DNA of 50,458 nucleotides from Lachnospiraceae bacterium. Its GTDB lineage: Bacteria > Bacteroidota > Bacteroidia > Flavobacteriales > Flavobacteriaceae. Shown piece after piece: positions 1 to 50,458 of this stretch. The DNA is taken from the NCBI GenBank assembly GCA_963595625.1, contig CAVBJB010000001.1, positions 1 through 50,458 on the forward strand, written 5' to 3'. The stretch's first letter is position 1; every line of letters begins with the position of its first letter. The notes below the pieces were generated by a model, which had not been told where the DNA came from, ran no database searches, and was given only the letters and a program-made list of their open reading frames with translations. A program made the translations under genes and the position numbers.

Positions 1-540
1 TTTTAGTGGTGGCTGAGGCTCTCGAAGCCACAAGCTAAAAGATACAGCGGAAAGCCGGATGGCGTACTTCGTGTAACGCTTGGATTTTATCGCTCCTATT
101 ATTATAATGTACAGATTATATACATAGCCCCGATTGAAGCGGCATCCTTTTAGTGGGGGCTGAGGCTCTCGAAGCCATAAACGAAAGGATATAGAGATAA
201 GCACCGAATGACGTACTTTGTGTAACGCTAAGATATTAACGCTACTATTAGCTTAATGCACATATTATATACATAGCCCCGATTGAAGCGGCATCCTTTT
301 GGTGGTGGCTGAGGCTCTCAAAGCCATAAACGAAAGGATATAGAGATAAGCCGAATGACGTAATTTGTGTAACGCTAAGATATTATCGCTACTATTAGCG
401 TAATGCACATATTATATACATAGCCCCGATTGCAGCGGCATCCTTTTAGTGGTGGCTGAGGCTCTCGAAGCCATAAACTAAAAGATATAGCGGAAAGCGG
501 GATGGCATACCTTGTGTAACGCTTGGATTTTAACGCTCCT
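1..540 (+). repeat. Tandem array of ~147-149 bp structured repeat units (about 3.6 copies visible, cut by the window start); each holds a Flavo-1-like core with a REP-like tip hairpin
   Basis: TAGCCCCGATTG(A/C)AGCGGCATCCTTTT recurs at 125, 274 and 421; GGCTGAGGCTCTC(G/A)AAGCC occurs four times; whole units align, so there are no unique spacers. Confidence 0.95.
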
Positions 541-544
541 AAAT

Positions 545-577
545 AAAAAAAACGGAATACTTATGTACTCCGTTTTT
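545..577 (-). terminator. Intrinsic terminator downstream of rpiB (probably bidirectional)
   Basis: AAAAACGGAATAC-TTAT-GTACTCCGTTTTT hairpin with A/T tracts, 3 bp from the rpiB stop. Confidence 0.75.
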
Positions 578-580
578 ATG

Positions 581-1012
581 TTATTGACAAGCTATTTTGT
601 TTACACGGTTGGCGTGGCGGCCACCCTCAAAAGCTGTATTTATAAATTTATCTACCATTTGTAAGGCAACCTCTAGGGTTACAAAACGTGCAGGGATCGA
701 GATTACGTTGGCGTTGTTGTGCTGGCGTGCAAGTTCTGCAATCTCTGGTGTCCAACATAAGGCGCAACGTATGCCTTGGTGTTTGTTGGCTGTTATGGCA
801 ATTCCGTTTCCGCTCCCGCAAATTACAATTCCTAATTCGGCTTTATTTGCAGTTACATCGTTTGCTACAGCATGACCAAAATCTGGATAATCTACACTGT
901 CTGTTGTATCTGTACCGTTATTAATTACGGTGTGACCAAGCGCTTGTAGATGTTCTACAATAGCTTTTTTGTATTCTGGACCTGCGTGGTCGTTTCCAAT
1001 TGAAAGGATCAT
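581..1012 (-). CDS. rpiB: Ribose-5-phosphate isomerase B
   Basis: GNDHAG, VDYPD, ICGSGNG, ARQHNNAN and FEGGRH motifs of the RpiB/LacAB family. Confidence 0.96.
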   Translation of the reverse strand: MILSIGNDHAGPEYKKAIVEHLQALGHTVINNGTDTTDSVDYPDFGHAVANDVTANKAELGIVICGSGNGIAITANKHQGIRCALCWTPEIAELARQHNNANVISIPARFVTLEVALQMVDKFINTAFEGGRHANRVNKIACQ

Positions 1013-1056
1013 AAAATTTTTGTTGTGTGTTTATATACAAAAATAAGCATATTTAA

Positions 1057-1296
1057 TTAAACTACTTTTAATTGGTTGTCATATTTAAAGCTTATAAAAA
1101 GGGAATTTGCAAACTCCCAATGATTTTGTAAGATTTTAATAGTTATTGGATTACCGGATGATAGTAAGGACGGAAATAAACATAGGCACTGCTCATCCAT
1201 GGCGTAATAGCTAATTTGGTAAAAATCGAGTATGGATCTAAAAATACTTAACTCTATGTAGTCTGAAAATGAGGCCAAATCAATATATATATCCAT
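1057..1296 (-). CDS. Small hypothetical protein, DUF2007-like (putative signal-transducing protein)
   Basis: 79 aa, ATG start, same strand just upstream of rpiB; pattern LASFS-x4-L-x3-RSILD-x3-I-x4-DE resembles DUF2007 (recalled, not searched). Confidence 0.5.
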   Translation of the reverse strand: MDIYIDLASFSDYIELSIFRSILDFYQISYYAMDEQCLCLFPSLLSSGNPITIKILQNHWEFANSLFISFKYDNQLKVV

Positions 1297-1491
1297 TAAA
1301 AAGCGGTTTATTGTTAGGTTTACTTAACTTTGTATGATAAGTAACGCAAAAACAACCTGGTTTGTGATTTGATTTTGAAACTTTAAGAAAATTAAATCCT
1401 CGATTTTGTGTTATAGTAAATATAAATTTATGTTGTATTAACACATTAACGGAATGGTTTTTGTAATTTACAACTGTATAAAACATATTTT

Positions 1492-3669
1492 ATGAATAAT
1501 AAACCTAAAAAGACAAGAAAAAAAGGTAAAGACTATTCAGTTAAAATTTTAAAATTCTTAGCGAAAACTCCTAATAAAACATATAACTACAAGCAAGTGG
1601 CTGCGGCTCTTGAAATTAGTGATACCCAAGGTAGAAACGAGATTATTAAAGAACTAAATATTCAGGTTAGAAAAGGAAATATTACTGAACCCGTAAAAGG
1701 TAAATACCAAGTGGTTCAAAAAGCTGAGTACTACGAAGGTATTATTGACATGACGTCTAGAAAAACGGCGTATTTTGTTAGTGATGAATTAGAAGACGAT
1801 GTTTTTATCCCAACTAATAATTTAAACAAAGCTTTACACGGCGATAAGGTAATGGTGTATGTTTACAACAAACGCTCATCAAGAAAACCGGAAGCTGAAG
1901 TAATGGAAATTTTAGAGCGCAAGCGTACGGAATTTGTGGGTGTTATTGATATCCAGAAAAACTTTGCGTTTGTTAGTACGGCAAATCCTAAAATGTACAC
2001 AGATATTTTTATCCCTAAGGATAAAATTGGTGAGGCTGAAAATGGGGATGTGGTATTGGTTAAAATGGAAGATTGGCCTAAAAAAGCAGATTCTCCATTT
2101 GGTACTGTTCTAAAAGTTTTAGGTAAACCAGGAGTGCATAACACGGAAATTCATGCCATTTTAGCAGAATATGGTTTACCATACGATTTCCCGATTGAGG
2201 TTGAAGCTTATGCTCAAAAGCTAGATACAAGCATTACACCAGAGGAAATTGCGAAGCGTAGAGATATGCGTGACACGCTTACCTTTACCATTGACCCTAA
2301 AGATGCTAAAGATTTTGACGATGCTTTATCGTTTAAAGTTCTTGAAAACGGAAACTATGAAATTGGTATCCATATTGCAGACGTATCTCATTACGTACAA
2401 GAAGGTACTGTTTTAGATGAGGAGGCTTACCAACGTGCTACGTCTGTTTACTTAGTAGACCGCGTGGTACCTATGTTACCTGAAGTACTTTCTAATTTTG
2501 CATGTTCGTTACGTCCGCACGAGGAAAAATACACCTTCTCAGCAGTTTTTGAATTAAATGATAAAGCGGAATTAAAGAACGCATGGTATGGTAGAACCGT
2601 TACTTACTCAGATCAACGTTTTGCCTATGAGGAAGCTCAAGAAATTATAGAAACTAAAGGAAATGCTATTCCGTCTGAAATCTCTTTAACAGGAGAAGCT
2701 TATACTGTGTCTCAAGAAATTGTTGATGCTATTTTAAAAATGGATGATTTAGCTAAAATTATGCGTGGTAAACGTATGAAAAATGGGGCTATATCTTTTG
2801 ATAAAGTAGAAGTTAAATTCCATTTAAACGAGAATGCAGAACCAATTGGGGTTTTCTTTAAAGAAGGTAAAGATGCTAATAAATTAATTGAAGAATTTAT
2901 GTTATTAGCTAACCGTAAAGTTTCTGAATTTATAGGAAAACAACAAAAAACATTTATTTACCGTACGCACGACGAACCGGATCAAGATAAGTTATTTAAC
3001 CTACAAGGTATTATTGCTAAGTTTGGTTACAACATCAACTTTAAATCTAAAAAAACGGTTTCAGAAAGTTTAAATAATCTACTTGCAGAGGTTAATGGTA
3101 AAAGAGAGCAAAATCTGGTTGATACATTAACTATTAGAAGTATGAGTAAAGCAAACTACTCTGCACAAAACATTGGGCACTACGGTTTAGCTTTTGATTA
3201 TTACTCGCATTTTACATCGCCAATTCGTAGATATCCAGACGTTATCGCACATCGATTATTGCAACATTATCTAGACGGAGGCGCATCTGTAGACGAAGAA
3301 TTGGTAGAAAAACAATCGCTACATTGTTCTCAAATGGAAAGTTTAGCTGCACATGCAGAGCGTGACAGTATTAAATACATGCAAGTTAAATTTATGCAAG
3401 ACCAAGGAGATAAAGAATTCTTGGGGGTTATTTCTGGAGTTACAGAATGGGGCATTTACGTTGAAGTTATTGAGAACAAGTGCGAAGGAATGGTAAGAAT
3501 AAGAGAGATTAAAGACGACTATTATACTTTTGACGAAAAACAATATGCATTAGTTGGAGAAGTATCTAAAAATACCATTCAATTAGGTGACGAGGTTTGG
3601 GTTAAAGTTAAAAATGCGGACTTAGTTAAAAAACAATTGGACTTTCATTACATCAGAAAAAACAATTAA
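1492..3669 (+). CDS. rnr: Ribonuclease R
   Basis: RNB catalytic motif TIDPKDAKDFDDA, HFTSPIRRYPD, N-terminal cold-shock domains, C-terminal S1 domain. Confidence 0.96.
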   Translation: MNNKPKKTRKKGKDYSVKILKFLAKTPNKTYNYKQVAAALEISDTQGRNEIIKELNIQVRKGNITEPVKGKYQVVQKAEYYEGIIDMTSRKTAYFVSDELEDDVFIPTNNLNKALHGDKVMVYVYNKRSSRKPEAEVMEILERKRTEFVGVIDIQKNFAFVSTANPKMYTDIFIPKDKIGEAENGDVVLVKMEDWPKKADSPFGTVLKVLGKPGVHNTEIHAILAEYGLPYDFPIEVEAYAQKLDTSITPEEIAKRRDMRDTLTFTIDPKDAKDFDDALSFKVLENGNYEIGIHIADVSHYVQEGTVLDEEAYQRATSVYLVDRVVPMLPEVLSNFACSLRPHEEKYTFSAVFELNDKAELKNAWYGRTVTYSDQRFAYEEAQEIIETKGNAIPSEISLTGEAYTVSQEIVDAILKMDDLAKIMRGKRMKNGAISFDKVEVKFHLNENAEPIGVFFKEGKDANKLIEEFMLLANRKVSEFIGKQQKTFIYRTHDEPDQDKLFNLQGIIAKFGYNINFKSKKTVSESLNNLLAEVNGKREQNLVDTLTIRSMSKANYSAQNIGHYGLAFDYYSHFTSPIRRYPDVIAHRLLQHYLDGGASVDEELVEKQSLHCSQMESLAAHAERDSIKYMQVKFMQDQGDKEFLGVISGVTEWGIYVEVIENKCEGMVRIREIKDDYYTFDEKQYALVGEVSKNTIQLGDEVWVKVKNADLVKKQLDFHYIRKNN

Positions 3670-3684
3670 TTAAAACGTAAAACA

Positions 3685-4365
3685 ATGATAAACTATAAAA
3701 CGTTAGTGTGCTTGTTAGCAACATCATTTGCTTTTGCACAAGATAAAATGACAAAACAAGTAGGGGAGTTTACCTCTATTAAATCTTTTGATAAAATCTC
3801 TGTAAAACTGGTAAAATCAACAGAAAATAAAGTTGAATTAGCAGGAGCAGAAAGTGAAAATGTAGAACTTGTAAATGACAACGGGGAACTAAAAGTAAAA
3901 CTTAGAACCCAACGTATTTTAAAAGGGGAAGATGTTGTGGCTACGGTTTATCACTCAAAGGACATTTATGATATTACAGCTACAGAGGGATCTTACATCT
4001 CTAGCGATGATGTTTTTAAAACGGTAGATCTTAAATTATCAGCGAAAGAAGGGGCTGAAATTAAACTAAAAGTGGATGTTAAAAAACTAAACGGTTCTTT
4101 AACTACAGGAGGTAAAATTACGGTTGAAGGTACCGCACAAAATCAAGATTATGTGGTTAATGCAGGTTCTGTTTTAAAGGCTCAAAGTTTACTTTCTGAA
4201 CAATGTAGTGTTACTAGTAATGCTGGAGGAGATGCTAATGTAACTGCTAGTGAATTAGTTGACGCTAAGGTTAGAGCTGGAGGGGTAATTACCATTTACG
4301 GAACACCAAAAGTTATAAACGAGAAAAAGGTAATGGGCGGAAAAATTAATAAAATGAAGTCTTAA
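3685..4365 (+). CDS. Secreted head-GIN / DUF2807 beta-helix protein
   Basis: Signal peptide (AFA-Q), repeated ~19-aa G/S-rich beta-helix units, C-terminal I-Y-G-x-P..GGKI. Confidence 0.8.
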   Translation: MINYKTLVCLLATSFAFAQDKMTKQVGEFTSIKSFDKISVKLVKSTENKVELAGAESENVELVNDNGELKVKLRTQRILKGEDVVATVYHSKDIYDITATEGSYISSDDVFKTVDLKLSAKEGAEIKLKVDVKKLNGSLTTGGKITVEGTAQNQDYVVNAGSVLKAQSLLSEQCSVTSNAGGDANVTASELVDAKVRAGGVITIYGTPKVINEKKVMGGKINKMKS

Positions 4366-4424
4366 TCTTTTCGATATCCGCATTATAAAACTTATATTTG
4401 CTATCCTTATTCAAAATTAGTCAA

Positions 4425-5129
4425 ATGTTAGACGATATTTTAACAGGAATACCTTTAGGTTTTTTCCTTAGTTTTATGATAGGTCCCGTATTTTTTGTGT
4501 TACTTGAAACAAGTATTACAAAAGGTGTTAAGGCTGCTCTTATATTTGATGTAGGTGTAATTTTAGCAGATATTGCTTTTATTTTAGTTGCCTATTTTAC
4601 CAGTTATAAGCTCTTAGAAAAAATTAAAGACGATCCTATTATATTTATAATCGGAGGCTTAATAATGCTAAGTTATGGTGCAATTTCTTTATACTTAAAC
4701 TATAAAACTAAGATTGTAGAAAGTGCCGAAAAAGAACAGCTAGAAGATGTAATGAATACTAAGAATTACATTGGATACTTTTTAAAAGGATTTGCTTTAA
4801 ACTTTATCAATATTGGGGTTTTAGGATTTTGGTTAGGAATTTTACTAACCTTTGGACCTAAATTCGATATGGTCTCTTCGAGACTAATTGCGTTTTTCGC
4901 ATCGGTTATTGGAGCCTATTTAGTTACAGATTTAGGTAAAATATTTTTAGCGAAACAGGTAAAAAGCAGACTAAATGCTCGAAACATTTTAAAAGTAAAG
5001 AAAATTAGCAGCTATGTTTTAATTGTATTTGGGGCTATTTTAATGTTCCAAGGTTTTTTTCCGAATGAGAAAGAAAAGATCAAAAATAAATTTGAAGAAA
5101 TTAAAACGAGTGCTAAATTAGATATATAA
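4425..5129 (+). CDS. LysE-family translocator
   Basis: IGPVFF..G motif, FLKGFALNFIN, hydrophobic helices; ATG 4425 preferred over TTG 4398, which falls inside a TATATTTG promoter element. Confidence 0.85.
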   Translation: MLDDILTGIPLGFFLSFMIGPVFFVLLETSITKGVKAALIFDVGVILADIAFILVAYFTSYKLLEKIKDDPIIFIIGGLIMLSYGAISLYLNYKTKIVESAEKEQLEDVMNTKNYIGYFLKGFALNFINIGVLGFWLGILLTFGPKFDMVSSRLIAFFASVIGAYLVTDLGKIFLAKQVKSRLNARNILKVKKISSYVLIVFGAILMFQGFFPNEKEKIKNKFEEIKTSAKLDI

Positions 5130-5158
5130 AGCGAAGGACTATCCTTCGCTTTTTTTTT
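5128..5158 (+). terminator. Intrinsic terminator after the LysE gene
   Basis: AAAGCGAAGGA-CTA-TCCTTCGCTTT followed by a T tract. Confidence 0.85.
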
Positions 5159-5176
5159 CATACATATACCTAACTT

Positions 5177-6267
5177 ATGATCTATATAATTATAACATTA
5201 CTCTTTCTTATTGCTTGCCTTGCAATTTATATACTTAATCTACCACAATTTGGTAAACGAGCTACTGGCGAAAGATTAAAAAGAATTAAAAATTCACCCC
5301 ATTTTAAAAACGGGAGTTTTAAAAATTTAAATTATACTCCGGCTTTAGCGCAAGGATATTCTACCTACAAAGTATTTTGGAATTTTTTCTTTAAAACTTA
5401 TCCAAACATCTTCCCGGCAAACGAAATTGCTCATGTTAAAACCGATCTTAAAAACATACCTATAAATCAAAATGTTTTGGTTTGGTTTGGTCACAGTTCC
5501 TACTACTTTCAACTACATGGTAAAAAGTATTTAGTAGATCCTGTATTTAGCGGAAATGTGTCTCCTTTACCAAGCAAAACTTCTCGCGCTTTTAATGGCA
5601 GTAACACTTACAATTGGAACGATATTCCGGAAATAGATTATTTACTGATTACACACGATCATTATGATCATTTGGATTATAAGTCTATTATTAACCTTAA
5701 ATATAAAATTACTGAAGTTATATGTCCTTTAGGCGTTGGTAGTCATTTAGAGTATTGGGGGATCTCTTCTTCCAAAATAAAAGAAGGGGATTGGTTTGAT
5801 ACGTTTAATTTATCTTCTTCTTTAAAAATAACCATAACGCCAACCGCCATTTTGCTGGACGTATTAAAAGGAATGCTACATTATGGGGCTCTTTTGTTTT
5901 GGAAAGTCAAAATTTTAAAATGTACATTGGAGGAGATAGTGGTTACGATACCCATTTTAAATCCATTGGAGACCAATTTGGTCCTTTTGATTTTGCTTTG
6001 TTAGAGAATGGTCAATTTAACGAAGCATGGCATTATATACACATGTTTCCTGATGAACTTTTAAAGGCGGCTGATGATTTACAAGCGCGTCGTGTGATGC
6101 CTATCCATAACAGTAAATTTAAATTGGCACATCATCCCTGGAATGCGCCTATGGAAGAATTAGCACAATTAAATAAAAATAAAATGAATATGTGTACACC
6201 AAAAATAGGAGAGGCGGTTTACTTGGACAAACCAAATCAAACCTTTGATTTTTGGTGGAGATCATAA
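5177..6267 (+). pseudogene. MBL-fold metallo-hydrolase (NAPE-PLD/RomA-like) split by a 1-nt frameshift near 5845; pseudogene or sequencing error
   Basis: WFGHS, DPVFS and THDHYDHLD in the first frame; RHFAGR..TLWGSF, GGDSGY, GQFN..WHYIHM and PIH continue in the other frame from ~5845. Confidence 0.85.
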
Positions 6268-6304
6268 AAAAAGCTCGATTTGAATTATCAAATCGAGCTT
6301 TTTT
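6266..6304. terminator. Bidirectional terminator between convergent genes
   Basis: AAAAAAGCTCGATTTGA-ATTA-TCAAATCGAGCTTTTTT perfect inverted repeat. Confidence 0.9.
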
Positions 6305-6324
6305 ATAACTATAAGAAATAAACA

Positions 6325-7107
6325 CTATTTTCCTGGGAAAACAGCTTTACGTTTTTCTAAAAATGCAGTAGTTCCTTCTTTAAAATCTTCGGTAGCAAAA
6401 CACTCCCCAAATTTTTTAATTTCTATACCGTATCCGTTTACACCATCTTTAAAGTTAGCATTTACAGCCTCAATAGCTTTACCAATAGCTACAGTTGAGT
6501 TTTTAGTGATTTTAGTTGCTAAACCTTTAGTAAAGTCTAAAAGTTCTGCAGGAGTAACTACGTAGTTAACTAAACCAAAAGTAAGTGCTGTAGGAGCATC
6601 AATCATACTTGCAGTCATAATCATTTCCATAGCTCTACCTTTTCCAACTAATTGTGTTAAACGTTGAGTACCTCCGTACCCCGGAATAACGCCTAAAGTA
6701 ACTTCTGGTAATCCCATTTTAGCGTTATCAGACGCCACTCTAAAATGTGCGGCCATAGCTAATTCTAAACCTCCACCTAATGCAAAACCATTAACAGCTG
6801 CAATAACCGGTTTGTTTAAATTTTGTACGTAATCAAATAAAATTTCTTGACCTTTAGATGCTAAACGCTCTCCCTCTTGAGCTGAGAAATTTGCAAATTC
6901 AGAAATATCTGCTCCAGCTACAAAGGCTTTTTCTCCGCTCCCTGTAATAAGGATTACTTTCGTTGCTTCATCTTGGCTTAAAGCTTTAAATGCTTGGTGT
7001 AATTCTTCTATAGTTTGCTTGTTTAAAGCGTTTAATTTAGACGGACGATTAATTGTTATGGTTGATATAAAATCAGCAGTTTCAACTAATAAGTTTTCAA
7101 AGTTCAT
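6325..7107 (-). CDS. Enoyl-CoA hydratase/isomerase (crotonase family)
   Basis: AFVAGADI, NGFALGGGLELA, LPEVTLGVIPGYGGTQRL. Confidence 0.93.
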   Translation of the reverse strand: MNFENLLVETADFISTITINRPSKLNALNKQTIEELHQAFKALSQDEATKVILITGSGEKAFVAGADISEFANFSAQEGERLASKGQEILFDYVQNLNKPVIAAVNGFALGGGLELAMAAHFRVASDNAKMGLPEVTLGVIPGYGGTQRLTQLVGKGRAMEMIMTASMIDAPTALTFGLVNYVVTPAELLDFTKGLATKITKNSTVAIGKAIEAVNANFKDGVNGYGIEIKKFGECFATEDFKEGTTAFLEKRKAVFPGK

Positions 7108-7131
7108 AATTAGTTTGTAGTATTTGTTTGT

Positions 7132-8616
7132 TTATAAATTTGTTTCGTTTGTTAAGGGTAATTTTACAGTAAATGTAGTACCTACACCTACTTCACTTTC
7201 AAAAGTTATACTTCCGTTATAACCTTCAATAATATTTTTAATGATTCCTAAACCTAAGCCCATACCTACGGCTTTAGTAGTAAATTTAGGTTCAAATATT
7301 CTACTTTTATTTTCGATTGAAATACCTTTACCGTTATCCTGAACTTCAATTTGTGCAAATCCGTTAATTCTAGAAACGGTTACATTTACAAATTTTTCTT
7401 CTCGATCTAACGATATAGCTTGAGTAGCATTTTTTACTAAATTAGTAATAATTCTGATAAGTTGGGTACGATCCATTGAAGTTATTATCTCCTCCTCAGA
7501 AGATCTGAAATGAATATAATCTTCATTAAATATTTCTAAGGCTAATTGTACAACATAAACTACGTTTAAAGTTTCGTTTTGCTGAACCGGTAACGAGGCA
7601 AAGTTAGAAAATGCAGAAGCCACCGCTGACATGGTATCTATTTGCTGAATTAACGTATTGGAGTAATCTTTTAATTTTTGATTGATGTTTGGATCCTCCG
7701 GGTTAAATCGTCTCTCAAAACTTTGAACCGTTAATCGCATTGGGGTTAACGGATTTTTAATTTCGTGAGCTACTTGTTTGGCCATTTCTCGCCAAGCATT
7801 TTCACGTTCTGATTTTGCTAACAAAGCTGCCGATTGTTCTAACTCATCTACCATTGAGTTGTAAGAAGTAATTAAGCCCTTAATCTCGGTGCTTGTGTTA
7901 CGATCTATTGGTAAGGTTTCATTCTTTTTATTTAACTGCGTAAGTTTAAGCTTTTCAGTAATAATTTGAATTGGTTTTGTAACATAACTAGAAATGATAT
8001 AAGCAAAGATTATAGTAAAAATCAACATTACAATATAAACCTGTACAAAACGATACATAAAGTTTTGCATACCATTTTCGTAAAAACTAGTTTCCTCAAC
8101 ATAAGGCAGTGAAAGGATCCCTAGAGTTTTAAATTTATTATCCTTTAAATAGGTATATGCCGTTCGGTTTCTAACGCCTTTAATCAATTTTAAATCTACA
8201 AATCGCTTTTGAGTCGAAGATTCAAGAATTTTAATGATCATTGGGTTTACGGTTCTCGAAAAAGTATCTACAGCAAAAACACCTTTTGAGGAAATTAGGG
8301 ATTTACCGTTTAAATCGTGAATATTAATTTCGATAGCGTGAATGTTGGCTAACTCGTAAATTTTATCTTTAAAAATTAAGGGAAGATTATCTGTTGTTAA
8401 AGGATAAGTTGTAGTAGCTAAAATGTAGTTTATATGCTCTGTAATCGCATTTTCTTTTCGCTCCAATCGATCGTTATGGTAAACTCTTGTTTCTTTTTTA
8501 AATTGAAATATAGAAACAAAACCTATTAATATAGAAGCAATAAGGGTTAGGAATATCATTGCAAAGAATATTCTAACCCTTAAGGAACTTTCTGCTATTT
8601 TAGAAATAATTGACAT
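7132..8616 (-). CDS. Membrane sensor histidine kinase (2 TM, HAMP, HisKA, HATPase; NtrY-like)
   Basis: AWREMAKQVAHEIKNPLTP H-box, NLVKNA, DNGKGI, FTTK, GMGLGL. Confidence 0.92.
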   Translation of the reverse strand: MSIISKIAESSLRVRIFFAMIFLTLIASILIGFVSIFQFKKETRVYHNDRLERKENAITEHINYILATTTYPLTTDNLPLIFKDKIYELANIHAIEINIHDLNGKSLISSKGVFAVDTFSRTVNPMIIKILESSTQKRFVDLKLIKGVRNRTAYTYLKDNKFKTLGILSLPYVEETSFYENGMQNFMYRFVQVYIVMLIFTIIFAYIISSYVTKPIQIITEKLKLTQLNKKNETLPIDRNTSTEIKGLITSYNSMVDELEQSAALLAKSERENAWREMAKQVAHEIKNPLTPMRLTVQSFERRFNPEDPNINQKLKDYSNTLIQQIDTMSAVASAFSNFASLPVQQNETLNVVYVVQLALEIFNEDYIHFRSSEEEIITSMDRTQLIRIITNLVKNATQAISLDREEKFVNVTVSRINGFAQIEVQDNGKGISIENKSRIFEPKFTTKAVGMGLGLGIIKNIIEGYNGSITFESEVGVGTTFTVKLPLTNETNL

Positions 8617-8619
8617 GTA

Positions 8620-9159
8620 TTATTCGCCGCGTTTTTCTCTGACTTTTTTGTAGTATTTATAGCCTATCATTAACAACATCATAAAACCTATAATACCTAC
8701 TACACCAAAAATCCAGTTTAAAGAATCTTTTAAGATTACTAAAAATACAACTGAAAATAATATTACAGTTGCACCCTCATTCCAGATTCTAAAATACGAA
8801 GAAGTTTTGGTTAATGTGCCATCTTCTATCTGTTTTACAAATTGATGACATTTGTAATGATAAACCCATAAAAGTAAAACAAACGCCAGCTTAACATGCA
8901 TCCACGGCTGTTGTAACCAAATAGGAGTATCTATTAACATCCCTAAACCAAACAAAGTTGCTAAAACAGCTGCTGGCCAGGTTATTATAAACCACAACCT
9001 ATTGGACATAATTTTATATTGATTTGCCAATATAGATTGCTCTGGTTCTGGTTTTAGTTTAGCTTCTGCATAATACACAAAAAGCCGAACAATATAAAAA
9101 AGTCCGGCAAACCAACATACAACAAAAATTATATGTAGTGCTTTTAAATATAAATACAT
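8620..9159 (-). CDS. hemJ: Protoporphyrinogen IX oxidase HemJ (CopD-like family)
   Basis: KALHIIFVVCWFAGLFYIVRLFVY, WMHVKL, FRIWNE; directly downstream of hemH. Confidence 0.9.
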   Translation of the reverse strand: MYLYLKALHIIFVVCWFAGLFYIVRLFVYYAEAKLKPEPEQSILANQYKIMSNRLWFIITWPAAVLATLFGLGMLIDTPIWLQQPWMHVKLAFVLLLWVYHYKCHQFVKQIEDGTLTKTSSYFRIWNEGATVILFSVVFLVILKDSLNWIFGVVGIIGFMMLLMIGYKYYKKVREKRGE

Positions 9160-9165
9160 CGTATG

Positions 9166-10182
9166 TTATTTATTAATCCATTGGTTAATCCATCCAGCCA
9201 TAACATCCATCCAGCTGTCACGATCGTTTAAACACGGGATCATTTTAAATTCTTCTCCACCGTTTTCTTTAAACTCTTTACCAGCTTCCATTTCAATTTC
9301 TTCCAAAGTCTCAATACAGTCTGCAACAAAGGCTGGAGTAACTACTGCAATTTTTTTAACCCCTTGCTGAGCTAATTTAACCACAGTCTCGTCCGTAAAA
9401 GGTTGTAACCATTTATCGATTCCTAATCTAGATTGAAATGTTTGTGTATATTTTCCTTCTGGGATACCTAACGTTTCTATCACCTGACGTGTTGTTTCCG
9501 TACACTGATGGCGGTAACAGAACTCATGTGCTGCAGATTTTACTTTACAACATGTATTGTCTATAGTACAATGAGATTTAGTAACATCTGATTTTTTTAT
9601 GTGACGCTCCGGAACTCCGTGATAAGAAAAAAGTAAATGGTCGTAATCATACGTATCCAGAGTTTCTTTAACTACTTTAGAAAGTTCTTCTACATAGCCT
9701 TCTCTATTATAAAAAGAATTTACCTGGGAGAACTTCATGTCAGGGAATTTTGCTTTGCGAATTTTTTCTGCCAAAACTAAGATCGTTTCAGTTGTAGCCA
9801 TGGCAAACTGAGGGTAAAGCGGAAATAATAATACCTCTTTTACACCTTTATTATATAGTTCTTGTAAACCAGACTCGATAGACGGATTACCATAACGCAT
9901 AGCTAATGCAACAGGGACATCTACACGTTCTTGAATTTTTTTATGAGTTCGTTTTGATATAACCATTAAAGGAGACCCTTCGTCCCACCATATTTTTTTA
10001 TACGCAGCTGCAGATTTTGCCGGACGTTTACGTAAAATAATCCCTCTTACAATAAAAGCACGTAATAAATAAGGCATGTCTATAACACGCTCATCCATTA
10101 AAAATTCATCTAAATAGGGTTTTACCGCTTCGGGTGTTGGTGCATCTGGCGAACCTAGATTTACTAATAAAACTCCTTTCAT
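9166..10182 (-). CDS. hemH: Ferrochelatase with a Cys-rich insert
   Basis: NLGSP, MRYGNP, PLYPQF, FSYHG, FQSR, WLQP, DCIETLEE. Confidence 0.96.
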   Translation of the reverse strand: MKGVLLVNLGSPDAPTPEAVKPYLDEFLMDERVIDMPYLLRAFIVRGIILRKRPAKSAAAYKKIWWDEGSPLMVISKRTHKKIQERVDVPVALAMRYGNPSIESGLQELYNKGVKEVLLFPLYPQFAMATTETILVLAEKIRKAKFPDMKFSQVNSFYNREGYVEELSKVVKETLDTYDYDHLLFSYHGVPERHIKKSDVTKSHCTIDNTCCKVKSAAHEFCYRHQCTETTRQVIETLGIPEGKYTQTFQSRLGIDKWLQPFTDETVVKLAQQGVKKIAVVTPAFVADCIETLEEIEMEAGKEFKENGGEEFKMIPCLNDRDSWMDVMAGWINQWINK

Positions 10183-10269
10183 AGTATATGTTTTTTACAA
10201 AAATACAATCCGCAAAACTGCTAATTGCATCGTTATTATATTTTTTTGTTGTATTTGTATTGATAAAAT

Positions 10270-11148
10270 TTATTGTTTACTGCTTAGGGACATTACATAT
10301 TTTTTAGGTGTAATGCCAAACTTCTTTTTAAAAGCAGAAATAAAATGGCTCGAAGTACTGTAACCAATTTTTAAACCGACTTCGTTTACATTATAAGATC
10401 CAGAATCTAATAATTGTCGAGCGTATTCTAACTTATAATCCAATAAAAAACCGTAAACAGAATCCCCGTATATTTGTTTAAAACCTAATTTAAGTTTCTT
10501 TAAAGTCAAACCTACTTGATCAGATAAATCTTGTAAACTTGGAGGCTCAGCCATGTTTGCAATAACAATTTCTTTAACACGCTTAAGTTTTAAAACATTT
10601 TCTTCGTCCACTAAAAACGGACATTGTTCCATATTAGTTGGGTCATCCGTTTTATTAAAAACTAAACTTAACAACTCATAAGCCTTGCCTTTATAATATA
10701 GATTTTTTATTGAAGGGTTTAAATTAAAATGAAACATCTGATTAAGAACTATAGCCATAGCAGGTGTTACACTTTCTTCCGTATAATATTTTTTATCGAT
10801 ATTTTCTTTCGATAAGAAAGGTATAGCGTGAGAAAAACTAGAAAATAAACTGTGGAATTTTGTAATAGAAATTAAAAGCGTAACAATCCAAGATTTTGGT
10901 TCTATTAATAAATGAATAGGTAATTCTTTTTGTGGATTATATAAAAGCAGAGCTTTTTCTTCCTTTAAATCCATTTGATAGGTGCCCTGATTAAAGATAA
11001 ACTTACCAGAACCCTTTAAAACAAAGTGAAATTGAAGTAAACTATGGGTCACATTACGTTGAATTGATTTTGCGATATCACTATCATTTTGTGATCGTAA
11101 CAATATAAAATCATCTTCAATCCTTATTTCTTCATGAAACTCATTCAT
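10270..11148 (-). CDS. AraC-family transcriptional regulator, divergent from hemA
   Basis: C-terminal double HTH (PPSLQDLS...LKLGFKQIYG...IGYSTSSHFISAFKKKFGITP). Confidence 0.93.
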   Translation of the reverse strand: MNEFHEEIRIEDDFILLRSQNDSDIAKSIQRNVTHSLLQFHFVLKGSGKFIFNQGTYQMDLKEEKALLLYNPQKELPIHLLIEPKSWIVTLLISITKFHSLFSSFSHAIPFLSKENIDKKYYTEESVTPAMAIVLNQMFHFNLNPSIKNLYYKGKAYELLSLVFNKTDDPTNMEQCPFLVDEENVLKLKRVKEIVIANMAEPPSLQDLSDQVGLTLKKLKLGFKQIYGDSVYGFLLDYKLEYARQLLDSGSYNVNEVGLKIGYSTSSHFISAFKKKFGITPKKYVMSLSSKQ

Positions 11149-11282
11149 AATAAAACCATTTATAGTAAATAAACATATTTAATTAAAAAAAATTGGGTAT
11201 TAACTATAAATAAACTCTATAATTTAATAAATTTTAATTAACCCATGTTATCTAAATTTAAGTAAAAAAGTAATTACTTTTG

Positions 11283-11290
11283 CAAATATA
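11283..11290 (-). promoter_or_regulatory. Bacteroidota -7 promoter element (TATATTTG) for araC
   Basis: Matches the TAnnTTTG consensus on the minus strand upstream of araC. Confidence 0.55.
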
Positions 11291-11347
11291 ACATGAACTT
11301 GTAGCGTTATTTTTAAAATTAAGATTTTTTTTATTTTTTAAAACTTA

Positions 11348-11364
11348 TTTAGATTAATTCTAAA
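11348..11364. promoter_or_regulatory. Palindromic operator candidate TTTAGA-N5-TCTAAA (putative iron-responsive box)
   Basis: Perfect 6-bp arms in the araC/hemA intergenic region; related sites upstream of fumarase and feoA. Confidence 0.5.
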
Positions 11365-11447
11365 CAAAGAGGTTTAGACCACCTTATTTTTCAGGTACTA
11401 ACCAAAAAACAACGCTAAAAGTAAAAATACAACCTAAAAAATCACGC

Positions 11448-11504
11448 AGCGTTACAAATAGACCTTTAAGCGTTATTTTTTTAAAAAAGGTAATAATACT
11501 TTTG
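11448..11504 (+). promoter_or_regulatory. hemA promoter: AGCGTTA direct repeats (11448, 11469) and a TACTTTTG -7 element (11497-11504)
   Basis: Exact 7-mers 21 bp apart; the second overlaps the expected -33 position. Confidence 0.6.
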
Positions 11505-11530
11505 TATCACATTTTGAATAAGTGTAAACG

Positions 11531-12790
11531 ATGGAAAATAATAACAACGCAAAGCATACTACTTTTTACGCAATTGGCCTTAGCTACAAAAAAGCGGATG
11601 CTGAGATGCGTGGTAAATTTAGCTTAGATCAAACAGCTAAACAAAAAGTATTAGAGCAAGCAAAAAGAGAAGGAATAGAGAGCTTAATTGTTATCTCTAC
11701 ATGTAATAGAACAGAAATCTATGGTTATGCACAACACCCTTTTCAATTAATAAAATTACTTACTGAAAACAGTAACGGAACTTTAGAGGAATTCCAAAAA
11801 ATTGCTTACGTTTTAAAAAATAACGAAGCAACAACTCACTTATTTAAAGTAGGAACAGGATTAGATAGTCAAATTTTAGGTGATTTCGAAATCATCGCTC
11901 AGGTAAAAAATGCTTTTATGGAGAGTAAAGCTATGGGCTTAACAAACTCCTATTTAGAGCGTTTAGCTAATTCTGTAATCCAAGCTTCTAAACGAATTAA
12001 AAACGAAACCGAAATATCATCTGGTGCTACTTCAGTATCTTTTGCATCGGTACAATATATCTTTAAAAACGTTCCCGATTTAGACAATAAAAACATTCTA
12101 CTTTTTGGAACCGGAAAAATTGGTCGTAATACGTGCGAAAACTTAGTTAAACACACTAAAAATGACCAAATTACATTAATTAACAGAACCCGAGATAAAG
12201 CTGAAAAAATTGCAGGTAAATTTGATTTAATTGTTAAAGATTATGCAGATTTACAAACTGAAATTCAAAGAGCAGATGTTTTAGTAGTTGCCACAGGTGC
12301 ACAAAACCCAACGGTAGATAAAACAATTTTAAACTTAAAAAAACCGCTTTTAATTTTAGATTTATCCGTTCCTAAAAATGTAAATGAAAACGTGTTAGAA
12401 AATCCTATGGTTACGTTAGTACACATGGATCAACTTTCACAAATCACGGACGAAACTTTAGAGAATAGAAAAAAACACATTCCGCATGCGGAACAAATTA
12501 TAAAAGAAGTTCAAGACGAATTTATTGATTGGACTAAAGCTCGAAAATTTGCTCCAACTATTAATGCTTTAAAAGATAAATTAAACGCTATGAAGGATAG
12601 CGAACTTAACTTTCATCGCAAAAAAATGTCAAATTTTGACGAACAACAAGCGGAATTAATCAGTAATCGCATCATTCAAAAAATTACCTCACAGTTTGCA
12701 AGTCATTTAAAAGACGACAACACATCTGTAGATGAAAGTATTGAGTGGATTAGCAAAGTTTTTCAATTAGCAACTATTGACAATGAGTAA
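11531..12790 (+). CDS. hemA: Glutamyl-tRNA reductase
   Basis: STCNRTEIY, GLDSQILGD, GTGKIG, DLSVP. Confidence 0.96.
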   Translation: MENNNNAKHTTFYAIGLSYKKADAEMRGKFSLDQTAKQKVLEQAKREGIESLIVISTCNRTEIYGYAQHPFQLIKLLTENSNGTLEEFQKIAYVLKNNEATTHLFKVGTGLDSQILGDFEIIAQVKNAFMESKAMGLTNSYLERLANSVIQASKRIKNETEISSGATSVSFASVQYIFKNVPDLDNKNILLFGTGKIGRNTCENLVKHTKNDQITLINRTRDKAEKIAGKFDLIVKDYADLQTEIQRADVLVVATGAQNPTVDKTILNLKKPLLILDLSVPKNVNENVLENPMVTLVHMDQLSQITDETLENRKKHIPHAEQIIKEVQDEFIDWTKARKFAPTINALKDKLNAMKDSELNFHRKKMSNFDEQQAELISNRIIQKITSQFASHLKDDNTSVDESIEWISKVFQLATIDNE

Positions 12791-13709
12791 AGTAATTCGC
12801 ATTGGTACTAGAGATAGCGAACTAGCCTTATGGCAAGCTCATACTGTACAAAAAAAATTAAACGATTTAGGCTATAAAACAGAAATTGTAGCTGTAAAAT
12901 CTCAAGGAGATATCATTTTAGATAAACCTTTATATGAACTAGGTATTACTGGAATTTTTACTAAAACTCTAGATATTGCCATGTTAGCAGGTCAAGTGGA
13001 TATTGCGGTTCATTCCATGAAGGATGTTCCAACAGCACTTCCTCAAGGTATTGTACAAGCAGCGGTTCTAGAAAGAGCTAAAACTGTAGACATTTTAGTA
13101 CACAAAGGGAATTTAGATTTTCTTGAAACTCAAGGAACTATTGCTACAGGGTCTTTACGCAGAAAAGCGCAGTGGTTAAGCAAATATCCGCAACATAACG
13201 TGGAAGATTTACGTGGAAATGTAAATACACGTATGCAAAAACTACAAGACAACTCTTGGAATGGAGCTATTTTTGCAGCAGCAGGTTTAGAAAGAATCAA
13301 CCTAAAACCCTCTGAATTTATCGATTTAGATTGGATGATTCCAGCTCCAGCACAAGGCGCAATGCTTGTTGTAGCTATGGAAAATGATGATTTTACTTTA
13401 GATGCTTTATCGCATTTAAATGATATTGAAACTGAAATTGCTGTAGCTATTGAACGTCAATTTTTAAGAACTTTAGAGGGCGGATGTACAGCTCCAATTG
13501 GTGCAGTAGCTCGTTATAACGATATCGATGACACTATTGAGTTTAAGGGTTGTTTACATTCTTTAGACGGTTCTCAAAAATTCGAAATCAATAAAGTTGT
13601 TCCGATTGAAGAATGGAAGAAATTAGGTTTTAACTGTGCTAAAGAAATTTTAGATAACGGAGGAGCCCAATTAATGGAACAAATCAAGACACAAATAACT
13701 AAAAAGTAA
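12783..13709 (+). CDS. hemC: Hydroxymethylbilane synthase (porphobilinogen deaminase)
   Basis: IGTRDSELALWQA, AVHSMKDVP, LRGNVNTR, LEGGCTAP; ATG 12783 overlaps the hemA end. Confidence 0.97.
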   Translation: MSKVIRIGTRDSELALWQAHTVQKKLNDLGYKTEIVAVKSQGDIILDKPLYELGITGIFTKTLDIAMLAGQVDIAVHSMKDVPTALPQGIVQAAVLERAKTVDILVHKGNLDFLETQGTIATGSLRRKAQWLSKYPQHNVEDLRGNVNTRMQKLQDNSWNGAIFAAAGLERINLKPSEFIDLDWMIPAPAQGAMLVVAMENDDFTLDALSHLNDIETEIAVAIERQFLRTLEGGCTAPIGAVARYNDIDDTIEFKGCLHSLDGSQKFEINKVVPIEEWKKLGFNCAKEILDNGGAQLMEQIKTQITKK

Positions 13710-14377
13710 TGCTTAAAGAAATCCGAGTTTTATCTACCAAAAAACTTCTTTTTAATCAAAAACAGTTTTTGCTTAATGCCGGATTTAGTGTTCTTGAGGC
13801 GGATTTTATTTCCATTAAAGAATTACCTTTTACATTACAAAATACACCTAGCTTGTTACTTTTTACCTCACAAAATGCTGTAAAAAGTGTACTTAAAAAC
13901 CCAAATAGTAATTTTTTAAAAACTGTTCCTTGCGTTTGCGTAGGTATAAAGACAAAAAATCTTTTAGAAAATTCTGGTTTTAAAGTACTAGCCATGAAAG
14001 AGTACGCCGAGGAATTAGCCCCTATAATACAAAGTAGTTTTAATACCTTTGAAATTGCTTTTTTTGCAGGAAATATTCGCAGAGATATACTTCCAAACGC
14101 TTTAAATCAAGCAGCTATTAATTTTACGGAATATACGGTTTACCAAAACTCTTCTTCCCAAATTAAAATTAATACACCAGTGGATGCTTTATTGTTTTAC
14201 AGCCCCTCTGGAATTAAAAGTTATTTAAAAGAAAATACAATTACCCATCAGGTTTGTTTTTGCATTGGTACAACAACTGCCCAAGCATTAAACGGAATTA
14301 CAAATAACATTGTAATTGCCAACCAACAAACCATTGAGAACGTAATTATACAATGCATAAATTATTATAAAAAATAG
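13709..14377 (+). CDS. hemD: Uroporphyrinogen-III synthase
   Basis: FTSQNAV, VGIKT, FYSPSGI, CIGTTTA; TAATG coupling to hemC. Confidence 0.9.
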   Translation: MLKEIRVLSTKKLLFNQKQFLLNAGFSVLEADFISIKELPFTLQNTPSLLLFTSQNAVKSVLKNPNSNFLKTVPCVCVGIKTKNLLENSGFKVLAMKEYAEELAPIIQSSFNTFEIAFFAGNIRRDILPNALNQAAINFTEYTVYQNSSSQIKINTPVDALLFYSPSGIKSYLKENTITHQVCFCIGTTTAQALNGITNNIVIANQQTIENVIIQCINYYKK

Positions 14378-14423
14378 TTCGTAGCTGGTAACTGTTAGCT
14401 ATCTACTGTAAACTTATCAAAAT

Positions 14424-15449
14424 ATGTTAAAAAACGATTTATTTCTAAGAGCTCTTAAAGGAGAAACGGTTGAAAGACCTCCGGTATGGATGATGCGTCA
14501 AGCAGGACGTTATTTACCAGAATTCCGTGCATTACGTGACAAGTATGATTTCTTTACACGTTGTAAAACTCCTGAATTAGCTTCAGAAATTACCGTTCAA
14601 CCTATCCGTATCGTTAAACCAGATGCAGCTATTTTATTTTCTGATATCTTAGTTGTACCTCAAGCCATGGGAATCGATGTAGAGTTAAAAGATAACATCG
14701 GGCCAATTATCCCTAACCCAATCCGTTCTATGAAGGATGTAGAGCAAGTTTACATTCCGGACATCAATGAAAGTTTAGGTTACGTTATGGACGCTATTGA
14801 CATGACTAAAGACATGTTAAATAACGAAGTACCTTTAATTGGTTTTGCTGGTTCTCCATGGACAATTTTTTGTTATGCGGTAGAAGGTAAAGGATCTAAA
14901 TCATATGATAAAGCAAAAGGTTTCTGTTTTTCTGAACCTGTAGCTGCACATGCTTTATTACAAAAAATTACAGATACTACTATTCTTTATTTAAAAGAAA
15001 AAGTAAAACACGGAGTTAATGCTGTACAAATTTTTGATTCTTGGGGAGGTATGTTATCTCCAGTAGATTATCAAGAATTCTCTTGGAAATACATCAACCA
15101 AATCGTTGAGGCTTTAGCTGACGAAATTCCAGTAATTGTATTTGGAAAAGGTTGTTGGTTTGCTCTTGGAGATATGGCTAAATCTAAAGCATCTGCATTA
15201 GGAGTAGACTGGACATGTTCACCAAAAACAGCTCGTGCGTTAACAGGTGGAAATATCACATTACAAGGAAACTTTGATCCTTCTCGTTTATTATCACCAA
15301 TTCCAACCATCAAGAAAATGGTTCATGAAATGATTGACGAATTTGGAAAAGAAAAATACATTGTAAACTTAGGACATGGTATTTTACCTAACATTCCGGT
15401 AGATCACGCAAAAGCATTTATCGAAGCGGTAAAAGAATATAACAAATAA
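14424..15449 (+). CDS. hemE: Uroporphyrinogen decarboxylase
   Basis: [35 protein letters not shown]. Confidence 0.97.
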
Positions 15450-15450
15450 T

Positions 15451-15489
15451 AAAATCCTACAAGGTTTACGAATCTTGTAGGATTTTTTT
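15451..15489 (+). terminator. Intrinsic terminator between hemE and hemF
   Basis: AAAATCCTACAAGGTT-TACG-AATCTTGTAGGATTTT followed by more T. Confidence 0.75.
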
Positions 15490-15520
15490 CTTACAAGAGA
15501 TATACCTTAATTTCTACAAA

Positions 15521-16423
15521 ATGAAAGAAAAATTTTATCAATATATCCAGCAATTACAAGATACCATTACTTCTAAATTAGAAGAAATAGACGGTGTTGC
15601 TAAATTTCAACAAGATTTATGGGAGCGACCAGAAGGTGGCGGTGGTAGAACACGCGTTATCGAAAACGGAGCTATTTTTGAAAAAGGTGGAGTAAATATA
15701 TCTGCTGTTGAAGGTCATTTACCAGAAGCGATGCAAAAAGCGTTTAACGTAGGTGATGTTGATTTTTTTGCTTGCGGATTAAGTTTGGTTTTACATCCTA
15801 AAAACCCAATGGTTCCTACAGTTCACGCCAATTGGAGGTATTTTGAAATGTATGATAAAACAGGAACTAAAGTAGGTTCTTGGTTTGGAGGAGGTCAAGA
15901 TTTAACGCCGTATTATTTATTTGAAGAAGATGCGATTCATTTTCACCAAGTATGTAAAAATGCGTGCGACAAACACAATCCAGAATTTTATCCAAAATAC
16001 AAAAAAGTATGTGATGAATATTTCTGGAACACTCACCGTCATGAAGCGCGTGGAATTGGAGGTTTATTCTTTGACCATTTAGTGGAAACGGATGAAATGT
16101 CAATGGAAAACTGGTACGATTTCGTAACAGAAGTAGGTAATAGTTTCTTAGAAAGTTACGTTCCAATTGTAGAACGTAGAAAAGATTTAGCATACTCAGA
16201 AGCAAACAGAACGTGGCAAGAAATTCGTAGAGGTCGTTATGTTGAATTTAATTTAGTTCACGATAGAGGAACTATTTTCGGATTAAAAACCAACGGACGT
16301 ATCGAATCGATTTTAATGAGTTTACCACCACACGTACAATGGGTGTACGATCATCATCCAGAACCAGGAAGCGAAGAAGAGAAATTGATTAAGGTATTAG
16401 CTGAACCGAAAGCTTGGTTGTAA
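15521..16423 (+). CDS. hemF: Oxygen-dependent coproporphyrinogen-III oxidase
   Basis: FEKGGVN, WFGGGQDLTP, RGIGGLFFD, RRGRYVEFNL, GRIESILMSLP. Confidence 0.97.
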   Translation: MKEKFYQYIQQLQDTITSKLEEIDGVAKFQQDLWERPEGGGGRTRVIENGAIFEKGGVNISAVEGHLPEAMQKAFNVGDVDFFACGLSLVLHPKNPMVPTVHANWRYFEMYDKTGTKVGSWFGGGQDLTPYYLFEEDAIHFHQVCKNACDKHNPEFYPKYKKVCDEYFWNTHRHEARGIGGLFFDHLVETDEMSMENWYDFVTEVGNSFLESYVPIVERRKDLAYSEANRTWQEIRRGRYVEFNLVHDRGTIFGLKTNGRIESILMSLPPHVQWVYDHHPEPGSEEEKLIKVLAEPKAWL

Positions 16424-16447
16424 TCTAATAGTTTACTAGAACTACTA

Positions 16448-16599
16448 GTCATCCTCAACTTCTTTCAGGATATCAATAAAGAGAATGAGAAGCTGAACTA
16501 AATTCAGCTTGGAAGTATTATTTTAGATCATCTTGTCATTCCGACGAAGGAGGAATCTAAAAGATTCTTCACTCCATTACATTCCGTTCAAAATGACAA
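16448..16599. repeat. REP/REPIN-like palindrome cluster in the hemF-hemB spacer
   Basis: Inverted doublet TTGTCATTCCGACGAAGGAGGAATCT (16533-16558) / AGATTCTTC...AAATGACAA (16562-16599), plus degenerate GTCATCCT..AGGAT and AAGCTGAA..TTCAGCTT hairpins. Confidence 0.75.
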
Positions 16600-16660
16600 A
16601 TATTAATAAAACCATCTAATAACTCAATTCTAAAAGCTATTAGCTAAAAAAATAAACAAA

Positions 16661-17659
16661 ATGTTCCCATTACACAGAGGTAGAAGATTAAGACAAAACG
16701 AATCAATAAGAAGTTTGGTTCGTGAAACAAGTTTAAGTCCAGCAGATTTTATGTTCCCAATGTTTATTGTGGAAGGTGAAAATCAACAAATCGAGATTCC
16801 ATCAATGCCTGGAATTTACCGTCGCTCTATAGATTTAACGGTAAAAGAAGTTCAAGAGTTATTTGATTTAGGAATTCGTGCTGTAAATATTTACGTAAAA
16901 GTAAGCGACGATTTAAAAGACAATACAGGTAAAGAAGCTTGGAACCCAGAAGGGTTAATGCAACGTGCCATTCGCGCTATTAAAGCGGCTGTACCAGAAA
17001 TGATCGTTATGCCAGACGTAGCATTAGATCCTTATTCTATGTACGGACACGACGGTATCATTAAAAACGGTGATATCGAAAACGATTCGACTGTTGAAGC
17101 TTTAGTAAAAATGGCTGTTTCACATGCAGAAGCTGGAGCTGATTTCGTAGCGCCTTCTGATATGATGGACGGACGTATTTTACGTTTACGCGAAGGTTTA
17201 GACAAAGCAGGATTTGTGAATGTTGGTATTATGAGTTATTCTGCAAAATACGCATCTGCGTTTTACGGACCTTTCCGTGATGCACTAGACTCTGCACCTA
17301 AAGAAACAGGTGAAGTTGTTCCTAAAGACAAAAAAACATACCAAATGGATTATGCCAACCGTATCGAAGCTATTAAAGAAGCGGTTTGGGATGCAGAAGA
17401 AGGTGCTGATATGGTTATGGTAAAACCGGGAACTGCTTATTTAGATATTGTTCGTGAGGTAAAAGACAATGTAAATATTCCTGTAGCTGTTTATCACGTT
17501 TCGGGTGAATATGCTATGATCAAAGCAGCTGCTGAAAAAGGTTGGTTGGATCACGACAAAATTATGATGGAGCAATTGATGTGTATTAAACGTGCAGGCG
17601 CAAGTTTAATTTCTACTTATTTTGCAAAAGAAGCGGCAATTTTATTAAACCAAAAATAA
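16661..17659 (+). CDS. hemB: Porphobilinogen synthase (ALA dehydratase), Asp-rich type without the Zn-binding Cys triad
   Basis: APSDMMDGR, SAKYASAFYGPFRDA, MVKP, VSGEY; metal site reads DVALDPYSMYGHDG. Confidence 0.97.
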   Translation: MFPLHRGRRLRQNESIRSLVRETSLSPADFMFPMFIVEGENQQIEIPSMPGIYRRSIDLTVKEVQELFDLGIRAVNIYVKVSDDLKDNTGKEAWNPEGLMQRAIRAIKAAVPEMIVMPDVALDPYSMYGHDGIIKNGDIENDSTVEALVKMAVSHAEAGADFVAPSDMMDGRILRLREGLDKAGFVNVGIMSYSAKYASAFYGPFRDALDSAPKETGEVVPKDKKTYQMDYANRIEAIKEAVWDAEEGADMVMVKPGTAYLDIVREVKDNVNIPVAVYHVSGEYAMIKAAAEKGWLDHDKIMMEQLMCIKRAGASLISTYFAKEAAILLNQK

Positions 17660-17660
17660 G

Positions 17661-18047
17661 ATGAAACACCTTATATTACTTTTAAGTTTTGCTTTAACTA
17701 TTGTTTCTTGTGGTAAAACAGAAGAAAAAAAAGAAGCGCTTTATCCTGAAAAAGAATTAAGTGCAGAGGAGCAAAAAATTGCTTGGGGTAAAGAACTTTT
17801 TGAAGGATCTAAGGCTACTTGTTACAGTTGCCACAGACCAGATAAAAAAGTTATTGGACCAAGTATTGCTGAGATTGCTAAAATCTACAAAGAACAAAAT
17901 GGAGACATGAAAGCTTTTTTATTAGAGAAAGCTGAGCCAATTGTAGATCCTAAGCAATACGCAACCATGAAAACAAATTTTAATGTAACTAAAAATCTTC
18001 CGGAAGAAGAGTTAGAGGCTATAATTGCTTATATGATGAGTTACTAA
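17661..18047 (+). CDS. Lipoprotein monoheme c-type cytochrome
   Basis: Lipobox IVSC, single CYSCH, IGPS and a distal Met. Confidence 0.88.
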   Translation: MKHLILLLSFALTIVSCGKTEEKKEALYPEKELSAEEQKIAWGKELFEGSKATCYSCHRPDKKVIGPSIAEIAKIYKEQNGDMKAFLLEKAEPIVDPKQYATMKTNFNVTKNLPEEELEAIIAYMMSY

Positions 18048-18065
18048 ACTTTATATTTTAAATTG

Positions 18066-18095
18066 AAGTCAGCTTTTATAAGCTGACTTTTTTTT
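18066..18095 (+). terminator. Intrinsic terminator after hemB-cytochrome c
   Basis: AAGTCAGCTT-TTAT-AAGCTGACTT followed by a T tract. Confidence 0.85.
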
Positions 18096-18113
18096 GCCCA
18101 AGCCTTTACTCTT

Positions 18114-18196
18114 AGCCCTGATAGAGCCGGTATCCTTTTTAAAAGATTTTTACGTTATGTATGTTGTCTTTTAAAAAGATAAAGGCGAAAGCAGGA
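18114..18196 (+). repeat. Solo Flavo-1-like structured element
   Basis: CCTG-ATAGA-GCC-GGT-ATCCTTTTT...AAAAAGAT-AAA-GGC-GAAAG-CAGG; same architecture as the units at 1-540 and 48034. Confidence 0.75.
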
Positions 18197-18272
18197 ACGA
18201 ACCAAAATTTTAAACCCAAATGTTAACTGCTTCTTAAAAAAATTAATTATATTTATGTAAACACTTGTAATT

Positions 18273-19445
18273 ATGCGATTTATTTGGAAATTCTTTAAAG
18301 TAGTTGTCCTACTTATTATAGTACTTATTGCCGGGCTTTATTTAACCAATACAAACTATTTAATTAAAGCTGTGAGTACCATTTACCTAAACGGTTATAA
18401 AACGGCTTTTTTAGACGATTACAACTATTTTGATAATAGAAAAGTAAAAGCAGGTACGCCACAACCTTGGGATATGGCTACAGATTACAATAGCGTTGAG
18501 GAAACTAAAGAACTTTTAGACACACATGTTGGATTAAAAACAACCGCATTTGTCATAATTAAAAACGATAGTATTTGGCACGAAAGTTATTTTGACGGTT
18601 ATGGAAAAGATAGTAAAAGTAACTCGTTCTCTATGGCTAAAAGTATAACTTCTGCGGCTTTGGGTAAAGCGCTGGAAGAAGGTTTTATTAAAAGTTTGGA
18701 TCAAAAAGTGGTAGATTTTTTCCCAGATTTAAAAGGTCCATACGCAAAAGATGTAACCGTAGGTGACTTAAGTAGCATGAGCAGCGGGATGGAGTGGGAT
18801 GAACGTTATAGTGCTCCAACAAGTGTAACAACTAAGGCTTATTTTTACAATCATTTACGAGATATGATGCTTGAGATCCCCTTTGTAACACCTCCGGGTA
18901 AAAAATTTTCATACCAAAGCGGCGATACTCAATTGTTAGCCATGGTTATAGAAAAGGCAACGGGACAAAATTTGGCAAATTATGTGTCAGAAAAATTTTG
19001 GAAACCAATGGGAGCGGAGCATGAGGCGTTATGGCAATTGGATTCAGAAATTTCTGGATTAGAAAAGGCGTATTGTTGTTTTGCCTCTAACGCACGTGAT
19101 TTTGCACGTTTTGGAAAACTGTATAAAGATTTTGGAAAATGGAACGGAAAACAACTTTTAGATAGTAGTTTTGTAGCTAAAAGTATAGTGCCGCGCTTTA
19201 AAGATGGGCCAGAGTATGGTTACGGCTGGTGGTTGCATACGTATTTAAATAAAAAAATGTTTTATATGCGTGGTCATTTGGGTCAGTTTGTTATTGTTGT
19301 TCCTGAGGATGATTTAATTATTGTTAGATTAGGGCATATAAAAGGTTTACAAACAGAAACAGATCCTCATTCTAATGACTTTTATGTATATGTAGCAGAG
19401 GCTTATAAAATGCTTGAAAAACGTAATAACAAAAATGCAAACTAG
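18273..19445 (+). CDS. Serine hydrolase, beta-lactamase-related (family VIII esterase/NylB-like)
   Basis: N-terminal TM anchor, SMAK (SxxK), YQS, ARDFARFG, YGYGWW. Confidence 0.85.
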   Translation: MRFIWKFFKVVVLLIIVLIAGLYLTNTNYLIKAVSTIYLNGYKTAFLDDYNYFDNRKVKAGTPQPWDMATDYNSVEETKELLDTHVGLKTTAFVIIKNDSIWHESYFDGYGKDSKSNSFSMAKSITSAALGKALEEGFIKSLDQKVVDFFPDLKGPYAKDVTVGDLSSMSSGMEWDERYSAPTSVTTKAYFYNHLRDMMLEIPFVTPPGKKFSYQSGDTQLLAMVIEKATGQNLANYVSEKFWKPMGAEHEALWQLDSEISGLEKAYCCFASNARDFARFGKLYKDFGKWNGKQLLDSSFVAKSIVPRFKDGPEYGYGWWLHTYLNKKMFYMRGHLGQFVIVVPEDDLIIVRLGHIKGLQTETDPHSNDFYVYVAEAYKMLEKRNNKNAN

Positions 19446-20148
19446 AATAGATTTACAAAATATTGTTTTTTTAGATATTGAAACGGTTCCGGAATTTGAA
19501 AACTTTAATGAGGTTGATGCAACTACGCAACAATTATTTGAAGCTAAAACGGCGTATCAAAGAAAAGAAGAATTAACAGCGGAAGAATTTTACGAGAAAG
19601 CAGGAATTTGGGCTGAATTTGGTAAGATAATTTGTATCTCGGTTGGTTATTTTACTTACAAAAACGGTGAAAAATATTTTAGAGTTACTAGTTTACATGG
19701 TAATGAAGAACAAATTTTAAAGGATTTTTATAATTTACTCCAAAATTACTTTAATACGCCAGCGCATATTTTGTGTGGGCATAACAGTAAGGAATTCGAT
19801 ATCCCATTTATTGCTCGTAGGTATTTAATAAACGGACTAAAATTGCCAGAAAAATTAAATTTGTTTGGAAAAAAACCGTGGGAAATTCCGCATTTGGACA
19901 CTTTAGAACTTTGGAAGTTTGGCGATTACAAACATTTTACCTCTTTAAAGTTATTAACCCATGTATTGGGAATCCCATCGCCTAAGGACGATATTGATGG
20001 AAGCCAAGTAGCAAATGTTTATTATAAGGAAAAGGATATTGACCGTATAGTTTCCTATTGCGAAAAAGACGTAATAGCCACTGCCCAAGTGTACTTACGT
20101 TTAACTAACCAACCCCTTTTAGAAGAGGAAAATATTATTAAAGTGTAA
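19435..20148 (+). CDS. Stand-alone 3'-5' exonuclease related to the PolB exonuclease domain
   Basis: DEDDy motifs FLDIETVP, GHNSKEFD, YCEKD; ATG 19435 overlaps the upstream stop. Confidence 0.85.
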   Translation: MQTRIDLQNIVFLDIETVPEFENFNEVDATTQQLFEAKTAYQRKEELTAEEFYEKAGIWAEFGKIICISVGYFTYKNGEKYFRVTSLHGNEEQILKDFYNLLQNYFNTPAHILCGHNSKEFDIPFIARRYLINGLKLPEKLNLFGKKPWEIPHLDTLELWKFGDYKHFTSLKLLTHVLGIPSPKDDIDGSQVANVYYKEKDIDRIVSYCEKDVIATAQVYLRLTNQPLLEEENIIKV

Positions 20149-20174
20149 ATTTTTTAAAAAAACTTCGAATTTTA

Positions 20175-20206
20175 TTTGGTGGTTAAAAAATTTATTCAGA
20201 ATTTTG
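20175..20206 (+). promoter_or_regulatory. Candidate promoter for the leader/OsmC transcript
   Basis: TTTG (20175-20178), 20-bp spacer, GAATTTTG (20199-20206; one mismatch to TAnnTTTG). Confidence 0.45.
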
Positions 20207-20242
20207 AAAACATCAAATATAGATACAAAGACGAATAAAAAA

Positions 20243-20326
20243 ATGAACGCAATTAATTTTACATATAAACATAATTATAAGCAGATGTGTTTTTCGCATA
20301 TGTGCTTGGCTTTATATATTATGTAA
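20243..20326 (+). CDS. Leader peptide 1, MNAINFTYKHNYKQMCFSHMCLALYIM (27 aa)
   Basis: ATG after an A-rich tract; Met-Cys twice plus terminal Met; 3' part complementary to the downstream terminator arm. Confidence 0.75.
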   Translation: MNAINFTYKHNYKQMCFSHMCLALYIM

Positions 20327-20357
20327 GTAAACGTGTTCTGTTTAAAATATATCATAT

Positions 20358-20391
20358 AAAGCCTCGCCAATTTACTTGTCGAGGCTTTTTT
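20358..20391 (+). terminator. Attenuator terminator 1
   Basis: AAAGCCTCG-C-CAA-TTTAC-TTG-T-CGAGGCTTT and T tract; GGCTTTATAT (20308-20317) is the exact complement of 20354-20363. Confidence 0.8.
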
Positions 20392-20425
20392 CTTTAAAAT
20401 AAATTAATCGTCAAAATAAAAAATT

Positions 20426-20506
20426 ATGTTACAATTAGGTTTAAATACAAATAATAAGTGTATTAAGTCGTGGATGTATATCCGCCAGGGGACCTATTGT
20501 AAATAA
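20426..20506 (+). CDS. Leader peptide 2, MLQLGLNTNNKCIKSWMYIRQGTYCK (26 aa)
   Basis: ATG after an A-rich tract; two Cys and one internal Met; contains the antiterminator GGGACCT. Confidence 0.7.
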   Translation: MLQLGLNTNNKCIKSWMYIRQGTYCK

Positions 20507-20540
20507 GATGTGTATATTAGTTGTTATAGATATTTTTTTT

Positions 20541-20575
20541 AAGGTCCCATAGGCATTTGCTTGTGGGACTTTTTT
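20541..20575 (+). terminator. Attenuator terminator 2
   Basis: GTCCCATAGGC-ATTT-GCTTGTGGGAC then TTTTTT; GGGACCT (20489-20495) is the exact complement of AGGTCCC (20542-20548). Confidence 0.8.
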
Positions 20576-20650
20576 ATTAGCAGAAGTTTTGCCCAAGGGC
20601 ATTTTTATATAGAAGAACATATTAGAAGTAGAATTAAAACTTTAGAAATT

Positions 20651-21109
20651 ATGAGTAGACAAGTAGTAAACGTATTAGGCTTTTCGAGCAATGAAAACCA
20701 ATTTGTAGTAAAATCACAAAACTTTTCAGTGAAAATTAATAACCAAATGGTAAATGCTGAATCAGAGCATCCAAGTCCAATTGAGTATTTATTATCTGGA
20801 ATTGCAGGTAGTATTAATGCTACAGGTCAAATTGTTGCCAAAGAGCTAAATATGGATTTAAAATCTATTCAAGTTGAAATTTCTGGAGAAATAGAGTCTA
20901 AAAAATTTGAAGGGGAAAAAACACGATCTCGAGCAGGATTACGTGCTATAGAGGTCGTCATAAAACCTACTTCTAACGCTTCTATACCTACTCTAAAATT
21001 ATGGATGGACACGGTTAAAGAAAGATGTCCTATTTACGATAACCTAATTAATAATACACCCGTAAGTATTTCATTAGTTAAAGATTATTTTCAGCAAAAT
21101 GTTGCGTAA
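20651..21109 (+). CDS. OsmC/Ohr-family protein (152 aa), first conserved Cys replaced by Ser
   Basis: PSPIEYLLSGIAGS..., ERCPIYDNL; ATG 20651 preferred because the track's TTG 20561 lies inside terminator 2. Confidence 0.82.
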   Translation: MSRQVVNVLGFSSNENQFVVKSQNFSVKINNQMVNAESEHPSPIEYLLSGIAGSINATGQIVAKELNMDLKSIQVEISGEIESKKFEGEKTRSRAGLRAIEVVIKPTSNASIPTLKLWMDTVKERCPIYDNLINNTPVSISLVKDYFQQNVA

Positions 21110-21161
21110 TCTATAGGATTATGAAAATTTAATATTTTGTAATGTTTGTTTGTTTAGTTTG

Positions 21162-21192
21162 AAAACCTCTTCTATCCAGAAGAGGTTTTTTT
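21162..21192 (+). terminator. Intrinsic terminator after the OsmC-family gene
   Basis: AAAACCTCTTCT-ATCC-AGAAGAGGTTTT followed by more T. Confidence 0.85.
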
Positions 21193-21226
21193 ATAGTATA
21201 TTTGATATAGAATTTATTTTAATCCC

Positions 21227-22915
21227 ATGGAAAATCCTACTCCTTTGTTACAATATAATCAAGTTTCTATATCTTTTTTAAATCAAAAAGAATGGAAAAA
21301 AGTATTGTTTGATACCTCATTTAGTGTTCTACCAAATGAAATATTAGGAATTGTAGGCGAATCCGGTTCGGGTAAATCCATAACCTCTTTAGCTGCTATG
21401 GGGTTATTACCTCAGGACAAAACTAAAATAGAAGGTTCTATAAAATTTAAGCAACAAGAAATTAAAGGCTTAACAGACAAACAATGGCAACAAATTAGAG
21501 GTAAATCTATAGCCATGATTTTCCAAGAACCTATGAGTTCCTTAAACCCTTCCATGAAATGTGGGGAGCAAGTGGCCGAAATTTTAAAACAACATACATC
21601 GTTAACCTCAACACAAATTAAGCAAGAAGTCATTAACTTATTTAATAAAGTTAAATTACCTCTACCAGAGGTAACCTATTCTAAATACCCACATCAACTA
21701 TCCGGCGGACAAAAGCAACGTGTAATGATTGCAATGGCAATTGCCTGTAAACCCGATTTATTAATAGCAGACGAACCCACAACAGCTTTAGATGTAACCG
21801 TTCAAAAAGAAATTATTTTATTATTGAAAGAGTTACAAAAAGAGACTAAAATGTCTATTATTTTTATTACTCATGATTTGTCTTTGTTGTCAGAGATAGC
21901 CGATCGTGTTTTAGTTATGTTTAGAGGAGAGTTGGTAGAACAAGGTGCCGCAAAAGAAATATTTAACAATCCACAACAAACTTATACCAAAGCCCTTATA
22001 GCCTCTAGACCGAGTTTAGATGTACGATTAAAAAGGTTACCAACCATTCAAGATTTTTTAGAAAACAAAGTTATTGAGGAGGAGGTAACAAATACTCAGC
22101 GTAAACAAAATCAAGAAAAGTTATATAAACAATCTCCATTACTTGAAGTTATTAATGTAGAGAAAGAATATTTTAACACTGCCGGATTTTTTGGTAAAAA
22201 ACAAAGTTTTAAAGCCGTTAATAACGTATCCTTTAAAATTTATGAAGGAGAAACGGTTGGTCTAGTAGGAGAGTCTGGATGCGGAAAATCAACACTGGGT
22301 AATACTATTCTACAATTAGATAAGGCAACAGCTGGAAAAATAATTTACAAAGGTAAAGACATTACCCATTGTAGTAAAACTGAGTTAAAAGAATTACGTA
22401 AGGAGATTCAAATTATATTTCAGGACCCTTATTCCTCTTTAAATCCAAGATTAACTGTGGGTCGTGCCATAATGGAACCTATGCAAGTGCATAAATTGTA
22501 TAAAAACGATAAGGAGAGAAAAGCCAAAACCATAGAGATTTTAGAGCGCGTGGGGCTAGGAGAGGAGCATTTTGATCGATATCCCCATGAATTTTCTGGA
22601 GGTCAACGCCAACGTGTGGGAATAGCTCGTACCATAGCATTACAGCCTAAGGTTATTGTTTGTGATGAGTCGGTTTCAGCACTCGATATTTCTGTACAGG
22701 CTCAAGTATTAAATCTTTTAAATGAATTAAAGGAGAATTTTGGTTTTACCTACGTCTTTATTTCTCATGATCTAGCAGTAGTTAAGTACTTTTCAGATCA
22801 AGTTTTGGTAATGAATAAAGGTAGAATTGAAGAAATGGCTGATGCTGACGAAATTTATGCTAATCCTCAAAAAGAATATACAAAAAAGTTAATTAACGCT
22901 ATACCAAAAGGATAA
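21227..22915 (+). CDS. Fused dual-NBD ABC ATP-binding protein (peptide/GsiA/YejF-like)
   Basis: Two GESGxGKS Walker A motifs, YPHQLSGGQ / YPHEFSGGQ, two Walker B motifs. Confidence 0.93.
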
Positions 22916-23084
22916 ATTTACTAATATCTATTAAAAGCAGACAAAGTATAAGTTATTTCTATTCAGATAGATATATTACTTAAAATGAATCTAAATTAGA
23001 TAAAATAACATTTGTTTAAAAGTCTAAAAACGCCTTGTTTTATTGTTATTTAGTAAATTTACCAATCTTAAAAATTAAATCAGA

Positions 23085-24689
23085 ATGTCAGATTTTATAT
23101 ATCAGGATTCATTTCCTATCCAAAAAGATGATACTCAGTATCGTAAAATTACTTCAGATTACGTAAAAGTTGAAAAATTAGGAGAACGCGAAATATTAAC
23201 TGTAGATCCTAAAGGATTAGAATTATTAGCGGAAGTTGCCATGACAGACGTATCTTTTATGTTACGTACAGCTCACTTAGAAAAACTACGCGCGATTATT
23301 GACGATCCAGAAGCAACAGATAACGATCGTTTCGTAGCTTATAATTTATTACAAAACGCTGCTGTAGCAGTTAATGGAGAATTACCATCTTGCCAAGATA
23401 CAGGAACGGCGATTGTAATGGGTAAAAAAGGTGAAAATGTTTATACTGGAATTGATGATGCTGAAGCTTTATCTAAAGGTATTTACAACACATATGTTAA
23501 TAAGAATTTAAGATACTCTCAAATTGTACCAATCTCAATGTTTGAGGAGAAAAACTCAGGATCAAACTTACCGGCACAAATTGATATCTACTCTAAAAAA
23601 GGAAATTCTTATGAATTCTTATTTTTAGCAAAAGGAGGAGGATCTGCTAACAAAACCTTCCTTTACCAACAAACAAAATCGTTATTAAACGAGAAGTCTT
23701 TAGAGGCGTTTATTAAAGCTAAAATTATGGATTTAGGAACAGCTGCATGCCCTCCTTACCATTTAGCCTTAGTAATTGGTGGAACATCTGCCGAATCTAA
23801 CTTAGCAACCGTTAAAAAAGCATCTGCAGGTTATTACGACAATTTACCAACAAGTGGTAATATGGCAGGACAAGCGTTTCGTGATTTAGCGTGGGAAAAA
23901 AGAGTACAGGAAATTTGTCAAGAATCTGGAGTAGGTGCACAATTTGGTGGTAAATACCTAGTACACGACGTTCGTGTAATACGTTTACCTCGTCACGCGG
24001 CATCTTGTCCCGTTGGTTTAGGTGTTTCTTGTTCTGCGGACAGAAATATTAAAGGTAAAATTACAGCTGAAGGTATTTTTGTTGAACAATTAGAAGCTAA
24101 CCCAGCTCGATTATTACCTGAAACGGCTCCGCATTTAGAAGCTCCAGTTAACATTGATTTAAATCAACCTATGGCTGATATTTTAGCAGAGTTAACAAAA
24201 TACCCTATTAAAACTCGTTTAATGTTAAACGGAACTGTAATTGTTGCACGAGATATTGCTCATGCTAAAATTAAAGAAATGTTAGATAACGGGCAACCAA
24301 TGCCAGAGTACTTTAAAAATCACCCGGTTTATTATGCTGGACCTGCAAAAACTCCAACAGGAATGGCTTCAGGATCTTTTGGACCAACTACTGCTGGACG
24401 TATGGACAGCTACGTAGACCAATTCCAGGCAGCTGGTGGTTCTATGATTATGTTAGCTAAAGGTAACCGTTCTCAACAAGTTACAGATGCGTGTGCTAAA
24501 CACGGAGGTTTTTACCTTGGATCTATTGGTGGACCGGCTGCTATTTTAGCACAGGATAACATTTTAAATGTTGAAGTAGTTGATTTCCCAGAGTTAGGAA
24601 TGGAAGCTGTACGTAAAATTACAGTTAAAGATTTCCCTGCTTTCATTATTACGGATGACAAAGGAAACGACTTTTTCCAAAACTTATAA
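23085..24689 (+). CDS. Class I (Fe-S) fumarate hydratase, FumA/FumB type
   Basis: [43 protein letters not shown]. Confidence 0.95.
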
Positions 24690-24711
24690 TAAGCAATACC
24701 TATATATATTT

Positions 24712-24743
24712 AAGCCTCTTTGTTATGCAAAGAGGCTTTTTTT
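24712..24743 (+). terminator. Intrinsic terminator after fumarase
   Basis: AAGCCTCTTTG-TTATG-CAAAGAGGCTT followed by a T tract. Confidence 0.85.
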
Positions 24744-24800
24744 ATTTATAAAAATAATTTTGGTTAGATATTTGCAGTTATACTTATAAACAAATTGATT

Positions 24801-25256
24801 ATGAAAAAAAGTATTGTACTTATAGCTATAGCAACTATTTGCTTAACTACAACAAGCTGCTCTAGTTTTAAGGATAAAGGTTTAACGGACTATTACACTT
24901 TATACGATAAAAAAATTGATAAAATAAAAGTTCCTCCGTTTTTATTAAATACGTTAGCAGGAAAGGCTGAATTAAAACCAATATTGAAATACATACAATC
25001 TGCAGAATTGGTTACTGTAAACAATGCAACATCTAAAATGAAGAAAAATTTACAATCTGCTATTAAATACGATCAATTTCAAAAATATTTTGATTTTAAT
25101 TTAGCAGGTGAACCTATAACAATGTATGCTATTGAAGAAAATGAAGTGGTTAAAAATATAATTTTCAGCATTCAAAGCGGAGAAAATATTAAACTAATAG
25201 ATGCAAAGGTGAATGTCCCTTTTAGCGAGTTCGAAAAAGTACTAAGTAAGTTATAA
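24801..25256 (+). CDS. Hypothetical lipoprotein, DUF4252-like
   Basis: MKK signal with lipobox TTSC; IKVPPFL pattern recalled from DUF4252. Confidence 0.55.
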   Translation: MKKSIVLIAIATICLTTTSCSSFKDKGLTDYYTLYDKKIDKIKVPPFLLNTLAGKAELKPILKYIQSAELVTVNNATSKMKKNLQSAIKYDQFQKYFDFNLAGEPITMYAIEENEVVKNIIFSIQSGENIKLIDAKVNVPFSEFEKVLSKL

Positions 25257-25326
25257 AACAAATAAGTAATTCAGTTGGACAGCTGAATTCCTTTTTTATA
25301 ATTAATAACCACTAAAAACAATTTCT

Positions 25327-25947
25327 CTATTTACCGAAAAATCTACTGAAAAATCCTTTATTCTCAACTTCTTGTTTATTGATTTGACCAAGTCTTGCTG
25401 CCTCTTTAGCTTCATAGTCGGCCATAATATCAAGAATGTAATCTACATAAGATTTACCTTTTTCTTCTAGAAAACCAATTAAGTATTTCTCAGAAGCTTC
25501 CATGCCGCTTACTTGCTCAATTTGTAACAATTTTTTGTAAAGTGGCTCCATATAATTTTGAATAACTGGAGTTGGTACTGCTTTTCTGCGAGCAAAAAAG
25601 TGTGTGATTTCTCCGTTATCGTTTCTTGCAATATCAAAATCTGTGATAACCCAGTAATAACGTCCTGTTTTAGCCATGTTTTTAACAATAGCATGAAAGT
25701 TATTACCTGCTTTTAAATTATCCCATAAAACTTTAAAAATAACTCTTGGCATATCTGGGTGACGAATAATACTATGAGGCTGTGCCATTAATTCGTAATC
25801 TTCGTATCCTGAAACATCAATAAATACATCGTTAGCATACTCAATAGTTCCGTATTTATCTGTTTTAGACATAATTGTTTTTGTTTTGTCCCAAACAACT
25901 TCCTTATCCACAGGTGTAGGTCTTTGTATGTTTAATTCTACTGACAT
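25327..25947 (-). CDS. Stand-alone Aer/CetB-like PAS-domain protein
   Basis: SKTDKYGTIEYANDVF..SGY...PHSIIRHPDMP...VKNMAKTGRYYWV. Confidence 0.88.
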   Translation of the reverse strand: MSVELNIQRPTPVDKEVVWDKTKTIMSKTDKYGTIEYANDVFIDVSGYEDYELMAQPHSIIRHPDMPRVIFKVLWDNLKAGNNFHAIVKNMAKTGRYYWVITDFDIARNDNGEITHFFARRKAVPTPVIQNYMEPLYKKLLQIEQVSGMEASEKYLIGFLEEKGKSYVDYILDIMADYEAKEAARLGQINKQEVENKGFFSRFFGK

Positions 25948-26048
25948 AATTTTAGTTTTTTAAGATTTTTTGTTTTGATTTCTTTGTTCTTGATCTTATT
26001 GTTGTATTTCTACATAGCAAAGTAACAGTAACTATAAAAAATTTAAAA

Positions 26049-26060
26049 TGACATTTGTCA
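26049..26060. promoter_or_regulatory. TGACA-TT-TGTCA palindrome, candidate Crp/Fnr-type site for the PAS gene
   Basis: Perfect palindrome with a TGA-N6-TCA core, centred about 36 bp upstream of the 3' end of a TACTTTG element (26018-26024, minus strand). Confidence 0.5.
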
Positions 26061-26066
26061 GCAAAT

Positions 26067-26096
26067 AAAAAAAGGTTAGAAATTCTAACCTTTTTT
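26067..26096 (-). terminator. Terminator after the rRNA methyltransferase gene
   Basis: AAAAAAGGTTAGA-AAT-TCTAACCTTTTTT. Confidence 0.8.
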
Positions 26097-26097
26097 G

Positions 26098-27264
26098 TTA
26101 TTCTACATATAAAACTAAACCTTTAAGGTAAGAACCCTCTGGGTGATAAATATTTACTGGGTGATCTGGACCTTGAGTTAATTTGTGTAAAACTCTAATT
26201 GTACGTCCAGACTCTATAGCAGCGGCTGCTACTGTGTTATAAAATAAAACATCGTCTATTACCTGAGAACATGAAAAAGTAAATAACACACTATTTGGCG
26301 CTAGGGCTTTAAAACCTGCAATATTTAAACGTTTATACGCTTGTGTAGCAGAGTGTTTAGATTTTATACTTTTAGCAAATGCAGGAGGATCTAAAACAAT
26401 TAAATCATAAACGGCTTTATTTTCTTTCATGTAATCAAAAACATCTGCAGCAACTGCTTCATGGTTTGATCCCGGAAAGTTTAATTCCATATTTTTAGCC
26501 GCTAAATCAACTGCTTTTTGAGAGATATCTACAGAGGTTACTAGTTCTGCACCACCTGCCATAGCGTAAACAGAAAAACCTCCTGTATAACAAAATGTAT
26601 TAAGTACTTTTTTTCCTTTAGAAAATTCTTTTAATAACTGTCTGTTATCTCTTTGATCTAAAAAGAAACCTGTTTTTTGACCTTCAACCCAGTTAACCGA
26701 ATAGCTGATTCCATTTTCTTTAGCAACCGTTTCACTATTCTCTCCGAATAAATGAAAATCTGTACCTGTGTTTGGTAAGGTTGTACGGCTTTTACAGTAA
26801 ACGGTTTCGCAATACTCAGGAAAATTAGCTTTAATAGCCTCAGTAATTTCTTTTAATTGGTAATAAATACCAGATGAATGCGCTTGAATGATCCAGTTGT
26901 TGTTGTAAAAATCTATGATTAATCCCGGAACATTATCACCTTCACCATGAATAACACGGAAAGCATTTGTTTGATTAAAATCAAGGATTTTTGTACGTAG
27001 TTTCCAAGCACTTTCTAATTTATCTTTCCAAAATGATTTAGATAAATCCTCAGCACCAAACTGAATAATTCGGACTACGATACTCCCTTTATCACTAAAA
27101 AAACCGGTTCCTAGAATATCTCCATTAGAGGCAATTACTTGAACTAATTCTCCGTCGTTAATATCTCTAGAAACTCCATAAACAGCACCACTAAAAACCC
27201 ATGGGTGTTTACGTAATAATGATTTCTCTTTTCCTTGCTTTAATATAATTTGTGCGTAATCCAT
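26098..27264 (-). CDS. rlmI: RlmI-type class I SAM-dependent rRNA m5C methyltransferase
   Basis: PUA-like HPWVFSGA, GQKTGFFLDQR, FCYTGGFS, LDPPAF, FSCS, DHP, YLKG. Confidence 0.85.
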   Translation of the reverse strand: MDYAQIILKQGKEKSLLRKHPWVFSGAVYGVSRDINDGELVQVIASNGDILGTGFFSDKGSIVVRIIQFGAEDLSKSFWKDKLESAWKLRTKILDFNQTNAFRVIHGEGDNVPGLIIDFYNNNWIIQAHSSGIYYQLKEITEAIKANFPEYCETVYCKSRTTLPNTGTDFHLFGENSETVAKENGISYSVNWVEGQKTGFFLDQRDNRQLLKEFSKGKKVLNTFCYTGGFSVYAMAGGAELVTSVDISQKAVDLAAKNMELNFPGSNHEAVAADVFDYMKENKAVYDLIVLDPPAFAKSIKSKHSATQAYKRLNIAGFKALAPNSVLFTFSCSQVIDDVLFYNTVAAAAIESGRTIRVLHKLTQGPDHPVNIYHPEGSYLKGLVLYVE

Positions 27265-27342
27265 ATTACTCTTTTATTTTTATGCAAAAGTAAAAAAACG
27301 AGAGTTTAAATATTACAAATTGATTATAAATTTAGTAGAAGC

Positions 27343-27370
27343 AAAAAAGCACCTAAAAGGTGCTTTTTTT
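27343..27370 (-). terminator. Terminator after the AI-2E transporter gene
   Basis: AAAAAAGCACC-TAAAA-GGTGCTTTTTT. Confidence 0.75.
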
Positions 27371-28574
27371 ATTTTGTATCCGAATCTGACTTTTTGTTCT
27401 CGTCAAACTCTTTATGATTTTCCTCCTCGGTTTGTAAAGCTCTTGGAAGCTCACTACCGGCAGGTTTCTTTCTATATAAATATTTGTTGTAATATTTTTC
27501 GAAAAGTGGAGTAGGAGCGTCATCTTCTCCCAATAAAAATCCGTAAGGTCTCATCCCTTCTACTTTATCAAAAATTATTTTTGAGATGGCAAGTAAGGGT
27601 ATTGCTAAGAACATACCTGCAATTCCCCAAATCGACTCGGCAACTATAATTCCAAATAATACGATAAAAGAATTTACTTGAACCTTTGAACCGATAATTT
27701 TAGGTGTAATTATATTTCCATCAATGGAATTCACAACAATTACGGAAACAATTACCCATAGAGCTTGCATAGGTTCTCCTGTTGCTAATGTTACCACTGC
27801 TGCTAAAACGGTTGCTGTAAATATACCTATGTAAGGTATTAAATTTAGAATTCCGCAAAGAGCTGCAAATAAAAAAGCGTATTTAATCCCTATAATCGAA
27901 AAGGCAATAAACATCATGGTTGTGACACATATTACCTGAATTATAAGTCCTAGAAGATATTGTTTAATTATACTTTGTACGTCTGAAATTGTTTCTTTTA
28001 CTTTATCTTGATGCTTAGGATCAAAACACCATATTACAAATTTTACTAAGTGACTACGGTACAATAGAATAAAAAATATGTAAAGAAATACAAAGGACGC
28101 TGCAGCTATAGTTGAGGTAAATGTTCCTAAAACCTGCCCAACTACGGATGATCCTTTTTTAAGTGTTGATTCAGCATTGTTATTAATGTATTCCATTTGT
28201 TTTTCCTCGTCAATACCAAAATGTTGATTTACATATGTTTGTCCTTGATGAAACAAATCCGTCATTTGCTTTTTAAACTCCGGTAAATCATCCTTAAAAT
28301 GTACTATTTGAGAACCTAAGAAATAAAAAATTCCTAAAATAAATAATACAAATAAAATAGGGGATACTAAAGAGGAAACAATTCTTGGAAACTTAAATTT
28401 ACGCTCTTGAAAATTAGCTAAGGGCAAAAGTAACAAAGCAATTAAAAAGCCTAAAAATAAAGGAACTAATATATTTTGACCTAAGATACTGATATATACT
28501 AACAAAAATAAACTTACCAAAATACAAGTAAGCCTAAGTATAAAGGAGAAATTTTGTTTCGTGTTATTTTCCAT
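27369..28574 (-). CDS. AI-2E (UPF0118/PerM) family transporter
   Basis: Multi-TM, LNLIPYIG, GNIITPKIIG, WGIAGMFLAIP. Confidence 0.9.
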   Translation of the reverse strand: MENNTKQNFSFILRLTCILVSLFLLVYISILGQNILVPLFLGFLIALLLLPLANFQERKFKFPRIVSSLVSPILFVLFILGIFYFLGSQIVHFKDDLPEFKKQMTDLFHQGQTYVNQHFGIDEEKQMEYINNNAESTLKKGSSVVGQVLGTFTSTIAAASFVFLYIFFILLYRSHLVKFVIWCFDPKHQDKVKETISDVQSIIKQYLLGLIIQVICVTTMMFIAFSIIGIKYAFLFAALCGILNLIPYIGIFTATVLAAVVTLATGEPMQALWVIVSVIVVNSIDGNIITPKIIGSKVQVNSFIVLFGIIVAESIWGIAGMFLAIPLLAISKIIFDKVEGMRPYGFLLGEDDAPTPLFEKYYNKYLYRKKPAGSELPRALQTEEENHKEFDENKKSDSDTK

Positions 28575-28621
28575 AATATAGTTTTTTGTAGTATAACGTA
28601 CGGTAAGCTAAAAAATTTTTA

Positions 28622-29278
28622 TTACAACTGCATTTCCGGTATATCACCTTCTATAATTAATTCAGCTTCTGTAGCTTTTATAATATCATCCACGCTAACT
28701 CCTGGTGCTCGTTCAAGTAATTTAAAACCTTTAGGTGTAATTTCTAATACAGCTAATTCTGTAACTACTTTTTTAACACATCCCACACCGGTTAAGGGAA
28801 GGGTACAGTTTTTTAAAATTTTAGATTCACCTTCTTTATTAACATGCATCATGGCTACAATAATATTTTCTGCAGATGCCACTAAATCCATAGCACCTCC
28901 CATACCTTTAACCATTTTACCAGGAATTTTCCAATTGGCTATATCTCCATTTTCTGATACTTCCATTGCACCTAAAATTGTTAAATCCACGTGTTGCGAA
29001 CGAATCATACCGAAAGAAGTTGCCGAGTCAAAGAACACAGCACCTGGTAAGGTGGTAATCGTTTGTTTTCCGGCATTTATTAAATCTGGATCCTCTTCTC
29101 CTTCAAAAGGGAAAGGTCCCATGCCTAAAACACCATTTTCACTTTGAAATTCTACATTTATACCTTCTGGGATATAGTTTGCTACAAGCGTAGGGATTCC
29201 TATTCCTAAATTTACATAATATCCATCTTTTAATTCTTGAGCAATGCGTTTTGCAATTCCAATTTTATCTAAAGCCAT
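28622..29278 (-). CDS. scoB: 3-oxoacid CoA-transferase subunit B
   Basis: VNLGIGIPT, catalytic SENG, GMGGAMDL. Confidence 0.92.
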   Translation of the reverse strand: MALDKIGIAKRIAQELKDGYYVNLGIGIPTLVANYIPEGINVEFQSENGVLGMGPFPFEGEEDPDLINAGKQTITTLPGAVFFDSATSFGMIRSQHVDLTILGAMEVSENGDIANWKIPGKMVKGMGGAMDLVASAENIIVAMMHVNKEGESKILKNCTLPLTGVGCVKKVVTELAVLEITPKGFKLLERAPGVSVDDIIKATEAELIIEGDIPEMQL

Positions 29279-29289
29279 TTCAATTCTTA

Positions 29290-29988
29290 TTAGCGTTGTC
29301 TAACTGTTCTGTTTTCAATTCTCTTTTCATATTTTTCTCCTTGGAAAATACGTTTAACATAAATTCCTGGAATATGAATTTGGTTTGGATCTAGTTCACC
29401 AACAGGAACTAATTCCTCAACCTCAGCAATTGTAATTTTACCAGCACCTGCCATACACGCATTAAAATTTCTAGCCGTCCCTTTAAAAATTAAGTTTCCA
29501 GACTCGTCACCTTTCCAGGCTTTGACAATAGCAAAATCAGCTTTAAAAGCTTCTTCCAAAATATGCATTTTACCATTAAATTCTCTTACCTCTTTGCCTT
29601 CTGCAACCTCGGTTCCGTATCCAGCAGGAGTAAAGAAAGCAGGTATTCCGGCTTGAGCAGCTCTACACTTTTCAGCAAGTGTTCCTTGCGGTGTTAATTC
29701 TACCTCGAGCTCACCCGAAAGCATTTGCTGTTCAAATATTTTATTTTCTCCTACGTAAGAAGATATCATTTTCTTGATTTGTTTTTTTTGTAGAAGAAGA
29801 CCTAATCCAAAGTCATCTACTCCTGCATTATTAGCAATGCAAGTTAAACCCTTAACATTTTTTTTGACTAATTCTGCAATAGCATTTTCGGGGATTCCGC
29901 AAAGGCCAAAGCCCCCAAACATAATAGTCATATTGTCTGTCACATCAAAAAGAGCTTCAGAAGCATTATTTACTTTTTTATTAATCAT
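29290..29988 (-). CDS. scoA: 3-oxoacid CoA-transferase subunit A
   Basis: [29 protein letters not shown]. Confidence 0.92.
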
Positions 29989-30019
29989 ATTGTGAGTTTG
30001 TTTAATTTATTATAAAAAT

Positions 30020-30050
30020 AAAAAAACGCCTTTAAAAAAAGGCGTTTTTT
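30020..30050 (-). terminator. Terminator after the PBP1A gene
   Basis: AAAAAACGCCTTT-AAAA-AAAGGCGTTTTTT. Confidence 0.8.
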
Positions 30051-30053
30051 ATA

Positions 30054-32396
30054 TTAAAATCTAAATTCATCGGTTGTGGTTGTGGGAACTGAAATTTCAG
30101 TAGAATCTACCACGGCAGCTCTAGGTACCCAACAATCTACTTTTGTTTTAAGGTCTTTAGGTTTTTCAAACTGTCCCTTAGAAACACTTAGAGTAGCATC
30201 ATCATAACATTTATTCATATAAAGTCCCCAGATAGGTAATGCCATCGTAGCACCTTGACCATATACAGTACGTTTAAAGTTAGCTGATCGATCATCATTA
30301 CCAACCCAAACTGCAGTAGCTAAGTTTGGAACCATACCAATGAACCAACCGTCAGAGTTGTTTTGAGAAGTTCCTGTTTTACCTGCAATAGGGTTTGTAA
30401 ATTTATAAGGTAACCCTGTAACTCTATTATAAGAAGGACCTCCAGAACCATAACGTAAACGTGCTCCAGTTCCAGATTCTGTAACCCCTTCCATTAATTT
30501 CGTAATTACATAAGCTTTTTCTTCTGACATTACTTCATTAGTGACTGGTGTATGTCTGTAGACAACAACACCGTTTTTATCAACTATTTTAGATATAATG
30601 TGAGGTTTTACATATACTCCTTTGTTAGCAAAAGTACTAAAAGCTCCAACCATTTCTTTAACGGTAATATCTACAGCTCCTAAAGCAATTGCTGGTTGTT
30701 TTGGAATATCTGTAGTTACCCCTAATTGTTTCACTAAATCGATAACTTCCATTGGACCGATCATGTCAATTAATTTTGCAGAAACAGTATTCACCGAATT
30801 TGATAAAGCTTTTTTATAGGTAATCATTCCACTATATTTCCCTGTTGAGTTGGATGGATTCCAAGGCGCATCAATATTCCATTTCCCTTTTGGCATATAA
30901 AATGGAGCATCTAAAATACTGTCGCAAGGAGATAAATCTTTTTGCTCAAAAGCAGCGGCGTAAACAAAAGGTTTAAATGTAGAACCAACTTGACGTGCAC
31001 CTTGACCTACGTGATCGTATTGGAAATGTTTGTAATCAATTCCACCAACCCAAGCCTTAACATCACCTGTTTGTGGTTCCATAGACATCATACCAACTTG
31101 TAAAAAGTATTTATGATAACGTATAGAATCCATAGGAGTCATGATTGTATCTTTGTAATTCTTCATCGAAGACAAATCAAAATCACCTTTTGCAAAATTT
31201 CTTTCCCAAGCAAATACACGCATTGAGGTTGGAACATGAAATGATTTTTTAATTTGCTCCTCAGAGAAATTTTTAGATTTCATGATTTTCCAACGGTCCG
31301 AATTTTTCATTGCTCGATCTAAAATTTTTTCGATCTCAGCTTCGGAAACTTTATTAAATGGAGCAGTTTTATTGTTTTTATGTTCAATAAAAAATTGTTC
31401 TTGAAGGTTTGAGAGGTGTTGAACAACTGCTTCTTCTGCGTATTGCTGCATTCTGGAATCAATTGTTGTATAAATTTTTAATCCATCTCTATAAATGTCA
31501 TATTCTGATCCGTCTTGTTTAGGATTATCTTTAACCCATTGACGAAGTTCTTCTCTTAAATATTCTCTAAAATAAGTAGCATTTCCCTCAGCGTGACTTT
31601 CAAGTTTAAAGTTAAGAGATAACTCTCTTTTTTTAAATGTTTCAGCCTGTTCTTTGGTTAAATAATTGTTTTTAACCATTTGCTCTAAAACTGTATTACG
31701 GCGGTCTTTAACCTCTTTAGGTCTTTTATTAGGATTAAAAAGAGAAGGGTTTTTAAGCATTCCTACAAACATAGCTGCTTCGTCAACAGTTAGATCTTTT
31801 AAATCTTTACCTAAGTACACTTGAGCTGCTGAACGTATACCTACAGCATTGTTCACAAAATCAGCACGGTTTAAATACATTGCAATGATCTCTTGTTTTG
31901 TATATTGACGTTCTAATTTAGTTGCAATGATCCACTCTTTTATTTTTTGAACTCCCCTGATAATAATATTTTTATTACCTTCTCCGTGAAATAATAGTTT
32001 GGCTAATTGTTGAGAAATAGTACTGGCACCACCAGAACTACCTAAAGATGATACAGCTCTTAAAGTACCTCGAGCATCAATACCAGAGTGTTCATAAAAA
32101 CGTTCATCCTCGGTGGCAACTAATGCATTTACTAAGTGTTTAGGTAAATCCTCATATTTAATATTTACCCTATTTTCTAAATAAAATTTACCGATAACTT
32201 TATTATCACTCGAAAAAATTTCTGTTGCTTGATTAGAATTTGGATTTTCTAATTGATCAAATGTGGGCATTTTACCAAAAAGTCCCCAATTAGCAAAAAG
32301 AAAGAATAATATAATTGCTATTGCTCCTATACCAACTATTTTCCAAAACTTTTTTACATAAACTGCAAATTCTGCTTTTTCGTTTTTATTGCTCAT
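30054..32396 (-). CDS. Class A penicillin-binding protein (PBP1A; transglycosylase + transpeptidase)
   Basis: EDERFYEH, GASTISQQLAK, STFK (SxxK), SVN (SxN), KTG. Confidence 0.95.
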   Translation of the reverse strand: MSNKNEKAEFAVYVKKFWKIVGIGAIAIILFFLFANWGLFGKMPTFDQLENPNSNQATEIFSSDNKVIGKFYLENRVNIKYEDLPKHLVNALVATEDERFYEHSGIDARGTLRAVSSLGSSGGASTISQQLAKLLFHGEGNKNIIIRGVQKIKEWIIATKLERQYTKQEIIAMYLNRADFVNNAVGIRSAAQVYLGKDLKDLTVDEAAMFVGMLKNPSLFNPNKRPKEVKDRRNTVLEQMVKNNYLTKEQAETFKKRELSLNFKLESHAEGNATYFREYLREELRQWVKDNPKQDGSEYDIYRDGLKIYTTIDSRMQQYAEEAVVQHLSNLQEQFFIEHKNNKTAPFNKVSEAEIEKILDRAMKNSDRWKIMKSKNFSEEQIKKSFHVPTSMRVFAWERNFAKGDFDLSSMKNYKDTIMTPMDSIRYHKYFLQVGMMSMEPQTGDVKAWVGGIDYKHFQYDHVGQGARQVGSTFKPFVYAAAFEQKDLSPCDSILDAPFYMPKGKWNIDAPWNPSNSTGKYSGMITYKKALSNSVNTVSAKLIDMIGPMEVIDLVKQLGVTTDIPKQPAIALGAVDITVKEMVGAFSTFANKGVYVKPHIISKIVDKNGVVVYRHTPVTNEVMSEEKAYVITKLMEGVTESGTGARLRYGSGGPSYNRVTGLPYKFTNPIAGKTGTSQNNSDGWFIGMVPNLATAVWVGNDDRSANFKRTVYGQGATMALPIWGLYMNKCYDDATLSVSKGQFEKPKDLKTKVDCWVPRAAVVDSTEISVPTTTTDEFRF

Positions 32397-32889
32397 TTTG
32401 ACTCAATTTTTCAATTCTAAATCCTACTTCTGAAACACCTTCTAGCTCTTGTACACCTTTAACTTTACCTGTTTCTCTAACAGCTTGGTAAATTTTAAAA
32501 GTATATTTACCCATTTCTTTTAAAGGCTCATTTTCTTTAAACCAAAGTTTACTTTCTTTAATATCCGAAATCCCTTTTCCTAGTAGCTCCCCTGTTGGCT
32601 TTGTCATTGCATACTCTAGAGTATCAACTTGAATGTCTTTAGATGGAGTTTCGGTTTCCACAATTAAAAAAAGATTATTAAATGGGAAATCATTGGATAC
32701 ACGCATATTTATAAAATAATTATAAGGCGTTAGTGTGTCTTTAGACTCATACTCAAAAACAAAAGCTTCGTTAGCTTTCCAGGCTCCATCAAGGTTTGCG
32801 TATTGGTCGTAAACTCTATCCTTATCACACGATAGTAAAGTTAATAGTATTACTATACTAAAGCTAAACGTTTTATTCTTTAGGAACAT
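32386..32889 (-). CDS. gldH: Gliding motility lipoprotein GldH
   Basis: Lipobox LLSC, FPFNNLFL, DTLEY..GELLGKG, VGFRIE; lies between the PSP1 and PBP1A genes. Confidence 0.9.
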   Translation of the reverse strand: MFLKNKTFSFSIVILLTLLSCDKDRVYDQYANLDGAWKANEAFVFEYESKDTLTPYNYFINMRVSNDFPFNNLFLIVETETPSKDIQVDTLEYAMTKPTGELLGKGISDIKESKLWFKENEPLKEMGKYTFKIYQAVRETGKVKGVQELEGVSEVGFRIEKLSQNEQ

Positions 32890-34495
32890 TGTTGTTATTT
32901 GTAGCTTGTTTGTTGTTGTTAGACTTAGGTTTATTTAGGTTATTATTTACAGGTTTAGATGTGGTAGCATCTGAGTCTGTATTAGGTCTTGGACCTTTAT
33001 TTTTGTTTTTGAATCTATTATTTGGACGTTTAGGTTTGTTATCTCCTTCGATGTTTTTAGATTCTGCGTTAACAGGATTATCATTCCCTTCTGCACGCTC
33101 CGTTTTCTCAATTTTAGCAGGACGTTCGCTTCGGTCATATTTTTCTGAACGGTTGTTCTTAGAATTTCTTTCTGTTCGTTCTTGTCTTTCTGATCTTACA
33201 GGTCTATCAGATTTGTCATTTTTATCATTTTTTTCCTGACGATCCACTCTAATTTGTTTATCGTTTTTATTAAAACGTTCCGAACGCTCTGATCTTTCGT
33301 TTGTATTTTTAACACGTTCGCCTTGATCAGCACTTGCTCTGTTTACATTTTCTTTATCTAAAACAACTTTTTTCTTTTTAGGAGAAGATTTACTTTTCTT
33401 TTTAGGTTGATCAAAACGTGTAATAGAATCTTGTCCTACTGCATTTTGGAAATTTTCTGGAATTTCAACTAAATTTTCATCTGAATAATCTTCAATAGCA
33501 GATATGACTTTACCTGACTTATTAATTTCAATGATTTCTTGAACTTGTTCCACAGATAAAACATACCAATGGGCTGGATTATTAGGATAAGCAAACCACA
33601 TTAAACGTTTAAAAATGTCTATTTTTTGACAATTAACGTCGCCTTTATCTGTTTGTAGTTTAGTTTCCATAGATGGAAAATCTTGTAATGCATCTAGGTA
33701 CGTATCTAACTCATAGTTTAAACAACATTTTAATTTACCACATTGACCGGCCAATTTTTGTGGATTTAAAGATAATTGTTGGTAACGTGCTGCAGATGTA
33801 TTAACAGATCTAAAATCTGTTAACCATGTTGAGCAACATAATTCCCTACCACAAGATCCAATACCACCTAAGCGAGCAGCTTCCTGACGGAAACCAACCT
33901 GTTTCATCTCAATTCGTGTATTAAACTCTCTAGCAAAGTCTTTAATTAACTGTCTAAAATCTACTCGATCATTAGCTGTGTAATAAAACGTTGCTTTAGA
34001 ACCATCCCCTTGAAACTCGATATCCGAAATTTTCATTTCAAGATTAAGATTTATAGCAAGTTCACGAGCTCTAACCTTCATAGGCTCTTCTCGTTCTCTA
34101 ACTTCCTGCCAAATATCGATATCTTTTTGAGAGGCTTTTCTGTATAATTTAAGTACTTCCCCTTGTGGATCAGCCCCTTTTTTCTTCATCTGTACTTTAA
34201 CCAGTTCCCCGGTTAATGTTACTATTCCTATATCATGACCTGTTGCAGCTTCAGTAGCTACAATATCTCCCATTGATAAAGTTAAGTTTTCATGATTTCT
34301 GTAGAAATCTTTTCTACCGTTTTTAAAACGTACCTCAACACAGTCAAACATTTGTTGACCATTAGGTACGGCCATATTTGACAGCCAGTCAAATACGGTT
34401 AACTTGTTGCAACTATCTGTGCCACAAGTTCCATTACTTTTACAACCACGCGGAGTTCCGTCGGAACTCTTCGTTGCACAACTAGTACATGCCAT
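32873..34495 (-). CDS. ricT: PSP1/RicT (YaaT)-family Fe-S regulatory protein with a long low-complexity tail
   Basis: RVDFRQL, GGIGSCGRELCC, KLAGQCGKLKCCLNYE; Cys-rich N-terminus. Confidence 0.88.
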   Translation of the reverse strand: MACTSCATKSSDGTPRGCKSNGTCGTDSCNKLTVFDWLSNMAVPNGQQMFDCVEVRFKNGRKDFYRNHENLTLSMGDIVATEAATGHDIGIVTLTGELVKVQMKKKGADPQGEVLKLYRKASQKDIDIWQEVREREEPMKVRARELAINLNLEMKISDIEFQGDGSKATFYYTANDRVDFRQLIKDFAREFNTRIEMKQVGFRQEAARLGGIGSCGRELCCSTWLTDFRSVNTSAARYQQLSLNPQKLAGQCGKLKCCLNYELDTYLDALQDFPSMETKLQTDKGDVNCQKIDIFKRLMWFAYPNNPAHWYVLSVEQVQEIIEINKSGKVISAIEDYSDENLVEIPENFQNAVGQDSITRFDQPKKKSKSSPKKKKVVLDKENVNRASADQGERVKNTNERSERSERFNKNDKQIRVDRQEKNDKNDKSDRPVRSERQERTERNSKNNRSEKYDRSERPAKIEKTERAEGNDNPVNAESKNIEGDNKPKRPNNRFKNKNKGPRPNTDSDATTSKPVNNNLNKPKSNNNKQATNNNNVPKE

Positions 34496-34697
34496 AATTT
34501 TGCGAATATATAGATCGTGGATACACCACTACGATTCAAAAAAAATTTATCTGTAAAGATATTATTTTTTAAGGTATTATGGTTAATTTAATTTTAAAAC
34601 ACATCATTTAATAGATAAAAATAAAACCATTTTATATAAGTGCTTCATAAAAGCCATTAATTTTTAAAAGTTGTTGCTTTATTTTAACAATAAAAAC

Positions 34698-34725
34698 AAA
34701 AAAAGCTCGGCAAAAAGCCGAGCTT
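34698..34725 (-). terminator. Terminator after the M13 peptidase gene
   Basis: AAGCTCGGC-AAAAA-GCCGAGCTT preceded by an A tract (U tract on minus strand). Confidence 0.8.
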
Positions 34726-34739
34726 GAATTTTAATCATT

Positions 34740-36839
34740 TTACCAGATTTTTACACGATTTTCTGGTTTAATATATAATTTATCACCTTCTTTAATATTA
34801 AAGGCTTTGTACCAATCCTCAACATTTTGTAATGGAACAAAAGCTCTATACATAGCAGGTGCGTGTGGGTCTGTTTTTACTTGGTTTTTTATTGCTTCAT
34901 CTCTAGACTTAGTTCTCCAAATCGTTCCCCAAGAAATAAAGAAACGTTGCTCTGGAGTGAAACCGTCAATTAAACCAGGATTCCCATGTTTGGCTAAGAA
35001 AATTTGTAAACCATCATAAGCAGCTTGTACACCACCTAAATCTCCAATGTTTTCTCCCAATGTAAATTTACCATCAACAAAAATTCCTGGTAAGGGTTGT
35101 AAAGCTGAGTATTGATCTGCTAAACTACCTCCTAATTGAGTAAATTGTTTTAAATCTTCTTCCGTCCACCAGTTCTCTAAATTACCTTCTGCATTGTAAC
35201 GAGCTCCAGAATCATCGAACGCGTGAGAGATTTCGTGACCAATTACAGCTCCAATACCACCATAATTTACAGCTTCATCCGCTTTATAATCGTAAAAAGG
35301 CGGTTGTAAAATAGCCGCTGGGAATACAATTTCGTTATTGGCTGGGTTAAAATATGCATTTACGGTTTGTGGTGACATACCCCAACGCGTTTTATCTACA
35401 GGTTTACCATAATCCGCAATATTTTCTGCAAATCTCCATTTTCCAATGTTTTTAGAGTTTTCATAATACGAACCTCCGTTTTCTGGTGACTTAACCTCTA
35501 CTTTAGAGTAGTCTTTCCATTGATCTGGATATCCTATTTTAACAGTAAATTTTCTAATTTTCTCTACAGCCCCTTGTTTGGTTTGCTTTGTCATCCAAGG
35601 TAAACGGTTAATTCTATCTTCAAAAGCTTGCATAACATTATCAATCATGTCTTTAGCTTTTTCTTTAGCTTCTGCCGGAAATTTTTGTTCTACATATAAT
35701 TTACCTAATGCTTCACCTAACGTTCCGTTTACTACTTGTAACGCTCTTTCTTCAGCTGGTCTTTGAGCAACAGCCCCTTGTAAGGTTTTACTGAAGAAAT
35801 CAAAATCAGCTTCATCAATTTCTGTTGTTAAAATGCTTGAAGATTTATTGATTAAAACCCAACGCATATACGCTTTTAAATCTTCCGTTGAAGCTGTTTT
35901 ATAAATGTTTTCTAAAGCTTTCATATACTCAGGCATAGAAACAATTACTTGATCTACATTTGTTAATCCAGCATTTTTAAAGTATCCAGCCCAGTCTACA
36001 GATGGAGTTAATTTTTGTAACTCAGCAACTGTCATTGGGTTGTATGTTTTTCTACGATCTCTACGAGCCACACGGTCTAAACGAGCTTCAGCCATTTTAG
36101 TCTCTAATGCTAAAACTTTTTGAGCTTGTTTGTCTGCCTCTGTTTTAGGAATTTCTAAGAATTGTAACATTCTAGAAACGTGAGCCACGTATTTTTCTCT
36201 TTTTTCTTTTGAATCTTGATCCTGAGAAACATAATAATCACGATCAGGTAACCCAATACTTCCTGGTGATACTGAAAGTACATTTTTATTAGAATCTTTA
36301 GCATCTGATCCAATGTACATACCAAAGAAACCTAAACTGTTTCCTGTTTTAATTAATTCTTTTTGAAGAGCTACAACGTCTTTATTCGTTTTAATTTTAT
36401 TAATTAAAGCTAACTCTCCTTTAATAGGTGTAATACCTGCTTTGTTACGCGCTTCAAAATCTAAAAAAGTACGGTACATATTAACCGCTTTTGCTTGATC
36501 CGAATTTGGATCTAAATTTTTATTAGCTACCGCAGCTTTTAAAATATTTAAAGCATCGATATCTGTGTTCTGACGTAGTTCATCAAAACTTCCCCAACGT
36601 GTACGGTCAGAAGGAATATCTGTCTTATCAAACCAAGTTCCATTTACATATCTAAAAAAGTCGTCTCCAGGTTTAACTGATTTATCCATAAAATCTAAAT
36701 TAATACCTACACCTTTTTTATCTAGACTCACTACATTTTCTTGTGTTGGTTTTTGAGCAGGTTCTTGAGCTGATTTAGTTGAATTACAACTTGCCATAGC
36801 TAAAGTAGCTGCTGATATTACAAATAGTTTTGTATACAT
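34740..36839 (-). CDS. M13-family (neprilysin/PepO) zinc metallopeptidase lipoprotein
   Basis: Lipobox MASC, VNAY, HEISH, GENIGD, DPHAP. Confidence 0.95.
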   Translation of the reverse strand: MYTKLFVISAATLAMASCNSTKSAQEPAQKPTQENVVSLDKKGVGINLDFMDKSVKPGDDFFRYVNGTWFDKTDIPSDRTRWGSFDELRQNTDIDALNILKAAVANKNLDPNSDQAKAVNMYRTFLDFEARNKAGITPIKGELALINKIKTNKDVVALQKELIKTGNSLGFFGMYIGSDAKDSNKNVLSVSPGSIGLPDRDYYVSQDQDSKEKREKYVAHVSRMLQFLEIPKTEADKQAQKVLALETKMAEARLDRVARRDRRKTYNPMTVAELQKLTPSVDWAGYFKNAGLTNVDQVIVSMPEYMKALENIYKTASTEDLKAYMRWVLINKSSSILTTEIDEADFDFFSKTLQGAVAQRPAEERALQVVNGTLGEALGKLYVEQKFPAEAKEKAKDMIDNVMQAFEDRINRLPWMTKQTKQGAVEKIRKFTVKIGYPDQWKDYSKVEVKSPENGGSYYENSKNIGKWRFAENIADYGKPVDKTRWGMSPQTVNAYFNPANNEIVFPAAILQPPFYDYKADEAVNYGGIGAVIGHEISHAFDDSGARYNAEGNLENWWTEEDLKQFTQLGGSLADQYSALQPLPGIFVDGKFTLGENIGDLGGVQAAYDGLQIFLAKHGNPGLIDGFTPEQRFFISWGTIWRTKSRDEAIKNQVKTDPHAPAMYRAFVPLQNVEDWYKAFNIKEGDKLYIKPENRVKIW

Positions 36840-37002
36840 TACGCAGTTCTTTAAAAGTTAATCTTAACAAATATAAAAAAGTAAACCTTCTATTCATTAA
36901 TTTTAACAATCTAATTCTATTAAAAACTTCCTATTTGTATAAGTTTTAACCTCAATATCAATATGCTTTTGTATTTTTACAAAAAAAATTATTTAAAGTT
37001 TT

Positions 37003-37677
37003 ATGTGGGAAATATTTAAAAAATATAGATATTTTTTTATTCTAATGTTCGTTATATCAGCCGTTATTTTATTCTTGTTTTACGATGCTTTAACACCTAA
37101 AAAACAATTACCCATATATACCCCTAGCATGGTTAACCCAGAAATGGTAGACTCTACTATACAACACCATGCTAATAAAAAACAGCACCAGATTGCTGAT
37201 TTTGAGTTTGTAAATCAAAATAATACAACAATAACTCAGGACACCTATAAAGATAAGATTTACATTGCTGATTTCTTTTTTACCACTTGCCAAACTATTT
37301 GTCCAATAATGACTGATAACATGGCTTTAGTTCAACAAGAAATTAAAGATATGGATGACGTTATGATTTTATCTCATAGTGTGACTCCAGAGATTGATAC
37401 TCCAGAAGTATTAAAACAATACGCCCTTAAAAAAGGTGTTGACGATACAAAATGGAATTTAGTAACAGGAAAAAAAGAAGACATTTATTTTATAGCAAGA
37501 AAATCTTATTTAGCCGTTAAAACAGGAGATCCCTCGCAGATGTATGATATGGTACATACAGAAAATTTTGTTTTAGTAGATAAAAACAAGCGTGTTAGAG
37601 GTTTTTACGACGGTACAAAATTAGAAGATATTGAAAAGCTGATTATAGATATTAAACTTCTAAGAGCAAATAAATAA
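37003..37677 (+). CDS. SCO1/SenC-family copper chaperone
   Basis: N-terminal TM, FFFTTCQTICP (CxxxC), conserved His in HTENF. Confidence 0.92.
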   Translation: MWEIFKKYRYFFILMFVISAVILFLFYDALTPKKQLPIYTPSMVNPEMVDSTIQHHANKKQHQIADFEFVNQNNTTITQDTYKDKIYIADFFFTTCQTICPIMTDNMALVQQEIKDMDDVMILSHSVTPEIDTPEVLKQYALKKGVDDTKWNLVTGKKEDIYFIARKSYLAVKTGDPSQMYDMVHTENFVLVDKNKRVRGFYDGTKLEDIEKLIIDIKLLRANK

Positions 37678-37681
37678 AAAC

Positions 37682-37715
37682 AAAATTTAGAATTGTAACG
37701 ATTCTAAATTTTTTT
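37682..37715 (+). terminator. AT-rich hairpin after SCO (weak terminator and/or operator)
   Basis: AAAATTTAGAAT-TGTAACG-ATTCTAAATTTT followed by T. Confidence 0.55.
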
Positions 37716-37751
37716 AAACTTAACCAGAAAGTATATTCAATCTAAATAAAA

Positions 37752-37976
37752 ATGAAGACGTTAGATACTTTAGCTGTGAATCAAAAAGCTATAATTTTAG
37801 ATTTTAAAGAATCTGAAATTCCTTTAAAATTAGTAGAAATGGGATGTTACCCGGGTAGTGAAGTTAAGGTGATTAAAAAATCACTTTTTGGATGTCCTAT
37901 CTATTTAAAAATTAACGACACGTATTTAAGCATACGTAAAGATTTAGCTAAAGAAATTTCAATTGAAATAAAATAA
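37752..37976 (+). CDS. feoA: Ferrous iron transport protein A
   Basis: KLVEMGCYPG..GCPI..LSIRK; directly upstream of feoB. Confidence 0.9.
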   Translation: MKTLDTLAVNQKAIILDFKESEIPLKLVEMGCYPGSEVKVIKKSLFGCPIYLKINDTYLSIRKDLAKEISIEIK

Positions 37977-37978
37977 AA

Positions 37979-40021
37979 ATGAGTACACCCATAAAAGTAG
38001 CACTTATTGGAAATCCAAACGTTGGTAAAACTTCCATTTTTAATACGTTAACGGGATTAAATCAAAAAGTTGGAAACTATCCCGGAATTACAGTAGAGAA
38101 AAAATCGGGGATTTGTAAGTTAGACGAAAATACAAAGGCAACTATTATAGATTTACCAGGAACCTATTCTATAAACCCAACATCTATAGACGAGGAGGTA
38201 GCCTTAAAAATTTTAGTAGACCAAAATTCAACTGAGAAACCTGATGTTGTACTTGTAGTTGCAGAGGTTGAAAATTTAAAAAGAAACTTGCTTTTATTTT
38301 CACAAGTTAAAGATTTAGGTTTTCCAACTCTTTTAATCATCAATATGGCAGACCGTATGGAAACAAACGGTATTGCAATAGATGTTGCACAATTAGAAAA
38401 ACAATTAAACACAAAAGTTATACTTGTATCGGTAAAAAAGAATCAAGGATTTACAGAATTAAAACAAGCTATAAAATCTTATCAAAGTTTAAATACAACG
38501 CCCTTTTTTAATATCACACAATTAAGCACTGAAGCTGAAAAAATAGATGATTACAGAAACTGGCTTATAAAAACTCAGGAAAACGATAAAAAAGAAGTAC
38601 CTGATACGGATCTAAAAAAGATTCAGCATAAGGAAACTATAAAACGTTTCCAATTAATAAATTCTGTTTTAAAAGAAACTTATACTAAAGATACGAGCAA
38701 AGCCACAGGATTACGTTATAAATTAGATGCTATACTAACACATAAATTTTGGGGATATGTAATATTTTTCGGAATTATGCTTTTAGTTTTCCAATCTATT
38801 TTTGAGTGGTCTAGCATCCCGATGGATTTTATTGATGCATCATTTGGAAGCTTAACTGATACGTTAAAAGAAATATTACCCGCAGGTAAACTAACGGATT
38901 TGTTAACTGATGGTCTAATTTCAGGAATCAACGGAGTCGTAATCTTTATCCCTCAAATTGCCATTTTGTTTCTTTTTATTTCTATTTTGGAAGAAACAGG
39001 CTATATGAGTAGAGTCGTATTTTTAATGGATCGAGTAATGAGACCTTTTGGCTTAAACGGAAAATCTATTGTTCCTTTAATTTCAGGTACCGCATGTGCA
39101 ATTCCGGCCATTATGTCTGCACGTAATATTGAAGATACAAAAGAGCGATTAATTACCATGTTAATCACGCCATTTACAACATGTTCAGCTCGTATACCGG
39201 TTTATGTAATCATTATATCTTTAGTAATTCCAGATGATAGAGTTTTAGGTATATTTACTTACCAATCCTTAACCATGACACTTTTATATTTGTTAGGTTT
39301 TTTAGCAGCTATACTATCTGGTTGGATACTAAGTAAATTTATTAAAACAGACCGCAAAAGTTATTTTGTGGCTGAAATGCCAGAATATCGTAAACCTATA
39401 GCTAAAAATGTAGCATTTAATGTTTGGGATAAAACCAAAGCCTTTGTATTTGGCGCTGGTAAAATTATATTACCACTTTCTATACTACTTTGGTTTTTAG
39501 GAACTCACGGAACTTCAAATTTTGATAATGCTGAGGAGATTATACAAACTCAATACGCGACTCAAAATTTAACTGAAGAAGTTTTAAACGATAAAATTGC
39601 AGCTTTCCAGCTAGAAAATTCTTACATGGGTAAAATCGGTAAGTTTATAGAACCTGCCGTTGCGCCTTTAGGTTTTGACTGGAAAATTGGTATTGCTGTT
39701 ATTACTTCATTTTCTGCAAGAGAAGTATTTGTAGGAACACTAGCAACCATATATAATATAGGAAGTCATGCAGATGATGAAGATTTTACGCTGATAAAAG
39801 ATATTATGATGAACGAGAAAAGACCCGATGGTTCTCCAGTATTTACACTTGCCACGGGTGTTTCAATTTTATTATTTTACGCTTTTGCTATGCAATGTAT
39901 GTCCACCATTGCAATTATTAAAAAAGAAACAAATTCTTTAAAATGGACTATATATCAAGCTATAGGTATGACCTCTTTTGCATATTTAGTATCCTTAATT
40001 GCTTATCAAATTTTAAAATAA
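37979..40021 (+). CDS. feoB: Ferrous iron transport protein B
   Basis: GNPNVGKT, GNYPGITVE, DLPG, NMAD, LEETGYMSR, CSARIP, AREV. Confidence 0.96.
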   Translation: MSTPIKVALIGNPNVGKTSIFNTLTGLNQKVGNYPGITVEKKSGICKLDENTKATIIDLPGTYSINPTSIDEEVALKILVDQNSTEKPDVVLVVAEVENLKRNLLLFSQVKDLGFPTLLIINMADRMETNGIAIDVAQLEKQLNTKVILVSVKKNQGFTELKQAIKSYQSLNTTPFFNITQLSTEAEKIDDYRNWLIKTQENDKKEVPDTDLKKIQHKETIKRFQLINSVLKETYTKDTSKATGLRYKLDAILTHKFWGYVIFFGIMLLVFQSIFEWSSIPMDFIDASFGSLTDTLKEILPAGKLTDLLTDGLISGINGVVIFIPQIAILFLFISILEETGYMSRVVFLMDRVMRPFGLNGKSIVPLISGTACAIPAIMSARNIEDTKERLITMLITPFTTCSARIPVYVIIISLVIPDDRVLGIFTYQSLTMTLLYLLGFLAAILSGWILSKFIKTDRKSYFVAEMPEYRKPIAKNVAFNVWDKTKAFVFGAGKIILPLSILLWFLGTHGTSNFDNAEEIIQTQYATQNLTEEVLNDKIAAFQLENSYMGKIGKFIEPAVAPLGFDWKIGIAVITSFSAREVFVGTLATIYNIGSHADDEDFTLIKDIMMNEKRPDGSPVFTLATGVSILLFYAFAMQCMSTIAIIKKETNSLKWTIYQAIGMTSFAYLVSLIAYQILK

Positions 40022-40028
40022 TTACGTT

Positions 40029-40157
40029 ATGGATTTACAAAGTATACTCGCATACAGTATTGTTGGTATAACTGCTGTATATCTTATATATAAGAAAATT
40101 TTTAAAAAGAAGAAAAATAACAACGACTGCGATTCGAACTGCGGTTGCGGAAAATAA
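40029..40157 (+). CDS. FeoB-associated Cys-rich membrane protein (42 aa; absent from the ORF track)
   Basis: MDLQSILAYSIVGITAVYLIYKKIFKKKKNNNDCDSNCGCGK: one TM, Lys run, C-x3-C-x-C; 7 bp after feoB and followed by a terminator. Confidence 0.88.
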   Translation: MDLQSILAYSIVGITAVYLIYKKIFKKKKNNNDCDSNCGCGK

Positions 40158-40186
40158 AAAAAAGGCTGTGTTAAACAGCCTTTTTT
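40158..40186 (+). terminator. Terminator of the feo operon
   Basis: AAAAAAGGCTGT-GTTAA-ACAGCCTTTTTT. Confidence 0.85.
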
Positions 40187-40242
40187 ATTTTTAATTTCAT
40201 TTTTATTAACGTTATTTTGCAAAATATTTAATTTTAACCCTA

Positions 40243-41016
40243 ATGAAATATTTTTCAGTCTATATAACTTTAATAGTAACCTTGTTGTTTTTTGCATGTA
40301 GTAATGACGATTATGCTAACAGAAACTCATTACAAGATTTTGATTATGTATTAGTAGCATCCTCAACAAAACAAACTCCCAACCATACATATACTACAAC
40401 TTACCACTATACAGATTATAAATTAAACCGAATTAATTATAGTATAGACAACAGTTACGATATTTATACCTATACAAACGATCTAATAACCCAAATTGAG
40501 CATTTTAATACAGAAGGTGTAATTACGGAAAGAACTGTTTTTGAATACAACTCAAACAAAGATTTGGTAAGAGAATCGAGTCAAGAGGTTAGAAACGATC
40601 ATGTATTAACTTTTGAGTATGACTATACTTATGTTGATAATAAAACGATAAAAGTTGAATTTAGCTCTCAGGCTGAAAATGGTGTAGTGTATGAATTTGA
40701 AAAGATTATAAATTTAAAAGATCAAGAGATTTTAAATACCGTTTATACATTAAACAATTACACAACAAGTTTTACCTATGACGTGGCTAAAAATCCGTTT
40801 AAAAATATTGAAGGCTATCGTAAATTATATATTAGCGAATATTTTGGTGAAAAAGGTAATTTAAGAAATGTACTAAGCAAAGCTTACGGAAACAAAAAAA
40901 TTGAAAATTTTTATCGTTACAATGTAGAGAATTATCCAACAGAAATTATTGAAAAAAGCTACGAAAACAACACTTTAAAAGATACTGAAATCATTACTTT
41001 TGAGTATGTACAATAA
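40243..41016 (+). CDS. Hypothetical Tyr-rich lipoprotein (YD-like beta-strand repeats)
   Basis: Lipobox FFAC-SNDD, periodic Y-x-Y motifs, FTYD..KNPF. Confidence 0.75.
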   Translation: MKYFSVYITLIVTLLFFACSNDDYANRNSLQDFDYVLVASSTKQTPNHTYTTTYHYTDYKLNRINYSIDNSYDIYTYTNDLITQIEHFNTEGVITERTVFEYNSNKDLVRESSQEVRNDHVLTFEYDYTYVDNKTIKVEFSSQAENGVVYEFEKIINLKDQEILNTVYTLNNYTTSFTYDVAKNPFKNIEGYRKLYISEYFGEKGNLRNVLSKAYGNKKIENFYRYNVENYPTEIIEKSYENNTLKDTEIITFEYVQ

Positions 41017-41020
41017 ATAG

Positions 41021-41055
41021 AAAACGGCTGATGAATTTCATCAGCCGTTTTTTTT
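41021..41055. terminator. Bidirectional terminator between convergent lipoprotein genes
   Basis: AAAACGGCTGATGA-ATT-TCATCAGCCGTTTT. Confidence 0.85.
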
Positions 41056-41497
41056 ATTCGTTATCCTGTGCTACTATTGTTACTTTGTAATCCTGTAAGG
41101 TTAATGGCTCTTTACCAATTTCATTAACTGCAGAACTGTTTATTATTTTATAGATATACTTAGAGTTATTTGTGTCTAAAAAAGAATTTACCCAATCTAG
41201 ATCTGCTGGTGAAACGTTTGTTAAATCTAACGTACGTTCTCCAATACGTGTATTGTCTTGGTAAGCTCCTAGCTTAACTACTAATTTACCTTCCCAAACG
41301 CATTTTGCATTGATTGGACATCTAGAATCCTCGATAACTTCAAATATTTTAAAAGGATGTGTTGCTGCATCTACAATTTTTTGTTTTGTAATTTTTTCTC
41401 CGTTTAGGTTTGTAAAAGTCTCGGTTTTAGACTTTGTAGTGTTGCACGAAAAATTTAAAATAAGGGTAGCTATGATTAGGTTTCTTATAATCTTCAT
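41054..41497 (-). CDS. Hypothetical lipoprotein with a DSRCP-x4-CVWEG motif
   Basis: Lipobox NFSC; EDSRCPINAKCVWEG. Confidence 0.8.
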   Translation of the reverse strand: MKIIRNLIIATLILNFSCNTTKSKTETFTNLNGEKITKQKIVDAATHPFKIFEVIEDSRCPINAKCVWEGKLVVKLGAYQDNTRIGERTLDLTNVSPADLDWVNSFLDTNNSKYIYKIINSSAVNEIGKEPLTLQDYKVTIVAQDNE

Positions 41498-41552
41498 GAT
41501 TAAACAGCTATTGGTTTTAATTAAAGATACTAAATTTTATTTTACGCGGAGC

Positions 41553-41672
41553 GCGTTAGCGATGGAAGCCTTGTTTGAGCTCCTTTTTATGTAATGTAAT
41601 GGAATAAAAAGAGCGAGGGCGTACAGCGCGACCTGTAAAAAACGACGGTAGGAGTTTTTGTGCAGGGAACGC
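41553..41672 (+). repeat. 120-bp structured repeat, copy A (three-way-junction form)
   Basis: Near-identical inverted copy at 45513-45632; shares outer stem and third hairpin with 48034-48157. Confidence 0.9.
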
Positions 41673-41681
41673 CAAAGGTAC

Positions 41682-42503
41682 TTATCCTAAGGCTACGTCG
41701 AGCATCATCATAACCACAAAACCGGCTATTAAACCTAGGGTGGCAATGTCGTTGTGTCCGTTTTGTTGGGTTTCTGGGATTACCTCCTCTACAACAACAA
41801 AGATCATGGCTCCGGCTGCAAAGGCTAGGGCATAGGGTAAAATAGGGGTAAAAAACGCTACCGATAGTGCTCCTAAAACTCCGGCAACGGGCTCTACTAA
41901 GGCTGATGCTTGGCCGTAAATAAAACTTTTTTTACGGCTCATACCCATACGTCGTAGCGGCATGGCTACTGCGATACCTTCTGGGAGATTTTGTAAACCA
42001 ATTCCTATAGCTAATGTTACAGCTCCGGCTATGGTTGCCTCTGGGATTCCGGCTGCAACACCACCAAAAAGTACACCTACTGCTAATCCCTCGGGGATGT
42101 TGTGCAGGGTTATGGCTAATACTAAAAGGGTTGTTTTTTGCCATCCCGATTTTACACCTTCGGCAGTGGTTTCGTCGTGGTTTAAATGCAAATGCGGAAG
42201 TAATTTATCTAATGCAAATAAAAATAAAGCTCCGGCTAAAAAGCCCAAAGCGGCTGGTGTTACTTTTGCAAATCCTTCTCCTGGTGACATGTTGATGGCG
42301 GGTGCCAATAAGCTCCAAAAGCTAGCAGCTATCATAACTCCGCCGGTAAAACCTAACATTCCGTCAAGCACCGTTTGGTTTAATTTTTTAAAAAACAAAA
42401 CCGTTGAGGCTCCTAATGCGGTTAAAAACCATGTAAAAAGTGTAGCGTATAAAGCAGCTAAAACGGGTGATATGCTGGAAAAATATGCGATTATTTGGTC
42501 CAT
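41682..42503 (-). CDS. ZIP (ZupT/GufA-like) divalent metal transporter
   Basis: LHNIPEGLAVG, QNLPEG, AAGAMIFVV.EE.IPE, His loop PHLHLNH. Confidence 0.93.
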   Translation of the reverse strand: MDQIIAYFSSISPVLAALYATLFTWFLTALGASTVLFFKKLNQTVLDGMLGFTGGVMIAASFWSLLAPAINMSPGEGFAKVTPAALGFLAGALFLFALDKLLPHLHLNHDETTAEGVKSGWQKTTLLVLAITLHNIPEGLAVGVLFGGVAAGIPEATIAGAVTLAIGIGLQNLPEGIAVAMPLRRMGMSRKKSFIYGQASALVEPVAGVLGALSVAFFTPILPYALAFAAGAMIFVVVEEVIPETQQNGHNDIATLGLIAGFVVMMMLDVALG

Positions 42504-43150
42504 TATTTTACGTATAAGTTAGAGGCTATTTTATTGGAAAGCATAAGTTCTTGATTGTTAAAGTGTATGGTTAAAGACAAATCAAAATCTTCTTTATGCG
42601 TTACTGTTATTTCTGTTCCTAAAGCTATGTTATACTTATTAAGGTATTGCAAAAATTCGGACGATGTATCTTTAACGCCTACGCAAATTAGTTTGGTTTG
42701 AAGGGGCGCATCAGACAATAAAAACTTCTCGATCTTTATGATCTCACCGTTTCTATCCGGGATTGGATCTCCATGCGGGTCATGCGTTGGGAATCCTAAA
42801 AACTCGTCTAACCTGTTAAACAATTGCTCGGATTTTATATGCTCTAAATCCTCTGCAACTGCGTGTACCTCATCCCAAGAAAACTTGAGTTTATCAACTA
42901 AAAACACTTCCCATAAACGGTGTTTTCTGATAATCATTTTGGCTTCACGCTGGCCAAGGTCTGTTATTTTTACTCCTTGGTAACGCTGGTAATCAATTAA
43001 ATTTTTGTCTGCCAGTTTTTTTATCATATCGGTAACTGACGAGGCTTTGGTTACCATTGTTTCTGCAATAGCGTTTGTTGTTACACCTTTAGGTGATGCT
43101 TGGTATAGGTGATATATAACTTTTAGGTAATTCTCTTCGGACTGGGTCAT
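42503..43150 (-). CDS. mntR: DtxR/MntR-family metal-dependent repressor with a C-terminal FeoA domain
   Basis: SEENYLK, RKHRLWEVFL, AEDLEH, DPHGDPIP. Confidence 0.9.
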   Translation of the reverse strand: MTQSEENYLKVIYHLYQASPKGVTTNAIAETMVTKASSVTDMIKKLADKNLIDYQRYQGVKITDLGQREAKMIIRKHRLWEVFLVDKLKFSWDEVHAVAEDLEHIKSEQLFNRLDEFLGFPTHDPHGDPIPDRNGEIIKIEKFLLSDAPLQTKLICVGVKDTSSEFLQYLNKYNIALGTEITVTHKEDFDLSLTIHFNNQELMLSNKIASNLYVK

Positions 43151-43197
43151 TCTATTTAATTTTAAACAAATATAATCTTTTTTATTTCAAAAAATAT

Positions 43198-43215
43198 TTT
43201 TAGGTTTGTCTAAAA
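43198..43215. promoter_or_regulatory. DtxR/MntR-type operator TTTTAG-GTTTGT-CTAAAA between divergent mntR and TBDR
   Basis: Inverted repeat resembling DtxR-family TTAGG..CCTAA boxes, next to the mntR TATATTTG element at 43167-43174 (minus strand). Confidence 0.7.
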
Positions 43216-43240
43216 TATAAAAAAGATAAATCTAAAGTAA

Positions 43241-45484
43241 ATGAAAATCAATTATATACTCCTTTTATTGTTTTTGATATCCTATACTATAAATGCACAA
43301 AGTCAAATTTCCGGAACCGTACAATTTGATAAACAACCCCTACAGTATGCAGAAGTTTATTTGGATGATCAACAAAAAGTTACAAATGAGACGGGAAAAT
43401 ACAGTTTTAAAAATTTAAAATCGGGGCCTTATACCTTATCGGTTCGCTTTATTGGTTTTAAAACCATTACAAAAAAAATTGTGCTTAAAGAAAATCAAGA
43501 ACTTATAGCAAATTTTGAGTTAGAGGAAGAAATATTAGACGAGGTTGTGGTTTCTGCAACCATGAGAAATGTCAGCAGAATTGATAGCCCAATGCCTGTG
43601 GATATAATTAGCAAGCAATTTTTCTTAAAAAATCCTACGGCTAATATTTTTGAGGGTTTGCAAAACGTAAATGGAGTTAAACCTCAAATAAATTGTAGTG
43701 TATGTAATACAGGGGATATACATATTAACGGGTTAGAGGGACCTTATACCATGATTTTAATAGACGGGATGCCCATTGTTAGTGGTCTTTCTACTGTTTA
43801 TGGATTGTCTGGAATTCCTAATTCGTTAATAGAAAGGGTCGAAATTGTAAAAGGTCCTGCATCCTCATTGTATGGATCAGAAGCTATTGGAGGGTTAATT
43901 AATGTTATCACTAAGGATCCTTTAAAGGCGCCTCGTTTTTCGGCAGATATTTTTTCTACCTCTTGGGCCGAGACTAATTTAGATCTAGGTTACACCACTA
44001 AAGTGGGCAAGTTTGCAAACGTTTTAACTGGTGTAAATGCCTTTTATTACGACACACCTATAGATAACAACAACGATAATTTTACAGATTTAACCTTACA
44101 AAAAAGAGCCTCAGTTTTCCAGAAATGGGATTTTAAACGCAAATCAGGTAAAGCATTTTCTATAGCCGGGCGCTATTTTTATGAGGACCGCTGGGGCGGA
44201 GAAATGCAATGGAACAAAACATATAGGGGAGGAGATGTTGTATACGGAGAAAGTATATATACCAACAGGTACGAGGTTTTAGGAACCTATGAGTTTAATA
44301 CCCAATTCCCAATTAAAGCAAACTTTTCGTACACCAACCACGATCAAAACTCAGTGTATGGTACCACTCGTTACTTAGCAAAGCAAAACATTGCTTTTGG
44401 GCAATTTATACACAACAAACAATATGGTAAAAACGAGGTTTTAATAGGAACCGCGTTAAGATATAATTATTACAACGACAATACCACCGCAACACTAAAG
44501 GCAGACAAATACATTATGCCTAGTATTTTTGTACAAAACGATTATCAACTTAGTACCAAACAAAATATACTATTAGGAGCCCGTTACGATTATAATTCCA
44601 ATCACGGCAACATATTTACGCCACGCATAGCCTATAGATACAAATTCACAGATTTTGATGTATTTAGAATAAATGCAGGAACGGGATTTAGAGTTGTAAA
44701 CCTATTTACAGAAGATCATGCAGCCTTAACCGGAGCCCGAGAAGTTATAATTGTAGATCAATTAAAGCCAGAAAAATCATATAATATAAATCTAAATTAC
44801 CTAAAAAAAATATACGGAGATACAGGTAATTATTACAGCCTGGAGGCTAGTGCATGGTACACCCATTTTACAAACTCTATCATCCCAGATTACGACACCA
44901 ATCCTAATCAAATTATTTATGACAATTTAAAAGGGAAAGCCGTATCTAAAGGGATTAGTTTAAATGCTGACGCCACATTTACAAACGGTCTTAAAACCAT
45001 GCTTGGCGTAACATTTATGGATGTAAACAAAACCGAAAACGGAAATACAACCCGCCAAATGTTAACCGAGCAATTTACCGGAACCTGGACCATAAGCTAC
45101 GACATACCCAAAACAAAAATAAGTATAGACTACACCGGTAACCTTTACGGAGGCATGCGTTTACCCACTCTTGGCCCTCTAGATCCGCGTAGATCCTATT
45201 CCAAACCGTTCTCCATACAAAACATACAAGTAACCTACAAAGGTTTAAAAAATCTTGAATTTTATGGCGGGGTAAAAAACCTTTTAAATTGGACCGTAAA
45301 CAAAGGCAATCCGTTTGTCATTGCCCGATCTCATGACCCGTTTGATCGTGGCGTGGATTTTGACACTAACGGAAACGCCATCCCAACACCAACCAACCCG
45401 TACGGCCTAACTTTTGATCCTACGTATAGCTACGGCACCAATCAAGGCATACGCGGCTTTGTAGGACTTAGATACACCTTATAA
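43241..45484 (+). CDS. TonB-dependent receptor (N-terminal CarboxypepD-like domain), probably metal uptake
   Basis: Signal peptide, LDEVVVSA TonB box, IERVEIVKGPASSLYGSEAIGG plug motif, C-terminal GLRYTL. Confidence 0.92.
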   Translation: MKINYILLLLFLISYTINAQSQISGTVQFDKQPLQYAEVYLDDQQKVTNETGKYSFKNLKSGPYTLSVRFIGFKTITKKIVLKENQELIANFELEEEILDEVVVSATMRNVSRIDSPMPVDIISKQFFLKNPTANIFEGLQNVNGVKPQINCSVCNTGDIHINGLEGPYTMILIDGMPIVSGLSTVYGLSGIPNSLIERVEIVKGPASSLYGSEAIGGLINVITKDPLKAPRFSADIFSTSWAETNLDLGYTTKVGKFANVLTGVNAFYYDTPIDNNNDNFTDLTLQKRASVFQKWDFKRKSGKAFSIAGRYFYEDRWGGEMQWNKTYRGGDVVYGESIYTNRYEVLGTYEFNTQFPIKANFSYTNHDQNSVYGTTRYLAKQNIAFGQFIHNKQYGKNEVLIGTALRYNYYNDNTTATLKADKYIMPSIFVQNDYQLSTKQNILLGARYDYNSNHGNIFTPRIAYRYKFTDFDVFRINAGTGFRVVNLFTEDHAALTGAREVIIVDQLKPEKSYNINLNYLKKIYGDTGNYYSLEASAWYTHFTNSIIPDYDTNPNQIIYDNLKGKAVSKGISLNADATFTNGLKTMLGVTFMDVNKTENGNTTRQMLTEQFTGTWTISYDIPKTKISIDYTGNLYGGMRLPTLGPLDPRRSYSKPFSIQNIQVTYKGLKNLEFYGGVKNLLNWTVNKGNPFVIARSHDPFDRGVDFDTNGNAIPTPTNPYGLTFDPTYSYGTNQGIRGFVGLRYTL

Positions 45485-45512
45485 AACTAGTTTAAACTAA
45501 CTAATAATTTGG

Positions 45513-45632
45513 GCATTCCGCTACAAAAACTCCTACCGTCGTTTTTTAGCGGTCGCGCTTTTCGCACTCGCTCTTTTTACTCCATTACATTACATAAAAA
45601 GGAGCTCAAACAAATGCTACAATCGCTAATGC
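45513..45632 (-). repeat. 120-bp structured repeat, copy B (inverted relative to copy A)
   Basis: Reverse complement aligns end to end with 41553-41672. Confidence 0.9.
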
Positions 45633-45636
45633 AAAT

Positions 45637-45668
45637 AAAAAAGGCTGTCTATAAAGACAGCCTTTTTT
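45637..45668. terminator. Bidirectional terminator
   Basis: AAAAAAGGCTGTCT-ATAA-AGACAGCCTTTTTT. Confidence 0.85.
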
Positions 45669-45670
45669 AT

Positions 45671-46429
45671 TTATTTTTTAATGAATTTTAGAGATCCTTT
45701 ATTTTCTAATGAAATCAAATAAACTCCACTTTGTAATTCTTGTGTTATAATTTGCTGATTCACATCAACACTTCCTTTTTTAACCTTACTACCTAGAGTA
45801 TTATAAATCTCATATTTTGTAGGTTTGTCAATTGCCTTAACTTGTATATAATCTCGGGCTGGATTTGGATAAATACTGATTTGACTATGTTTTTCCAACG
45901 AATCTATGGAAAGCGTGTTACCGCAATCTAATCCTAAATAATAATTTCCTATACCGCCTATGCCTCCAGTTGAAAATAAAAAGTTAGATGCATTATCAGG
46001 AATTATATCTCCAAAATTTAAATAATAAGCATAAACTACACTATTAGCATCAAATTCTTTATTAATATGTATATCTGATTCTTCAAATACAGCCATAATC
46101 CAGTAATCTCCAGGTGATAATAACGTAGGAGTTACTGATAATGAAACCTCTCCAGATAGTACATTACCAATAATACTAGAAACAATTAAATTATTAGGAG
46201 CCCCATTATTGTCTGAATATAGCGCCATTTGAACTCTACTATTAGTACCATTACCAATTAAATTTAAAGATCTTAAAGTACTTTCTTGACTTAATGACAG
46301 CTTAAATCCAGAAATTACATTTGAATGAGTAATATTTTGAACGGTACAATTTTTATAGCCTAAATCACAATTTTGACCCTGACAAATTAATGTTAATAAA
46401 AGCGTGAATAATAAGTAAATTTTTTTCAT
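45671..46429 (-). CDS. Small T9SS type A sorting-domain secreted protein
   Basis: MKKIY signal peptide; C-terminal IYPNP...IYNTLG...LQSGVYLI...KFIKK. Confidence 0.9.
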   Translation of the reverse strand: MKKIYLLFTLLLTLICQGQNCDLGYKNCTVQNITHSNVISGFKLSLSQESTLRSLNLIGNGTNSRVQMALYSDNNGAPNNLIVSSIIGNVLSGEVSLSVTPTLLSPGDYWIMAVFEESDIHINKEFDANSVVYAYYLNFGDIIPDNASNFLFSTGGIGGIGNYYLGLDCGNTLSIDSLEKHSQISIYPNPARDYIQVKAIDKPTKYEIYNTLGSKVKKGSVDVNQQIITQELQSGVYLISLENKGSLKFIKK

Positions 46430-46565
46430 AATAAGAATTTTTTAGATATGAAAACCTAACGAATCCTTAACAAAATTGAATATTTCTTAAATCATTAATT
46501 CGTTTAAATGAATATTAAAATAGATATATATACCATTTAAGACATTTTTCTTGTTAAAACTCAAC

Positions 46566-47171
46566 TTACTTTTTATAGTACGAAGTGTTTTTAAAATCTT
46601 TTATTAAACGTTTATATGTTTTGTTTAATATTTTTTTGGAGTTACTCGAAAAGTTAATTTTATTATCATCAATTCCTCTGCTTGCTGTTCCTGTAATTTT
46701 TTGGTTGTAAACCTCCTCTAACGTATTTAAATCGTAAACCACCATAGCAAAATAACTTTGGTTGGATTCTTCCATTTCAATCTGTCTCATACTGTTATCA
46801 AACCCCACAGAACCTAATTTATTAGAAACTTCTTTACCACGCATCAATATTAAATAGTCTTGCTGAGTTGCAATTTTTAAACTTTTTAAAGTCTCTTTAG
46901 ATACGGGTAAAGTTAACTGCATAGGGAAACCCATGTTGTTAGCTCGAGGGAAATAGGTAAAGCGAGAGTCAAAAATAGCTGTAAAATCCTGAATGGCTAA
47001 GGTTTCAAAATCATAATGATAGGCTTTGGCAGCATCTAATTTATATAACAACCAGTTACCAGATGTAAAATCCAATTGTCCTTTGGCATAGCTGTTTTCT
47101 TTTAAAATACTTGTCATTGAACAGGCAGATAATAAAAGGGCGGAAAGGAGTAGAAGTAGGGCTTTTTTCAT
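46566..47171 (-). CDS. Hypothetical lipoprotein
   Basis: Lipobox LSAC; 201-aa ORF. Confidence 0.75.
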   Translation of the reverse strand: MKKALLLLLSALLLSACSMTSILKENSYAKGQLDFTSGNWLLYKLDAAKAYHYDFETLAIQDFTAIFDSRFTYFPRANNMGFPMQLTLPVSKETLKSLKIATQQDYLILMRGKEVSNKLGSVGFDNSMRQIEMEESNQSYFAMVVYDLNTLEEVYNQKITGTASRGIDDNKINFSSNSKKILNKTYKRLIKDFKNTSYYKK

Positions 47172-47222
47172 AATTTTAATTAATGGGATAATTTTTATGA
47201 AAGATAGCGATTAATCTAAAAC

Positions 47223-47254
47223 AAAAAAACCTCCAGATTACTCTGAAGGTTTTT
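47223..47254 (-). terminator. Terminator downstream of tRNA-Cys
   Basis: AAAAAAACCTCCAGA-TTAC-TCTGAAGGTTTTT. Confidence 0.75.
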
Positions 47255-47255
47255 G

Positions 47256-47326
47256 AGGCATCTAGCGGATTCGAACCGCTGTTGACGGTTTTGCAGACCG
47301 CTTCCTAGCCACTCGGACAAGATGCC
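47256..47326 (-). tRNA. tRNA-Cys (GCA), CCA not encoded
   Basis: Minus strand GGCATCT/AGATGCC acceptor stem with U discriminator, GCGGT-CTGCAAA-ACCGT anticodon arm, AGCGG-TTCGAAT-CCGCT T arm. Confidence 0.96.
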
Positions 47327-47402
47327 CTTTGTTATTTCGACTGCAAATATAGGACTGTTTTTTTAAAAACCAAACAGTTTATTGGTAAAAATCGGAATAA
47401 AA

Positions 47403-47759
47403 TTAACGTGTTTGCTCTAAAACAACTGTAACTCGCTCAACATCACCACCAATAGGAGGATTAATTTTTGATACTTCAACCAAAGTTTTTTCTACTAGAG
47501 GAATTTCAGCTAAAATACGAGTGTTGATTCGTTTGGCAACATGCTCTAATAATTTAGAACGAATAGCCATTTCCTCGCAAACAATTTTGTTTAAATGTAC
47601 GTAATCAACCGTATCAATTAACTCGTCCGTATCACACGATTGCGAAAAATCGGCATGAATTTCTAAATCTACTGAATAGTCTGAACCTATTTTACTTTCC
47701 TCAACCAAGCAGCCGTGGTTAGAGAAAATTCGAATATTTTTTAAACGGATGATTCCCAT
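47403..47759 (-). CDS. folB: Dihydroneopterin aldolase
   Basis: NHGCLVEE, DTVDY, LLEHVA, KINPP. Confidence 0.94.
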   Translation of the reverse strand: MGIIRLKNIRIFSNHGCLVEESKIGSDYSVDLEIHADFSQSCDTDELIDTVDYVHLNKIVCEEMAIRSKLLEHVAKRINTRILAEIPLVEKTLVEVSKINPPIGGDVERVTVVLEQTR

Positions 47760-47810
47760 TTTGTATTAATTATTGTTTTTAAGTAAGCCAAAGGTAAGGA
47801 TTTTTATATA

Positions 47811-48027
47811 TAAGATAAGAGATTGAGATGTTAGATTTAAAGTTGTTAGATATTAAGGTTTAAGTTATAAGGCTTAAGTTATAAGACTTAAGTTATAAGG
47901 TAGAATTTTTTGTTATTAGTATTTAATGATATTCTCTTTTATCTTTACTCTTTTATCTTTACTCTTTTATCTTTACTCTTTACTCTTTTCTCTTTTCTCT
48001 TTTTTCTGACTTCTGACTTCTGATCTC
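47811..48027. repeat. Two opposed tracts of degenerate 7-bp tandem repeats
   Basis: Left arm GGTTTAA/GTTATAA/GGCTTAA/GTTATAA/GACTTAA/GTTATAA; right arm (TCTTTTA TCTTTAC)x3, TCTTTTC x2, TCTGACT x2. Confidence 0.85.
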
Positions 48028-48033
48028 TTTTTT

Positions 48034-48157
48034 GCATGAGGGATAGAGGCGGTATCCTTTGGTTTAAAATGGAGTTTACGGAATTTTTAAAACCAAAGAT
48101 TAAGCCGAAAGCCCGACCTATAAAAAACGACGGTAGGAGTTTTTGTATAGGGCATGC
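48034..48157 (+). repeat. Structured repeat copy C (Flavo-1-like core inside the three-way-junction frame)
   Basis: GCATG-A-GGG-ATAGA-GGC-GGT-ATCCTTTGG...CCAAAGAT-TAA-GCC-GAAAG-CCC-GA-CCTATA...TATAGG-G-CATGC. Confidence 0.85.
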
Positions 48158-48247
48158 CCTAAAGAATTAAAAAGTATGTATTTAGGTTTATAAGATGTTT
48201 AGTAAATGAAGAAAATTTGGTAAATTTGTAGTCTTAATTCAAGAAAA

Positions 48248-49933
48248 ATGTCGACAAAAGAAAAATCATTGAATTTCATAGAACAAATCATTGAAGAGGA
48301 TTTAAAAAATGGTTTGTCACAAGATAAATTACGTTTTCGTTTTCCGCCGGAACCTAATGGGTATTTACACGTTGGGCACGCATCGTCTATTTGCTTAAAC
48401 TTTGGTTTAGGTTTGGATTATAAGGCGCCGGTTAATTTACGTTTTGATGATACAAACCCTGCTAAAGAGGAGCAAGAGTTTGTGGATGCTATTAAACGTG
48501 ATGTGGAATGGTTAGGTTTTACGTGGGACCAAGAGGTTTACGCGTCTGACTATTTTCAGGAATTATACGATTGGGCGGTTCTTTTAATTAAAAAAGGAAA
48601 AGCATATGTTGATAATTTAAGTGCTGAGGAAATTGCAAAACAAAAGGGTACACCGACGCAACCGGGGGTGAATTCGCCAAACAGAGACCGATCTGTAGAG
48701 GAGAATTTAGATTTATTTGAAAGAATGAAAAACGGTGAATTTGCTGAGGGTGAATATATTTTACGTGCTAAGATTGATATGGCATCGCCAAACATGTTAA
48801 TGCGTGATCCTATTATGTACCGTATTATTAATGCGAGCCACCACAGAACTGGAAATGACTGGAAAATTTACCCAATGTACGACTGGGCACATGGGGAATC
48901 TGATTATATTGAACAAATTTCGCACTCGTTTTGTACGTTGGAGTTTTTACCTCACCGTGAATTATATGATTGGTTTTTAGATCAGATTTTTGACGAAAAT
49001 AAAGTGAGACCAAAACAACGTGAGTTTGCTAGACGTAACTTATCGCACACGGTTGTATCTAAACGTAAATTATTACAATTAGTTAACGAAGGGCATGTTA
49101 CGGGTTGGGATGATCCACGTATGAGCACAATTTCTGGTATGCGCCGTAGAGGTTATACGCCTGCTGCTATTCGAAATTTTGCTGAAACTATTGGTATTGC
49201 TAAACGTACCAACTTAATTGACGTGAGTTTACTTGAGTTTTGTGTGCGTGAGGATTTAAATAAAATTACGGATCGTGTAATGGCTGTTTTAGACCCAGTT
49301 AAATTAGTGATTACGAATTATCCTGTAGGTCAAGAAGAGTGGTTAGAGGCAGAAAATAATCCGGAAGCTGAGGAGTTAACGTTTAGAAAGGTTCCTTTTT
49401 CTAGAGAATTATATATTGAAAGAGAAGACTTTTTAGAGGAAGCGAACAGCAAGTTCTTCCGTTTAACTTTAGGAAAAGAGGTTCGTTTAAAAAATGCTTA
49501 CATTATTAAAGGTGAAAGCGTTGTTAAGGACGAAAATGGTAACATTACTGAGATTCATGTAACGTATGATGCAGATTCTAGATCGGGTAGTGGTACTGAG
49601 GCGTCTAAACGTAAAGTAAAAGGAACGATACACTGGGTGTCTATCCCGCATGCTGTTGAGGCTGAGGTTAGAATTTACGACCGTTTATTTACGCATGAAA
49701 ATCCGGACGGAAATAAAGAAGTAGATTTTAAAGAATTTATTAATCCTGATTCTTTAAAAGTGATTACAGGTTTTGTTGAGCCTAGTTTAAAAACGGCTAA
49801 GGATGGAGATAAATTCCAGTTTCAACGTTTAGGTTATTTTGCAGTAGACAAAGATACCACTGAGGATAAACTTGTATTTAATAAAACAGTTGGTTTACGT
49901 GATACGTGGGCTAAGGTTGAAAGTAAAGAATAA
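48248..49933 (+). CDS. glnS: Glutamine--tRNA ligase
   Basis: [48 protein letters not shown]. Confidence 0.96.
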
Positions 49934-49950
49934 GTATTTATTATATATTT

Positions 49951-49986
49951 AAAAAAGGGCTATGAATTACATTCATAGCCCTTTTT
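49951..49986. terminator. Bidirectional terminator
   Basis: AAAAAGGGCTATGAAT-TAC-ATTCATAGCCCTTTTT. Confidence 0.88.
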
Positions 49987-49989
49987 AAT

Positions 49990-50458
49990 TTATTCTTGTT
50001 TCGAGAAAACCATTGCTAAACGATTTCCGTCATAAAATTTTAAAGTGTTTCCAGTAATATCATATGTTAAAGACGGTTTAGTTAAATAGTCTAAAACTTT
50101 ACGTTCTGTTTCCTGCTTCTCTGTACTTAAACAAGCCATTTTTGTTGAGCCAAGTTTGGAAAAACTAATGTTATTTGTTGTTGAAGTAAATTCACCAAAA
50201 AAGTTGTTACATCCGGAGTTACCGTTCACTTTTTTAGTTACAGGATCGAATTGTATAAATGCCTTATCGTAATCCATACCAACATTTTCTAACTGTATTA
50301 GTTTCCATTTGTTTACACCAATATAACTCCAAATATCCGCTTGAGTAGGTTGTGTTAACTCAATAGTTTTTTTTGTTGCTTGGTTAGTTAAAATGTAGGT
50401 ATTACCCATTTGTGTAATTTTAAATGTTTGATCTTGGATCGCGTTCATAAATTGAGAT
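49990..50458 (-). CDS. META (HslJ-like) domain protein, probably 5'-truncated by the window end
   Basis: KWKL, GNSGCNNFFG, STKMAC; frame stays open upstream of the ATG at 50448. Confidence 0.85.
   Translation of the reverse strand, partial: SQFMNAIQDQTFKITQMGNTYILTNQATKKTIELTQPTQADIWSYIGVNKWKLIQLENVGMDYDKAFIQFDPVTKKVNGNSGCNNFFGEFTSTTNNISFSKLGSTKMACLSTEKQETERKVLDYLTKPSLTYDITGNTLKFYDGNRLAMVFSKQE

Follow-up and report, generated by a model that had tools for sequence, protein, structure and literature searches.

A candidate double leader-peptide attenuator sensing methionine and cysteine upstream of an OsmC-family gene in Flavobacteriaceae

Methionine genes are known to be controlled by repressors, SAM riboswitches or T-boxes. 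The locus described here raises the question whether stalling of ribosomes on methionine and cysteine codons could control transcription of an OsmC-family gene. The window, i.e. the whole stretch of 50,458 nucleotides that was analysed, carries on its plus strand at 20651..21109 an open reading frame of 152 amino acids which matches Pfam OsmC (PF02566, E 3e-14) and thus contains an OsmC-like domain. It is preceded by two upstream ORFs (uORFs), each followed by a hairpin. The original prediction had seen here two leader-peptide attenuators with a link to sulfur amino acids. This layout is supported by the relatives, in which the copies precede the met operon and cysH and are enriched for Met and Cys in frame. 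The coordinates given for the uORFs, antiterminators and terminators were all exact, and the downstream gene was correctly recognised.

All features of the leader lie on the plus strand. In the first module, uORF1 (20243..20326) codes for 27 amino acids, and its likely sensing codons are Met15-Cys16. It is overlapped by a predicted 1:2 (protector or pause) hairpin at 20278..20308, for which the consensus of the relatives has a 4-bp equivalent, and by antiterminator 1 (20304..20368; core 20308-20317 with 20354-20363), and intrinsic terminator 1 follows at 20358..20391. In the second module, uORF2 (20426..20506) codes for 26 amino acids with Cys12 and Met17, adjoining Trp16, as candidate sensing codons; a weak 1:2 hairpin is predicted at 20470..20485, antiterminator 2 covers 20484..20554 (core 20489-20495 with 20542-20548) and intrinsic terminator 2 covers 20541..20575. 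In both cores one strand is the perfect reverse complement of the other. The antiterminators of 10 bp and 7 bp originally proposed are these cores, and the full hairpins are longer. The z-scores are inflated because the folded regions were picked by eye; they were -2.9 for the 1:2 hairpin of module 1 (-12.8 kcal/mol), -0.6 and not above chance for that of module 2, -4.7 and -5.0 for antiterminators 1 and 2, and -5.1 and -6.2 for terminators 1 and 2. Taken alone, each antiterminator is more stable than its terminator (-19.5 versus -14.6 kcal/mol in module 1 and -26.1 versus -21.3 kcal/mol in module 2).

A promoter-like site of the Bacteroidota type is predicted at 20176..20206 (TTG at 20176-20178, a 20-nt spacer and a -7 box at 20199-20206 with one mismatch), and it was also found in the closest relative, L032. 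A possible internal -7 box at 20584..20591, with one mismatch and a TTG 20 nt upstream, is absent from L032. These scans assumed the known Bacteroidota promoter pattern and start-context consensus; a sigma-70 promoter scan was uninformative (8 sites against 6.0 expected). A hairpin with a U-tract, read by eye at 21162..21192 (plus strand) 3' of osmC, is likely to be the end of a one-gene osmC transcript. At the gathering score no Rfam family was found on the leader of the window and 12 relatives, including SAM riboswitches, T-boxes and other cis-elements, and a search of NCBIfam with both uORF peptides gave no family. Elsewhere in the window, Rfam detected three Flavo-1 RNAs (418-508, 18110-18202 and 48029-48122) and one tRNA (47256-47326), which has the anticodon GCA and is therefore tRNA-Cys. 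The Flavo-1 RNAs are indicative of a genome of Flavobacterium type. The stretch 13709-18047 holds a gene cluster resembling heme biosynthesis together with a cytochrome c, and from their translations we take the genes to be hemD, hemE, hemF and hemB.

A pattern scan of both strands of the window's own genome returned 724 hairpins with a U-tract. A small ORF ends 5-60 nt upstream of 111 of these sites, and 14 of the 111 also have an antiterminator helix score of at least 16, in a scan that missed module 1 of the window and module 2 of a second leader on contig C209. An OsmC orthologue was present in 85 of 400 genomes of the genus; 80 of the 85 loci were analysed, five on short contigs being left out, which together with the window makes 81. 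Conservation of the uORFs upstream of orthologues had been proposed as a check, and both modules were found upstream of the osmC orthologue or its operon at 69 of the 81 loci, a count that overstates independent events as the loci are kin, and in which the automatic choice of ORF is doubtful for about six modules (L033, L082, L088, L100, L106, L110). The attenuator layout is beyond chance, because 14 of 724 sites in the own genome match it and because both modules recur at these 69 loci. Both were present in 27/27 osmC-first met operons, in 23/25 metY/metX-first operons and in 19/29 loci with a stand-alone osmC, which is the class of the window. Incomplete leaders had module 1 only in nine cases and module 2 only in three, one of them clipped by the edge of the locus. 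The osmC gene lies inside a methionine operon at 52 of the 81 loci, with metY, metX, aspartate kinase/homoserine dehydrogenase, metH and metF as operon content and metK divergent.

Between the window and L032, whose OsmC proteins are 86% identical, both frames, the terminators and the antiterminator cores are kept while the spacers drift. Antiterminator 1 is retained with one A-U to G-U change, and the core of antiterminator 2 is identical and is read in another frame in L032. An A at -3 was seen at 82% and 68% of uORF starts, compared with 73% for genes and 22% for internal ATG. A short uORF with a gene-like start is thus conserved upstream of the operon, as in an attenuator. By pattern match, promoter-like sites lie upstream of uORF1 at 48/78 loci, between the modules at 1/69 and after terminator 2 at 2/69, one of which is the window. 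One clade (L034-L040, L048, L064) has an ORF of some 55 codons in the interval from terminator 2 to osmC, with a C-terminus common to its members.

Covariation was another of the checks proposed, and it was clear for both terminators and for antiterminator 1. RNAalifold was run on 54 of 78 module-1 and 49 of 72 module-2 sequences, near-duplicates and poor parses having been removed by hand. Both terminators were recovered with compensatory changes, at 8 of 13 pairs for terminator 1, a count that includes a 4-bp 1:2 helix also held by the module-1 consensus, and at 8 of 12 pairs for terminator 2. For antiterminator 1, 24 cells with two-sided changes were obtained from the 54 sequences and were reached by 0 of 500 shuffles; in the window and L032 this antiterminator is shifted from the family register, so the 24-cell count is no direct test of the helix in the window. 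Antiterminator 2 covaries weakly (90% paired, 4 cells with double changes, reached by 48 of 500 shuffles). These shuffle comparisons take no account of kinship. An intrinsic terminator with covariation therefore lies between uORF and gene, which is the arrangement of an attenuator.

Codon content was assessed in a sensing zone of ten codons ending at least 9 nt before the antiterminator, and modules with a helix score below 14 were dropped. In this zone, which is itself defined from the antiterminator, Met and Cys made up 37-43% and 23-27% of codons in metY-first leaders, 13-19% and 12-13% in osmC-first operons, and 10-14% and 6-7% at stand-alone osmC genes. The corresponding values were 2-3% and 2-5% in shuffles and 1.7% and 0.65% in neighbouring proteins. 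Enrichment in frame over both controls, which the original prediction had named as a check, is strong before met and cys genes and weaker at stand-alone osmC, where Met is about 5-fold over shuffles and the Cys enrichment is small. Over whole uORFs, Met accounted for 5-22% of codons in frame versus 0.1-1.3% out of frame; Cys codons are frequent out of frame too (4-8%). In the window each sensing zone contains a single Met and a single Cys. In many uORF2s the terminal Cys lies inside the antiterminator and cannot sense. Met occupies one fixed place in 53 of 61 module-1 uORFs, and three different reading frames run through the antiterminator core; as the frame differs between genomes, the ends of the uORFs are constrained as RNA and not as peptide.

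The Met:Cys counts of the gene-proximal uORF before metY were 64:0 of 163 codons in seven related stand-alone-osmC genomes and 72:46 of 275 codons in 14 other genomes; they were 51:20 in eight other genera and, before cysH, 26:33 of 224 codons. This tracking of the target pathway by codon content, in which each group consists of a few clades, is the strongest argument for codon sensing.

A purely thermodynamic switch was considered, and equilibrium folding speaks against it, since the terminator prevails even when a ribosome has stalled. In the finished leader with the ribosome footprint removed the terminator was dominant almost everywhere, and with a stalled ribosome P(terminator) fell below 0.5 in 13/75 and 3/70 modules; in the window it was 0.6-0.7 for module 1 and 1.0 for module 2. 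As equilibrium favours termination, the switch must be co-transcriptional. Nascent RNA folded before the 3' arm of the terminator emerges did show the pattern of an attenuator. With the ribosome stalled at a Met or Cys codon of the zone, capture of the 5' arm exceeded 0.5 in all 145 of the 145 modules having such a codon, and with the ribosome at the stop codon it did so in 3 of 150. Median capture was 0.75-0.96 on zone Met/Cys versus 0.02-0.25 at the stop, by a measure that is soft, as shuffled uORFs gave medians of 0.37-0.57 and naked RNA medians of 0.39-0.93. In uORF1 of the window the predicted capture was 0.84 at Met15/Cys16 and 0.00-0.05 at Met20/Cys21; in uORF2 it was 1.0 at Cys12 and Trp16, 0.62 at Met17, which lies at the edge, and 0.27 at Cys25. 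The original view that Met-Cys occurring twice in uORF1 forms the sensor has to be narrowed accordingly: a ribosome on Met20/Cys21 covers the antiterminator and this second pair is absent in L032. By the model, sensing would be confined to the first Met-Cys pair of uORF1 and, in uORF2, to Cys12/Met17, all of which are kept in L032. Each module thus has an antiterminator that excludes the terminator and whose 5' strand lies in the uORF, free on stalling and covered at the stop, with the reservation that covariation is weak in module 2 and that equilibrium favours termination.

Taken together, we put the probability at roughly 70% that the leader of the window is a working double ribosome-mediated transcription attenuator which responds mainly to Met-tRNA and secondarily to Cys-tRNA. 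With ample charged Met-tRNA (and Cys-tRNA), the ribosome would reach the stop codon and cover the 5' strand of the antiterminator, and the terminator would form. On a stall at Met15/Cys16 in module 1 or at Cys12/Met17 in module 2, the free strand would capture the emerging 5' arm of the terminator and the polymerase would continue. Transcription of osmC would then occur only if ribosomes stall on Met, and secondarily Cys, codons in both uORFs. With two modules for the same amino acids leak-through would be multiplied, giving a tighter and steeper switch, and since both modules read the same amino acids this would be a double lock and not signal integration. From the folding model we infer that such a double attenuator would be kinetically controlled.

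The presence of Trp in the sensing zone allows another reading, which we consider unlikely: that the osmC copy is a translation-coupled attenuator that has been retuned to Trp (and His) besides Met, or to a general slowing of ribosomes, for example on loss of oxidation-prone amino acids. Trp is found in 34 of 47 osmC-directed module-2 uORFs (in 25 as Trp-Met) versus 2 of 25 directed to metY/X, but this codon is predicted to be paired in 33 of the 34, with varying partners, and the Trp codon of module 1 falls inside the conserved 4-bp helix. Zone frequencies of 8% for Trp and 6-11% for His exceed the 1-3% of shuffles, and the capture predicted with the ribosome on Trp16 of the window is complete; against this, a conserved hexamer together with the in-frame Met forces Trp in frame, and Met is still the most enriched residue.

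It is rather improbable that the leader is a decaying relic of a met-operon leader, with osmC expressed with little regulation from leak-through or from an internal promoter. The few sensing codons, the equilibrium preference for termination and the loss of one module at 10 of the 29 stand-alone loci are in line with decay, but frames, terminators and antiterminator cores have been kept between the window and L032 despite the drifting spacers, and the 10-bp antiterminator of the window, which pairs perfectly, is set in a new register of its own. The promoter-like site at 20584 would serve such a relic, but L032 lacks it.

The original prediction had gone further and proposed a serial AND gate with two inputs, in which leader 2 could be a ligand-dependent arrest peptide. 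We give this a very low probability. The Met/Cys-poor uORF2 of the window and the position of Trp, which in most Trp-bearing osmC leaders stands 11-16 codons before the stop and is loosely TnaC-like, speak for it. A conserved peptide up to a fixed arrest site, as in TnaC or ErmCL, was however not found, since the last 10 residues diverge and the frame shifts between close relatives, the antiterminator being in another frame in L032. Tandem attenuators with two signals do exist, as described for Salmonella mgtCBR in PMC3641672, but here both modules carry Met and Cys and no different sensing element per module was seen, the Trp bias of module 2 at osmC aside; further, the orthologous uORF2 before metY is the most Met-rich of all. 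That the leader is an untranslated RNA switch, a riboswitch of unknown type or a protein-binding leader with its AUG/UGU repeats as RNA motifs, is hardly credible, for although the antiterminator frequently forms in modelled naked RNA and Cys codons are common out of frame, Met is concentrated in frame, the uORF starts are in gene-like context, and in the window and 12 relatives the leader matched no Rfam family, while SAM-I and SAM-II were detected at metH and metK.

The tandem leader also occurs before other genes. Covariance models were built from both modules, and R1 and R2 were used for genome searches. The top match of both models in the window's own genome was another tandem leader, located 5' of metX on contig C209 (L112:539-841), with uORFs at 539-607 and 683-781, two terminators and strong Met/Cys coding; it was missed by blastn of the window leader against the own genome and was found by the covariance models and a metX search. 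It precedes metX, homoserine dehydrogenase and a PLP enzyme, and there is a perfect -7 promoter box around positions 510-517. This stronger paralogous leader, like the SAM riboswitches of metK and metH, had escaped the original prediction. In stand-alone-osmC genomes elsewhere a second leader lies before metY, and in one also before metH. An arrangement of leader, osmC, leader and metX occurs in L035, L038, L039 and L064 with both modules and in L040, where module 1 scored, and could plausibly have been a step towards the split found in the window. The window copy has diverged and is weakly coded; it is likely to be a paralogue of the met-operon leader, retained by osmC when the operon split. 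Having few sensing codons, it would need deeper starvation than the metX copy.

Elsewhere the genes that follow the leader include metY, metX, metH and cysH, in keeping with the original suggestion that met/cys genes should be looked for there. Of the 12 closest loci of a cysH subgroup (L213-L223), 11 have uORF-terminator leaders, although the first ORF counted at L220 is doubtful, and the second module is often different and Cys-rich; 18 more distant cysH genes had no uORF-terminator leader within 1.45 kb, most of them lying behind another gene. In L246 (1500-2464), L250 (1500-3102), L199 and L171, single module-1 copies were seen before a TonB-dependent receptor and an acyltransferase with hexapeptide repeats, which is possibly cysE; metH and a gene of the cystathionine lyase/synthase family are preceded by tandem copies.

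The leader was found almost solely in its own family. At E 1e-5 in the order, R1 matched 11/20 own-family genomes and 1/129 from other families, the lone match (L251) having a Met-rich ORF and no downstream gene called; in the phylum sample it matched 8/10 own-family genomes and 0/139 others, in a search by which diverged forms would be missed. The R2 tallies of 116/150 (genus) and 66/150 (family) overstate the range, as weak matches are included. R2 matches below about 50 bits are probably ordinary terminators, an example from the window being 24641-24743, where the gene at 23085-24689 ends. The own genome has a SAM-I riboswitch before metH (L113:1150-1253) and a SAM-II riboswitch before metK (L114:152-211), and Rfam on 12 loci gave the same pair, SAM-II at metK and SAM-I at metH, in most relatives scanned. 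On the minus strand of contig C57 of the same genome, with its terminator at about 7485, a Phe-rich leader ORF, an antiterminator and a terminator stand in the same layout. This Phe-rich leader is a classical attenuator, and the gene 3' of it is presumably pheA-like, judging from its N-terminus.

We lean slightly towards the view that Flavobacteriaceae run their whole sulfur amino-acid regulon by ribosome-stalling attenuators, through a duplicable double-leader cassette recoded for each target and working beside the metK/metH SAM riboswitches. The recoding that forms part of this view, which we favour to the same small degree, would run from near-pure Met before metY through a Cys-shifted content before cysH to sparse Met/Cys with Trp before osmC. 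On the same modest footing, these would be the first attenuators that sense Met codons, and they would point to an OsmC-like protein, mostly with one cysteine, that takes an unrecognised part in methionine or sulfur metabolism.

OsmC/Ohr peroxidases work with two conserved cysteines. The protein of the window has Ser54 in place of the first and keeps the second, Cys126, and so lacks the two-cysteine pair of these peroxidases. In 79 aligned OsmC proteins both cysteines were present in 31, the second only in 29, the first only in 17 and neither in 2; which cysteine has been lost differs between clades of the subfamily (Ser/Cys, Cys/Ser or Cys/Cys). As 31 of 79 have both, the protein is not to be filed as a standard two-cysteine peroxidase, and the clade-wise loss suggests a function other than that of such an enzyme. 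A PDB sequence search with this OsmC gave only weak OsmC-like matches (E 0.02-0.04). In Pelagibacter, osmC is under SAM-riboswitch control and, as reported in PMC5069961, was one of the four mRNAs that sulfur limitation induced most. By analogy with this gene, the placement in met operons suggests that the protein could have a role in sulfur starvation or methionine synthesis. Under the attenuator reading, this one-cysteine OsmC-like protein is likely to be a sulfur-starvation protein. The leader thus offers a functional lead for an atypical OsmC subfamily.

A sensor of Met faces a special problem, as the leader itself needs formyl-Met to start; in the model an untranslated leader gives read-through in many copies and termination in others. 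The natural variants, with two strengths within one genome, could show how codon content sets specificity and threshold, and the leader would be a test case for what is gained by doubling an attenuator. It would also be evidence of transcription-translation coupling in its lineage, which is not known to use Shine-Dalgarno initiation.

Classical leader-peptide attenuators are those of trp, his, thr, pheA and ilv in E. coli and Salmonella. The leader resembles them in having a short uORF, control codons for the product of the pathway, an antiterminator overlapping the uORF and a competing intrinsic terminator; it differs in its Met (and Cys) codons, in having two full modules in series and in its copies across met, cys and osmC genes; the comparison is one of layout. 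Such attenuators are summarised in 10.1101/834739. Full-text searches and term look-ups in PMC4833913, PMC2965389, PMC11109978, PMC1262725, PMC8632094 and PMC5737381 yielded neither an attenuator reading Met codons nor any account of the present leader, which comparative surveys of attenuation beyond this range (reportedly including one by Lopatovskaya et al., 2010) could list. Cys-codon leaders and tandem attenuators are already known, and no published description of Met-codon sensing came up within this scope. In uORFC-8-2, a predicted Cys attenuator before cysS in Rhodobacterales (PMC8632094), there are likewise Cys codons in a uORF, a terminator and predicted stalling-dependent read-through, but it is a single alphaproteobacterial module with Cys only and a tRNA-synthetase target. 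In the mycobacterial polycysteine leaderless sORFs, experimentally shown in 10.1101/834739 and predicted earlier in PMC1262725, sulfur amino-acid codons in a short ORF also gate sulfur genes; that control is translational, by Shine-Dalgarno occlusion, with Cys only, a single unit and no intrinsic terminator. The Salmonella mgtCBR leader contains two uORF-based attenuators which, according to PMC3641672, respond additively to two signals (ATP and proline), whereas here the same codon types recur and each module has its intrinsic terminator. A further parallel is Pelagibacter osmC/bhmT/metY, where osmC is likewise co-regulated with methionine genes under tandem RNA elements (PMC5069961); those elements are metabolite-binding aptamers, not coupled to translation, in an unrelated lineage. 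What the window contributes is a leader on a stand-alone osmC that is a diverged paralogue, a pair of copies within one genome, an extension to cys genes and a codon content that follows the target.

Follow-up and report, generated by a model that had tools for sequence, protein, structure and literature searches.

The long form of the Flavo-1 motif, a three-way junction of Flavobacterium chromosomes, small phages and plasmids, as a candidate single-strand initiation signal

Results

Three repeat copies and their fold

The window, by which we mean the whole stretch of 50,458 nucleotides analysed here, comes from a Flavobacterium genome and contains three copies (A, B and C) of a structured repeat, each lying beside protein-coding genes, together with shorter relatives of the same element (Table 1). 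The coordinates and strands given for A, B and C in an earlier note were correct, as were the outer stems GCGTT/AACGC (A), GCATT/AATGC (B) and GCATG/CATGC (C). Folding of these strands with RNA parameters returned a three-way junction (z -1.63, -3.56 and -2.89 for A, B and C), and with DNA parameters they reached -20.3, -19.2 and -20.2 kcal/mol, compared with -12.6, -15.8 and -16.9 for the opposite strands. The copy A orthologue in a sibling genome (G325) has double changes in two stems, and the second stem of copy C is GGG/CCC here and GCG/CGC in the sibling. In a close strain, represented by one contig, copy A is still present with 17 differences over 519 nt, and none of 26 folB-glnS spacers from other species, read by eye, holds a counterpart of copy C. 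Four DNA runs yielded no usable presence/absence joint for the window copies.

Table 1. Flavo-1 copies and neighbouring genes in the window.
Feature	Position	Strand	Remarks
Copy A	41553..41672	+	Long-form Flavo-1 three-way junction; outer stem 41553-41557/41668-41672, middle arm 41559-41629, third hairpin 41632-41666
Copy A 5' leader	41546..41552	+	Mini-hairpin of GC-GNA-GC type, precedes copy A
Copy B	45513..45632	-	Long-form junction; immediately follows a terminator-like hairpin and T run; orthologue in sibling
Copy C	48034..48157	+	Long-form junction in folB-glnS spacer; RF01705 match, 44.7 bits
Short-form Flavo-1	418..508	+	Middle arm only; 61 bits
Short-form Flavo-1	18110..18202	+	57.4 bits
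Weak Flavo-1 match	271..361	+	35.8 bits, below gathering score
Two genes without Pfam family	40243..41497		5' side of copy A; flank-to-flank gap 1596 nt here, 710 nt in sibling
ZIP transporter gene	41682..42503	-	3' of copy A; element-strand four-fold sites G38 C10 T59 A37
TonB-dependent receptor gene	43241..45484	+	3' of copy B; element-strand four-fold sites G80 C34 T97 A85
Type IX-secreted protein gene	45671..46429	-	5' side of copy B; gap 1161 nt here, 252 nt in sibling
glnS	48248..49933	+	3' of copy C; element-strand four-fold sites G50 C3 T106 A39

Identity with Flavo-1, covariation and loop grammar

A, B and C belong to Rfam Flavo-1 (RF01705) in a long version that folds as a three-way junction; the Rfam model covers only the middle arm. 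The resemblance to Flavo-1 suspected in the earlier note holds for the core, although C alone scores above the Rfam gathering threshold of 42 bits; A and B fall below it, yet share the signature of the middle arm. As that note had also proposed, the outer stem and third hairpin extend beyond the model, and the alignment of 2010, in the part examined, stops 8 nt past the middle arm. Compared with Rfam Flavo-1 (RF01705; Weinberg et al. 2010, PMC2864571), the long form has an extra stem that closes it and a third hairpin, and often carries a 5' mini-hairpin as well, the GC-GNA-GC type of leader being present at 33 of 161 long-form copies. This genome contains about 270 Flavo-1 copies, and RF01705 matches number 145 with 150 of 613 candidates scored.

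Compensatory pairing, originally claimed from three copies, is far above chance across the genome. A parse made without using pairing recovered the 161 long-form copies, 21 of which have no detected 3' strand; in the 140 left for the outer stem, that stem is perfect in 137, and minority stem types pair in 35 of 36 cases (shuffle mean 1.6, maximum 8). The second stem pairs in 155/161 (shuffle mean 72.5). Non-pairing loops are kept while the stems covary, and G-T wobble falls on one strand. Selection on a one-strand fold, as the note proposed, is upheld. The third-loop sequence, previously described as invariant, proved to be a marker of a subfamily or lineage, with 42 exact matches in this genome and none in 300 other congeneric genomes. 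Third hairpins otherwise range from 8 to over 60 nt, and a metagenome scan with the loop pattern gave seven matches, none inside an element; the third loop is no conserved functional motif.

Whether the folded molecule is RNA or single-stranded DNA had been left open, and the evidence here favours the latter. Zipper-flanked hairpin tips carry GNA triloops in 32/40 cases, with covarying 2-bp stems, and only three of 23 GNNA tetraloops are GNRA. The fold solved for human satellite III DNA combines a GNA/GNA zipper with A-T pairs (passages in PMC11014236). The hairpin tips carry DNA-type motifs, GNA triloops and GNA/GNA zippers, which are newly noted for Flavo-1. K-turn and loop-E readings were dropped because GNA with a free middle base is present on both strands.

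Arrangement and persistence in chromosomes

Close pairs of elements are always inverted, with 5' ends facing and the elements pointing outward (29/29); this orientation is a new observation, and no close pair in this genome is tandem. One same-strand run of three copies occurs in a relative, G032. Among pairs that enclose one gene, 13/23 point outward around single, assorted genes and 5/23 lie on the same strand. Long-form copies prefer convergent spacers, which hold 72 of the 147 placed copies and make up 99 of 557 spacers. All 21 syntenic loci with two matched flanks are filled in the sibling, where copies differ by 14 double changes and 7 broken pairs, while 21 matched 3' flanks in this genome that have no element record turnover. 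Neither flanking repeats nor target-site duplications are in excess (136 copies), and there are no clean empty sites (0/21), so the elements do not qualify as MITEs.

A base-composition footprint 3' of the element

On the 3' side of the element, synonymous positions show an A-to-G bias on the element strand, tapering off within about 2.5 kb (142/153 contigs), and this footprint beside chromosomal copies is a new observation. At 115 of 138 single long-form copies the first 3' gene is skewed, whether sense or antisense. The skew peaks at +0.23, decays smoothly with distance to reach zero by 3 kb, and is flat at element-free spacers. Loci of other species show it too, and it is present with either orientation of the fork. 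Most of the change on the element strand is A-to-G (G at two-fold sites 0.31 vs 0.16), and the corresponding rate is raised about 1.4 to 1.7-fold by an estimate that assumes equilibrium and is near saturation. Under the same assumption, and equally near saturation, the C-to-T rate on the element strand shows no increase, although lagging templates have that bias. The A-to-G bias is the one reported for A on the lagging-strand template of repair-deficient E. coli (passages in 10.1101/346874). A weaker bias is found on the 5' side (63/86 contigs), and loci of dsDNA phages have no clear base bias.

An apparent tendency of elements to follow the replication fork (141/201) was discarded, as it fell to 94/165 when the two flanking genes were excluded, and in genome G008 about equal numbers of 42 picked copies run along and against the fork. 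Elements of G008 that run against the main fork have a pooled footprint of about +0.10 over background, only 12/21 being individually positive; since the footprint is also present against the fork, ordinary Okazaki priming cannot be its whole cause.

Small phages and conjugative plasmids

Full intergenic copies are present in five microviruses (L221, L229, L205, L227 and L228) and three inoviruses (L188, L222 and L218), and all three plasmids inspected, from 212 plasmid records with partial matches (168 of them conjugative), carry full three-way junctions. These full copies on microviruses, inoviruses and plasmids are a new observation; mobile DNA of Vibrio, E. coli and Bacteroides carries the long form as well. 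The smallest copy is about 50 nt (L205, element at 1673-1734 on the minus strand). With virion strands inferred from composition, the element is on the coding strand in three microviruses and three inoviruses and antisense in two microviruses. The coding strand of the latter two is A-rich, T/(T+A) being 0.42 and 0.23 compared with 0.87 in phiX174, so that the T-richer strand is the one carrying the element in 5/5 microviruses; inovirus L222 (0.36) breaks this rule. An IncN plasmid copy lies behind stbC, on the same strand as a motif that we take to be nic-like. BLAST of the window copies against phages and plasmids gave nothing useful, only a shorter phage copy (L035) reaching mobile elements as query, and BLAST with the minimal copy found no further phage. 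In several contigs of dsDNA phages, the gene of 530-570 aa that lies ahead of the element appeared terminase-like by eye but has no Pfam family (4/4).

Search for partner proteins and promoters

The RAYT-type and GIY-YIG partners suggested earlier were not found. The genome itself, G325, G031 and G032, all incomplete assemblies, have no Y1 transposase (PF01797), and in the incomplete assemblies of this genome and sibling G325 GIY-YIG occurs only in frames of at least 277 aa, with no small single-domain gene. Small GIY-YIG genes exist in G029 and G032. BLAST clusters and N-termini revealed no recurrent nuclease-like neighbour in 43 loci, and no integrase lies beside the examined copies. No priA over the cut-off was found in this draft genome, which is 85% complete; 5/5 relatives have one. 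A linear count of sigma-A boxes gave no excess on either strand (14 vs 13 of 136).

Discussion

Flavo-1 is counted as one of the most abundant 'small RNA' families of bacteria (passages in PMC9029176), and its Rfam type is 'Gene; sRNA'. No function has been assigned to it since 2010, and the literature passages covered here give none; nor do titles and abstract openings tie Flavo-1 to single-strand priming or to a mutation footprint. We start from what is observed directly: a fold of one-strand character, its occurrence on ssDNA phages and plasmids, outward pairs, and a 3' bias of about 2.5 kb. Copies on ssDNA phages and plasmids, taken with the one-sided base bias, make a folded-DNA start of strand synthesis likelier than a small RNA. 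We infer that the molecule is DNA and its role that of a priming signal: at about even odds (0.5), long-form Flavo-1 folds as single-stranded DNA and is a single-strand initiation signal that loads a predicted host helicase/primase. The loaded enzyme would travel 5' to 3' along the folded strand, which would then be copied as a lagging-strand-type template. The reader may be PriA-DnaB-DnaG, or primase or RNA polymerase alone. Chromosomal copies would become active upon exposure by a gap, R-loop, D-loop or incoming strand, the forks or fill-in tracts that follow presumably being short, and an outward pair would provide each strand of the enclosed DNA with a signal at its 3' end.

Comparable signals are phiX174 pas and ColE1 ssiA/ssiB, which act as folded single-stranded DNA in a microvirus intergenic region or on a displaced plasmid strand (passages in PMC5778457, PMC3167613 and PMC9865509). 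Flavo-1 would resemble such PriA-dependent primosome assembly sites in its intergenic or displaced-strand position and in its predicted polarity, and by eye the phiX174 F-G spacer shares with it a GNA-GC-GG sequence plus a GC-GAA-GC mini-hairpin. It differs from them in its three-way junction, its hundreds of chromosomal copies and the lack of a model match: run without filters, our covariance model R1 found nothing in phiX174 or G4 and at best 8.1 bits (E 9.1) in ColE1, and the model therefore detects no likeness to the three signals tested. The G4 primase origin, likewise unmatched, is comparable with Frpo and RSF1010 ssiA/ssiB in that all share with Flavo-1 a leading-region or intergenic position. 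RSF1010 ssiA and ssiB form an opposite-strand pair, as close Flavo-1 copies do, and eleven ssi signals were reportedly described by Nomura in 1991. The general role of ssi- and sso-type signals is treated in PMC7690428 (in passages). ARRPOF, GEBRO and PAGEV, of 223-349 nt, were found as 'RNA' motifs and have a proposed single-stranded DNA role in plasmid replication (passages in Weinberg et al. 2017, PMC5737381); like Flavo-1, they are filed as RNA with action as ssDNA proposed, and they had no match at E up to 1 in seven phage and plasmid loci.

The same footprint and copy number could arise if the fold were the single-stranded recognition site of a nicking enzyme (putatively RAYT-, Ssn- or relaxase-like), the nick leading to a 3' strand-displacement or repair patch and to spread of the element with its 5' neighbours. 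A nick would explain a fork-independent footprint. The high and very uneven copy number (108 pattern matches here vs 0-20 in 36 relatives) and the lower conservation of the 5' flank relative to the 3' flank (23 vs 8 discordant of 67, p 0.011) also favour this reading, and a precedent exists (passages in PMC11893778). High-copy intergenic hairpins, inverted doublets and a preference for convergent spacers also recall REP/REPIN-RAYT and SRM/NTS-Ssn, from which Flavo-1 departs in having no cognate enzyme found, in its stability between species, its single copies in phages and its larger branched fold. We regard such a site as unlikely, given that the incomplete assemblies of this genome and its sibling have no Y1 transposase and GIY-YIG only in the large frames, that the 43 loci, judged by BLAST clusters and N-termini, share no nuclease-like neighbour, that target duplications and clean empty sites (21 syntenic loci) are lacking, and that a nuclease target would be of little benefit to a phage of 4.5-7 kb. 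A site for recombination or attachment on folded ssDNA, resembling attC or IMEX and used for gene capture and phage integration, is favoured by the outward pairs around assorted single genes (13/23), by the extra genes 5' of A and B, and by the conserved bulge and an outer stem containing GTT/AAC; it leaves the 2.5 kb base bias unexplained, and we consider it improbable. Integron attC has a tandem, same-strand cassette layout, which 0/29 close pairs here show, its core order is the reverse of that in Flavo-1, and no integrase adjoins the examined copies.

Structured RNA, either the trans-acting small RNA of the Rfam entry or a structure at transcript ends, draws on the strong covariation, the one-strand G-T wobble, RNA folding z values down to -3.6 and the Rfam type itself, and is nonetheless very improbable. 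About 270 copies, triloops and non-GNRA tetraloops and the absent sigma-A box excess (14 vs 13 of 136) speak against it, and among co-oriented genes antisense placement is commoner than sense (37 vs 28). Both contexts occur here, just as Flavo-1 matches have been described as sense or antisense without distinction, many of them untranscribed and with no link to strand or transcript (passages in PMC9723704). Hardly probable at all, finally, is that these are passive repeats in which hairpin-templated correction keeps the pairing, the bias coming first and copies settling beside already skewed genes. Template-switch repair can perfect hairpins without selection, and the 21 element-free 3' flanks attest to turnover; mismatched loops are, however, retained while stems covary, the bias falls off gradually away from the element and element-free spacers lack it, and single copies persist in compact phage genomes.

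Beyond a single-strand initiation signal as such, a broader proposal is possible but doubtful: that Flavo-1 is a cross-phylum class of ssDNA replication starts, present once per small phage or plasmid and amplified to hundreds in Flavobacteriaceae chromosomes, where local synthesis would be frequent enough to rewrite base composition over 2-3 kb and outward pairs, around rRNA operons or single genes, would be sites of bidirectional restart or fill-in. The minimal copy of about 50 nt offers a cheap test of the priming idea. Should Flavo-1 prove to be a signal for DNA priming, Rfam would hold a large family in the wrong class, there would be a candidate complementary-strand origin for many Bacteroidota-type microviruses, inoviruses and conjugative plasmids, and mutation of neighbouring genes would be shaped in a strand-specific manner by an element that codes for nothing. 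The footprint matters whatever its mechanism, because analyses of codon bias and skew in these genomes can be distorted by it.

Results

Copies A, B and C exist as the earlier note had described, and all three fold into a three-way junction on the strands that it claimed. Its assignment of the core to Flavo-1 held. At the Rfam cut-off, copy C matched (44.7 bits) and copies A and B did not; two further window positions matched the Rfam model, which spans the middle arm only. The loop of the third hairpin, said to be invariant, instead marks one lineage, with 42 matches in the draft genome holding the window (G000) and none in a further 300 genomes from the same genus; the third-loop sequence of copies A to C also occurs in the sibling species (G325) and once in a further genome (G326).

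Relatives that carry the repeat bear the name Flavobacterium. In the G000 assembly (2.27 Mb, 404 contigs, 85% complete), Rfam matched Flavo-1 in 145 of 150 scored candidates, and merged HMM and pattern hits gave 271 elements: 201 of the long form (outer stem, middle arm and third hairpin), 45 of the short form (the middle arm alone) and 25 unclassified. With stems located independently of pairing, the outer stem was perfect in 137/140 copies and in 35/36 of the minority types (shuffle mean 1.6). For the second stem the count was 155/161 (shuffle mean 72.5), and for the two pairs within the internal loop 154/161 (shuffle mean 51). In an alignment of 33 sequences from genomes, phages and plasmids, picked for structure fit, paired cells amount to 92.7%, and both sides have changed in 12 of 19 pairs.

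We infer that the element acts as DNA, not RNA. In the internal loop, a sheared A-G pair and two further pairs accompany a GNA/GNA zipper whose middle bases are free. A tip module is also repeated (GNA, two pairs, GNA loop, two pairs, GNA), and its pairs covary; triloops cap 32 of 40 such tips, and loops of the GNA triloop type form stably in DNA as opposed to RNA. Only 3 of 23 GNNA tetraloops are of the GNRA type, and a GC-GNA-GC leader stands on 33/161 long-form copies. This zipper, combined with a GGA loop and sheared G-A pairs, is the structure determined for satellite III DNA (PMC11014236). Placement is independent of transcript sense. Of the 147 long-form copies that were placed, 72 lie between convergent genes, 37 are antisense, 28 sense and 10 divergent; a transcriptome study agrees (PMC9723704).

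Coordinates and loci of the features described
Feature	Locus	Coordinates
Copies A, B, C	window	41553-41672 (+); 45513-45632 (-); 48034-48157 (+)
Degenerate repeat runs	window	47950-48030
Metal-uptake cluster	window	37752-43150
Short-form example	window	418-560
Full junctions, microviruses	L221, L227, L228, L229, L205	
Full junctions, inoviruses	L188, L222, L218	
Full junctions, plasmids	Bacteroides plasmid p5482; Vibrio plasmid; E. coli IncN plasmid	
Phage gene (530-570 aa), terminase-like by eye, antisense element next	L034; L190; L193; L201	3199-4908; 3264-4976; 5090-6703; 1579-3243
rRNA operons bracketed by outward copies	G008:C1	132928-139144; 3973718-3979925; 5230503-5236719; 1789670-1795809
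Outward copies upstream of rRNA operons	G020:C1	1573707; 2356967
Composite pair	G000 C189; C221	1561-1934; 2758-3134
Three same-strand copies	L036 (G032:C55)	2755-5123
Same-locus long forms across species	L061, L065, L068; L038, L041, L042; L046, L059	

Directly 5' of copy C are short degenerate repeat runs (TTTTATCTTTACTC, TTCTGAC), and the folB-glnS spacer of many relatives is filled with similar heptamer runs; in three species (L015, L027, L030) this spacer holds a related insert of ~500 nt, toxin-antitoxin-like by eye. Among folB-glnS spacers from other species, 26 were inspected by eye and none showed a counterpart of copy C. The metal-uptake cluster of the window (FeoA/FeoB-like by eye, ZIP transporter, DtxR-type regulator) adjoins a TonB receptor. 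Short-form copies have GTGTAATG-like words ~20 nt to either side and end, ~45 nt further downstream, with words like AACGCTCC, an echo of the long-form 3' end without its closing stem.

Pairs less than 600 nt apart with no gene between have facing 5' ends in 29/29 cases; pairs enclosing one gene are outward (13), inward (5) or same-strand (5). At four rRNA operons of the complete genome G008, a long-form copy lies directly behind the 5S gene and an outward Flavo-1 hit ~6 kb upstream of it. Long forms also share loci between species behind trpB, before an aminopeptidase gene and between lepA and dusB (gene names assigned by eye). The composite in G000, an outward long-form/short-form pair with an identical 213-nt spacer at both loci, has been duplicated as a unit. 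The L036 copies are spaced at ~1-1.3 kb; they surround duplicated small genes in the vicinity of a DNA polymerase IV/error-prone polymerase cluster (by eye).

Of 90 elements in the sibling, 21 had both flanks syntenic, 64 one flank only and 5 none; all 21 two-flank loci were filled in G000 with orientation kept. Across 30 orthologous pairs (16 further pairs were unparsed or fell into another class), 246 base pairs were unchanged, 14 double-changed, 3 changed to wobble and 7 broken, and zipper middle bases differed in 41/60. The 3' flank was better kept than the 5' flank (23 vs 8, n=67), and 21 matched 3' flanks had no element in G000. Target duplication around the copies was sought and not found, nor was a cognate transposase or small nuclease, such as the RAYT/HUH or GIY-YIG partner envisaged in the earlier note, in the incomplete assemblies of G000 and the sibling. 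The copies thus behave as sites kept in place, with some turnover.

Chromosomal long forms occurred in 9/9 sampled genomes of the family and 2/111 others of the phylum (34 candidates scored per genome). In mobile elements, a pattern scan of viral contigs revealed a full intergenic copy in L035/L188, an inovirus-like provirus in which Pfam identifies Zot, Rep and integrase; by BLAST this copy partially matched 212 plasmid records and also small phages. The element is on the coding strand in 6/8 ssDNA phages. In the two microviruses where it is antisense, L227 (MG945248) and L228 (MZ089795), coding-strand four-fold sites are A-rich (T/(T+A) 0.42 and 0.23), opposite to phiX174 (0.87), and these phages may therefore package the non-coding strand; the inovirus L222 (0.36) breaks the pattern. 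The IncN copy is located behind stbABC on the same strand as a nic-like motif. Several dsDNA phage contigs carry an antisense element directly behind a 530-570 aa gene without Pfam family.

Elements are accompanied by a base-composition footprint. In the first gene 3' of the element, four-fold sites are G- and T-rich on the element strand (that carrying the folded sequence) for 115/138 single long-form and 25/30 short-form copies, in sense and antisense genes alike. At sites >3 kb from any other element, the 3' G excess over successive 500-nt bins was +0.23, +0.20, +0.14, +0.10, +0.06, +0.05 and +0.01, and on the 5' side +0.14, then +0.05; element-free spacer anchors (n=244) gave a flat profile. 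The sign agreed per contig in 142/153 cases 3' and 63/86 cases 5', and the profile recurs in the sibling and at loci of other species (four rRNA loci omitted). For G008, where the orientation of 5S genes served to infer the replichores, the footprint is ~0.10 above background along and against the fork alike (positive elements 12/14 and 12/21, respectively). In G000, the autocorrelation of gene-level GC skew is gone within three genes (rho 0.26, 0.13, 0.04), and the draft thus shows no long replichore skew; in G008 such a skew exists but is weak (+0.035/-0.06).

The main change is A to G on the element strand (0.31 vs 0.16 at two-fold sites), mirrored in antisense genes (C 0.48 vs 0.28), with a small C deficit. 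Divergence from the sibling, near saturation and with equilibrium assumed, suggests that A-to-G is raised ~1.4 to 1.7-fold and C-to-T is not.

Discussion

Flavo-1 has been known since 2010 (PMC2864571). Its pattern in ssDNA phages, its reading as a priming signal and its footprint appear new, none being found in the literature searched, whose coverage stops short of subscription papers, including the original papers on single-strand initiation (ssi) signals. A covariance model search gave no hit in phiX174 or G4 and no more than noise in ColE1, which places Flavo-1 outside these three signal families.

We consider Flavo-1 a candidate helicase/primase loading site, with a probability of about 0.5. 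The folded strand signal in spacers of ssDNA phages and in the leading region of a plasmid, together with the bias that extends 5' to 3' from it and resembles that of a lagging template, agrees with the prediction for such loading (PMC5778457, PMC3167613, PMC7690428, PMC9865509). In mismatch-repair-deficient E. coli (10.1101/346874), A:T transitions favour A on the lagging-strand template 2.44-fold, and a like bias to C holds for G:C transitions; the footprint matches the A:T half but not the G:C half. A site for a nicking enzyme would account for a fork-independent footprint as well as priming does, but no such enzyme was found, and we think this explanation less likely. Under helicase/primase loading, the enzyme would load at the folded single-stranded Flavo-1 signal, and the lagging-template-like bias would run 5' to 3' from the loaded element.
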